DNA of 64,000 nucleotides from Tubulanus polymorphus (lineage: Eukaryota; Animalia; Nemertea). The first letter of the stretch is position 1; each line of letters begins with the position of its first letter. Made by a program: the position numbers and the translations under genes. The DNA lies in the NCBI RefSeq assembly GCF_964204645.1, contig NC_134034.1, positions 9,250,962 through 9,314,961 on the forward strand. Reading direction: 5' to 3'. Of this stretch, positions 1 through 64,000 are shown piece by piece. The notes below the pieces were generated by a model. That model was not told the origin of the DNA. It made no database searches and saw only the letters and a list, made by a program, of their open reading frames with translations.

Positions 1-144
1 TGAGTTACATAAACTTACATTTACTAATTTTAAATCAACACAATTCTTAAATTCTCTATCTAATTGTACTAGTAAATTATGTGATTTATAATTTGTAAGT
101 CTTCTTGAATCAAAAAATATTCTATATTCTTTTAATTCTACCAT
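1..144 (-). CDS. Partial ORF resembling the N-terminus of a Polinton/virophage minor capsid (penton) protein
   Basis: Manual translation MVELKEYRIFFDSRRLTNYKSHNLLVQLDREFKNCVDLKLVNVSLCNS; pattern I-x-x-DSR...L...KN...L....NS; starts at TAAATG; not in the ORF track. Confidence 0.5.
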   Translation of the reverse strand, partial: MVELKEYRIFFDSRRLTNYKSHNLLVQLDREFKNCVDLKLVNVSLCNS

Positions 145-161
145 TTATTTTACATATTTTC

Positions 162-516
162 TTATTCGACATCTATTTCATGGTGCCCTTTTTTATTCTT
201 ACCTGTGTATATGAAATAGAAATCACCTGAACATAATTCTTCTGAATCTTCACTTGATAATCTATGAAATCTATCTGGTAAATATGTTCTGAATTTATAT
301 TTATTTCCTTTTAATCCTTCATATTCTAACTGGATAACTAATTTACTACCATATCTATTAGTAACTGTATCAATATTTGCAATTAGATATTTCTTATGAA
401 TTGTTAATTCTGTTAACTTCTTAAATTTATAATCTACTGATTTATCATTTGTAGTATATTTTTATTCTATCTAGAAATGATCTGTTGTTCTCACTGTGTA
501 CTTGTTTATTCTCCAT
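162..516 (-). pseudogene. Frameshifted small virus-like ORF (possibly OB-fold)
   Basis: MENKQVHSENNRSFLDRIK then, after a frameshift, ...FKKLTELTIHKKYLIANIDTVTNRYGSKLVIQLEY...FRTYLPDRFHRLS...FIYTGKNKKGHHEIDVE*; TATAAATG start. Confidence 0.55.
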
Positions 517-626
517 TTATAATACATATTTTAATTAAAATTGATTTTAGAAGTTATGAGATTAATATTTTTAGAGTAATAGGAAATAAGTTGTTAAAGG
601 TTGAGAGGGATTCATAATATGAATAT

Positions 627-1245
627 AATACCCTCTCTGTCTTTATTGACTTTAGTAGTTTTAGTACTTTTAGTACATAAAGAATAAATCTTTATATTAT
701 CAATACTTTAAAAATAAAATAGAACTACTAAACTCCTAAAGAGATAAAGACATAAATATATATATTACTGTTTCAATAATAATATTTATTCATCTGATGG
801 ATTTTATATTACTGTTCCAATAATAATATTTATTTATCACACATATTTATTATATATTACTGTTTCAATAATGATTAATATCATAGATTTATCATGTATA
901 AAAATTATTTATATATTTATGTTTCTAAGTACTAATAAAATAAAGATATATTCTTTATGTACTAAAAGTACTAAAGATAATAAAGACATAACAAACACAC
1001 ATAGATTTATCATATATATTTGATTCAGTAATAAATATCATAGATTTATTTATCTCACAGATTTATTATATATATTTGATTCAGTAATGATAAATCTATA
1101 TGTGTTTGTTGTGACTCTATTGTTTTTATTGTCTTTAGTAGTTTAGTAGTTTTAAACATAATTTTATTCAGTACTGATAAAATAAAGATTCTTTATTCTT
1201 TGTGTACTAAAAGTACTAAAGATAATAAAGACACAAGGAGGTATT
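627..1245. repeat. Non-coding imperfect inverted repeat with an extra internal arm copy
   Basis: 627-770 (TTTAGTACTTTTAGTACATAAAGAATAAATCTTTA) is the reverse complement of 1100-1245 (...GTACTAAAAGTACTAAAGATAATAAAGAC); a third copy lies at about 925-995. Confidence 0.75.
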
Positions 1246-1270
1246 AATTTGAAATAGTTTCTATAATATT

Positions 1271-1480
1271 TCAAATTTTATTTTATAAATTTATATTCAT
1301 AGGGAAATTGAAGCCTCAGAAGTAATTTTGAACCTTTATTATTCTTTAATTTATTCATATATTCATCATGTAATTCAGTAGGTATAATTTGATTTTCTTC
1401 CAATGTTTGTTGCATAGATTTTCTATCTTTGTTATAAAATAAAACTAAAAATCTCATAATATATTAATATCATCACTCAT
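1271..1480 (-). pseudogene. Degenerate small ORF of the virus-like element
   Basis: TAAATG start (MSDDINIL*), then FYNKDRKSMQQTLEENQIIPTELHDEYMNKLK...YKFIKNKI* in another frame. Confidence 0.35.
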
Positions 1481-1496
1481 TTATTTTAGTTAATTT

Positions 1497-2081
1497 TTAT
1501 TCTGATTTATTTTCTGTTTTACCGTGTGGGGGTCGTACGACACCATCTGTTTCGTTCTTACCTGATTTATATTCTATAGGCTTGATATTCGAAAATGTTA
1601 TGACACCAGTAGAAATTAATGTCATAACCGATCCTAATTGGAATGAAGCGTATCCAACCAATTTTTGTAATTCAGTTATAACTAAGTAGTCAATTTTTAA
1701 ATCAACATATAATTCATTTTCATCATCAATTGGTATAATCCGTTTACATAATTTTGAATAACATTTGACAATACCATCAGAAATAGAATCATTTATTCGG
1801 GCCAATCTTGACTCTTCATAAATCTTAAAATATTTTATTACTTTATCTGGTTTCATAGCATCTAGTTCTTGATAAGTTACAATTTTTCCCAAGAATTCTT
1901 TAGATTTCCCTCCGGCAATTAGTAATTCAAGATGGTGCTTACAATATAAGTAGTATTCATAATCAATATTGTTATCAACTTGAGCACAAGTAGTTACAAC
2001 TGCATCATTATTGCCAGTAATGCCCAAATCTTCAATTGTCTTTTCAATATCAGCATTATTTTTACTCGATTTCTTTAACAT
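1497..2081 (-). CDS. Uncharacterised 194-aa protein resembling a Polinton/adintovirus-associated family
   Basis: Intact ORF with TATATAAATG start; motif LIAGGKSKEFLGK..T..ELD.M....V.KYFKIYE and C-terminal hydrophobic LGSVMTLISTGVITF. Confidence 0.6.
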   Translation of the reverse strand: MLKKSSKNNADIEKTIEDLGITGNNDAVVTTCAQVDNNIDYEYYLYCKHHLELLIAGGKSKEFLGKIVTYQELDAMKPDKVIKYFKIYEESRLARINDSISDGIVKCYSKLCKRIIPIDDENELYVDLKIDYLVITELQKLVGYASFQLGSVMTLISTGVITFSNIKPIEYKSGKNETDGVVRPPHGKTENKSE

Positions 2082-2320
2082 TTATATAAGAGAAAAAAGC
2101 GAAAAAAAATATAAGTATTAAATGATACTAATAACTCTTTAGGTTAATACTAAATTGACTAGGTTAGTTAAAGTTAAAGAATTTTTATTCAAACCCATTC
2201 AAAATCTATTTAATCTAGTGTTAACAAGAATGCAAAAGAAAATATTAAAAATATAATAGAAATAATGGATAGTTGAAGTTATTGTTTTTTTATTATATTT
2301 CATTTGAATTCCATTATTCT

Positions 2321-3025
2321 TTAACCACTTATTAAAGACTCAGCGTATTGTTCATTATTTGGATCATTGTTCCATAATTCAATAAATTTCTTTGCTTTAT
2401 CCAGTTGATCCAAATATAACCGTAAATCTAGTTTATTAGATTTAATTATATTTTCTTTCTTTTCTAAAGGTCTTAAATTCTGCCAGCTCCAGATTAGTTT
2501 CTGATTGTGTTCATCATTCATGTTGAATTTAGATATTGGTAAAACGTGATCAATATGAAAATAATCTCCATAATTATCTATATTCATTTCACCATTAAAC
2601 TGATATATTATCCATGATTTAAAAAATTTATCTGAACAATCCAATAAATGTGCTAGTGTAACTGAATGGTTTTCTTTAATGAATAATTGTGATAATCTAT
2701 TTCTCAAACATTGTTTCAATTTAAGATTAAGATCTGTTTGATATCTTTCTTTTCGATAAATCTTATCGTACACTTTAATATGTTCTCGATTATTTTCTCT
2801 CCATTGTTTACCTTTTTCTTTACATTTTTCTGGATTATTTGCCCGATATTGTTTATTATTCTGTTTCCAACATGTTTTACAAATATTTCGTAAACCATCT
2901 TTCAGAGTTTTATTATTATAATAATCTGTAAATGGCTTACTTTTTTCACATTCACAACATTTCTTATGATAAATATTAACAACACTATTTGTAATATTGA
3001 TAGTTTGTAGTTGTTCTGGTTCCAT
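2321..3025 (-). CDS. HNH-type endonuclease with N-terminal Cys zinc ribbon (large DNA virus type)
   Basis: CxxC...CKxC N-terminus; HIDHVLP...NLRPL...NIIKSNK HNH motif. Confidence 0.8.
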   Translation of the reverse strand: MEPEQLQTINITNSVVNIYHKKCCECEKSKPFTDYYNNKTLKDGLRNICKTCWKQNNKQYRANNPEKCKEKGKQWRENNREHIKVYDKIYRKERYQTDLNLKLKQCLRNRLSQLFIKENHSVTLAHLLDCSDKFFKSWIIYQFNGEMNIDNYGDYFHIDHVLPISKFNMNDEHNQKLIWSWQNLRPLEKKENIIKSNKLDLRLYLDQLDKAKKFIELWNNDPNNEQYAESLISG

Positions 3026-3104
3026 TTTAATACTAATTTTTTTATTAAAATTGATTTTAGAAGTTATTCATTTATATGTTATTGATATATATGAATATTT
3101 TAAG

Positions 3105-3246
3105 AGTAATAGGGATAATGGTTAAAGGTTGAAGGGGCGAGTGAGTAAAAAATGAAAAATAAATTCGAGCGTGCGAGAATTTATTTTTTATTTTTATGAG
3201 CTCGACCGTTCGACCTTTGGCTTGAAACCCTATTATCCCTATTACT
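3105..3246. repeat. Terminal hairpin of the virus-like element
   Basis: AGTAATAGGGATAAT...AAATAAATTC-GAGCGTGCGA-GAATTTATTT...ATTATCCCTATTACT. Confidence 0.85.
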
Positions 3247-3283
3247 AATACGTAACGGTAAGAATATAAACGGCATCCTTTAG

Positions 3284-4146
3284 ATACTTCAACGGCGCCG
3301 AGACAATAGGCTTAAGGCGCTCGAACCGAGCCAAGCTGGGATAGAGTGGTACATCCAGGTGCTTGTATCATTGATATTTATAATGGTTAGTAATTTGTAT
3401 CATTTACACCTCAGTCATTAGTTCAATTGGCATGTATATTTTTAAAACCTGAATGATCAATAGTTTCACCCCATTTTTGTGTCCATTTTTTAAAGGTTAC
3501 CAACCTATTTTTTCAGATATAAAAGATGTCGACTTTTCATCTCATGCAGGGATTCTGTTGCACGTCGGTACAAACAATTTGGCAACAGACCGACCCATCG
3601 AGGTTTACTTCAAGGAAATGGAAATGCATTTGAAATTGCTGCAATACAAAGTGCAAAACGATTGTGTCGTAGGTGTTTCGGGTGTAACTTATCGCTGTGA
3701 TGAGTAAGTATTATGGGTTTTTTGGGTTTTGTCAAAACTCAACTTAATAACTATGATTTTTTTAATGATTTTTTCAAGATATAACATGTTATGTTTTCTT
3801 TCATTTGCATTTCATCATGTTGTTTCATGTTTTATGTCATGCAAATTTCAGCGAAGACGTAATGCTGAAGCGTGGTGATTTCAATATCATGTTGAATAAC
3901 CTCTGTACACAATTCAATTTTCCCTATACCGAATTTAAGCTTGATGATCAGCATTTGTCGATGTAAGTATGAAAAGCCTACAATAAGGTCTTAATCCTCA
4001 TGTTTGCAATGACTTTTTTATCATGGTCATCTTACTTAATAAATCATGGAATATGCTATGCATTGTGCTGTCGTTTCAGAAGGACTGTCTGCCTCCTAAC
4101 AAAGAAGGAAATCTTAACCTGAGCAATCAAATAACCGATGTTATGG
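3284..4146 (+). pseudogene. Intron-containing SGNH/GDSL hydrolase-like domain, 5'-truncated
   Basis: Exons near 3517-3704 (ILLHVGTNNL block), 3852-3962 (FNIMLNNLC) and 4080-4146 (KDCLPPNKEG, a degenerate DxxH block); GT-AG boundaries. Confidence 0.6.
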
Positions 4147-5748
4147 TTGACAATATATTTCCTCCATATAGGTATGGTCGAATTATAATCGGTTGCTATA
4201 CATGGCGCAAATATGAAAAATGATTAACACCGGTATTTATCTCAATGAAAAAAATGAATTAGATTTCAGTGAAAGAAACAGCTTTTTCATGTATCAACTG
4301 GAAAACTTATGAAAAACTTAGATTATGTCGAGAAAGTCGAAGACGTTGAAGGCAGTCCAGGTTTGTCTTTCAAATTAGAATCAATTTCCAAGATGGTACC
4401 ACCGTGAGTGTTGAGTGTGTTTGCAGTGACAGTGTCTACTTTTTTACAGCCAGCTCATTATACACTCACTGGAAAAACAACCCCACTTCGAATACACTCA
4501 CTGGAAAAACAACCCCACTTCGAAAATGTACAGTTAAGCAGCAACACGATTTCAAGGAAAAGCATCATGCCAAAAGTTGTGACATAGTGTTTCAGGTAGG
4601 CTTTATTCAGTGTCAAAGTTATTAAAATTCAGGAAAATAAAATGTCGTAGTTGCTGAGAAACTTAGTTCTTTTTCAGGGATATATACTTTTTGTGTCAGA
4701 TGATATAGCAGTTATTGTAGATTATGGGTATTGTAGATTATGGGAATGTCAACCCTATCTTCTATAAGGTAGGCTATAGCTTTACCATCGTCGTTTCTGT
4801 TGAAATATATTATGTTTCATGATGGTATGAAAAGAATACATCATAATTATTATTTATAAATGTGCTTAATGTATCACTCCGAATATTTATTCATAGGAGG
4901 AATAGAAAGATAAGTATCAGACTTCTTGAAATCCACTTCTTCCTATTGTGAAATATTACATGCACGTATCATTAATCACAATGATCTGATAGTACATAAA
5001 CCCTTCCCTTGGATAAACTCCTCTTATTCCAGATGATTATTTCTTGACCAGATGTCTAACATTACACAGAAATTGGATTTATATTTAGATTCGGTAATAT
5101 TGAGATTGCCAAATATCTGACTTAAGAGGATATGCTCAGAATAACAGTGAAATAATCAATCCGTTCTCCGTATACTCTGTCCAACTAACAAGTTTCCAGT
5201 GTATGGCGAATTTAGATGCATAAATGTGTCAATTATTTACCAAGCTCTATTGCGATCTATTCTTATCCGTTACAATGCTATATTTCTTGATATCTCTATA
5301 ATTGCTTTCTATTTAATATATTTACATGCTAAGATGCACTTTGTTAATAAACTCATCGTGGGCATGGCTTTTTCACTCTTTCTGCACTGAAAATGTTTTT
5401 TTATATGGTCCACCAAGGACTGGTAAGTAAACAGTTATGTCGTGTTGTGTTTTGGTGGTGGAAATGAGAACTCAACCCATAACCCACTAGATAGCATGTG
5501 TATCAATAGGACAACTTGGTCAAAGTTTATTTCATTTGAATGAACTTTCATCCAGTTTTTAGCCTCCCAATTCAGAAGCAAATGGTTATAAATTTGTGGC
5601 TAATCAGTGTTGTTGAATTTTTGGTTGCTTGGTCTTTTCCTGTACATATCTTCTTGTCTGCTTTATTTAGGTTCTTTAGAAAGACGCTTGCAAAAAAGAA
5701 AGTAAGCAGTGAAAGAAAAATACCGGTTAAAAGCCGCCTCGTATAGAA

Positions 5749-8700
5749 ATGGATGATGCTTGCTATATTGATAATATTAGTTGTCCATGGTGTGATGCTG
5801 TAGTGGTAGGTGAAAATGCATTTCTGGACCATGTGATAACTTACCATATTCCTACATGGCAGTGTGAAAGAAATGACGACCCATGTTGTAATGATTCCGT
5901 TTATAAAACCGGATGAGGAGATAATGTTAGTTTGCATGATTACACGCGTGGTAGTTGTGAAGGAATTAATTTTGAGACTGTGCCTCGAAATGTTAAGATC
6001 TGCTATCAATCTTGTAAACCCGATGAGAAATTCTCAGTAATTGATTAACCAATTCTGCCACCTCTTTCAGTTATTGAAAAATGTATAGTTAAGCTAGCCA
6101 GGCTAAATTCTCCTACAAAACAGAGAGACGAAAAATTTTGTGTCAAATTTTATGGTAGTCATGATTACTGTATTGGTTCATATGATTTTACTTCTCTAGA
6201 AGAAGCTAAACTACTGTTTTGTAATAAAAGTATAGGTGCTTCCGTGAGTGCTAAAAAAAATTGGTTTTTAGATGATTCTCGAAATGTCAGTCGTGAAAAT
6301 ACCATTATCAACCAAACAATTGCTGATTTCATGAGACTTATTCATGATCATTCTCCTAATATGGTTGACCCTGTTTTCAATACCAATCTTCTGGTTGAAG
6401 AACTGGCAACTATTCCAAGGCAGTATTGGCTAAGTAATTGGGTACTTTCCTATTTTGGTGATATTCTTACTGGAACAGTGCTTAATATCCATGTTGCATC
6501 AGTCTACTTAACTTCAATGACTCATTTCCCTATCATGATCCATCGGTTGTTACGTAGATATGAATCTGTACTTAATGCCCATTTAATTTTCCATTTTCTT
6601 GTAAGATATAATGAGGATGGTACAACCTCCATGTAAGGTGGTAATTATTTTTTGCCGTCTATTCAATAAGAAATAACGAACTCTTTATTTGTTGACACGA
6701 CTGGTTGTAGTATCCCTGAAATATTTTCTACAAATCTAGATAAAGGTTTGAAATTGTATGAACGTGATCCTATGACCGTAACTGTTTTCAATGACAATGA
6801 TTTTGATGGTAGAGATATTTATGTGGATTTTCACAACACTGTCTTTGATGATAGCTTCATCAGATGTGATGGGAATAGATCATTTTTGCTTAAATAGTGC
6901 CATAGTCCAGATGTGTCTCAAAAATATGGATCAGACCATATCTGCTCGTTACTTTGCAAAACGAATTACATGTTACAGACATGTTCATCTGTTTGCGGAG
7001 TTGCAGCTATAATTGGCATGGCAATCGCAGTGCTTGATCCTGAGCTATTTACAGCCATGACTGATTTTTCTATGGGTGCTACATTCCAAAATGAATTTGG
7101 ACATTTCCGTACAGTATCATATTTGAAAAATATTTCTGTTTATTCAGACTACCTAAGAAAAGTCTTAATTATCTGGCTCATCGAAGGGATTGATCTCCAA
7201 TTGATTTATCAAAAACACCAAAATGACCTTTGTAGCTCCACGCCTTTTCCTCAAACTTTTGTTGGTAAAACTATTCAACATGATTATTCTGATGATTATG
7301 CTGATGATTTTGTTGAAAATCCAATCGATACCTGCTAAAAATGTTTGCCTTGGTAAGTCTTCACAACGTACGAAATCAAATAGAAACAGTAAACAGCAAC
7401 CTGAATTTGATACTGAATCAATTAATGAATATCTCTTAAGCAGAACTCGCTTACAAAGAAAGAATATTCATTTTCTTTTAAAGTTAGATTTAGATTCAGT
7501 TTCAAAGATTTTTAAAGGTTCGGAATCAAATGTAACTGAAGTGGTTCAAAAAATGTTTAAGTGGTCCTACTGTAAAACAATGGATATTATCCAATTTATA
7601 TGATAAACATAGCACCCCCAAAAAATGCATCTAAAAAGAATTGGTGAAAGGAATTGAATGTTCCCTCTGATTTAATAACATATTTTTCCCATAATCCGGA
7701 TTTATGCTTTTTGATGAAACGTAAGGTTTTAAGATTACGTTTTCAAATAGGGCCTATAACACTGAATTACAAATTTAAATCCCAGTCAGATCAATTTTAT
7801 TCAAATGCTATTGAACAAATTAAGTCATTCATTCAAAGCTGCAAGTTCAGGGAAGATGTAATTACAAAAGTCAGTGAAAACTCCACTGAAACCAAATGAA
7901 ACAATTCCTATCCATACTTCCAAAACTATCTATGAGTTGATATCAGGAAAACCTAGATTTATTCAAAAACCAAATACTATTATATTACAAGTTACCCTAA
8001 AAGATGGCAAGGTACTACACAAGTCATTTTCTTGTGCTTCATTACTAGATTCTAAAACTGAGGTAATGGATGAAATAAATTTGTTTTTGGATAGTCCGGT
8101 TGCTATTGATTGGGTTAAAAAAGCTTGTGGCAAGTCAGTAGGTTCGAATTTTGATACAAATCGCCATGAATCTGAATGGATTGAGGAAGGCACTGTGGGT
8201 TGGGAATGAAACTAAAAAGTATTTTGATAAGATTCCTTTTGATTTTACAAAACGTCTCATAATTATAAAGGGGATTGAATCTCGATACAATTCAAATCAG
8301 GATACTGTTAAGGTTTCTGTCGTTAACAATATAAATTGGGGGAAAATTCATCGATTTGATGAGAAATACTATACATCTGATGATTCCTCCAATAACAGAT
8401 TATCCTGCTGTTCTTATGTGTATAAACTGTTCATCCCAATCTTCCCAGTGTTGGTACAAATGTGGTGCACTTCTTTCAAGCATCCAAGTGGATTCTTCTA
8501 TTTCTAATCGTCCTGCAATTTACTTGCAATTATAAAAGTGTGTAGTCATTGCTCTACAAAATCAACTTTTCATCCATTACCTCAGATAACTAGACGAATG
8601 AAGCATGTTGACAAGCATTTGATTATGAGAGCAATGACCCCTCAAGATGAAAATCCACTTTTAGGCTCCGATTGGCGTAATACTAAAAAGATTTTCGAAG

Positions 8701-9855
8701 CCAATTTTGATTCTGTTCTGCTTTTTCAGCGTGGTAACCAAAATTGAGGAAGGGAGTATTTGATTATTCTAAGTAAAACGATTGTTTAGTATATCTACGT
8801 AAATATGGTAAGCATATATTAGGTTTAGATGTGAAACATGACTTCATGTCAGCTAGGTATAAAACGGCATTTATCACATTTGCTGACGAAAACAACAGCG
8901 GCCGCTTAGGAGCAGTTTCAATTTCAAAAAAAGAAGATAGTACTTTTCATGCCATAACATTACAAATTATCATTGCTAATATACCATGCAATGATAAAAA
9001 ATGCAGTCATCCAGTTGAATTCTATTTCTTCAATGATGGTAATGGCTTTTTCCAGATTAGGCCCTGTTCTTTTAATAGTCCTATACACCCCAGAATTCAG
9101 CATGATAAGGATGACGGCATGCGAGCCGGTGTAGCGGAAACTAGTCTATCTAGTGTCCTTTGTAATTTTCATTCTTTGCAAGCTTATCGACGCCATCTTA
9201 ATGAAAACCCTCATCTTAAATGTTTGCTCCGTCCACTTGAAACAGGTTTTAAACGTATCACGCGTGCATGGGATGAAAGTTCCAAATTGAATTTGATAGA
9301 TAACTATTTATATTTTATAAAGAAAATATCTCCCTCACTTTTAAGTGAAAAGACAAAGGATAAACTTGCCCATTATTTGAAAACATATTGGTTTAATTCA
9401 GACTGGTCTAAATCATTTACTGCTATCCCACTTTATGTAACTCACCGGTATGACCGGTGAAATCCTCTACTTATAACGGACAATATCAGAGAGCGTATAT
9501 TTCGTGATGTGTATGATACCTATTTTGGTGGTCATTTAAACAAGCTCATGGCCAATTTGATTATTCGACTTCTAGATAATGTATTAGAAGACAATTTGAA
9601 ATATTGTAGAAACCTTTCCACAGCATCATTCTTAAGAAGGAAGGGAAATATTCTTAAAAAGTCTTAGGAGATTCAAAAGATTTCGAGGGCATTGAATATT
9701 GTAGAAAAGGTGTGTTTTTTTATGAACAATCTTGCTGGGCACTAGTTTCAAGTGATTCAGTAAAAGCTATTTCAATTGGTCAAATTTATCTTACAGACCA
9801 ATCAAACCTTGAGGCCGATGAAGTTGATAAGCTTTTCACTCCATCAAGCAATGTG
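5749..9855 (+). pseudogene. Degenerate MULE-like transposase ORF with upstream C2H2, PWWP-like and Ulp1 (C48) protease regions
   Basis: Reading through stops and frameshifts: CPWC..HVITYH; VKFYGSHDY; WLSN...GGNYF...FVDT...LQTCSSVCGV; then DVKHD...QHDKD...LCNFH...YLKTYW...TDNIRE (DDE with CxxH). Confidence 0.65.
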
Positions 9856-10330
9856 AGTAATAGGGAAAGTAGGGGTTCAAGCCAGAGGTCGAGAGGTCGA
9901 GCTCATAAAAAAAATAAAAAAATAAATTCTCGTACACTCGAATTTATTTTTTTATTTTTTTTATGAGCTCAACCTCTCGACCTCTGACTTGAACCCCTAC
10001 TTTCCCTATTACTCTTAAAATATTCATATGTATATACGAATAACATATAAATGAATAACTTTTAAAATCAATTTTAATAAAAAATTTAGTATTAAAATGG
10101 AAGCAAATAAATTCTACTGTTCAACATGTAAAATCAATATAGATAAATCTCAAAAAGCAAGACACAATATAACTAAAATACATTTAGAGAATAAATTAAA
10201 GTTAAAATATAAAGATGATATATTAGAAACTAAATTAGATGAATTAAAGAATGAAAAAGAAACATACAAATGTGATATGTGTAATCAATCATTCAGTGAT
10301 AAAAAATATTATAAAGGACATGGTTAAAGC
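9856..10330 (+). mobile_element. Second copy of the hairpin-ended virus-like element (terminus, promoter, truncated ORF)
   Basis: Near-perfect 158-bp hairpin at 9856-10013. Segment 10004-10100 matches the reverse complement of 3022-3115. Confidence 0.8.
10097..10327 (+). CDS. Truncated C2H2 zinc-finger ORF
   Basis: FYCSTC...RHNITKIH and YKCDMC...; preceded by TTAAAATG. Confidence 0.55.
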   Translation: MEANKFYCSTCKINIDKSQKARHNITKIHLENKLKLKYKDDILETKLDELKNEKETYKCDMCNQSFSDKKYYKGHG

Positions 10331-10449
10331 AAAGATATTTGTTGAATTATGGAATAGTATTTCACAGAATCAACCGCATTCTGAGCTTTTAATCAGTGGT
10401 TAGAAAACCGGCAATTCTATTTGAGCCTTGTATGTATATAATACATAGC

Positions 10450-11819
10450 TTTTGCTTACATTAATGAGGTGCAATCACAAGATTTTTCCGTGCGTCCAGC
10501 CCTTGCCGATCGTCCTACAAGGGTAAGACGTATGCCTGAACGGTTTGCTGACTATCAGGTTGGCGCTTTAACGGTAGGTCCTTCGTGGCAACAGAAGCTG
10601 GATACTTTGTTACTGGCAAGCAAAGATGCTTCGATAAGCGGAAAACCGACTCTGTTGGCAGCGGTCTTGAAACTGTGTGAATAAGTATTTTTAAAATGTC
10701 ATCAAATGTCCGGGTTATTGAAACATGTATATCCATTATTTATCCAGTATATCCATTATTTTGCGTTGTGCGTTTTAATTCATTTTGGGTTTTTTTTTCT
10801 TGTCTCTTCATTTTCGTGATGTCTATAAGATGAAGTCGTGTATTACGACAAATTCTTTGAAGCTACGTCGCTTCTTATGTGTTTATTTATCTCGATCTGG
10901 GGACAGATTTTCTTTGGAAGGGTGGTGTAGATATGCCGGGTCTTTCAATATATATATATTAATTTATGTGTGTGATGTAAGTTACACGCATGTATGTGAA
11001 ACTTGGTGTAAAGTTTGAAGTGAATTTTTTTTAGAATTAGTGTTATAAATAACTGTGGGAGTGGTTTGGATTTTGTTTATGTAAATTCTATTAAGTCACT
11101 AGTAATTAAGAGCGTGTAGTTGTTCTTGGTCGGTAATCTGTGGTTTTTTTTAATGATTTCTCGCTGCGTTCCGTCCATCTGGAAGGTTGGGAATTTTAGA
11201 AAATATTAGATTGCTTAAACGACATCCTGTTTATGTCACTTATTTCGGGGACGAAAGTTCTTGACGTTAAGGGAGGGTGTTGCCGGGCTGTTTATTCGGC
11301 GGTATAATTGATAGCCTCCGTTCGGTGCTGCCATCTTCATGGTCTGCATATAGTTTGAAGTCTTGGCGGGAACAGTGTTAGTTTGTTGGCGGTCGCCTTC
11401 CAGGCAACCACTCTGTGAAATATATGTTGATTTGATTTACACTGTTCCCGCAGGTAAGAAAGCTTCGTATGATTCTGACTTAATTATTTAGCATGTGTAA
11501 TATTTATTGGTTAGTTTGTTGGCGGTCGCCTTCCAGGCAACCACTCTGTGAAATATATGTTGATTTGATTTACACTGTTCCCGCAGGTCTTTCGTTGTTG
11601 TTTAATGTTGGTTGGTGGAGTGGACCTCCGGACAGACGAGGCATATACAGGATTTGCAAGAAAGCCCCGTCACATTGCATCACAAAAAGCCCCTAACTTG
11701 ACTTCAGGTGAAGAGAAGGGACTTTTCCTATTAAATAAAAAAGACAAAGCAAGAATAAGTCGTATTTCCTTCAAACGACAATCAACTACGATCATCCGAT
11801 AAAGTTAAATTCCGCCACA
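10450..11819 (+). mobile_element. 3' end of a Gypsy-like LTR retrotransposon with LTR at about 11278-11819
   Basis: Integrase-tail motif RPTRVRRMPERFADY; purine tract AAGGGAGGG directly before TGTTGCCGG; end CCGCCACA; AATAAA at about 11733. Confidence 0.65.
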
Positions 11820-12659
11820 AACTATCGCCCCCTAGCTCTCTGAAGAGATAGGGAACCAGTCAAACTGGTCAATTCAATTCAGAATTTATTTAACAGAAAG
11901 GCAGTTTTAAGTTTTAGATAAGCTGAAATCGTATAAATGTCATACAAAGATTTTTTCAAGTGGCCGCTATTGCAAGCACCCAATGAAAGTATAGGAAAAT
12001 TAAAATAATATTTAAAAACGTGAAAGTAAGTGTTTTATTGTGCAATTTTAATTGTGTCAATAAAGAATGAATTGAATTGTCCATCAGCACTATGCCGCGC
12101 ATGAATACTAATGTCAAGAGTGATCACGCACGTTCAGCCAAGGATGGCGTGCGCTGTTGAAATAACAAAACCGATGAAATAAAATCATAGAAGAAAGAAA
12201 ACGACAGCCGATATAGCCAATATACGAAAGGATTTTCTTACTGCATTAAATGTGTGTAAATATCAGAGCCCAAGATAATTTCTAACGAAAGTTATCGACT
12301 CCCCAAGCATGTTATCAATCCGTGTGATAGCAATATGGGCTTGCAAGCTTGCAAGTCTGCACGCCCATGAAAATGATAATAATAAATATAGCCGCGAAGC
12401 AGGGCTCTAATGCGGGTCACTGAAGTATTTAGCCACTTTTTAGTCAATCATCTATACCGAGTTTCTGTAAGATGGTGAGATTTTTCATACATAGTCAGTT
12501 ATACAATTTATGATTTATGCGTACATTTTCAATTAAATTAAATCTCATTGAGCCCAAACTAGTTTTTGCCACACTCGAGTTTATTACAGTCACTATTTCG
12601 AGACACAGACCAATCCCCTTGAAATATCACCTGACTTTTCTTTTTATCCCTGTCGCAGA

Positions 12660-13013
12660 TGGTTAGTGACGCCATATCGTAACGATGGCAATATGACTCG
12701 AGCTCGTTGACGATTTAATTACTTGTTGTCCAGTAATAGAGCAGTCATAGAAAGAGCGTTTGGTAGAGTTAAAGGTCGATTTAGGCGTCTCCATTATGTC
12801 AATGTCCATTCCATTAAAAAAATTATTATGATCATCACCTCTGCATTTGTCTTGCATAATATCTGTTCAATGTCAGATGAAGATGATCTTGAAGATTTAC
12901 ATGACGTTGTTGACGATGGCCTGGAGGCAAATAATGGTGCCGAGATCATAGGTGCTGATCATGAAGGAGAACAGTATAGAAACGATTTAAGATTGCAATT
13001 GGTTGGAGAGTAG
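12660..13013 (+). pseudogene. Harbinger (HARBI1-like) transposase, last exon with an in-frame stop
   Basis: After a CAG acceptor: WLVTPYRNDG...*RFNYLLSSNRAVIERAFGRVKGRFRRL...VLHNIC. Confidence 0.85.
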
Positions 13014-14080
13014 TATATCTTCTACCTTGCATACAAAGTTTTAATGCATTTGTAACACTTAAGTCATTAAATTAGTATTCAAGTCATTTCTTTTTGTCCA
13101 ATTCAATTATTTGCACACAGGTGACACAGAAATTTGGTTTAGAGACTGAGGATGTTTGATGTATCAACTTTTATCAAAATGCGGCCTCGACTCCCTGCCC
13201 CATTAGAATTTCGCCAATTTTAGACTGCCTTAATAGCCACAATAACAACAATTGTTTTCATTATAATATACGAGGAGTTTAAAGCAATCAATTTCGAATT
13301 TATCATAACAGTGCATGCCTGGCTTTATGTGCAAAGTATACTATGCGTTGGAATTTTTGTGGCTATTAAAGTTTCTGCCAAATGTTTATCATTCAAACTT
13401 CTCGGTTAACCTTACACTGGATGCTGACCAGGGCCCCTAACTCCTTCCAAACCAAAAATGTTTTTCAAGGTCCTTGGATTTTGAAAATTTTAAGGTTTAA
13501 GGCCTAGTTGTTATACAAACAGATTCTACTGAATTAAATGGTTTACCTGGATAAACAGTACTGATTTAGGAGTCTTAAATTGTGATATGAAAGTGATGTA
13601 TACACTCCTCGAAAAGTCCTTGAATTCTGGAATGACTGATCCGTAGGAACCCTGCTGATTGGAAACTGTTTCTCTGTTCCATGCCGCCCACAATTTTACT
13701 AAAGAGAATGCCATGAAAGGTATTACAGCAAAGGAACAAAATGTTATTATAAACGTAAAATAAAATTTTTATTATGGAAATCCTCCATCATAAAATTATA
13801 AAAATATAAATGATAATATAATTTCCCCATTTTATCACGTAACCAAAATTTCCCTCATTTTTAGAACCGCTCCCCTTTCCGCAAATTCAAGCAGTATGTA
13901 ATAGGATTGTGAAATGGTATAGTACGAGATATACCGTACCATAAGTCATTTACAAATATTTTCAATCAATTCAGTGAAAACTGTAATGGACAACTGAAAA
14001 AAAACTTGAGGTAGTCAGACTTATGCGTACCTTTTATCATAAAACAGCATTTAAAATACTGTATTGAACAAGCTGGATCT

Positions 14081-15660
14081 TTACTTTTTTGAAATAGCAC
14101 TTACAAAATCTTTGAACAAAGACATTTTTTCATTATGCATTTGCATGGCCATGTCCTTGTCTATTTTACGTCGTTCCTCAGCTCTTTCTTCCATGGCCCC
14201 CAAATATTCAATTACTGTTGAAGCTGCTGATTTTTTTGACGTTCTACATTTATCCGATGGAGAGATTTCATCGAGCTTTCGTTTTTTAACAATAGGTGAT
14301 AATTCACTATCATCATCAGTAGATGAATCATGAAGAGGATTACTATCTCTACTACTGAAAGTAACTGGATTTATATTTGCCGATTTTACACCAAGAGCGT
14401 CATCCAGCTCATTTTCATACACATAATCTTTGACATAGCCTGAACCCGATTTATTTTTTGCATCTTTTACATTTTTATACCCTGTATTTATAGTTCTCCA
14501 TCTACCCCTTATTTGCTCAGCACTAAAATCAAAATCATCATTCTGCATTTCTTTTGCAATCTTCATCCACAACATGGACTTACGCATCTTCCCTTCATTT
14601 ACTTTATCAATATTTTTGCGATACAAATCGATCAACTTGAGGGTTGACTGTTTGGTCCATTTTCCACTTGCAGTACCAGCCTCGTCCACTATTACACTCC
14701 GAGTTTCGGAATCAGTTAGATTTTCAATTGACCCTGAAAAAATACCTAGTCTAATAACTTTGGAAGAATAAACCATCACATGTTTTTAAATACTTTGCAA
14801 CCAAATCCTTTCCCAATTTTAAAAAAATAATGTTTTGTTGATTTTCTGCAGTATTCCAATGTTAATGCTTCTTGACTTCCTTATTGCCAACTGCCAAATG
14901 AATCTACTAAAATATTAAATTTGGCCACGATGCCCCTGAAATATATGTTTAATATGCAGTTAGATAGAAAACATTCGAATATGATGCATATATACATACC
15001 TGAAGTTGATGCTTCTTTATTTTCAATATGAAATGCTACACCGGCATCTTGCGTTTCTCCTATAATTTAATCAAGGCGACAAATTTAAAACTGGAATTTT
15101 GACACGTACAACTTACAAAACCGTTCAAAAAGTGAAAACGGGCCTCTAGCCAGGTAGAGTGATTCTTTAAAAATATGCATACCGGTGCCACCCTGTGCAC
15201 AAAACGTATCATAATTTCGTAGCAGAGTTTTCAGAATACATGTATCTAAAAATATTACATAAACAAGAAATCAACATGTACTGACATGTATCAACATGTA
15301 CGAGATAATGAAGATTAGAGTTAACTACAAAACTCCATGAATTAAAAGTCATCTAAATATTTAAATCATTAGTTGAAAAAGGCAAGTCATGAATTAACCT
15401 AAATTACCATATTCATTGTGGCACAGTTAAGTCGACTTATTATGAAAAGTTACACTAAACACAAGTAACACTACGACACTGAATTGATTCTGCATTCATT
15501 CTAATGAGGTTCAGTATGCCGCCACAGCTTATCCCTTACCTCTTTGATGAATTATTCTATTATAGATATCATTTTCGACGACAAGTGTTATCGTCTGGCC
15601 ATTCCTCTCAATCGTTAAGGCTTTTGTTGAACCAAGGTTGTCCTGGCCAGAAGGTGCTCT
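14081..15660 (-). CDS. Myb/SANT-like DNA-binding protein of the Harbinger element (multi-exon; start uncertain)
   Basis: KWTKQSTLKLIDLY...LWMKIAKEM...FSAEQIRGRWRTI...YENELD; small upstream GT-AG exons near 15000-15060, 15183-15240 and 15540-15660; convergent with the transposase. Confidence 0.8.
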
Positions 15661-15786
15661 GTAAATATAAATTAATCCTACAAAATTAATTTAATTTTTT
15701 TAAGCTACTATTTAAAAAAAATTAAACCTTCGGCCTATAGATACATAACCCTATTTTTTTCCAATTGCCATGTTATAAAGAAGCAA

Positions 15787-16007
15787 GGTAAAAGTGCAGA
15801 TCCGCACCTCTCGTGATCGACGCAATCTACTGAATGACTGAATCCAGGCTAAAATCTTTCTAATGATGATATCTTAAAATTTACCAATAATAGCAATGTA
15901 CTGAATTGAATTGCTGATGTCTGATGACATTTTGAATCTGAAACAATGATATCTAATGTAATTGATTGAACCGTTTATGCAAAGCGGTGTGGATCTGCAC
16001 TTTTACC
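15787..16007. mobile_element. MITE
   Basis: 22-bp TIR: GGTAAAAGTGCAGATCCGCACC / GGTGTGGATCTGCACTTTTACC. Confidence 0.7.
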
Positions 16008-16839
16008 AGAAGAAACTTAGGCCTGCCCTTAGGAGGTTAAGTGATCTGTAAATGGAATACTGCTACTTTTTAATAAATAAAATTGCATTGGATTGAATTT
16101 GTTTGATTACAGGCTAAGTTGAAAAAACGTCGCCGATGGACGGATGAGGCGCATATATTATTGCGCGTCGGATGTCTATGATCAATAGAATGCAAACCTG
16201 GATAACAATATACAAATATGTCTTTTCCAACAAGAAAATAGAGAAGATAGGTAGAAAATAATAGGATTCATACCGCACTGTCACACGTTCGGTCGCCATG
16301 TTGGCTCCACACAAAATCCGAAACACACCACCTCGACAGAAAGGAGGTTTCGGAGACTCCAAAAAGTCACGTGACCAATAAAAGAGTACGATTGGAGGCA
16401 AACGGATTCTCCGATCTGATAAAAGAGTTCGCCCCAAGGTATGTATCAAATTACCTTGACAAAACAAAAGTCTGCAACTCCCAACGGGTCACGAGAACCG
16501 TAAAACCCAAAGGCTATTCAGACACACGCACAATGTAGTATCATATTATGACCAATGCCAAATTGATATGGCGAAAAAACAAAGATTCTTTGCGTCTGTG
16601 GCTTTCGTGATATCGATGCTTGCACGATGTAGAATCTGGTCAATTTAAAAAGAAAAAGTTGCGAAGAAAATTTCACACATTTTGATTTGAAATTAGAGAG
16701 CTTAGTGGCGCAGAAGGGACGTTTTTCATCAATACGTCAAATATTTTTCTTTACAACTTGTCGCGTGTGTTCGATACATTAGATGTCTGTCAGTTGTTAA
16801 AACGGATGACGAACTCCATCATTATTTGCGCAAGACGAA

Positions 16840-17823
16840 ATGAACGCCACACAGGCTGAACTTGTAGACGAGATAGACTATTCATACGCGTCCGGGTTTA
16901 TCGAACATTTTGCGCAGACGGCAACCGGTCAAAACTTGTGGTTCTTCGTGTATTACTTCGCGATCGGATTTCCACTAGGAATCACGGGTAATACTCTATC
17001 GCTGATCGTCATGTTAACGAAGCGCATGCGCAAGTATTCGTACGCGTCGTTTTTGGCCGCATTGGCGTTTTACGACAACCTCATGTGCTGTATCTATCTC
17101 ATCGCTTGGATCAACGCCATAATTTACATTCTCAATCGCGTCGTATATTTTCGTTTCACTTCGACCGCCGTTTGCTTTTTCATGGAGTACATTTACGATT
17201 TCGCTCTGAACGGCAGTATGTGGTGCGTGGTCGTCATCAGTATGGAGCGGTTCGTTATAGTATGTTTCCCGTTGAAAGGACGCCAGATTTGCACGTGTAA
17301 AACGGCTCGAATTCTGATGCTAGTTTTGCCCGTGTGCGTGTCCATATACTGCTATATTTCAAACATCATTCACGAATATCGACCGGGTTTCGGGTGTTTC
17401 ATAACCGCAGACGAGCGCCGTATCGATTATATCCAAGGATCGCTAGACTATATCATTCCCGGAGTATTAATCCTATGTTTTAACGTCGCTATTATAGTTA
17501 TGTCGACGCGAAGTAGAGGACTAGGAAGCGGTGGGGGTAAGGACGATAAAATCAGACGAATAACGGTAACTTTAGTGATTTTAGCCTTGGTGTTTTTAGC
17601 GTTCATGGCTCCGGTCGGCGTGATAGCGATGATGATAACGTTTTGGCCGTTAAAGATGGCCTATCTAGGCCCGGTGTTCAACACGGCAACGATCGTTATG
17701 CCGATCAATTTTATGGTGAATTTCTACATATATGTTTTAACAGGTTCGGAAATTCGGTTGGCGCTGCGTGACCTGTTCAATTTATCGAATTCTAAATCTG
17801 AATGTCTCCGGAAACCTCAGTGA
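16840..17823 (+). CDS. Intronless class A (rhodopsin-like) GPCR, peptide-receptor/chemoreceptor-like
   Basis: Seven hydrophobic segments; GN in TM1, LAxxD in TM2, MERF (DRY equivalent) followed by VCFPLK, and NFYIY (NPxxY equivalent). Confidence 0.92.
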   Translation: MNATQAELVDEIDYSYASGFIEHFAQTATGQNLWFFVYYFAIGFPLGITGNTLSLIVMLTKRMRKYSYASFLAALAFYDNLMCCIYLIAWINAIIYILNRVVYFRFTSTAVCFFMEYIYDFALNGSMWCVVVISMERFVIVCFPLKGRQICTCKTARILMLVLPVCVSIYCYISNIIHEYRPGFGCFITADERRIDYIQGSLDYIIPGVLILCFNVAIIVMSTRSRGLGSGGGKDDKIRRITVTLVILALVFLAFMAPVGVIAMMITFWPLKMAYLGPVFNTATIVMPINFMVNFYIYVLTGSEIRLALRDLFNLSNSKSECLRKPQ

Positions 17824-18239
17824 ATTTTCAATGTTTCTCGTTGACGTAAAATCACTCGCATTTTTCCTTGTCTGCGATGCTGCGAAAACGAATTATTTAT
17901 CTACATACCGGTAAGGCCAAAAAAGTTCACACCTTGTTTCTCATTTCTGGCTTGGTGAAAAAATCTTAGGCTTACAGACCCGTTAAATAAAAACTTGGTT
18001 TAAAAGAAGGAAAATAAAAGCCTTTCGGACGGGTATCGGCATTTCTTCCTGCCGTTTTTAACTTTATCGGGGTTTGAGCTTACCGGTATAGGTCACGAGT
18101 TTGGTTACAAAGTTGAAATGTTATCTCACGGCTGTTGAGCAGTGACGAGTAAACAATTGTCGTGTGTCGGATAAATTTGTTTGAAAAAATATATCAAATG
18201 TGGTGTTGTGCGTGAAATTGGACACATGCACACTAGATC

Positions 18240-18456
18240 CAAAGGCGGATCCAACCGGTGAATTTGACTATATTCCTCAAATTTATTGCTCAATGATAAG
18301 CCTGCTCATTAAAGGGAGGTATGGGGTTCCTCCCCAAGAAAAAATTGAAAAATGACTCCTTGTTTTTATTCTGGACCTGTCAGATCAAGTACTTCTAGAC
18401 AATACGTTTTTCCTACTATATTCTGGAATACAGTGGAATGATTGAATCCGCCCCTG
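18240..18456. mobile_element. MITE of the CAGGGGCGGAT TIR family with a 5-bp TSD
   Basis: AGATC|CAAAGGCGGATCCA...TGAATCCGCCCCTG|AGATC. Confidence 0.65.
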
Positions 18457-18959
18457 AGATCTCTCTGCCTTCGCGTCAATCAGTCAAGATATTCGAGGCA
18501 TGTTGAAGACTAAAATATGTTTTTTCACAATGTTTCCATTCAGTGAGAGTACATGTAAAGCGTAGTAATGATTTCTCGGTTTTGGTGTTCAATGAATGCC
18601 CACAAACATCTGTATGACATATTTTACTTGTAAAAGCTGGTTATCTCCGCTTTGAAGAAACTGAGAAATGTTGCTTCCAAAAAATTTTTATTAAAAAAAA
18701 ATATTGCATGCGTGGTAAATATTTCCAAAACTTCATGTTTTTTTTAAATGAATAGGAATAAAAACAATTGTTGCCGAGTCATTTACTGGGATTTTGAAAA
18801 TAAGAATAAGATATTATTTTTTGGCCTAATCAATATCGTGGTAGATATGTTAACTGGAAGATGGCTTTTTACATTTTACATTCTAAGCCACGAAAAGAAT
18901 CGATGGGTAGCTGACATACGGCAGAGAAACGAACATGATACATGTAAAATATCTAAACA

Positions 18960-19282
18960 CGGCCCCACGATCCCAGCTTCTCTATATTAGTTGAATCTAC
19001 CCTTGGCCCGACGATCCCAGCCTCTTTACGTTAGACGAATCTACCTCTGGCCCCACGATCCCCAAGTCTCTTTAAGTGAATCTACACACTGTCCGACTAT
19101 CTCAGCCTCTTTATATTAGGCTAATTTATATTTGGCCTCACGATACCCCAGCCTCTTTACATTAGGTTAATCTACCTTTGGCCCCACGATACCAGCCTCT
19201 TTATTTAGACAAATCTACCTTTGGCCCCACGATACCCCAGCCTCTTTAAATTAGGTGAATCTACACACAGCCCTACGATCCC
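18960..19282. repeat. Degenerate ~43-bp minisatellite, about 7 copies
   Basis: Variants of GGCCCCACGATCCCAGCCTCTTTATATTAGNTGAATCTACCTT. Confidence 0.8.
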
Positions 19283-19916
19283 AAAAACAGATGTTGCATC
19301 TTTTTGAGCTCCTAGATGCAGATGCTTATACGTGGATAGTGGAATTTTCAAAGGCAAAAATACTCCCCACTTGCAGACATTACATTTAGAGCGATAGCAT
19401 GTGCAGTTGCCGGTGTCATGGGACCAAATACCGTAGTGGAGACGAATGGCGGGGCTATCGAGATATCCGTGAATACCTTCCTTCCATGCGTTTGTTACAG
19501 TGGGGGCGGGAAGTTTATGATCATGTTTTCAGGTCAGCAGGTAATGTCTTCAAAGAATTTCACTCTCGCATTGATTAAAAAACTTGTCATTCGACACATA
19601 ATTGTGATAACAATAGTGGTATCATCGACTTAATATACGTGTACTTAGATATTGTTATCATTTGAATTTGGTATACGGTCCGTGTTCCGTTCCGCTCCGT
19701 TTCGTTCCATTCCGTTCCGGTAATTACAGTAAGCCTCCCCACGATGGGACGGCCTTTGAAGTGTTGCCCGCACACTGTAAGCAGCAAGCAGGATTCGACC
19801 CACTTGTCACTCAGCACTGATAGTTGATGCAACAGCAGGGCAGCATAACGTCTTATCTCACGCAACTACTGAATGTCCATTTCAACGATAAAAGTCTTCT
19901 TAGGACTTGGTTTGAG

Positions 19917-19952
19917 CAGGGAAGTGTGATGAGATCTCATCACACTTCCCTG
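19917..19952. repeat. Perfect 36-bp palindrome (mini-MITE)
   Basis: CAGGGAAGTGTGATGAGATCTCATCACACTTCCCTG; related to 45323-45348. Confidence 0.9.
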
Positions 19953-20113
19953 GAATACCTAAATATTTGTTTGTTCTCTTTGTTGTAAAACTAAAGATCT
20001 TTTGAGGTGTAAAAGAACAAATTGACGTGATAATTGCAATGCGGATGATAATGATACGATCACAACGCACTTAAGAGCTTATTATGAATTGTAACACAGT
20101 TTCGGCAGGGATT

Positions 20114-22929
20114 ACCTTTCGAATTTTTACGTGAGGGAACTGTTCTCGCCAAATCTGGTAAAACGTCGATGACTTGCAGAATTTTTCGGCCGAATCTTCT
20201 TTACATTTCTTATAAAGGCGCCAAACGTCAATCTTTCTACTTGCCTGGGGTAGCCAAGCTTCTTGTTTATGTGGAGCAAATTCTGCATTCATATTTAGAT
20301 ACTCTTCAAGCCAGGTAGCTGCTTCATTGTATCGTTGAGTATGACATCGTCCTAATTGTTTGTTTGACAATCCTTTTACAATTCTGTAGAAAGAATTTTT
20401 ATTCAGTCCATGAGCTAGAAGCCAAGCTTGCTGACAGACGTAATCCCCACTTATTATATATCTTGATGGATGTGAAGAATCTTTGTTTATATTCTTTACA
20501 CTATCTCGCACATATTGATTCCTATCTTTCTGCAGTCGACCCCAAAAATCCTCTCGTATTCTTCTGACACTTTCAATCGTAAATTTGTCGGTGCATCTCT
20601 GTCTAGAACAACATTTTTTGAAGGCCTTTGAAATAGCCGCTGCACTTGTCTTCTTAGCAACATTAGTTTCTCTGTACCTCCATTCACCTAAAGTGTAAAA
20701 CTGTTTTGTGAAACTTTTCCGCTAGATAGTTTGAATAAGTTATACTATATAATATACTTGTCCGAGAACACGTACATACCTCTATAGTATGTTTTCTTTA
20801 CTTGAGGGCTGATCATGCTGTTATTGAAATCCACTGCATTTTGAAAGGATATATTGTGTCCTCCCTCTTCCTGGTTCACTGTGTAATTTGTATGAATAGG
20901 ATAAGCGTTAACTCATAATTAAGAAGAAAAATATTAGAATGAAGTGAGTTGACTAATCGGTGATTCTTGCCTTCGATGATTAACGAGCTACATGATGAAT
21001 ATGCACTTTTGGTGTCGGAAACATCTTTTTCATATTCTGTTAAACCTAAATGACAAAAAGTTGGTTTTAGCTCGGAAAAACGAAATTGAAAATACCGACA
21101 TAAAAACCGTTAGGTTCCTGTTAGTATAGAATTCGCAATAACATTCTTACCATCGAGCGATGACAAACAGTGAAGGGAACTTAAATTCGTGTTTCCATCA
21201 AGGGATGAACAAGATGACTCTGGATCTGAATATCCGTCTTCACAAGTACATGTAAATTAAAATATTGAATGTACATTGAATCCCTATTGCAAAACTGTGA
21301 GAAATACGTGGGAAAATAGTCAATTCCATCGTCCAACGCAGTAAATACTTTGTTTATGCTTCAATTTGTTTAACTTAGCAGACTTTTCGGGGATAGAGGA
21401 AGACACTACAGATAAAGTACTAACCGGATAGTTTATCTTTCTTTTTTGGAGTACTTGCAACAATTCTTTTCGATGTCGTTTTGCTGAAGCCTACCGGATT
21501 ACAACAAGATAACTTCAATACTGTATAGGTTAATACGCATCGAACAAAAATGAAGAGGCATTGATAAGAAATCAATTAAACTACCTGGTATATTTTCTAC
21601 TGGGCCTGTTTCAAAATCATAAATACTGTAGGTTTCTTCTATGGAAATTAAGAAAGTTTTTGTTTTAAACATAAGTATGAAAATTAAGAGAAGTATGAGA
21701 AAATACAGAGATTTCAAAAACCCACCATTAAAACTGGGTTGGTACGAGGATTCGTCATTGACATCGTCAACTAAATGTATATGATTTAATATATAACGGT
21801 TTTAAATCGTATGGACATAAAAAAACAATTCATTCAGTCACTGATAGTCTATTTTACCTGTAAAGCTAGGTTCGTATATCGACTTATCTTCACTTGCTGA
21901 TAACAGCCTGTCAGCTATTTAAAACATAATTTGGTCAATTATGGCACAAGACCAGCTATAAAAAGACTGAAGAATCACAAAGTAGGCCTACGGGTAATCG
22001 TTGGTTCAGAAATGTGTAACCGAACAAAACTTACTATTTGAATGGAAGCTCGAATGATATATCGATTCGTCGTGATTAGCAGTGAATAACGGAGCCGGGT
22101 CTGCTTAAATATGAATAAATAGAATTCCTTCGTGTATTTCATAGCCTTTGAAAGAAGTATCAGTTACTAGCAAAGAGACCGTTCTGGGCGGGTTTAATCA
22201 TAATTGAGTTTGAGTTGATTATTTTGCATTTCGTGTCGAGAACAACGGGTATTTTTCATCTTAAAAATTGGTCCCGCTTATTCATCGAACTCGGATTACA
22301 TGTGCCCGTTGAGACCGGGTCTTTTACAGGTGTTTATACACCGGTCCTTCACCAACTAAATATGTCCCGTGCCCGGTGGAGGCCGCCTGTAGCAAAACTG
22401 TAGCAAAAGATATGCAGCATTAGTGAGACAAATATATTCCCTACGCTACTGCGATTTTTGCTTGAGTTATAAGTCATTGAGGTTGTAGGTAAAAATCCCC
22501 TGAGTATTTGTTTGACAAAATAGCCTTTGGATATTTCAAACAGTGCAAATAATCGCTAAGACAGATCATTATGTTAAACCAATGAATACAGTAATCTCTC
22601 CCTGCAGAGAAGGCAGGTCAGCCACGTGTCTGTAGGCAAGCAGCTGGATGTAGCGGGCAACTGTTTATTTTGCTCAGAGCACGCAGTGACGTCACACAGA
22701 GTGACCAAAATTAAATGGTCCAAAAATCTACCTAAACTTTATCGTATCCACACACAATCGATTCTTAAACTTACACGCGGTCAGTGCCTTTCATTTGGTA
22801 CGAAAAAACCTGTTAATCCAAAGCACACAGACCGTGCCAATCCGTGACAAAGTTTCGGCGTTTGTCTCCTATAGAAAAGATTAACTGTGATAATTATGAG
22901 ATGGACGTTATTAACCTATACTTACCCAT
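20114..22929 (-). CDS. Multi-exon gene for the N-terminal part of a Sola/DUF7869-like transposase; 3' part not found
   Basis: Candidate first exon ATG G|GTAAGT at 22929, then several phase-1 micro-exons. Open exon 20114-20688 reads KCCSRQRCTDKF...IREDFW...RNQYV...VCQQAWLLAHGL...WLPQ..RKIDVWRLY...STFYQIWREQFPHVKIRK|gt. Confidence 0.65.
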
Positions 22930-23576
22930 TTTGAAGTATTTTCTATTTTACTCGAAATAAGTGGTTGTTTTACTGATATAGAAAAGCATTGTGTACTGTA
23001 TTTCATACGACACTGGTTGCAAAAGGTTCCGTTGAAAAACTAGTTTTCCATACGTTTTATGATAAAATGGACACCTTGAATATAATATCCAAGTTCGCTA
23101 CGTTAAACCTTTGAATGACTAACCAACATAAAGTTTAACAATTAGCAACATAGATGCTTGAAGGGATTTTAGATTGTAATGTGCTCAAAACATTATAAAA
23201 ACAGCAGATGTTCTGCCAAAATGTTTCTCTTAACTTAAGGCACATTTTCGACCACTCATGTCTCGGTTCTTTGGCATGTGCTTTTGCAATATTCACAATT
23301 GTTTGTTCACATCGTGTCAAAATGCATTAACGATTAATTGTTTACTTCGTGTCATTTTGATATGTTTAACGAGCAATTAACTCAATGTTTAACTAACTAT
23401 GCATTAAATCTGCTCATCGTCATATTCATCAATAATTGAACTGCACTACTAATTAAGAGGCCCTTTATTCAATCGTAAATTCGGGTTTTGCCAATAGTGG
23501 ATATAAATGAGCGAGTTCAAGTAACACATTTTAACAGAAACCGTTTGCCTGAATCGGATATTTCGATATTTTTGAA

Positions 23577-26500
23577 ATGGCAAACATATCGGGTACGTTT
23601 TTTCATGAGCGCAACTGGACGATACGATCTATAACTACCAATATACCTTCTTTAATAATACGAAACATAGCCGATGAAGATGAACAATTTGGATTGATAG
23701 AAGATATACGACCGGCTAACAAAGTTGGATCTGTAAAAGTAAGTCCTACAACACATCGTACTATAGCTGAATTTCCTAGGAGAAAACTCCACACTAAAAA
23801 TTGTGATTTTTATTTTAGGTTCACTTGAGAAGTGGACAAATCATACTACTTGCGTTGCAAAACTTTATCGCCTCACGATCTGCCCCAAGAATAAGCAATC
23901 AATCGAAGCAGTCACGTTCCAGTTTCATCCAAGAATTCATGAATATATATAAACAAAATGGTAAGACAATGAGATGGATAAAACGCTTTGCTTATTATAA
24001 TCTTTGTGTCACGTCTCTCATTAAAATAGTTAGAAACTTAACAGGCAATCTACGTACTTATTTTATTGCAATACACCTATATATGTCCTCTTCCACCAAA
24101 ATGAGGGTTGGTTAGGTTTTCTGAATCCAATTATTGACTCAAATTAGATATTCTCCCAGACACATTAAAACAGTCATAATATGCAAAATAATTTTTTGAA
24201 TATTCTTCTAGTTTCAATCGATAAAGAATCCGTCGGTTCGTCCACCATGAACAACAGTTGCTGCGCATCCGTTTCGGGTAAGATAAATTGGAAAAACCTT
24301 GAACACTAGTAATTTGTGCAAAATAGAGAGGTTCTTAGGCTCAATCATATTATTTTTCTAGGTCCTGATAATCCTGAAAAATTGAATGCATTGGCATATT
24401 TCAAAGGTGAATATTATATTTTGGTATCATTTTCGCAATCATACCATTGAAATTATATTACATATAATATATAGTGTTCATTAAGTGTCTTCATATATGA
24501 ATGCCATATATCGATATATTTCATTCTTCATTTATAGAAATCACTATTATCTCCGTTGACCGCCTCATAGCACCTACCTGGGAAATAAGCTTACGCGATT
24601 TGAATAGCAAGCATGTCAAATTCCTAAAAGATCGCTTTCTCAAAGAGCCTCAAGTACACAGCATTTTCTTGGTACGGGAGAGTGATGAACACAAGGGGAA
24701 ATTTGAAATTATTGGCGGAAACCATTCTAGAGTTGCATTGCAAGAAATAATGGATGATGAAGGTAGAGTTTCCTATCATCTATTTGCATCGAACTGTAAT
24801 TTTGACACATGTTGCCCATCTAAACAGACAAAGGTTTTTGTAACTCCAACGAGTCAACCAATTAACCCTAGGCCCAACTTGTGGGCAATTACTTAACCAA
24901 TGAATTCATAAGTTAACTTTACGATTTTCACCTTACGTTTAATGACGAAATATTGGACTCTTTGAACTGCTTCGTAAATTAGATATAACATTAATTCTTT
25001 TCCGTCAAAATTTAACAGAACAGAATTGTGTTGCTAACCTCCCCGTCATTAAAATACGGTAGCTCATACCACCCATCGATTGAAATAATTCAGTTTCTCT
25101 CCAGGGCTCCATTCAGTAAATAAATCCATGAATAGCTCAATCCACGATAACTGAATACAAAAATAGATGATAGTTGCCAACAGTGCACCATCAGCCTACG
25201 TACATATTTTGGGCAGTTCCCCCAGTTTCTATTCTTCAGTATGATATTTACATAAAGATGCACGCAAAATACATATTTAGGTTATATCATGGAGTTTTAT
25301 ATGTCCATAGTTATATGGAATAATAGTCGCATATCATTACATGTATTTGAATATTGACTCTTAGATAGTTTAATCGTTTAATGCTTACTGAAAATCAAAT
25401 CAAATGATGTTTCGTTTCGTCTTACTAGTGGCCATCGTCATGTATAAAAATGAAATGCCACAGTAGGAAAAATGCCAAACGAAGTTATTTCAATACATGA
25501 ATTTAAGTGAAACTGCAATAATTGTTAACAATCTTATTTATGGTCTCTTTCTATCCAATTTCTTACTTATATTCGCGATTGTATTTCAGCACCCCCTCCC
25601 CAGTTTGCCCTTCTTTAATTCTGTTTAGCCTGTAACTTGTTAACGTGGCACATTGTGATGCTGGATTTTTCTCATTCACAGAGATCGACTATGACACGAA
25701 GCAGGTATACAAGACACAGCTATGTCGAGTATACACAAAAGATATGCCCAATGATGTAGCTCTACACCTGGCCCTGGAACATAATTATTCAAATAAACGC
25801 GTATTGGACACGAAGTTCGTCGACTTGGTAAAAACAATGCGCATTGCATTGTTCTCAAAAGCTAACCTAAGAAATATAGGGCTGGACCCACCATCTGACC
25901 AAAGGACGATACAGAACTGGAAGATATCTCTTGAAGTTTTCTTTGGAATGCAGGTTACAATCGTTTACGTCAAATGCTTCTTGAAATTATTCGCGTATTC
26001 AATGTTTTATTAAAAGCTTTTAATGGTATTGTTTACTTATTTATAGAGAAAACAACTAAACAACGCTTATCGAATTCATATGCGAGCCGCTCAGTTTAAC
26101 TCAGAGATTTGGAAGTTGTGGGTTGACTTTTACACAAAGTGGAGTGAAGGGGATCTGAAAGGCCAACAGTATGATTCCAAAGGCTATATGGATGAGCGCC
26201 CGTTAAGACCAATTACGGTGAAAACCGTTACCCCATTAATGCGGCTAGACAATAAACAAATGGAGTATACCCTCAGGAAACTTATCGACCGCAAATTAGA
26301 GATTAAGAATATTACTCTGCATGTATCTGAAATGTAAGAACTGACGTAATCGAAGTCGTAAATCAAATAGTCAATTTATCAATACCAACCGATGTACAAT
26401 TTCATTACACCACAATTAAAAACGTACAAAATTTCAGACTCTCATTCAGGTTTGTTTGAAACGTTTCAAGGGATATGGGATGAGGAATGTTAAGTAAAAG

Positions 26501-28400
26501 AGTGAGCGAAATTTAGAGCGTAATTTACGCACGAGAAGGAGTCGCTATTCTTTTTCCGATATTCTACCAGTTAATAAATTAGGTTATAAAGATAGTTAAT
26601 TTATTCTAAAACCTTGAGCAGTGATAAGATAATATTCTGATTTTCAGGCAAAAGTCAAGTGCGCAGGTACCCCAGAAAGTACCTAGTTCTAAGGTACGGT
26701 TTATATCAATGTAACTATTACGACTTATGCGTGTTTCCGTGAAATTGTGAATAACAAGAATCGTTTCTTACAGATAAATTTGCATAGTGAAATGGAGTTC
26801 GAAACCACTGGTAATGAAGACGATCACCCGCAAAATATAGAGGTAGAAACATTTAAAAAAATCTATCCCACCTCCCCGATTCACTCAAAGATGGGTCCGC
26901 TCATTATTATTTCTATTTCCACACAGAGTACACGACTAAGTTTCGTTGACTCAGAACCGGCAACCAACTTGAGTCTCGAGATCTCTGAAATTCCAGTGCA
27001 CCAGGGTGAAACAATGGACATTCTTTCATCTGAGCTTGACGCAATTAAGGTAAAGCATCCATCAATATTCATAGTCCAATGTTATGAGAAGCCAAATATG
27101 CAACACACATATTTTATTCTAATGTTTATATTTCATATTCCAAGGAAAAGTCTTCCATGCTGGAACGGACAGTAGAGAAATTGAAAAAAGAGAAAGAGCA
27201 ATCTGAAGTATGCTACCCGGTGTTCTCCTGAAAAAAAATCTCCATTAATTCACTACAATATTTAACTTATAAACTTGGTATTTAGGAGTCATTGCGTGTA
27301 CTGAAAGTGAAAAACATATGTTTAGAGGATGAATTAAAGCGACTGAAGGTACCAATACCGGTTTAATGATTAAACATTTCTTCTAAAATGTCGCTTGTAT
27401 TGCTTCTTTAGAAATTTAATTCATAGAATTATTCAAACATATCTTATGTTTTTATAGCAAAGTCATACTGAGAAGGATAACGAAATAAGACATTTAAAAA
27501 AGGTGGGCATGAGCTGGATTTATGGTTTATTATTGTAATGCATTAAATCAAAGTAAATTGTGATGAGTTAAATTTTTCGTTTACCTGTGAATTTACAAAC
27601 ACTATTTCAATTTCGATTGTTATTTCAGATTGAATCAGCTGCAAAAAAAACGAAAAATCCAGGCAGGAGAAGTCGGTATGTCACCGTAATATTATTCGGA
27701 AGTTTTCGCACCTAAAGCTGCTGTGAAGTGAATTTTCAAATATTTATTCTTGGAAGTTATCTAATTTGATAATTCTAATTAATGTTTTCTGATTTTCATA
27801 TATCAATCTCAATACATGATATTCAAATCCTTTTACTCATTGATTTGATGTAAAAAAAATTGGACCTATATAATGAATCGTGATAAACACATTTTATTAC
27901 GATATTTCTTAATATAGTCGAGATGGTGAATATAAGTGTCGTGTCACCAGATTTCGACAAAAGCCTTTCTCTGTACGACGTTGGCGATGATTCCCTAGCA
28001 ACAGAGGTATGATAAGACTCTACGTTAAAATATGTACTTGATTGTATCTCAACAAGCTTTATTTTTTTTATCTTAACTTATTCTTTATTTCTATTTCCAG
28101 ATTCAAGAAGGTGATGTCTTGTTGGTTGATTGGGTCGGGTATGGCATATATTTAGCTGTATATAAGGAAGGAATGCTGTGGAATGCGAAGAAGCCAGTTT
28201 ATAAGAATAACCGACATGTCATTAATTCAGAAGATTATTTATTACTGAATGCTGAAGATAAACAAGAACTGAAATGTGGAGGGAAGACTTTTATATGTAA
28301 AGTTCCAGCTTCACTGGACGATGTTGAATCATCAATAATTGGAGTAAAAGATGCTTGGATTTACCTTATGGTGAAAAAATATATACAGAGTAAAATGTAA
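23577..28400 (+). CDS. 17-exon gene: ParB/Srx-like domain, coiled coil and small C-terminal beta-rich domain
   Basis: GT-AG exons join in compatible phases except for one extra A in the A8 run at 27643-27650. Motifs: LRDLNSKHVKFLKDRF, FEIIGGNHSRVALQEI, CRVY...VALHLALEHN. Confidence 0.75.
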
Positions 28401-28719
28401 ATATTTCTATTTAGTCGTTATAAAGACTTGATTTAGACACCGATAATACCGATTAGACGCGAATATCGTAACGAAGAATAACTCAATGTGCATACTTCAG
28501 ATCACTGCTGGATATTCATAACACTTGAAAGTCAGAGTATTCATTGAACATTGTAGTTGGTTTATTTGCTAGTCTAGATTACTATTCGAACACTATTAAA
28601 CTGCCACGATTTAGCGGAAATCCACCCACTTAAAGTGGATTACCATGAATTAAACCGAAGAACGTATAAACACGCTATAATCGCAGCGTGACAATATATA
28701 AATATTATATATTAATACA

Positions 28720-29017
28720 TTAATATACGTAATTGCTAGGCCTATATTAATATACGTAATTGCTAGGCCTATATTGATATACGTAATTGCTAGGCCTATA
28801 TTAATATACGTAATTGCTAGGCCTATATTAATATACGTAATTGCTAGGCCTATATTAATATACGTAATTGCTAGGCCTATATTGATATACGTAATTGCTA
28901 GGCCTATATTGATATACGTAATTGCTAGGCCTATATTAATATACGTAATTGCTAGGCCTATATTAATATACATAATTGCTAGGCCTATATTAATATACAT
29001 AATTGCTAGGCCTATAT
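28720..29017. repeat. 27-bp minisatellite, about 11 copies
   Basis: GCTAGGCCTATATTAATATACGTAATT in tandem. Confidence 0.95.
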
Positions 29018-29539
29018 AATTTCGTACCAGTTAATTTTTATCAATATGTGTTTGGTTATTTTTACGTTCCTGTAGGGTAGAATAGAATATTGAGTGTTGA
29101 GTCTGAACCGAATATTGTTCATTGTCTAATAAAGTTAGCTGAGATTTTTTGAAATTTTTGCTTTGTTTTCTACTTTCTTGAAGTCGATTCTTTGGTGGAT
29201 TTTAGAATTCTAATGTCGAGTTGAAATGAGGTCCGCATATCACAGTATTTGAGTCTATTTTGGCCAGAGGCTTGGATTTTGACATTCCATGCCAAAATGA
29301 GTTCCCGGAACTCACTGTTGCTGGGTTTTCGGTAACGCTAGCCATTGAGGATAGGAATTTGATTAGACCGGTGTCCGCTGTGCGCAAATCAATGACATAA
29401 TAACCAAACATCGCCGATTCTAAGCCGGCTTGAGATTGAGGTTAAGTGGCTCCCGTGGCTTCAATTCAAAGAAAACAGGTTTTCACCTACTCCAAATTTA
29501 AGCCGAAAACAGGGAAATTAACTGTATTTTCCTTATTTG

Positions 29540-30560
29540 TCGCATACATGCTTATATTCGTTTGAGGGCTGTTCCCTAATACCGACGTGTCACGCTTCCG
29601 CCCCGCGAAACGGACACTTTCTCTTTTGGGTCATACGAACTGTTATTACCAGAGAGACTGTCATCTCTATTAGAGAGACCATCTCCATCACCCGAACTAC
29701 CGTTACCGGCTGACAAAGGCCTGTTATCCATGTTTCTACTCGGACATACGCGACGGATATGCCCAACGCCGCCACAGGAAAAACACGTCCGCTGCGAAGG
29801 TGTGGGCAGCCTTGGACGAAACCCAAACGAAGAAGCTCCTCCGTAGCCCTACCTGACTCCTAAAGGGAGGTCTTGGAGGAGGGACCCACAACCTAGGACG
29901 GTTCTCCAATTTAGCCTCGATAGCGGCCATCCGCTTCATCACCTGATCAAAACGCCTTTCCCACGAGGAGGCGGGATCCCCAGAGTGACCGGGTGTGTCT
30001 TTCGAAGACACTTGAGAATTCATAAGTTTTTTCGGAGGCACCACAGACTTGGAATCTCTCCGTTCCGTTTCCCCTTCAATCTTTCTAGCCTCTGTTACGA
30101 TCTCGTAATAGGTCGCGTTGGAATAAAAGAGAAAGCGTGTTCCCATGCGCACCATCTCATTACGGAGACCACGCCAAAACTGACCACGGAGTGTCTCGGA
30201 ACCGACAGCGCCCGCTCCTCCTGGCAGACCACGGACACGAGCAGCTACATCCTCAAGCCTACAAGACCACTGTGCCACTGACTCGTCCGCCTTCTGCGAA
30301 ATCATATAAAACTGGGCTAAGCCTTCCTCTACCGAAAAGATTTCCCCAAAAACAACCTCTCTAGAATGGTGGATACATCCGCGTTCGGACCACAATTAAA
30401 CAGAACAGCCGCAGCATCCCCTCTGAGGGAAGTATATTTTTGATAATGACTCATACCATAAGATGATAAATTATGTCTTACGATGCTAAACAGACAGGAA
30501 CGGGGAGGGACTAGCATGGCCCACGACGTGCCGCTAGAGTGAACTCAATACCATTGACTT
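29540..30560 (-). mobile_element. Gypsy-like gag fragment (PNMA/retrotransposon capsid plus CCHC knuckle), frameshifted
   Basis: QFYMISQKADESVAQWSCRLE...LRGQFWRGLRNE; RTCFSCGGVGHIRRVCP at about 29740-29795 in another frame. Confidence 0.85.
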
Positions 30561-30652
30561 CGAATCCTAACAGGAGAATACGTCTCCCATGATGCTATCA
30601 GGTACCAGTGAAATAGAAAATTTGGGCGGTGAGGCGTTTGAAAGATGCTTAC

Positions 30653-30785
30653 CTGCGTATTTACTTCTCGGAGATCTTGCAACGGATTTCACTCGGCTAT
30701 ATTCCGTTTCTTTAGGGAATTGTGCCCAGAAACTAATGACCATTGGCGTCACTACGATAGTTGGACCAACAGCGTTAGTTCGCAT
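30653..30785 (-). pseudogene. Orphan exon paralogous to exon 6 of the DCXR-like gene
   Basis: 133-bp exon with AG/GTAAG sites; same length and phase as 52037-52169; 30/44 aa identical by manual count. Confidence 0.85.
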
Positions 30786-32679
30786 CTAACCAACACAAAG
30801 TAAACGATAAGACGATTTTAAATAAAGGACCAATGGCCCAGAAGCTCACCGACACGATAATCTGAGAAGTAAAAGGAAGAAAGCGAAATATGCTTTCAAA
30901 GAAGTGGCTGCTGACCTGGTCCCAATAAGTAATTGGTCAGGATGATCTTATCGAGCGCTTAAGTCTGGCATTGTTAATCTTACCAGTCAATGCTGTGACA
31001 ACATTGAACTTTGCATTTGAAATTGGGGTGGAGGGGGGGGGGTAATAATCAAAGCTTAGCTGACAAAGAACCATGAGATGGAGAGGTAACACTTCATATA
31101 AAATAAAATGTTTTATTTTTTTGCAAAATAACAAGCTAATTTTTTTACAATAACTTGAATCTTGAATAGTTCGGATGTTCCGTCGTACATGTATTTAGGT
31201 TATGGTTTCCCGTGAACGTCGTAATTTGTGTTATAAGTTTAATGACTGCTACTCGCCAGATCATTACCTAAACATGAGGCCCTGAAGGTAAAAAAGAGAA
31301 AATATATGTTTTACTGATGCTTCTGTATTCCATTGCCCTAGCAAACTAATTAATGACCAAATATCGCGAGTTGCTAAATTACGCTAAATATTAAGTTCGT
31401 TCGTTCGCATCGCCTCGAAATTTCAGCCTGGCCACCCTCAAGAAATGTTTTAAACGCCTGTGCAATGTTCTATCAACATCGTTGGAGAAACTGTTTTCAT
31501 GCACAAACACGCATTGTAGCGACAGATAAGAAGACAAAGCAATTCAAACCCACCGTTCATATCGCTAAATCAGGTCATTAATTATGTTGTTATAACTTTT
31601 TTCGGAAATAATTCAGTAATCGCAAATTCGCTATTAAAATAGCTTCAGGGACAGCCGAAAATGTGGAGAGCTCTCAATTGGCAAGCCGGTGCTGCCATCA
31701 TTAATCGGTATTGCGCAATCGCAAGGCCAGTAAATCCATTGAGTAAAAAGTGGAGGGGTGGAAGATTATTATTTTCTCCTAATAACCTATAGTAGCAAAC
31801 GATATAGCTGAAAAAAGTTTGTATTCCGATTCAGCAGGCATTTTTTTAAAAAAGGAGGTCCAGTCATGTAAAAATGAAGGTCTTTTTATTGGATATACAT
31901 TGTGATTCGTTTATTCATCAGGAGAAACTGAAGACTTACCTCCCTCCCTCGTACATGTACCATACCCGACGACTGGTGGAAGTTAATACGCTACGGTTTC
32001 TTCGAGTATCTTGACGTCGACGGTACTCTTATTTCAAGAGTCAGTGACCAAAGTATAAAAATGTAAAGTGCTTTTCCGCCATTTTAACAGTAATCGTCAA
32101 TACACAGCTTGATATTTTACAAAATGGATCTATTTTAGCGAGGATCCACCTGTCATTCTACACAGTGTTAAGCGCATGCGCATCTGCTAATGATTATTCA
32201 TGACTTAGGTCATTCCAGGTCAAGTCAAACTATATTAAAGCTAAGGAAATTTTCTAATTATCTAAAATTTTACAGCAGATCAATCACATCGCAACGAAAT
32301 TCGCACAATAGCGAGTGTTAGGCTATTTGAATCAATAATCTGCAACAAGAAATACGACCGGGTATATCACCGTTTCAAAATGTGGCTTGTTAACATCACT
32401 TTCTAGCAATATTGGCACAAGACCAACTAGACCGTTGGCATAAGAAAACGGTAGTTATCAAATCCAAAACGTCGTAATTGGCAGAATTTCTTACGTAAAG
32501 AAGAGGACACAATAGGCCGTTGCAGGCTTTGAACACCAGCACTAAAATATGGCACCCGGACCGAATGGACGCAAATCTTTAGCCGGAATCAATAACTTAG
32601 ATTTTTGGTTCGGACAAAAACATATTTGTTGCGACGGAAAAAAACATAATTTTACGAGCGAAGGTGTTCGAACGAGCGA

Positions 32680-33010
32680 AGCCGTTTTTATGAGCATGCG
32701 ATTTTTGCGATCGATTTCGTGAACGATTTGCTCCAATCGAACGCTCGTAGAAATGACGATGGTTTAGGCTAGTCACGCGACCTAAACATGGCGACGATGA
32801 GAAAAAGATTGTATCTTTATCAACTACCCAGTACCGCCATCTTGGAAATCAAATCAACAAATCGCTCGCCGAGCGAGTTGGTCGATTTCAATAGTCGATT
32901 GAAAATCGTGTTCTCAAAAACGCTGATCGTGAAATCGATCCCAAAAATTGGTGCTCGTAAATGCGTTTCTACGATCGATCGCAAAAATCAGATGCTCGTA
33001 AAAAAGCCTC
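32680..33010. mobile_element. MITE with imperfect TIRs
   Basis: TTTTTATGAGCATGCGATTTTTGCGATCGAT / ATCGATCGCAAAAATCAGATGCTCGTAAAAA. Confidence 0.6.
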
Positions 33011-33639
33011 AAAGATCCTTTCATTTGGGGCTCTCGTCATCAGGAATTAATAAAATACCAGTTTCATTAATGATGAAAAACTCAAATGAAAAGTCTGAAA
33101 GCCGTCTGGTCAGACGAAATTTTCAAAAAATATCTTCATTTTTGCCAATAAAATATCGTTGATAATTGTGATTGATCATTGAAATTCAGAACCAGTGAAT
33201 CACTAATACCAATTTTTGCGCAATTTGTGTAATGCTGAAACCATCCACAAATTAATGCAATAAAACGCACTGGATTAGAAAATTCTAAGACATATCCACG
33301 AAAATTGGGATTCGAACGCGCAAGCTAACGGATGCAAGCCTAACGTTTTCCCCCAGCGCTGTCGCCGAAGCGGCCAGGAATCGCAACTTTCTTCTTCTTC
33401 TTCTCTCGTTGACTGTCAGCATCAACTTGTTGATGGATATAACAGTTTTCGGGTGTGCGCAGAGGAATAAATAAGTATCAGGGAGAAATCTAAAAAAAGA
33501 AATTTTTTTGTTTTTTTTTGTTTTAATTATAATAGCCACGAATATACTATTGGCTAGGGAGAGCAGCCTTGAAGCTTGCAAGGCTGCCGACTGACACCAG
33601 GTCTGCAGGGAGTTTATTCCACTCTCGGATACTTATAGC

Positions 33640-34730
33640 CTCATCCTAACTCTACCCTCGAAATCAGTGACACCACCGTCAACTTCCTGGATGTGACCAC
33701 TTTCAAAGGCCCGCGATGCGAGACAAGTGGTATAATAGACACCAAAGTCAACTTCAAACCAACCGATTTGCATCAATTACTACATCGATCTTCGTTTCAC
33801 CCTAAGCACACATTTTCCGGTATAGTTAAAAGTCAAAGGTCGTGGCTACAAAGACCGCGAACTGCGACACATCAAAAGCCAAGCTCGAACGAGATCAACG
33901 AGAACCACAACGGGCCAACGAACCCCCGAAAAAGCGTCTACCTATATCTTACCTTATCTTACCCCACTCCGGAGCCAACCGAATCCTAGCCCGTAACATC
34001 CGAACCAGATTATAGCGGAACTGGCTACGGCCACCGGCCGGTCGGACGAGGTATCCAAGGTTACCGCCTACGCCAAGCAAAAGAGTCTCAAAGATCTCCT
34101 AACGTCGTCGCAGCTCAAACCCACGGAGCCACCCCCTCCCCGAGTCCCCTCTTCATCGCATCATAACCGAAATACTTCCGTTGTTTCCAATTCTTCTATT
34201 TCCAGGTCTACTCAAAGAACTCCGTCAACCCGACGTCGAGGCGCCAAGAAATGCAGAACACCGAGATGTCGCACGTGTCCCCTCATCCGAGAAACAACCG
34301 TTTGCCGCAGCCACAACAAAATGCACGCGATCCGCAGCACAATTGATTGCGCTACCCGTGAAATTGTATTGTCTCTACGAGAATGCGTCACACATCACGT
34401 CCCACGCATCAGAACGAAGAATTCGACTCCAGTCTCGGACCACTTTAACCAGGTCGACCACACCCGCCAACACTTTCGGGTGTACGGTCTCCAACACCTA
34501 CCAGGCTCGACGAGACCGATCCGCGAAGCAGCCGAACAAGACTGGATACGACGACTCGACACGAACACGCCCCGAGGCATCAACGTCCCGTAGACCACCT
34601 CACCACAAAAATTAATTCAAACTTATCTTATCAGGGATAACCCGCTGCCCGTGCACTAGTGGGGTCTCCAAATGGACCCTCTTGACCCTAAACCTAACCC
34701 TCTGGACCCTCTAGACCCTAAACCCTATCC
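33640..34730 (+). mobile_element. Penelope-like element (Neptune-like) 3' part: RT C-terminus and degenerate GIY-YIG endonuclease
   Basis: VNFLDVTTFKG...KPTDLHQLLHRSSFHPKHTFSGIVKSQ; VSDHFNQVDH...EQDWIRRLDTNTPRGIN; 3' CCCTAA-like repeats at 34686-34730. Confidence 0.85.
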
Positions 34731-35488
34731 CTTCTGCGATTCAAAAAGCCGCCATTTTGTATCTAAATTGCGGTTTTTGCTGAAAATCCATCTTAAATGT
34801 ATATATTCCACTTGGGAGGGCTAGTTCTTCGGTCCGCGCAGCTCGAGGTCGACTAGGACTCAGGAGCATTAGCGCTGCGGGCACCAACTAAAGAGTTCAC
34901 GGTAGTACCCGCGGTAGACTTTACATACCGCTCCGAATAAATAGTTGCGGGAAAAAATGTCACAACCCAAGTGGCAATCACCCCGTATTCAAACTATTAT
35001 AAATCGAAGATTTCAAAGGTGGCACGATGATTTGTTTGAAATCATCGTTCTCTGTATTACTGGTCAGGAAAAGAAGAAAATTATGTGAAGTAAAGTTCAT
35101 GTGTAGTAGTAGATTAAGATGTGAAGTAGAAGATAAAGAAATTATATAAACGGAAGCCAATCATTCATTACGAGCGGGTGGATCCATCGTTTTTAGATTA
35201 TTTGCCACGCGGGCGGCCTTGGTTCCCGGCAGCCGAAATTTCATTTGAAAATTAATTCGATGGGATTAATATAGTTTATAAATATCTCCCAGTTATGATG
35301 AGATGGGGATTTTGAAAAATCAATCTTGTGAGAATAGAATGGTACCGACGTATTTATAGTTTGGTATCGCGTAGGGACTGAGCCGGTGGATGTTATCCTC
35401 GTAAGTAGGCCTATACCATGAAGTTCGTTATTGGGATATCATAAAGGTGCTTTTGTCTAAATAATCCAGATGGAAAACATTGACGGAG

Positions 35489-35715
35489 CAGGGGCGGATC
35501 TAGGATTTTCCACGGGGGGTGTCCAATGAGAAAAAAGGACACTTTATACGAAACACCACGTACTCCGGATACATCTACACCATTTTACAGTCATTTCATG
35601 TGTTGAAACAATTATTATAGGTGGAAAACCTTGGTCCAAAAAATTTTGAAGTGACATTTTTTAGGGCACTTCATTTTTGAGGGGACACCCTGACATCCCC
35701 CTAGATCCGCCCCTG
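35489..35715. mobile_element. MITE of the CAGGGGCGGAT TIR family
   Basis: CAGGGGCGGATCTAGG / CCTAGATCCGCCCCTG, flanked by CGGAG and CCGAG. Confidence 0.75.
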
Positions 35716-36293
35716 CCGAGCCTACTGCATATTAAAACACAACAGTTAAAACACAACTGCAGTCTTGGTATACCGATATGATAAATAAGTTCACGATCAT
35801 ACAAACATTTCGGGGACAAAAATCAGTGGTCAGATAATTTCCTACAATTAAGCATATCCGACTTTTTCCCAATAGTTGAATAGCTCACAGACTGGGAATC
35901 ATAAAGTCTGGGGAAAAAATTTGTACGAACTGGCGTACGGTGGCGAACTTTTTAAATCTAAGAATAGTTGATTCCTACTCTTACTTCCATCGAGCGACTT
36001 CCTTTTGAAATTTAAAACTTATCATTCCTAGCTCACAAACGGTATAAACCTCGAAAATCACTCACTAGTAATGATTCTAGCTTATCTCGGAATTTACCAA
36101 TAATCCCTTAATGTGAAATTAAACTAGTGATGTCCAGCTCAGGGACTCGAATTTTACACAAACACTTGTGAAATTAAAAGAGCCATGATTTCAGTTCAGG
36201 AACACGGAATTTACCTAAATCACTTGTGAAATGCGATGATTTCAGCTCCATAAATGTAACTGTGTGACATCGCAAGAATCATTTGTTGTTCTG

Positions 36294-36399
36294 GGCCCAG
36301 TTTCACAAAAAGGATTAACTTGATTTTATTTCTTCATTAATTCAGATAATCTTAAATCGATTTCTAGGCCTAAAGTAATCATTTTTGTGAAACTGGGCC
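36294..36399. mobile_element. Harbinger-type MITE with CTG TSD
   Basis: CTG|GGCCCAGTTTCACAAAAA...TTTTTGTGAAACTGGGCC|CTG. Confidence 0.75.
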
Positions 36400-36510
36400 C
36401 TGGTGAGTTGTGTGTGATCCTATTGTCCCGGTTCAAGAAGCTTATTGTCCCCTATTACAGCGGTGATTAACCCTGATATAGCCATAAGAATACCCCGAGG
36501 ACAATTGTTA

Positions 36511-38022
36511 CAGAAACTCGGAATTTATACCTAAAACGTCACTTGCGAAATTAAAAGGGCGATGATTTCAGGTCAGAAACTCGGAAAATACCTAAAAAGT
36601 CACTTGCGAAATTCATTTCAACTCAGAAACTCGGAATTTACCTACAAAATCACTTGCGAAATTAAAAGGGTGATCATTTCAGCTCAAAAACTCGGAAAAT
36701 GCCTCAAAAGTCACTTGCGAAATTAAAAGGGCGATGATTTCAGGTCAGAAACTCGGAAAATACCTAAAAAGTCACTTGAGAAATTTATTTCAACTCAGAA
36801 ACTCGGAATTTACCTACAAAATCACTTGCGAAATTAAAAGGGCGATCATTTCAGCTCAAAAACTCGGAAAATTCCTAAAAAGTCACTTGCAAAATTAAAA
36901 GGGCGATTATTTCAGGTCAGAAACTCGCAATTTAGCTACAAAGTCACTTCCAAAATTAAAAGAGCGATCATTTGAGGTCAGAAACTCGGAATTTACCTAA
37001 AACGTCACTTGCGAAATTAAAAGGGCGATGATTTCAGCTCAGAAACTCGGAATTTAAACTCGCTAAAAAGTCACTTGCGAAATAAAAGGGCGATCATTTC
37101 AGCTCAGAAACTCGGAATTTACCAAAAAAGTCACTTGCGAAATTAAAAGGGCGATGATTTCAGGTCAGAAACTCGGAAAATACCTAAAAAGTCACTTGCG
37201 AAATTCATTTCAACTCAGAAACTCGGAATTTACCTACAAAATCACTTGCGAAATTAAAAGGGTGATCATTTCAGCTCAAAAACTCGGAAAATGCCTCGAA
37301 AGTCACTTGCGAAATTAAAAGGGCGATGATTTCAGGTCAGAAACTCGGAAAATACCTAAAAAGTCACTTGAGAAATTTATTTCAACTCAGAAACTCGGAA
37401 TTTACCTACAAAATCACTTGCGAAATTAAAAGGGCGATCATTTCAGCTCAAAAACTCGGAAAATTCCTAAAAAGTAACTTGCGAAATTAAAAGGGCGATT
37501 ATTTCAGGTCAGAAACTCGCAATTTAGCTACAAAGTCACTTCCAAAATTAAAAGAGCGATCATTTGAGGTCAGAAACTCGGAATTTACCTAAAACGTCAC
37601 ATGCGAAATTAAAAGGGCGATGATTTCAGGTCAGAAACTCGGAACTTAAACTCGCTAAAAAGTCTCTTGCGAAAATAAAAGGGCGATCATTTCAGCTCAG
37701 AAACTCGGAATTTAAACTCGCTAAAAAGTCACTTGCGAAAATAAAAGGGCGATCATTTCAGCTCAGAAACTCGGAATTTACCAAGAAAGTCACTTGCGAA
37801 ATTAAAAGAGCGATCATTTCAGCTCAGAAACTCGGAATTTACCTACAAAATCACTTGGGAAATTAAAAGGGCGATGATTTCAGGTCAGAAACTCGGAACT
37901 TACCTAAAAAGTCACTTGCGAAATTAAAAGGGCGATCATTTCAGGTCAGAAACTCGGAAAATACCTAAAAAGTCACTTGCGGAAATAAAAGAGTGATGAT
38001 TTCAACTCAGAACACAGAATTT
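36511..38022. repeat. Satellite of 61/50-bp monomers with higher-order structure; degenerate copies from about 36050
   Basis: Monomer AGAAACTCGGAATTTACCTAAAAAGTCACTTGCGAAATTAAAAGGGCGATGATTTCAGGTC, about 25 copies. Confidence 0.95.
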
Positions 38023-40547
38023 ACGTAGTCGGATACTCGCTTATATCACGATATCACATGAATACTGATGGTCCAGAATTTTCTACTCGTTTCTCTTTCC
38101 TGTTCCTAACCCTTTTTTCTGGCTGTAAATCGATGATACATGTCGACAGTCGTTATTCTAGTTGTGAGAGGGTATATTGGAAAAAATAAACCCGAAATAT
38201 TTCAGTGTTTTTAATCATTACTTGTAGATATGGATTAAATTTTTCCGTTTACAGAAATTAATTGGAAGTCGTAGTTTTTGGAAACGGCTGGAAATCGGAA
38301 TTTTTCGAAGTCGAAGGATTTGTCTTGGTCCCAAAAGATCCAACTTACGCAATGCTTTTAAACTTCGGATAAACCGTCGAAATCACTTTTCAATTTTAAA
38401 ACTAGTTATTCATAGCTCAAGAAGTCGGAAGAAACCCCACTTCATCTCTCCTTACAGATTCGGATTTGGCACTGGAAATTATTTTTTAAAATATGTTTTA
38501 GCTACCCCACTAAACAACGAGTCAATGTTTAATGGATGGCTTTTAAATCTTTTTTTTTAGTATTTCTAAATTTTGATACTATGTACGTTGCGCTCATCTT
38601 AATCACTATTCTAAACATTTAGGCTAAGTAACATCACGATGTGAATGAATTACATGTCATATTATGATTGAAACAATAAAAATGAATTCATGCTTCAGAA
38701 TATTTCGTATTGGGGCTTACGTCGCGTACTTCAGTAATTATCATTAAATGATATGATAGAATGCCAGAAAAATGTATGTGTAGGGCTGCTACAGGTTATT
38801 CATATGTTGGGCTCTGCATCAAAGATCTGGTCTGCAGCAGCAATTCGGGGGCCTCAAGATATTGCATTAGAAGCCTTGGCAGTACATAGGAATCGATCTG
38901 CAGTCTGGACCGACCACAATTCGATATTTTTCCTTCTATATATTTGAGATATTCGCCCAACGGTGTTGTCTTCCAGTCAAAACTATACATGCATAAACTA
39001 CTCAACTAAAATGTTGAATTAGTCACAGATTTCCACAGGTATATAACATGTGACAGTGCTAATGATTATTGAATATGAAGAAAATCATACATTGGATAAT
39101 ATAGCAGCAATATTACACAATTGGTTGTCACCAATTTTAATAGGGTAGACCTCGTACCTGCTAATACACCAGGGTCAGGGAAATCAATATAGGTTGGCAG
39201 GCTGTATGGTGCCGATGAAAAATTCAAGATGGCCAACATGGCTGTCATATTGGACATATCATCTAGCTGATAGATCACCATTTTCAATATTACCTCTTAC
39301 CTGTTCCAACTCATACACAAACCTTCAAGAAGATTTATTAAGACTTACCGGCTGTAGAGTGCTAACAAACCTAACAGAAGGGTGGTGCAGGAGGGTTAGA
39401 GATTTTATTACAACATTGAAAATTTGAAAGTTCAGATGAGAAACTATGCCTCTTTCGCAAGTTATTTTGTACGTGTCATACATTAGCAAAAATGGATTTC
39501 GGTAAAGCAAAAGCCCATAAAAATTATACAATGCCCCTAAGAAAGGCAACAAGACAACACATCGAAGTGTAATGAAAACGTTTAAAAAGAAACCTGATTC
39601 CATCTATGGACACTCCTAATCCTCGAATGGACATAAATGTTTGAATATTCAATACAAGTGCATACCTGCAAATGCAAATCAATCATACTAATTCACACAT
39701 GGAATCAAAATTAGAAGAAATTCCGTTGGCAGAACCATAGAGGAGAATCTTCAATGACATAACAAAATAGAGAATATTCTTTTTTTCAGAGTACATTTTT
39801 AAACGAGGGGTCCAGGAACACTATGCCTACTCGGAAAGTGGTATGCAATGCCCAAAAATCAGACAATTTCAATATTCTATGCCCCTTACACAGAAACCGA
39901 TGACCTTTGGAATTTACCACTAGAACTTGTCATGAGCTACAATTTTGCAATTATTGAACAAAATAAGCCCAGATATCAACGTAATATGAAAATACTACGT
40001 TATTTGGCTATTCAGCGCTCCCTGGTGACAATATACATAATCCAATGACCTTGAACCCCACCCAAATGATAGAACAGGTAATGAGGTACAATTGATTGCG
40101 GTTACTAAATTTTAAACGGATAGATACCAATATAAATGGACCAATTGAATATATTCAACAACTGCCCCTGATGGTGAGAAAAAGAACTGGGCGATCCCAA
40201 TTGCACATGAGGAGATGAAACCTATGACAGTGCTAATAATCATCAATTAGCAAGACTCAAATTTAACACCCGTTGAAATTTTCCTCAAAAAACATTTTTT
40301 CCACTTACGAATGAGTATTCATCACACTAAGATGGCCACCAACTGCATAATATTTGACTGATCAAAATATGTGGCTGATATGTTAATCCCTTCCCATATA
40401 ATACCAATCACAAATTTCAACGAAAAATGGCAAACCATTAGGAAGCTACAGGTCTTGCACATTCAAGCCAAAATAACCTTTTAGCACATAGAAAGGTTAC
40501 AGGATGGCCATCTTGTAAGCAATTGACCCAATTCTTCTAATGCTGAT

Positions 40548-40697
40548 GGGTACAGGGGGACACATATAGTTCAAGATAATTGATCGATTTGCTTGTAAAT
40601 TTTCATTGAAAAAATGTGTGAAGGGTACAGGGGGACACATATAGTTCAAGATAATTGATCGATTTGCTTCAAAATTTTCATTGAAAAAATGTGTGAA
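40548..40697. repeat. 75-bp tandem duplication
   Basis: GGGTACAGGGGGACACATATAGTTCAAG...GAAAAAATGTGTGAA occurs twice. Confidence 0.9.
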
Positions 40698-42344
40698 ATG
40701 CGGCGACTGTCATCTTGATTCCAACAGGCTCAGTTTTAGGACAGACAAGCGGATGATAAGTGAATGCAAAAGCCCACAGGGACTTAAGTCCCAGTTTAGC
40801 TAAAAATGAGAAAACCTTTTAACACTTACCATTTGTCATTTTTCAACATAACACTTACGGTACCAATTAACAGTTACCATATAACAAAGGGTTTATATCA
40901 TCAGGTCTTATCTAAATATCCGAAACCGCATAAAGTCTAATTTTATTTTGTAAAAACAATCTAATTTCAATTTTAGTCTTTTTAATATCTAAAAATATTC
41001 CCACGATTGAAGTAAATGACTGATTTTGAATACACTCTACTAAACATCACATAATGATTTCCACAACTTGCAGCCACCTTAAACAATCATCTGCATTGCT
41101 ATGAAGTTCAACCATTTGCTCCTCGGCTTTATCATGAGTGCTTCCATGAACCTCCATATATATTATTATGAGTGTCTCAGGAAGAAGCACAGGAAAAACA
41201 TAATCCATATTGGCCTACTGGAAGACACCATTATATTTCAAAATTTTATAGATGATACTCATGTACATGTATTTTCCTATGATTAGTCATACGTACCTTC
41301 ATGTGCATCTGACAATATATATCAGTTAAAAGTTTCACAATTAGGTCACACTGATTGTTGCTGTACAGTTGCGATGGTACCTAGTACGTCAAGTTCACTG
41401 TAAGAGATCCATTTAAACATGAACATATTAGATCAAAATCTACATGTAGTTACAGTGGAACCTCGCTATAACAAACGTAGACACAACATTCATCACATAT
41501 AAAGAACTAGCAAATGATCCTTCCAAAAATGGGCTTTATCATGATTGAATTGAAAAGTTTGCTTCTCATGGGTAATTTTTCATCTTAAAATTGGCCCCTT
41601 CTATTCATTTGATTGGTGGATACAACATGTTTTATTTGGAAGGTCAGTTGAGAAAGATATCCCTAAACTACCGTGACTTATACTGCAAGTGCAGCAGAAG
41701 TGCTATATTTTCGGGGTTTATGAGGCGTGAGCAACGTAATTGTTTCATTTACCAAGGTAACCTTTAGACTATTCAAACAGAAAGTTCGCGAAGATACAAA
41801 CATCGATATAACCTCCACTACTGACTGGCACTGTAGTTTGGTCAAGTGATACATTCAGCAAATATGGCCCATTATTCATACTTACACCTTTTCTCTCCTC
41901 CTGCTTTATGATCATCAAGATGTCGACATAAAAGCTGAAATCATAGTTCATATCACACAAGTTTAATATAATTGCTATCGGCAATGTATACTTATAACAT
42001 GCTAAGGGGATCTCTACTAATGTGATGTATTATTCAGAGTAATCAACAATTTTTTGAGATCACAATGGATCAAATCAATCAAATCAATCAAGCACCAGTC
42101 TCTATGCAAAAGGTCCAAACCTGTCAAAATATGGAGGAACAGAAGAGCAGTACGAAAAAGGTTGAAAAAAAATAATACTTAGCCTTGGAAAATGCTGCCT
42201 AGATATCCACGATTTTTATTTAGCAAATTAACCAAATCATCATCATTCAACTGCGAAACCTTTCTGTAAGAAAACAGAAGAAAATCAAATATATCTTTTG
42301 ACTAGGAAGATGTACTAAGTGGGCTTGCCATTTTGTGATTCTAA

Positions 42345-43670
42345 ACAAGTGCTAGATGACCCGGAGGTAGCGACGCGACTTGGGGTGGATTTGGCACCTG
42401 AACGTGTCTTGATTCACGACACCCATTGCCAGGAAGAAGCGTCTGAACTACCTGTTTTGGTGTGGTCATGCAAAACTAGATGCTCGCTGAGAAAGGACAG
42501 GTCTGTCACAGTGCGTAAGCCTCCCGAGGCCTTGAGCACTGTAAACAGTCTCGAGTTCCAGCCCAGAGAGGACTCGTCCGGTATCTGCTAACATGTTGTA
42601 GTAATAGTGTACATGTTCAATTCGTTAACAATCATTTAATCTCAATTCATTTACTGGTGAAGGGAGCACATTTCTCCCATTTGGCTGTGTAATTCTGAGG
42701 TTCTGGACGATCTCTTCCCATCGGCTGGATTTCCCTAATCAGCAAGGATCTTGCTGCCAGAATCATGTTGATTTGAGCCCTGACAGCCAGTAAAATCACA
42801 CGAGTCACCGACCTAGGAACTAGATAATTCTATTCATACTGGGTCGATAGGATGTTCTAACCCGTCGATAGGTCGCTCAGCCAGAGAGAGACACTTTCCC
42901 GGCTCGGGGGCCCGACTCCAGCAGGGGATAGGTAAACCCTGTCGGCCGGTCCTGGACCCGTATTTATCAATACACATCAGCTCGGCTGCCACCACAGATG
43001 ACTCGCCAAGAGCGTGAGCATCCTCCTTGGAGGCGGTATCTGAAGCCATGCACTTAGCCTGTTCCGCGGACTTACGAGGTTTAGGCATGGTGGCGCCATG
43101 TTTGCTGAAAACCTTTGGAATGAGCGTGTAAAACGGACTATCCGCCGGTGCTGAAAAGTTGAAACTGGTAGCGAACGAGCCCGAAGGCGGTCGGTCAAAC
43201 GTTAATGGTGAACAGGAAGTGGTCAATTCGGATGGTGGAATCCAAGGCGACGACTCCCTGGAACCCGGATGCGATAACTCTTGCTTCTCATCTTTCGCTC
43301 GGGAAAGTTCAGTTCAATCGACCTTTTCAACATCTTACCGATTTCCCTGAGTGATTCGCGGGCTCCTCTCCTACTGGCCGTCCATCAGTAGGGGAGCAAG
43401 CCGGCGATCCCTCATGGGATTCTCATAAGAAATCCAGCCATCCACCTCCCGTCACTCTCGCGACTACCGTACTAGATACCAGTAGTAAACAGAGCCAGTG
43501 CCCAAGTCTGTGCCGCTCTCGTCTCCGGCTCCTGTTGCCCATGCATCGTCTGATATCGTGTCAAGTTGCCAAGCCGGGCCAAGAGCTTGCTCGTCCGCTC
43601 GTCGCTCCCCTGAAGCATGTCGCCTGTTCGCCTCTCCTTGGCAAATCGAGAGTCGCCCTGGTTAAGAAAG
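42345..43670 (-). mobile_element. Degenerate DIRS-like retrotransposon fragment (RT N-terminus and upstream gag-like region)
   Basis: Minus-strand GWNSRLFTVLKASGGLRTVTDLSFL and IHPKSRRYLRV at 42345-42590; GC-rich block. Confidence 0.65.
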
Positions 43671-43689
43671 TCTTAATTCCATGCGTTGA

Positions 43690-44519
43690 TTATAAACAAC
43701 AATAGTGAGTATAAATATAAATGAAACTTAAAGTCAGTAGTAAAAAGAAAGACAAACTAGGGGGCACTTAAAACAAAGGTGAATACAAGTTAAGTCAGAG
43801 ACGAAATTGATGAGAGAACAAATAACAAATAATCAAAGGGGAAATCAAGTGTTGAGTTTAACCAGTTTACAGAGGAATTTTGATATAAGTTTATTATGGG
43901 GTGAAAAACCATTGTTAAGGTTTACAACGTTGTTCGAATTTTCAATAATTAATGCAGATTCCAAAATATGTCTTCTAGTTTTATCGCTGCAAGGGTAAAC
44001 TAATTCAGCATTAGCAAAATCAAAATTGTGTGAAGTCTGAAAAACATGACTAGCAACTCCGCTTTCAGGTTTAAAGTTTTTTACATCTAATTTATGCTCT
44101 TTTATGCGTTGATTAAGATTCCGACCTGTTTCTCCTATATATACTTTGTCGCAAACTTTACAAGGTATTTTATAAATTCCACAGTTTAGGGATTCGGTTT
44201 TCGGTTTGTTGTTAATCAATATGTTACTAAGTTTATTATTGTATTTAAAGATGAGTTGTTTATTTAGTGACCGAAGAGAAACTTTAGAATTCTCGAGGAA
44301 AGGTACATACGGTACAATGATAGGCTGTTTATCGGTAGCCAACGTAGGAGTTCTAAGGTTGTTATTTCTAAAATGCGTAGTACGAGCTTTAAGTAGAGCT
44401 TTTTTCAATAGGAAATCGGGGTAGGCAAGTTTTTTGAGAGATTGGTTAATATGGTGAATTTCATCGGGTAGAAATGAGGGGTCGCAAATTCTCAAAGCGC
44501 GAAGAAATAATCCTTGAGC
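43690..44519 (-). mobile_element. 5'-truncated Penelope-like element (Penelope/Poseidon type) with GIY-YIG ORF 43845-44519
   Basis: RALRICDP...IIVPYVP...CGIYKIPCKVCDKVYIGETGRNLNQRIKEH...ILESALI...NLNNG. Confidence 0.9.
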
Positions 44520-45322
44520 TAAACCGAGTTTAATATCCGGAGAAGTAAAAGAGAAGTAATGGATGATAATGATGATATATAGGCTTTTATACTGTGCTCC
44601 ATATACATTTCAGCAATGTTTACAAGGCAATGAAAATCTATACATACAATACAAAAATCTTGTTTGGAAATTTCCTCCATCACTTGCTTCTTCTCAGTAG
44701 GCTTAACAGCTAACATTTGGATCCAAGAAAGCATGAATTCCGAAGATTCACTATTCCATGAGGGGCTGACATATTAACTGAAAGAACAGAGGAAGTATCA
44801 TATTATAGGCATAATTGTCGGTGGTCGGGAAATGTTTGCCAAAAATCTACCAATCAAATAAATTCAAGAGGGTCTAACAAAATCACCAATGCAGTAATGT
44901 GAAAATCGACGGGTTCTTTTCTATTAATGTATATTTCAACTTGACTTGAGAGCATACCCGCTCAGTCAGTTTTGGTAGTATACGTGATAAAAGTCTTATG
45001 GCTCAAGTCCATAGTTTAGCATTATATAGTTCCATTCCAACAAAGACTAATCACATCGGACTGGTATTTGAAATTAATCCGCCAATATCTGACTGATTGA
45101 ATCTTACGACATAGGCCTAACGCTTTAGGGATGTACGGACAGACCAGCAAATCCGTGCGTGGATTGCCCTTACTTAAAGTGGCTTGGATCGAGGTGCTGT
45201 GTGACGCGTGGATAACCTTTATGTAAAGTGGCTGGGGTGTAGGGGCTGTGTGGTGCGAGAATTACCCTTATATGCAGTGGCTGGGATCGAGGTGCTGTGT
45301 GACGCGTGGATTACCCTTATAT

Positions 45323-45348
45323 CAGGGAAGTGTGATCACACTTCCCTG
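45323..45348. mobile_element. 26-bp palindromic mini-element with a 7-bp TSD
   Basis: CTTATAT|CAGGGAAGTGTGATCACACTTCCCTG|CTTATAT. Confidence 0.75.
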
Positions 45349-45579
45349 CTTATATGAAGTGGCTAGGATCGAGGGACAGGGTTTTTCCCTGGATTACCCG
45401 TGGCTGGATCGAGGGACTATGAGTATGTCGGTTTGTCAGTATGTCAGCAAAAAACGCAACTTTGTAGCCGAATAACTCTTTGAAAGATTTTTTGTTATAT
45501 GCCAGTTTGTCGGTATGTTGGTAGAAAGCTGAGTGCACGGCCGAATTACTCATTTTTTTAAATGTATCTTTGAGTGAAC

Positions 45580-45955
45580 TAGTCCACGCTAACCTGGACT
45601 TGAACAGGTCTTATTAGGACCAGAAGACTGGCCATTGACCTAAAACATATGATTTTTAATCCATTTTGAACTGTATTGTAGGATATCAAAAAAGTCTTCA
45701 TTGAATGGGTTTGAAAAGAAAAAAATTGACTCGAACGTTTCCATGCCTATATACCAAACTTCCGTTGGTAGGCGTGGAAACATATTGTTAAACGTTCACA
45801 TCATGGAGTCTCTTTCCTCATTTTAACCCCTTTCAATGCAGACATTTTTAGATATCCTTCAATAAAGTGAAGGGTGGATTTAAACTCGATGTTTTACGTT
45901 CACTGCCAGTCCTTTCTGGTTCTAATAAGACCTTTACCAAAACTGACTGAACTAG
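45580..45955. mobile_element. Fold-back MITE
   Basis: AGGTCTTATTAGGACCAGAA / TTCTGGTTCTAATAAGACCT, with further nested complementary blocks. Confidence 0.6.
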
Positions 45956-45989
45956 GCCACCTGATGTGCTCTCAAGTTAAATTTTTAAA

Positions 45990-46450
45990 TAGGGCGGGTG
46001 ATATTTTGCCAATGGCTCGTTCTGATTAGCCTATTGACACTGCGCATGCGCACTGAGGTGGACGACTTAGAAAATTCAAGGAAAGTGTGGAGAAAACTGT
46101 TACCTAGAGAAAATATGAGCATGAGCAGGATTCGAACCCGGACCAGCAAATTGCGAGCGTAACGTATTTCCACTAGACCCACCGAGGTTTTCGCAATCCA
46201 GCTTTCGCAATCAAGTTTTGACAACATATAGCCTCACCTTACCCTAACCCTATCCCTAGGGGTAAAACGGACCCTAATAAAAACCTCATCCTTACTTGGA
46301 CCCTATAACCCTATCGAAACCCTAACCCTAAACATAAGATTATATTTTACGTCGTATGTCTTATAAGTAGGCCTATATCTTATTATATTTAGCCATTGGC
46401 AAAATAGCGTTTACTAAAATAATACCGCCGCATTGGCAAAATATCCACCT
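45990..46450 (-). mobile_element. Non-autonomous element with short inverted repeats, a tRNA-like head and CCCTAA-like repeats
   Basis: GATATTTTGCCAATGGCT (about 46000) versus AGCCATTGGCAAAATA (46391) and CATTGGCAAAATATC (46431). Minus-strand A box TCTAGTGG and B box GGTTCGAATCC at 46124-46185. Confidence 0.5.
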
Positions 46451-46555
46451 CCAACCATAGTTCTATGCTCCAACCAAAAAAACTGACGACGGACTGGAGT
46501 TCGCCGTTGTGACGAGTGAGAGAGCAAATTAATATTTGGCTACTACAACCACAAT

Positions 46556-47887
46556 AGTAATAGGGAAAAGCTCGTAAAAAATAAAAATAAATTCTCGCAA
46601 GCTCGAATTTATTTTTATTTTTTACTCACTCGCCCCTTCAACCTTTGACCTGAACCCCTATTATCCCTATTCTCTTAAAATATTCATGTTTTAAAAGTGA
46701 GAGTAAAATGTTAGCATAATAATCTAGAAAGATAAGATCAAATATAGATTTCAGCAATAAAAAATCAATTTTAAACATAAAAAGTCTGAGTAAAGTGTGA
46801 GTAAAATAATTCATATTTAAAACATTGAATATTTATATTTATATGAGTTAAATTCTTATTTTTAACATAAAAATTTTGTGAGTAAAGTGTGAGTGAAATA
46901 ATTCATATTTAAAACAGCGAATATTTATATTTGAATGAGTTTTGATAAAAATTTTGTTATAAAAATGAAGAAAGAAGAAGAAGAACCTCAATTCAAAATC
47001 GAAATCAATGAAGCCAATAAATTATTTTCACAGTTTAACATTAGAAATTATATTTCAGCAACAAATTAAGTGTCCGCAAGACATTATAAAATTGATAACA
47101 TTACTATGATTAATCAAATATAATCAAATGAAACATATTTAATTACTGAACTAGTAGATACTTTTGATAATGGAATCAAAAATCCTAAAATATTCAACAC
47201 AGTTTTAAATTTTAAAGGAACTTTAGATGAAAACATAATAAATATTCTTAAAATTCCTTTCAATGAAAGAAAAAGTGATATAATACTTTCAAAAGATTAT
47301 AATGATTTGATTAACTTAAGAATTGAAAAAAGACAATTATATTTTTTCAATTTTGATAATAAACAAATTATCTTTAATGAAAATTCATCAACTATTGGAA
47401 TTCAATGTGAATTAGATAATGAAAAATCATTCAAAGATGTTGCAGTTCAATGTAATTTAGATGATGAATTTAGAAAATTCAATCCTAATGAAAAAGTGTA
47501 TTGTGATTGTGGAGGTAAATATTTAAAATCACATAAATCAAAACATTATCAAACAGTTAAACATATCGAATATGAAAAGAATAATAAATATATATTGAAA
47601 TAAGATTAAGCTGTATGTTTCAAATATCATAACTCAAAAATAATAATTCAACTCTAAATATTCAAAATAAGATATTTCAAATTACTTTTGATTTTTTCTT
47701 AAATAAATGGATGGTTTCAGCATTCCTATTGGGAAAAGTGATTTAAAACATTATCTTGTAGCAGGAGATATTTAAAATTCTTTAATAATAATTCTCTAAT
47801 TATTATAAATATTCAATGTTTTGAATATATAGTAAAAAATAAAAATAAATTCGAGCGTGCGAGAATTTATTTTTATTTTTTACGAGC
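46556..47887 (+). mobile_element. 1.3-kb internally deleted copy of the hairpin-ended virus-like element, both ends present
   Basis: Left end AGTAATAGGG plus hairpin; inverted hairpin core at 47832-47887; flanked by the direct repeat CCACAAT. Confidence 0.8.
46965..47603 (+). pseudogene. Virus-like ORF with C-terminal CxCGG...H...H zinc finger; two in-frame stops
   Basis: TAAAAATG start in frame with ORF 47307-47603, which ends VYCDCGGKYLKSHKSKHYQTVKH. Confidence 0.6.
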
Positions 47888-48329
47888 CCACAATATTGAA
47901 TGAAATAATGTCCACCCCCTCATGTCAAGTTTAAATGTAGAATGAATGGTGTGAATTTTAGTTAATTAAAGATTTCATATCGATATGAGCTTACTGTTTT
48001 GATCAGTTCAAAAACCTGGTGAGAAAAGGATAAATTCGAGCCTCGACTATTTTTGCACCGGTAGCTGGCGCCATCTAACTAACTAACACATCAGCGTTTC
48101 AGTCGTAGCGGATTTTAGCGGATCGTAGCGGATTTAAATAACGGTATTTCAAACAAAGCGTCAATCTCGGTGTTAATTTGTAAATAACTATCACTAATAA
48201 CCATCCATGGGCCCTGGGATCGCACGCGGCCCGCCCTGGGATCGCATGTCGTCCCTGTGATCTCAGCGGTACCACCCTGCATAACTTCTAAAGTCCCTGG
48301 TCTTCATTAGAGCCCTTTTTTGACATAAC

Positions 48330-49326
48330 CGGGTAAGGTGCAGGACGCGAGAAAAGATCCAGCTCCTGAACCGGGTAGGGAGCAGGACACGAGGAGGGAT
48401 CGAGCTCCTGAACCGGGTAAGGAGCAGGAAGCGAGGAGGGATCAGCTCCTGAAACGGGTAAGGAGCAGGATGCGAGGTGGGATCGAGCTCCTGAACCGGG
48501 TAAGGAGCAGGACGCGAGGAGCGATCGAGCTTCTGAACCGGGTAAGGAGCAGAACGCGAGGAGGGATCGAGCTCCTGAACCGGGTACGGAGCAGGACACG
48601 AGGAGGGAACGAGCTCCTGAACCGGGTAAGGATCAGGACGCGGGGGGGATCGAGCTCCTGAACCTGGTAAGGAGCAGGACGCGAGGAGGGATCGAGCTCC
48701 TGAACCGGGTAAGGAGCAGGACGCGAGGAGGGAACGAGCTCCTGAACCAGGTAAGGAGCAGGACGCGAGGAGGGATCGAGCTCCTGAACCGGGTAAGGAA
48801 CAGGACACGAGGAGGGATCGAGCTCCTGAACCGGCTAAGGAGCAGGACGCGAGGAGGGATCGAGCTCCTGAACCGGGTTAGGAGCAGGACGCGAGGAGGG
48901 ATCGAGCTCCTGAACCGGGTAAGGAGCAGGACGCGAGGAAGGATCGAGCTCCTGAACCGGGTAAGGAGCAGGACGCGAGGAGGGATCGAGCTCCTGAACC
49001 GGGTAAGGAGCAGGACGCGAGGAGGGGTCGAGCTCCTGAACCGGGTAAGGAGCAGGGAGCGAGGGGGATCGAGCTCCTGAACCGGGTAAGGAGCAGGACG
49101 CGAGGAGGGGTCGAGCTCCTGAACCGGGTAAGGAGCAGGGAGCGAGGGGGATCGAGCTCCTGAACCGGGTAAGGAGCAGGACGCGAGGAGGGGTCGAGCT
49201 CCTGAACCGGGTAAGGAGCAGGACGCGAGGAGGGGTCGAGCTCCTGAACCGGGTAAGGAGCAGGGAGCGAGGGGGATCGAGCTCCTGAACCGGGTAAGGA
49301 GCATGACGCGAGGGGGATCGAGCTCC
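48330..49326. repeat. GC-rich 42-bp minisatellite, about 24 copies
   Basis: GAGCTCCTGAACCGGGTAAGGAGCAGGACGCGAGGAGGGATC in tandem. Confidence 0.95.
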
Positions 49327-50598
49327 CGTTTTTGGGCTACTGTTCTACGTATCTTGTGTATCGTACTAGTAGCTATCTTTCTAAATGTTTGGAGCGGAGA
49401 AGGAGACAATATAGATGACGATGATGATGACGATGACTATTTCGGAGATTAATCGCGACTACATCTTTTGCATACATTATGTAAAATAATAAAGATATCG
49501 TCCAATCAGCAACATCCTCACGTTGTTGATTTATGCAAGTCAGGTGATTATAAACTTATGTTAAAATTGCGCTTATGAGAACAGGAAGGTAGTTTGGGGT
49601 TTCCGGGAGGCCTTTAAAATGAGGCTTTTTTGATAGATCAATTATCTACAATCTCTTTCGTTGCCGGGTTTGGATTTTACGTATGCTTTCGTCCATTGCT
49701 GAAATGTGTTACTGACAGTAATATACCATCTTCTAGAAAAGCACGGGGCTAAGAATGTAGAATGTAAGAAGTCATCTTCCAGTGAGCATCTCTCCCCACG
49801 ATAAAATTAATCAAAAAATTAATACCTTCTTTCTCGTTTTCAAAATCCACGACCCGCGGCAGCAGGTATCTATTTTTATTCATTTTCTTTAAAAAAAGTA
49901 TGTTAGGATGCGCTTAGATGTCAGACAAAATTCAATTAAGTACTAATTAAGTATTCAATATTATTACTACCTCGATGACACTCGAAAAAATGATAAACTT
50001 ATTACAAGGCAGTAACAAAGACCCAACCCCATCCAATCTTTCAGATTTCGTTTGAACGTACTTCGGTTTGGGAATAACTTTCCAGATTTCTAAGTCTACC
50101 AGCCAGAGAATGTTGTATCAGGTTTTTTGGATCGTGTTGATACAGGAACACGAGGTAGATTGTATTCGTGTCAGAATTATGATTTGGGGTAGAAATTCTG
50201 AGAATATATTAACCCGCTGCTAATAATACAGAAGAGAGACGTTAGATTAAAACTTTTATTTAAATTACAAAGCACACATGGAACCAATATTCAAACGCTT
50301 GAACATCTTTTAGTCCCCAATAAACCCGAAACATATTTGTTGTATTGATAAAAAAGGAAGTTCCCGTCTACCCAAATAAGCTCTCTAATTTCAAATCATA
50401 TTCATTTTTCGTTCAAAAACGGCCGTCGAAGTGAAACGAAAATATACGACGTGATTAAGAATGTAAATTATTATGGCGGTTTTGACTTAGTGAAACTAGC
50501 CGTGTTATGGAATGAGTGACAATAGATGATTGACTCTCATAAACGAACCAGGCTACATAATCTATCGAACGCATCCCGATGTAAATTCAGACTACATT

Positions 50599-53500
50599 CT
50601 ACCAAACGCAATGACCTCCATCAACTCTGATCATTGTACCGTTAACCATTGTAGATCTGTTACTGAGTAGATGGACTATTTGATTGACAACGTCCTGTAC
50701 TTCTGAAATCGAAAAAGAGTAGTTTTTAGAGGTCTCTTACCACGGTCATCGTTACACACGGTGATTTGAACCTGGGTTCGAATCTGAGACGCATTTTCGC
50801 TGTTCATGTTCGTAACCCCGACGACGGAGGAAGGGACTACTGACCTTATGTGTCTTGTACTTGGGCAGAGTCTCATGATGTCATCAAATCAGGTTCAAAT
50901 CCCTGTGAGGGAGGATGTGTCTACTAGGGCAGGGGTTTGTACTGTGACAGAGTCTCACGATGTCATCAGGTTCAAATCCCTGCTGAGGGAGGATGTTTCT
51001 ACTAGGGCAGGGGTTTGTACTGTGACAGAGTCTCATGATGTCATCAGGCTTAAATCCCTGCTGAGGGAGGATGTTTCTACTAGGGCAGGGGTTTGTACTG
51101 TGACAGAGTCTCATGATGTCATCAGGTTCAAATCCCTGTGAGAGAAGATGTGTCTACTAGGGCAGGGGTTTAAACTGTGACAGAGTCTCACGATGTCATC
51201 AGGTTCAAATCTCTGTGAGGGAGGATGTGTCTACTAGGACAGGGGTTTGTGCTGTGACAGAGTCTCACGATGTCATCAGGTTCAAATCCCTGCTGAGGGA
51301 GGATGTTTCTACTAGGGCAGGGGTTTGTACTGTGACAGAGTCTCATGATGTCATCGGGTTCAAATCCCTGTGAGAGAGGATGTGTCTACTAGGGCAGGGG
51401 TTTAAACTGTGACAGAGTCTCACGATGTCATCAGGTTCAAATCCCTGCGAGGGAGGATGTGTCTACTAGGACAGGGGTTTGTACTGTGACAGAGTCTCAT
51501 GATGTCATCAGGTTCAAATCTCTGTGAGGGAAGATGTGTCTACTAGGACAGGGCCGGGGTTTGTACTGTAACAGAGTCTTATGATGTCATCAGGTTCAAA
51601 TTCCTGCTGAGGGAGGATGTGTCTACTTGGGCAGGGTTTTATACTGTGACAGAGTCTCATGATGTCATCAGGTTCAAATCTCTGTGAGGGAGGATGTGTC
51701 TACTAGGGCAGGGGTTTGTACTGTGACAGAGTCTCATGATGTCATCAGGTTCAAATCACTGTGAGGGAGGATGTGTCTACTTGGGCAGGGGTTTATACTG
51801 TGTCAGAGTCTCATGATGTCATCAGGTTCAAATCCCTGTGAGGGAGGATGTGTCTACTAGGGCAGGGGTTTATACTGTGACAGAGTCTCATGATGTCATC
51901 AGGTTCAAATCCCTGTGAGGGAGGATGTGTCTACTAGGGCAGGGGTTGGTACTGTGATAAAGTCTCAATGTATGATCAGATACATCGATAAAGTGCAATA
52001 TAAGTACAGTGAGTGACGTATTGTGACGACGCTTACCTGCATATTTACTTAACGGACAATGTTCGACGGAATGAACTCGTTCATATTCGGTTTCTTTGGG
52101 AAATTGCGCCCAGTAATTGAAGCACATTGGTGTAGCTACGACAGTTGGACAAACAGCGTTTGTTCGTATCTAACAAAAACGACGGAGAATTGTACATAAA
52201 ACGAGTTGATTAATTCAAGGCATCAGAAGTAATATTCCTAACAAAAACTCTAAAAAGGTGGAGAGTCTTTTTAAACATAAATTCATATTGATCAGCCGCT
52301 GGGGAACAACAACAGGCAGAGGGCGAACTCGTGACCCACGTGGTACAGTGGTCTTTTGCCAGGGGTACATCTTAGTCAAAAGATGGCACTTACCCCGTGT
52401 TGACCTAGTTCTAATGCCATACTTCTAGTCAGCTGGTCTACAGCGCCTTTACTCATGCAATAAGCTCCGTAGTTATCCCAGACGATCGAACCGAGTATCG
52501 AGGATACGTTTACTATAGTACCCGGGCACTTGCGTTCTATCATCGACTGCGCTACCACCTGGTGATGAAATAAAACACTATACGAGTATTTACTTCAATT
52601 TTCTGTATTTGAGCGGTTTAGACAAATTCCTACCTGAGCTACGTTCACGTAACCTTTCAAATTGACACCAAGAGTCCTAAAACGTATTGCATAGAAAGAA
52701 GAATTAGATCTCGAGTAATATCTTGATAAATCGTTACCTTATGGTTACTATGGAAAAGTCATGGGAAGATGTTATTTTTCTATTTTTTGTCGATTGGAAA
52801 ATCATAAAACTAGATAAAACAAACGTATGTTTATCAATTTTTACGTTTTTGCGACCGGTGGCCATTTAATTCAAACTTTTTTCCATAACTCAGCGGTATT
52901 TCTGAATAGCACAATCGCGTTGTTCTTGCGCGACACCAGGCCAACACTAGGGTAACTACGTTTATTCAGCAGCAGGCCAACACTAGGGTTACTACGTTTA
53001 TTCAGCAGGTAACTAATACTAGGATTATTAGACAGGCCAAAACTAGGGTTTCTGCGTTTATTCAGCAGGCCAACCACTAGGGTTACTGCGTTTATTTAAC
53101 AGGCCAATACTAGGGTAACTACGTTTATTCACCAGGCCAACACTAGGGTAGCTACGTTTATTCACCAGGCCAACACTAGGGTAACTCTCCTTTTTCACGG
53201 AATTAAATCATTTCTACTTGACTTTTTGGTTTATATATTCGGAAAAAATATTTAAAACTAATCATATCCCCAGAACGCTTCCGCGTGTTACTCATTACAC
53301 TGGGCGGAATCTTTCGCTACGAGATTTGGAAATGTTAGACAGTGCGACAACGTTTCGACCGATAGATGAAAACAAGTTTACGGTATCCATAGTTTATTTC
53401 TGAATTCAAAATCCTCACTGAACGATACGAAGATCAACTGGTTATTATTAACGAAATCATTGATCAAAATATCGCACGGAGAGCGTGCGTTTAGGACTTG

Positions 53501-54694
53501 TTTGTTCTATTTCAGAATTCGAAACTTAATTAGCTCTGTACATCGTCAACTTCATATTCCTGCATGGATGCGCAACCTGAAACACAACCATCCCGCGCTA
53601 ATTTGTCTTCGGACGAGGTCTTCAAATCTGGTCTCAATCATTTCATTTCTCATTTATGGTTTAGGTATAAATTTGTAATCAAGACTCTGAATATGGGCAA
53701 CGATACGTCTTTTTTCTTGCTGGGGTCCCCATACCTGTCCATACAAGCCTCGGTAGTACTGAGAAAAGGGACTATTTCACATATTCCGGCATTATTCACC
53801 AATAAATCAATGGGTAAGACTTTCAGCACGGCTTCTCTGGTTTTATTCCAGTCCAATAAATCAACGCAAACCGTCTCGATTGAGGGGTGCTACAAAAACA
53901 AAATGAAATCATTTTTCAAGCATTGTAAATCAAGTAGATTTGAAAATATTTATATGATTACATAGAGCTTATATAGTATCGCGGCATCACTGTCGGATAT
54001 GTATGATTTTTTTTCGAAAACTTATCTGCTATTTAGAAAATAATACTGACCAATGGTCATCGAAAAGAGAGGTTTTAAGAGGTTTGAATTACCTCTCGTT
54101 TTAGAGTATCGAGATCGGTTTGTGTTCGGGTCAGAGCGACCACGTGGGCCCCGCATTCCAGCAACGTTTTGACGCACTGTCTTCCGATACCTGAAAACCA
54201 CAAGTCATTTACACAAAACTGATTGAAGCAAATTAACAAATTCGGAATCTATATATTGAAAGTATTCAAATGGGCCTATTGCGTTGGGTTAGTACTACGT
54301 ATATGTTCTCCATATGCTGGCATTTTAGAGAGGCTGAATTCAATTATTGTGTCGATGCTGAGCGCAGCTTTTATGTTGGGGATTCGAAAAGTCATCGAAT
54401 ATCGAGCTTAAAATATTGCTGAATCTGGTCACCTCGCTCATTAACTCACTACAGACGAAAGCATTACTTCATTGTAAGAAGAACATTTACGCATGTTTAC
54501 TCAAACTCAAGTAAAGAAACAGCAGACTTTTTCAGAGGTTCTGTGTAGAATCGGCTGGCCTCTAAAACCTAAGCACTTTAGTCCCCGATCGAGTGTATAT
54601 TTTATCGACAACTGAAATGAATGGATAATGTATGCGTCATACCTTTACCAGCGCCAGTGACCAGCGCTCGCTTTCCGCTGAAGTTGATTTCCAT
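50599..54694 (-). CDS. DCXR: L-xylulose reductase / dicarbonyl reductase-like SDR, 7 exons
   Basis: Exons at about 54643-54694, 54094-54191, 53735-53889, 52634-52677, 52394-52558, 52037-52169 and 50599-50703. MEINFSGKRALVTGAGKGIG...LVNNAG...IVNVSS...YCMSKGAVDQLTRSMALELG...IRTNAVCPTVV...VDGG. Confidence 0.88.
50866..51967. repeat. 77-78-bp tandem repeat, about 14 copies, in DCXR intron 6
   Basis: GACAGAGTCTCATGATGTCATCAGGTTCAAATCCCTGTGAGGGAGGATGTGTCTACTAGGGCAGGGGTTTGTACTGT. Confidence 0.95.
52937..53185. repeat. Degenerate ~33-36-bp minisatellite in DCXR intron 3
   Basis: Variants of AGGCCAACACTAGGGTAACTACGTTTATTCAGC. Confidence 0.85.
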
Positions 54695-55010
54695 GTTTTC
54701 GACAGTAGGCCTACCCTGTGAATGTCGTTTTATAACGTACTGCTAATGTGTGCGTGTACTTATATATAAGTACATACTAGATAATACTAATATGCATATA
54801 TGTATACGTCGTGTTAATAAACGATACAATAGATAGCCCGTGCGCATGGTGCCATTGACACTTTCTGAGGTGATTTATGCCAGAAAAACTGGTTTACAGT
54901 TGCGTACTAGAGTGATATCGTTATAGACTTTAAGCGATGATGAACAAATCAATGGTAGATGATACATGCTGCATCGATTAAAAAAAAACCATAGAAACAA
55001 AAATAAACTC

Positions 55011-55080
55011 GTTCTAGAAGTAGGATACGAACCCACGCCTAGAGGACTAGCCTGCGACCTGAACGCTCGGCCATCCTGAC
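55011..55080 (-). pseudogene. tRNA-Leu(CAG) pseudogene
   Basis: Matches 57658-57741 but lacks about 15 nt across the D arm/anticodon stem and has a mutated B box. Confidence 0.85.
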
Positions 55081-57657
55081 TTGTACGACTGTTGATGTCA
55101 AATACCTACGAGACACATGGCAAAAGAACCCTTTCAATATGGAGTGTATCTACACGCGTGACTATATGATATATATATATATAGAGCCTGGATATCTCTG
55201 ATTTGATTGTGATGGACTATCGAACGCTAAGGGCTATTGCTACAAGGAAACTAAAACTTGAATGTTAATTGACGCCTTGAAGAAAAGTGACACATACGAT
55301 TATGTGCTTCCTTAAATATGTACATAATCGATGCTAATAGAATATGAAATAAAGGATCAAAAGAGTTGTTTTGAATTTGAATCCATAATTTGATTGATTT
55401 TTTCATAATCGATGGATCTTGAAATAGCATTAATCATCAGAGAACTCAAGGCGTCGATTCAGCAGTTGATTTTTCTGGCTAGGATGAGCCGGCGAGCTAT
55501 TTACGTCATGTGCATCCGTGCTGTAACCAAAAACATTACAACATTGATAATTCTATTGAATTCAAAGTAAATAAGTAAAAAATAAGATACATTGTTTTCT
55601 AAAGAACTTTTAATCCTCCTTTATTATAAAATCCGATGGTGTTTGTGTATTACTAAGGAACAATAAAGTCTATCTGAATTGTGTCCACTAGGTGGTGGTT
55701 TTTAAAGACACCGCGGGAGGTTGCGTCATCTGAGACGCTCCAGCGCCGCGCCGCCGCTGTCGTAATAGTTTGGGAGAACCGCCATTCAAATCGAAACGAC
55801 TGTCAGATAAGGGGAGCGTCGGTAATCGTAAAACCCATTTATTGCTTAATAATGTCGACAAGTAATATGATAATATGATTATAACTTCAAGGTTCACTTA
55901 AGTTATTTAGTTATGTTGATTTTATCAATAATCTAATTTGATTGAATTGATCGGCAACCAGGGCGAATTCTAGTCAGTAACCTGTCTGTGGTTTAGTTTC
56001 ACAATCGGATATTTTCACAAACCACAGTCAGGAATGGGAAGGTCATTTTTGTACGAAATCTTCGTCAGCCAATTTGACTGACGAGTAATTTGCCTGGCAT
56101 TTCATTGCCTCTTAAGATATCCGTCTAATTTTTGTTGTAATCGATGCACAACAGATTCGTAGTTTGTCTGATACCTATAACACCTCACCTGACGATCTTA
56201 ATCCATGTGCAAATCGGCCGTAAAGTGAGAGTAAATTTCCGTCGGGTCAACAGCTGCCATTTTGAAAATTACTGGAGGTGCTGGCACCTGTGGACTTAGG
56301 CCAGGACAACAGCTCAAACTAACGAAGCGAAACGACGAAATTGAAAAAAATTAAGAAATCAACACTTATTCACATTTTTCTTTTACCAGGATTTATTATT
56401 TCATTATTTATTATGGAAAACACGAAGATTTGAAATATAAGTTGGAAAACCATCAAAAATAAAAATTGTCGTTTCGTCCTGGAAGTTTTATATAAATCCT
56501 TGTAGGTCCCCTTGTCTTATCATGCCACATGTGCAATACAGAGAAATGGCGGCCAATGGCGAAATTGGTGGAGAAATTAATTAATTTCTCAAAATAATGT
56601 TCATTAACCACTCGCAACATACATAAAATTGGATTATTTCGAAAGGTACCTGTGTTAGTTTGTGAATTAAGCCATTAATTGTGGACTGAAGTGAATAGAA
56701 AGTATATTTTTGAAGTGTTACTTTTTTCAACCGTGTTTTGGTTCTTGTCATCCCTAACGTTGGTATAAGCCTATCCGATTATAAAAAGCTTACCACCAAC
56801 GATTAGGTAACTAACTAGGCGAATTCATGAGCTATGAGTTATCATTCAATAACAATGATTCTTAATCTTTCGTTGTAAATTTGCTTGTAGTTTGACATAT
56901 AAATTATACTAATTAGACCGTGTTATAACAAACAAGGGCTAATGTCGATCACGTGATCAGCATAACAATTGACGCGGCGAGCAAACATTACGTAAAACTA
57001 ATTGTTAAACAAGTGTATGAATGTGTATACAGAGCTATCAACGGTCGTCTGCGAAAAGGGCACGATTGTTGTAACATTGACATACTGCCGCAAACATTGA
57101 TTATGTGTTAATGCAAAAATACATAGCTAGAGCCACGTGGACACCCGTATACATGTTGGATGCGGGATGAATGAACGTATGTTGGATACGTTCATTCTCT
57201 CTGTGACGAATAAAACGTGTTTCGGTTAATTAGCAATTATTCAAACATGGATTATATGTATTGGTCTTTGACTACGTGATATGGGATGCGTGTTGAGAAA
57301 ATGACGAACCGCTTGAATTAGTAAGTATTAATTGATCTCACTTTACTTCAGCTGAATAATAATCATTTCAGCAATTTTTAAAGCGCCTTTCTATGTATTC
57401 CGATGCTCGAATATTCACCGAAAACTCTTCCTCCTCAAGAACTTGCGCTGTTGCAAAACAGCCATTTTCATATCGTCTTTAAATTGTTCGACGCCGTCAG
57501 ACGATCTTGCATTGCCTTGCAGTTAGTTCAGCGTCAGTCCTGGTTTGAGACCTAGTGAAGGTTTTTCCGTCGGTCTTTGAAATGTCTATATCTCTAATCG
57601 CAAAGGTAACGGCAAAAAACGTGAAATGTAAAATGTAAAACGTGAATGTAAAATGCT

Positions 57658-57741
57658 TGTCAGAAGTGGGATTCGAACCCACGCCTAGAGAACTAGACTG
57701 CGACCTGAACGCAGCGCCTTAGACCGCTCGGCCATCCTGAC
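57658..57741 (-). tRNA. tRNA-Leu-CAG: tRNA-Leu (anticodon CAG)
   Basis: GTCAGGATGGCCGAGCGGTCTAAGGCGCTGCGTTCAGGTCGCAGTCTAGTTCTCTAGGCGTGGGTTCGAATCCCACTTCTGACA; full cloverleaf with long variable arm; T-runs downstream. Confidence 0.97.
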
Positions 57742-59190
57742 TTGATATCTCAATGGCGGCAAGTATGCTAAAAGTTGAACTAGTTTTTCATTTCCAATGC
57801 TTTTCAAATCTATTATCAAACATGTCGGTAAACAAAATCGACTGTCCTTTAACCAGGTAAAGGTCTGAATGTTGCTTCGATAATAGTGGAGCACCACTTG
57901 TTTTTGTGCCGGATTGTTGGTATGTGTAGATCCTGTATTTACTGCGAGTACCGCATTCCAGACTCTTCAACTTATCTCTCTCTCCATAAACCAGTAAACA
58001 GTAAACAGCGCGCGTGTTACGGTCGTTCATTCAGTATTTTTTCGACCGTAGAACGCTCCGATAGTCAATTAGCTTTTTGAAACAAGATCACATACGTTAA
58101 AAGGACGAATCCTAGGATCCCAGACGAATCCCAGTAGCGCGCACCGAATTGTGGGTGGTATTTAGGAACGACTTTTATAAACAGAAGCTCGGACAAAATC
58201 ATCCGCGAGTTTAAGAAATAAAAAACGAAAAAATGACTTAGTCTGTCGTCTAGACGACTTGAGACTAGTTCAAGCAAACATTTGTTCATTGTGTAAGTTC
58301 AGCTTTGGAGTGGTTTATTGATTGGGCTAGGGTTATTACTGTGTATTTAGTGAAGTTTTATCAGTTTGAACTGTTTATCAGTTCTATGGTAATGCGCGTA
58401 GTACACTGCTTGTACAAACTGTCCCTGCGCTTAGTACTTCCTCATTCAGGGAAGTTACCACTGTATGTGTTTGATTCGCGGCGTTGCTGCTGTGCAGGAA
58501 CATCACAATTCAACATCTGATTGTGCCGTAGGAGATAGATACATTTAGACACAGAAGAAGTTATTTGGATACGTATGATTACACTGTGTATCGATGATCA
58601 TCCAGAGCACGATGTGAAAACCGTTACGCTTCCCCGTACATAGGTAAATACTTATTAGTTGTTATTCAGAGTCCCTACGACTCCTTCATTCCTAGAATGA
58701 CTCCTTCTGCGCTTTGAAACTGTTCTAATTTGGACTAAATGCCTGAAACCCCTTCAATTTTGAGATAAAGGCAATTAGAAAAGTTTAATCTAGTTTGTAG
58801 GCCTACGCTTACAAAACCACTGAATTACTGATCTGCGGGGACCCTGTGTTATTGATTAGTGACTCGTAATTGATTTTGTTAAATTGTCTTTTTTTCATAA
58901 CTCTTGGTACGTCATTTATACGCATAAATTGCATCTAATTTTTGTAAACAAACAGTTATGACCTATATTCATCTGATTTCATTCGAAAATCACTATTCCA
59001 ACTTTATTCATTTGTTGTACATTGAAAAAAATGTAATGCAGAGCCATAACAAATATTAGTTCTGCACTCCAAAAATTGAATTTGAGCGCAACCTGTTGAA
59101 AATATATTTTTGTGTTTCGAAACCATTTATGAACATCGGGTTCAATGCAAGATTTTTTTATCAACGCATATGAATGATGCCTACAGGATT

Positions 59191-59450
59191 CAGTTCCACA
59201 GTTGTGTGGGTTTAATCCGACTCTGAACTCAGCTCCACAGTTGTGTGGGTTTAATCCGACTCTGAACTCAGCTCCACAGTTGTGTGGGTGTAATCCAACT
59301 CTGAACTCAGCTCCACAGTTGTGTGGGTTTAATCCGACTCTGAACTCGGTTCCACAGTTGTGTGGGTTTAATCCGACTCTGAACTCAGTTTCACAGTTGT
59401 GTGGGTTTAATCCGACTCTGAACTCAGTTCCGCAGTTGTTCGGGTTTAAT
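59191..59450. repeat. 39-bp minisatellite, about 6.5 copies
   Basis: CTCCACAGTTGTGTGGGTTTAATCCGACTCTGAACTCAG. Confidence 0.95.
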
Positions 59451-59926
59451 TCTGGAACGGGTTCTAGATAATTTTCTGTTCTGTTCTCTTTTTAAATTTC
59501 ACGAGAAACCGGTTAGAAAAACAATCGTCATAAATCACGTAACTACTACAGAAAATCTTCAAGTTTTATTCGAACGTTATTCACTCCAGGTGTAACGCGA
59601 TCAGTGTATTCATTGAATTACTCAGAATAATTGCTCACGTTTTACTCTTAGAGTTTTGTTTACCGATTACAATTCTGAACACTTGGTTTAACGTAAAGAA
59701 GATCGAGTGTTCTCGAGAACGCCGCTGAGTTGCGGTGAAATAGCCGGAATTCAATAATGTTCGTTCTCTGAATGTTTGAATAATTAACTCGTGTTGTGTT
59801 GTGACTCGTGTTTATCAGAGCAGTGTTTTAGGAGCTTATCCCCGACGATACATAAATAGAACTTAATACAATAAGTAACATCGCATTTGTTTGTTCTAAA
59901 AAGTCAATTCATTGTGTCATCATGGG

Positions 59927-60160
59927 CTACTGCACACTAGTGACACCAGGTGGATCCTCACTTGCCACAAAGTGGAATTCTCTATTGTCACAGTAGTTGG
60001 TTTACTACTGCCCCACTGGTGGATCTTTAATTGCCACTTATGAAATCCTTGACTGCCCCGTGTAGTTGATATCCTACTGCTCACTAGTGACACCTGGTGG
60101 ATCCTCACTTGTCACTGTTGGAATCCTTATTTGCCGTAGTGGATTTACTATGCGGCACTT
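59927..60160. repeat. Degenerate short-period repeat
   Basis: CTACTGCNCACTAGTGACACCNGGTGGATCCTCACTTG at about 59927 and 60074, plus subunits. Confidence 0.65.
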
Positions 60161-63100
60161 TCGGTTGGACACTGTATATTTCATTGCACAGTATTTTTCC
60201 AAGAAGCAAATCAACTTAAAATTGTGAAATCGAATCTAAGATGTATCAGCCCACATGTAAGCGGCAATATTATCGGAGGGAGAGTGGGGACTAAAGCATT
60301 TCAAACATTCTGCTGATTTAGCTCAGATGTCTGATTCTTCGTTACGTAATTCCCACATGGTTGCGCGGTTAGCCGAGCAAGAGCGAGGGACCGCCGCACG
60401 TTACTGATCAAACACGCATTTTAATTACTACCTTGTTGTGAAAACAGGTTCATTAAACTGTTCCGCGCTAATCTGCGCTGAACCCCGAACAGTAAGACAC
60501 GAGAAATATCTAAATTATATACCTTCAGCAGGTAGGTACAGTTTCGTAGATACAGGTTATTCGACCCTCCACAAGCAGGAACTACCTGATCCAAGATAGA
60601 TTTAACAATCCAAGGCCGTTAATGAATAAACCACAATTCAAAATTCATCGAGAGGCCGTCGATATTAATTGCATTGAATCGTCGAATTGACATTTCTCTC
60701 AGATCGCATCAACCGAACAACCCCTGAGATGTGATTGATTCTCATAGAGATATGTACTATGTTCATGGTTATTCTATATAAAATATGTAATATGATATGT
60801 ATTCTGTCCCTGTGACTCTATTGAAATAAATATATACATAATCGAGGATGAGACGAAAGCCACTGGTAACTCACACTGATTTTTTCTGAGAGCTGCATTT
60901 TTCAGGCAGTTGGGTGGCCGCAGTGCTACAAACGAGGATTCCATGTATGGAAGGCGAGGATCCGCCTGGTGTCGCTAGTAGCTGGTTGGTCGTTCGATGT
61001 CTTTTACTTTTCAATTAAATCTGATTCGTGAAAACTAAGCCGATATCTGAGAAGGAGAATGAAAGTGTTGTATATTTGGTGATGCTGTGATAATGTATGG
61101 ATTCGGGAGTCTAAAGATCCAGTTTAAAGTTCATTGAAAATGAACTATTTTTGACGTATTTCACTGATCTTTGCACGGTATCATTGAACTATGTAAATAG
61201 TTCTGAACTACTGGTTTTTGTCAGTTGATAAACCGGCAGCTTGTATGCACGTATACGTGTATTTATGCGATTCGATTCGTAGAAATTGCCGTGAACTCTC
61301 ATTCCTACGACTGTACAGGTTTAACATCTCTCTCTTCAACACTCTACATCGCGCAGACGAATCAACTCGTCAGAAATCTTCATCTGACACTTCCAGCTAT
61401 ACCAGATCGTAATTCGAGATAACGGGACAAGGATATCACCTCATTTACTCTAAACCCCAGCCATCAAAATTAGAAGGCCTACATAGAATATAAACAGTAG
61501 ACTCCGTTTACCCCGGATTCGATGGCCACAGATTATTACGTGCTCCGCCTGCTAATATTTCAGATTTCGGGTTACAATTATAATTTAGCATAAGATAAGA
61601 TATAACATTATTTCCTTGAGTGAGACATACGGACATTGTAAATCGATAAACAAGAAAACTATCTTGAAAGTTTATTGACGTCTTAAAGATTAACACATAG
61701 ATATATTCTTACGTGTTGCTTAACATTGTCGACAATAAATACTATAATATAAATTAAATATAATATGGATCAATAAAGTAATTTTGGGTTTGAATACATC
61801 GATAATTGAATTGTATTGACCGGAAACCAGTCTAGCATCAATTTAATGATAATTTACATCCTCTCAAAAGTAATCATTGAAATTTATCAAAAATAAAATG
61901 AGAGTCATGAAATATATCTAATAAGAAATTAACGCAAAAATTCACAATTGTAATAGTTATTTTGGAACACCAATATTGATGACGTAGTGCGCATCGACTC
62001 ACACAGAACCCGTTAAATAACACACAAGGTATCAATATATAAGCATTATTCTAACGGTTTTCACTGCGTCAAAAATGAATCAACTCAAGAATTTTCTAAG
62101 GCCTACTGTCGTGCCATCTAGCGGCATGACTGGAATGTCATTTTTCGACATTTTGACTCGATGACTTCGTTGATTTGTTTAGGTTAAAGGTAACGTTTGA
62201 TCTATATCTCGGATATACGTGTTTATATCATCAACCCGAACTAGAAGCGCGGATAATGACGTCACAGACACAAGAACGGCTATTAATCAAACTATTTACT
62301 ACCGACAGCGACGGTTTCAGTCATCGTGCATTAAACCCATTGATTTATAAGTAACGAGTATTTTATTTGCTGGGAGGATTTTACGAGTACTTGTAGTAGT
62401 CGCCTCTCTATTCCCGGCGCGTGTGTAGTGTATCAATACGTGCATTTAACCCGGAATATTTCATTCGAAATATCAAAAGCTGGGAGTTTCAGCATGACAT
62501 TTAGTTACTGGATCGATCAACTGAAAATTCAGGCATCTGCCTATCATTCGACGGTTACATCGAAAAGAAGCAAGCCGTAGTTCGAGTCTAAAAAGTTAAA
62601 AGCTTTAGAAATAGGCACAAATTCCTTCCTGCTCATGAATTTTCGAATAAGACGCCATTTTTTCTTCGGGTAATATGAAATGTTGCTCGGCAAATAGAAT
62701 TTCAATATACAAATGGAAAATGTGTTTTGCAAAGAAGGCGACGGAGAAAAATCGCAGAATACAACATAAAACTCGGTCATTTTACATACGAGCAAAGCAG
62801 AGAATTTGTATTTATTGAGCGACTCGTCTGCTGGGAAAATTTGATTTATGTTCTTAGAACTCATTTCGTCTGGTGCTAAAACACAAATTACGGCCGAAGA
62901 GAGGGAGAGAGGGAGAGGAAGAGGGAGAGAGCGAGAATCAACGAATTATGCAAACAATTCCCGTATGGCGAATTTGAATTGTCCATAATTACCAGGAATA
63001 CTTACTTCGGTTTCTATTGACTCCTCCTAATGCTGGGGGTAAACAGTTTTCTGTGTTGATTTTATAGGCTTGGAAAAAAGACTTTTTTCTATTTTGGGAA

Positions 63101-63523
63101 ATATAACATTGTGTTGTTGAAACGGCAATAATTTTATGGCACTCTTAGTGGGTGTTATATTTGTTATGAATAAATAATGAATTAATTTACCGCCTAAAAT
63201 GTGTCTGATTTTTGTGTATCAATAAAAAGGGTGGTACATTATGAATACAGTGGAACCTCGATCCCATCAGAATATCTGGTCGTTTTAACCGATAATTCTT
63301 TATACACAGCGGAACCCTGTAAATAACGAGACCAGAAAATCAGCGCGTCATAACCCATAGTTCATTATATTCAGTATGAAATTATCGACATTTTGTTCCT
63401 ATTAGGGATCAAATTCGAGGTTTTTGATAATCGATAAATTGTTGTCGTTTTGTACATCTGCAAATTGGATACATACACTATCGCCGCGATAAGCCGCGTA
63501 TTTCAGCCGTGAATAATTTCAAT

Positions 63524-63660
63524 GTGTGAACGCTGAGTACCGTACTGAAATCATAGTGTGAACGCTGCGTACCGTACTGAGATCATAGTGTGAACGCTGA
63601 GTACCGTACTGAGATCATAGTGTGAACGCTGAGTACCGTACTGAAATCGTAGTGTGAACG
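63524..63660. repeat. 32-bp tandem repeat, about 4 copies
   Basis: GTGTGAACGCTGAGTACCGTACTGARATCATA. Confidence 0.9.
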
Positions 63661-64000
63661 CAGCTATACATTTCTAAAAAATGTTGCTTCGCTTACAAGT
63701 GAAATCCTCGACTGCCACAATACGTTATTACTAATGCCCGCAACGTTAAATGACTACGACAGTTAATATATGATATTATTACTTAGAGTATATTTGTTAT
63801 TTTGAAAAGAAGGCTTCACTGGCATGTGAGTACATTGTTCGGCTGCTATCTCTCAGGACGTCTGCAAAGTTTGATAAGAAATCAATAATTTTGTGGCGTA
63901 CCGCAGACGACTTATGACGCGTAATTACTATAGTCAATCATTGAATATAATCCATGGATTTTGAGGATGAATTACTAATGATGAGAATAGCGCGCATTCT

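What the first reader, a model, noticed from the sequence alone, without database searches (positions are those of the whole stretch)
20114..28400. Head-to-head pair: Sola/DUF7869-like transposase gene and a spliced ParB/Srx-fold gene, a candidate two-gene transposon system
Seen: two intron-rich genes diverge from a ~650-bp spacer (candidate ATGs at 22929 minus and 23577 plus). The plus gene assembles into 17 GT-AG exons encoding FEIIGGNHSRVALQEI and VALHLALEHN. Known: ParB/Srx domains use a GxxRxxA nucleotide-binding motif and a downstream ALxEN helix; bacterial ParB is a CTP-dependent DNA clamp; some DNA transposon superfamilies (Harbinger, CACTA, Kolobok) carry a second gene. Inference: this may be a large eukaryotic DNA transposon whose accessory protein is a nuclear ParB-like NTP-binding or clamp protein. 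I do not know of this pairing being described for Sola-like elements.
Basis: partly seen in the sequence, partly recalled or inferred. Interest (0 to 1): 0.85.

Follow-up and report, generated by a model that had tools for sequence, protein, structure and literature searches.

The report
Animal Sola1 transposon carrying ParB-like gene
This is a broken copy of a cut-and-paste transposon from an invertebrate animal that carries, back to back with its transposase, a second gene resembling the bacterial chromosome-segregation protein ParB; the pairing was reported in a brown alga, but I found no report of it in animals or in this methylase-free form.

Summary
The plus gene (17 exons, 651 aa) is ParB-fold: a relative of exon 6 folds onto Noc/ParB/Spo0J (Foldseek E=6e-8). 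The minus gene is only the N-terminal half of a Sola1/DUF7869 transposase. Its catalytic half and left end are missing, and it stops at a 36-bp palindrome near 19935.

The pairing is real and conserved. An oyster copy has the same two genes head-to-head. So does an 11-kb TIR-bounded element that I found with the transposase alone. Both carry arrays of 12-14-bp palindromes near both ends.

The pairing is not new in itself: Ectocarpus Sola1-1_Ec32 carries a ParB-methyltransferase gene opposite its transposase (PMC12477816). New here are the animal hosts, a version with a coiled coil and no methyltransferase, and an altered active site: GNH[ST]RxA and HN instead of GERRxRA and EN, so both catalytic glutamates are lost.

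Most likely the protein is a dimeric DNA binder that marks the element's own palindrome arrays, probably without CTP hydrolysis. Nucleotide binding, clamping and the DNA target are inferred, not shown.

The parts
23577..28400 (+). ParB-like accessory gene, 17 exons, 651 aa: small N-terminal domain, ParB/Srx fold (exons 6-7), helical domain (exons 7-8), acidic linker, coiled coil (exons 12-15), C-terminal beta-rich domain (exon 17)
24538..24762 (+). Exon 6: ParB nucleotide-pocket half with the invariant E-x-x-G-G-N-H-S/T-R-x-A motif
25682..25953 (+). Exon 7: end of the ParB domain (ALEHN helix) and start of the helical domain
   Evidence: 40% identity to L009, E=7e-14
26047..26333 (+). Exon 8: helical domain, inferred DNA-binding region
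   Evidence: Foldseek alignments of relative P0003 span about 250 columns
27145..27675 (+). Exons 12-15: predicted coiled coil and a KKRK basic stretch (possible NLS); exon 15 acceptor uncertain
   Evidence: oyster relatives have a coiled-coil-like region at the same place
28101..28400 (+). Exon 17: C-terminal domain, weakly similar to the last exon of the oyster relatives; no methyltransferase
   Evidence: inconclusive
22930..23576 (.). 647-bp divergent spacer, inferred bidirectional promoter
20780..22929 (-). Transposase exons 1-9: Ser/Asp-rich low-complexity N-terminus in small phase-1 exons
   Evidence: L012 transposase also begins with an acidic Ser-rich exon
20116..20687 (-). Transposase exon 10: conserved Sola1 N-terminal region with weak RFX-like winged-helix hit; ends at a phase-0 intron shared with L012
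   Evidence: (27% identity, E=4e-19)
19917..19952 (.). Perfect 36-bp palindrome at the apparent truncation point; its transposase-side arm holds an out-of-frame KCDE-like relic of the next exon (L012 has KCDVC there)
   Evidence: breakpoint role inferred
28708..29017 (.). 27-bp tandem array (11 copies) whose units carry a 12-bp AT palindrome (12 of 14 window matches lie here) and an 8-bp palindrome; candidate subterminal binding array
   Evidence: membership in the element inferred
29028..29032 (+). Candidate right terminus (CAGTT, as in the oyster element) just after the array; unverified, no partner end found

Best explanation
The region is a left-truncated, non-autonomous copy of a two-gene Sola1 (DUF7869-type) DNA transposon from an invertebrate. 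Shown: in intact relatives a DDD/E transposase and a ParB-fold gene diverge from a short spacer inside one element, with palindrome arrays near both ends. Inferred mechanism: the accessory protein enters the nucleus and dimerises through its coiled coil. Its ParB-type helical domain binds the element's own 12-14-bp palindromes, as ParB binds parS and Noc binds its sites. The ParB pocket probably binds a nucleotide but hydrolyses it poorly, because both catalytic glutamates are replaced. It would then form stable protein patches near both ends that help end pairing or transposase loading, or keep the element's chromatin open. In the alga, and perhaps in L012, a methyltransferase rides on this DNA-binding module; the window and oyster versions lack it.
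For: Fold: model of relative P0003 matches Noc, ParB, KorB and Spo0J (best E=6e-8, 24 hits at E<=0.001) and phage ParBs; relative P0001 hits Pfam DndB below cut-off (E=1e-4). Linkage: S. echinata P0007 is head-to-head with a DUF7869 gene. L012, found with the transposase alone, has a whole transposase matching exon 10 (E=4e-19) and a head-to-head ParB-like gene. Mobility: two S. echinata copies are 98% identical over 10 kb and diverge at a common end. L012 has TIRs (45 nt, 82%). Oyster end AACTG and L012 ends TACTG resemble the AACCG ends of Sola1-1_Ec32. Arrays: 30 copies of a 12-bp palindrome in two clusters in L012 (shuffle maximum 2); 9-15 copies of a degenerate 14-bp palindrome in oyster copies, on both sides in L001. 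Literature precedent. Role of E78/E111 in hydrolysis: PMC8494293.
Against: The window copy has no catalytic exons, TIR pair or TSD. Four ParB-like loci with at least 5 kb upstream (L002, L003, L004, L006) show no transposase there. The fold was shown on a relative (46% identical to exon 6), not on the window protein; the model has mean pLDDT 71 and rmsd of 6-16 A, so the HTH equivalence is loose. The Arg equivalent to B. subtilis R80, needed for CTP binding, is Ser/Thr. The arrays could be transposase sites instead. The window's array is AT-rich and could be a host satellite.
Confidence: 0.6

Rival explanations
1. Same element, but the palindrome arrays are bound by the transposase's own winged-helix region. 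The ParB-like protein instead acts at the divergent promoter as a KorB-like regulator, or on the transposase by protein contact.
For: Exon 10 has a weak RFX DNA-binding hit (E=0.007). The L012 palindrome has the GTTG-N6-CAAC outline of an RFX X-box (from my own knowledge, not tested). KorB is among the fold hits.
Against: The RFX hit is below Pfam's cut-off and absent for the L012 exon. Oyster copies L002 and L004 keep both the arrays and the ParB gene with no transposase nearby. Bostrychia ParB-like PAG3 genes also sit beside inverted-repeat arrays in a different transposon superfamily.
Confidence: 0.2
2. The protein is a true nucleotide-gated sliding clamp in the nucleus: it loads at the palindromes, closes on CTP or ATP using the shifted invariant Arg, and spreads along the element.
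For: ParB-like order of domains with a C-terminal dimerisation region; invariant R, E, GGN, R and A across 11 sequences; parS-like arrays. Hydrolysis-dead ParB mutants still close and load.
Against: Canonical R80, E78 and E111 equivalents are all changed. No biochemical data. Nucleosomes would hinder sliding (inference).
Confidence: 0.15
3. The ParB-like gene in this window is a domesticated host gene or idle passenger, and the transposase half is an inert relic beside it.
For: The ParB-like ORF is intact over 17 exons while the transposase is cut. L002 and L004, from two Saccostrea species, share upstream non-coding sequence and show no transposase there.
Against: The transposase half is also stop-free with intact splice sites, as expected of a recent truncation. 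Near-identical dispersed copies exist in oyster. The linkage recurs in distant lineages.
Confidence: 0.05

Closest known systems
Sola1-1_Ec32 of Ectocarpus (PMC12477816)
   Same: Sola1 transposase with the same N-terminal and catalytic motif series (by eye); a ParB-like gene on the opposite strand; similar termini (AACCG vs AACTG/TACTG).
   Different: The algal accessory protein (1104 aa) has an N4/N6 DNA methyltransferase; the window and oyster proteins have a coiled coil and a small C-terminal domain instead. The paper's text as read does not state head-to-head orientation or palindrome arrays. Direct homology of the two ParB domains was not tested (accessory sequence not seen in the part read, and it has no reference).
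Plavaka accessory gene PAG3 of Bostrychia (bioRxiv 10.1101/2025.02.11.637652)
   Same: ParB-like N-terminal domain in a DNA transposon, next to tandem arrays of inverted repeats proposed as its binding sites.
   Different: EnSpm/Plavaka superfamily, three accessory genes, PAG3 fused to a putative 2OG oxygenase; red algae.
Bacterial ParB/Spo0J, Noc, KorB, PadC
   Same: ParB/Srx fold followed by a helical domain; C-terminal dimerisation region (inferred); palindromic candidate sites.
   Different: GNH[ST]RxA and HN replace GERRxRA and EN; no ParA partner; spliced gene inside a transposon. In lacking the catalytic glutamates it resembles PadC, which binds but does not hydrolyse CTP.
Sulfiredoxin (Srx)
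   Same: Shared fold core (Foldseek E about 2e-3).
   Different: No catalytic Cys in the motif; large extra domains; best hits are ParB/Noc rather than Srx.
Two-gene DNA transposons (Harbinger Myb/SANT gene, VANDAL anti-silencing protein)
   Same: An accessory DNA-binding protein encoded beside the transposase and acting on its own element (analogy; VANDAL cited).
   Different: Unrelated protein fold and transposase superfamily; Harbinger genes are tail-to-tail.

Membership tests
Sola1 DNA transposon | DDD/E catalytic core (DUF7869 region) in this copy | tested here: not met
   No hit in the window from oyster or L012 catalytic exons. Present in relatives L001 and L012. Explained by truncation.
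Sola1 DNA transposon | Transposase N-terminal region homologous to that of a complete DUF7869 transposase | tested here: met
   Exon 10 vs L012 exon: 27% identity, E=4e-19, same intron position.
Sola1 DNA transposon | DUF7869-type transposase is Sola1 rather than Sola2 or Sola3 | tested here: inconclusive
   Motif series matches the Sola1-1_Ec32 transposase by eye and not the Sola2-1 fragment. No alignment or tree was run, as that sequence has no reference.
Sola1 DNA transposon | Terminal inverted repeats with AACCG-like ends | tested here: inconclusive
   No pair in the window; one candidate right end at 29028-29032. Met in L012 and at the oyster right end.
Sola1 DNA transposon | 4-bp target site duplication | tested here: inconclusive
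   Cannot be read in the window. L012 flanks are TGAA/TGCA, 3 of 4, and the right flank lies in a short repeat.
Sola1 DNA transposon | Dispersed multiple copies in the host genome | not testable with these tools
   Only 64 kb of this genome is available. Met for the oyster family.
ParB CTPase clamp | ParB/Srx fold | tested here: met
   On relative P0003, linked to window exon 6 at E=2e-4 among 1.84 billion proteins. The joined window protein was not folded.
ParB CTPase clamp | GxxRxxA (GERRxRA) motif | tested here: not met
   G-N-H-S/T-R-x-A in window and relatives; Arg shifted by one, Glu replaced by Asn.
ParB CTPase clamp | ENLQR motif with catalytic Glu | tested here: not met
   H-N instead of E-N in all members covering the site.
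ParB CTPase clamp | HTH DNA-binding domain after the nucleotide domain | tested here: inconclusive
   Helical domain aligns through about 250 Foldseek columns, but pLDDT is 55-70 there and rmsd is high.
ParB CTPase clamp | Cognate palindromic DNA site | tested here: inconclusive
   Arrays are clear in L012 and the oyster copies; candidate array in the window; binding not shown.
ParB CTPase clamp | CTP binding, clamp closure and sliding | not testable with these tools
   Needs biochemistry.
Sulfiredoxin | Catalytic Cys in the GCHR motif | tested here: not met
   Asn at that position.
ParB-methyltransferase accessory protein (Ectocarpus type) | C-terminal N4/N6 DNA methyltransferase domain | tested here: not met
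   None in window exons or oyster proteins. L012 has a motif-I-like stretch by eye only, with no Pfam, NCBIfam or PDB hit.

The most novel reading that the evidence does not exclude
Animal Sola1 transposons encode their own ParB-parS-like system: a nucleotide-gated, slowly hydrolysing clamp that loads on palindrome arrays at both ends of the element inside the nucleus. It would be a first ParB-type clamp acting on animal chromatin, used for end pairing or anti-silencing.
Probability: 0.2. Interest if true: 0.9.

Novelty: new variant of a known kind. Interest (0 to 1): 0.58.

Why it matters
It extends ParB-bearing DNA transposons from algae to animals: oysters, the window's host, and a third probable animal. 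It also shows the ParB module kept where no methyltransferase is attached, which suggests the module has its own job. Each element family has a different palindrome array, giving matched protein-site pairs. These make the algal papers' untested proposal, that such proteins bind their own transposon, directly testable, along with whether a ParB-type clamp can work on eukaryotic chromatin. The family is missed by Pfam and NCBIfam and is annotated as uncharacterised in oyster genomes.

Tried and rejected
Pfam and NCBIfam scans of window exons gave no ParB or DUF7869 hit. Sequence-profile searches of PDB missed ParB; only the fold search found it. A word-based homologue search with exon 10 found nothing, which says nothing of longer relatives. 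The single-sequence model of exon 10 was unusable (pLDDT 41) and was not searched. Contigs for P0003 and P0004 were not on record, and those for P0006 and P0014 came without DNA. TIR searches in the window gave only chance-level pairs. Homology of exon 17 to the oyster C-terminal domain is unresolved (blastp none, hhalign 0.3%, shuffle z 3.5 and 2.3). Rejected: sulfiredoxin (no Cys); a bacterial origin for L012 despite its Nitrospirales label (GT-AG introns, adjacent Helitron); linking the nearby Myb/SANT ORF to this element (it has its own Harbinger-like neighbour). The original Sola paper was not held. The Ectocarpus transposase has no reference, so it was compared by eye only.
Full report
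Context. The window is AT-rich, repeat-rich animal DNA with many introns of about 80-100 bp. The named relatives are from oysters, so I take the host for an invertebrate; nothing suggests human sequence. The host was not identified.

Observation. Two intron-rich genes diverge from a 647-bp spacer. The plus gene can be built from 17 GT-AG exons into a stop-free 651-aa frame. One junction is uncertain: exon 15 needs the second of two AGs. The minus gene has 10 exons (386 aa): nine small Ser/Asp-rich exons and a 190-aa exon 10 that ends at a phase-0 donor.

The plus gene is ParB-fold. Exon 6 found four relatives among 1.84 billion proteins (E 3e-5 to 2e-4). Their sequences continue into matches to exons 7 and 8, and metagenome contig L009 matches exon 7 at 40% and shares the exon 7/8 junction. 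Profile searches extended the family to Saccostrea and Magallana oysters, all annotated as uncharacterised. An AlphaFold model of relative P0003 (pLDDT 71) matched Noc, ParB, KorB and Spo0J over about 250 columns (best E=6e-8), with sulfiredoxin lower; phage ParBs gave the same picture. The active site is not canonical. Across 11 sequences it reads G-N-H-S/T-R-x-A and H-N, where B. subtilis ParB has GERRY/F and ENLQR. E78 and E111 are needed for CTP hydrolysis and R80 for binding (PMC8494293). Both glutamates are replaced and the Arg is shifted by one place. After the helical domain, window and oyster proteins have a linker, a coiled coil and a small C-terminal domain; homology of that last domain is unresolved. 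No methyltransferase was found.

The minus gene is half a Sola1 transposase. Exon 10 has no DUF7869 hit of its own. It matches the N-terminal exon of a complete DUF7869 transposase in L012 at 27% identity (E=4e-19) with the same intron position. Catalytic exons from oyster and L012 find nothing in the window. The gene ends at a perfect 36-bp palindrome (19917-19952) whose near arm holds an out-of-frame KCDE-like relic of the next exon; I read this as the breakpoint (inference). No TIR pair or TSD survives. The published Sola1-1_Ec32 transposase shows the same motif series by eye, which is my basis for Sola1.

The pairing is conserved and mobile. In S. echinata (L001) the ParB-like gene is head-to-head with a DUF7869 gene, although an internal deletion has removed both N-termini. 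A second copy (L002) is 98% identical over 10 kb and diverges at a common end reading AACTG inward. The least biased test was L012, found with the transposase alone. It is labelled a Nitrospirales MAG but is eukaryotic: it has GT-AG introns and a Helitron next door. It holds an element at 2636-13586 with TIRs, TACTG ends and TGAA/TGCA flanks, a whole transposase, and a head-to-head ParB-like gene. Against this, four ParB-like loci with at least 5 kb upstream show no transposase there (L002, L003, L004, L006). Nested insertions and long introns are common in these copies, so this is weak evidence, but it is unexplained.

Palindrome arrays. L012 has 30 copies of a 12-bp palindrome in two clusters, one near each end (shuffle maximum 2). 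The Saccostrea copies have 9-15 copies of a different, degenerate 14-bp palindrome, on both sides in L001; L003 has none of that motif. In the window a 27-bp array begins about 310 bp after the ParB-like stop and holds 12 of the window's 14 matches to a 12-bp palindrome, followed by CAGTT, a candidate end. A tandem array inflates such counts and this one may be a host satellite, so its role is a lead only.

How it most likely works. Shown: element type, gene pair, fold of a relative, altered motifs, arrays in relatives. Inferred: nuclear entry, dimerisation by the coiled coil, binding of the element's own palindromes, weak or no hydrolysis, and a role in end pairing, transposase loading or anti-silencing. 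I put 0.9 on the element identity and 0.6 on the whole account. The main rival (0.2) is that the transposase binds the arrays, since exon 10 has a weak RFX-like hit. A true sliding clamp gets 0.15 as the main mode of action, and domestication 0.05.

Comparison with what is known. Ectocarpus Sola1-1_Ec32 carries a 1104-aa ParB-like plus N4/N6 methyltransferase gene opposite its transposase (PMC12477816). Bostrychia Plavaka elements carry a ParB-like PAG3 gene beside inverted-repeat arrays (bioRxiv 10.1101/2025.02.11.637652). ParB-HTH fusions to chlorophyte Dam methylases were described earlier (PMC4738411). So the pairing is known in algae. My searches found no report in animals and no paper naming DUF7869, within a library that lacks most subscription journals and Repbase reports. 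L012 may bridge the forms: its ParB gene ends in a methyltransferase-like stretch by eye, unsupported by any profile. The protein works like ParB in fold but fails membership as a canonical ParB CTPase.

Verdict. A real, truncated copy of a two-gene Sola1 transposon: a new variant of a known kind. Interest 0.58. The animal range, methylase-free architecture, altered active site and matched palindrome arrays are new and testable, but the basic pairing has been published and the mechanism is untested.

Noticed in passing
window 3017-10105: A region bounded by long inverted repeats (75 nt, 93%; further arms at 3179-3246 and 9856-9923) containing several ORF pieces that look MULE/SWIM-like by eye; no Pfam hit. 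Related palindromic ends occur at 46570-47887.
   Followed up: partly
window 1-3025: Very AT-rich stretch (GC 21-25%) with two intronless minus-strand ORFs (1497-2081, 2321-3025); the second looks like an HNH-type protein of large DNA viruses or Polintons by eye; no Pfam hit.
   Followed up: partly
window 12600-14800: Harbinger-like tail-to-tail relics: a transposase 3' end on plus (about 12660-12990, by eye) and a Myb/SANT ORF at 14081-14779 on minus (Pfam E=2e-13).
   Followed up: partly
window 16840-17823: Intronless rhodopsin-family GPCR (Pfam 7tm_1), with short inverted matches to its sequence and 5' flank near 50362-50471.
   Followed up: partly
window 18961-19283 and 19684-19719: 44-bp tandem repeat and a 5-bp microsatellite just beyond the transposase break, probably other repeats inserted or adjacent.
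   Followed up: no
window 29736-30395: Gag-like ORF on minus (by eye; no Pfam hit), suggesting an LTR retrotransposon relic right of the element.
   Followed up: partly
window 43845-44495: GIY-YIG ORF, Penelope-like (Pfam E=3e-6).
   Followed up: partly
L012 (CBDBCZ010000012.1) 1-20096: Contig of a genome labelled Nitrospirales holds spliced genes and a Helitron with an OTU domain: eukaryotic contamination in a bacterial MAG. A 29-bp satellite flanks the Sola1 element on both sides.
   Followed up: partly
L012 3356-3589 minus: C-terminal exon of the ParB-like gene resembles a degenerate N4/N6 methyltransferase motif by eye; no profile support.
   Followed up: partly
L004 26546-32370: The annotated F5/8 type C gene overlaps the palindrome array of the oyster element, so that gene model may be a chimera.
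   Followed up: no
L002 2792-10157 and L004 1126-8205: The two Saccostrea species share non-coding blocks for 7 kb upstream of the ParB-like gene with no transposase exons seen; orthologous insertion or long element interior, unresolved.
   Followed up: partly
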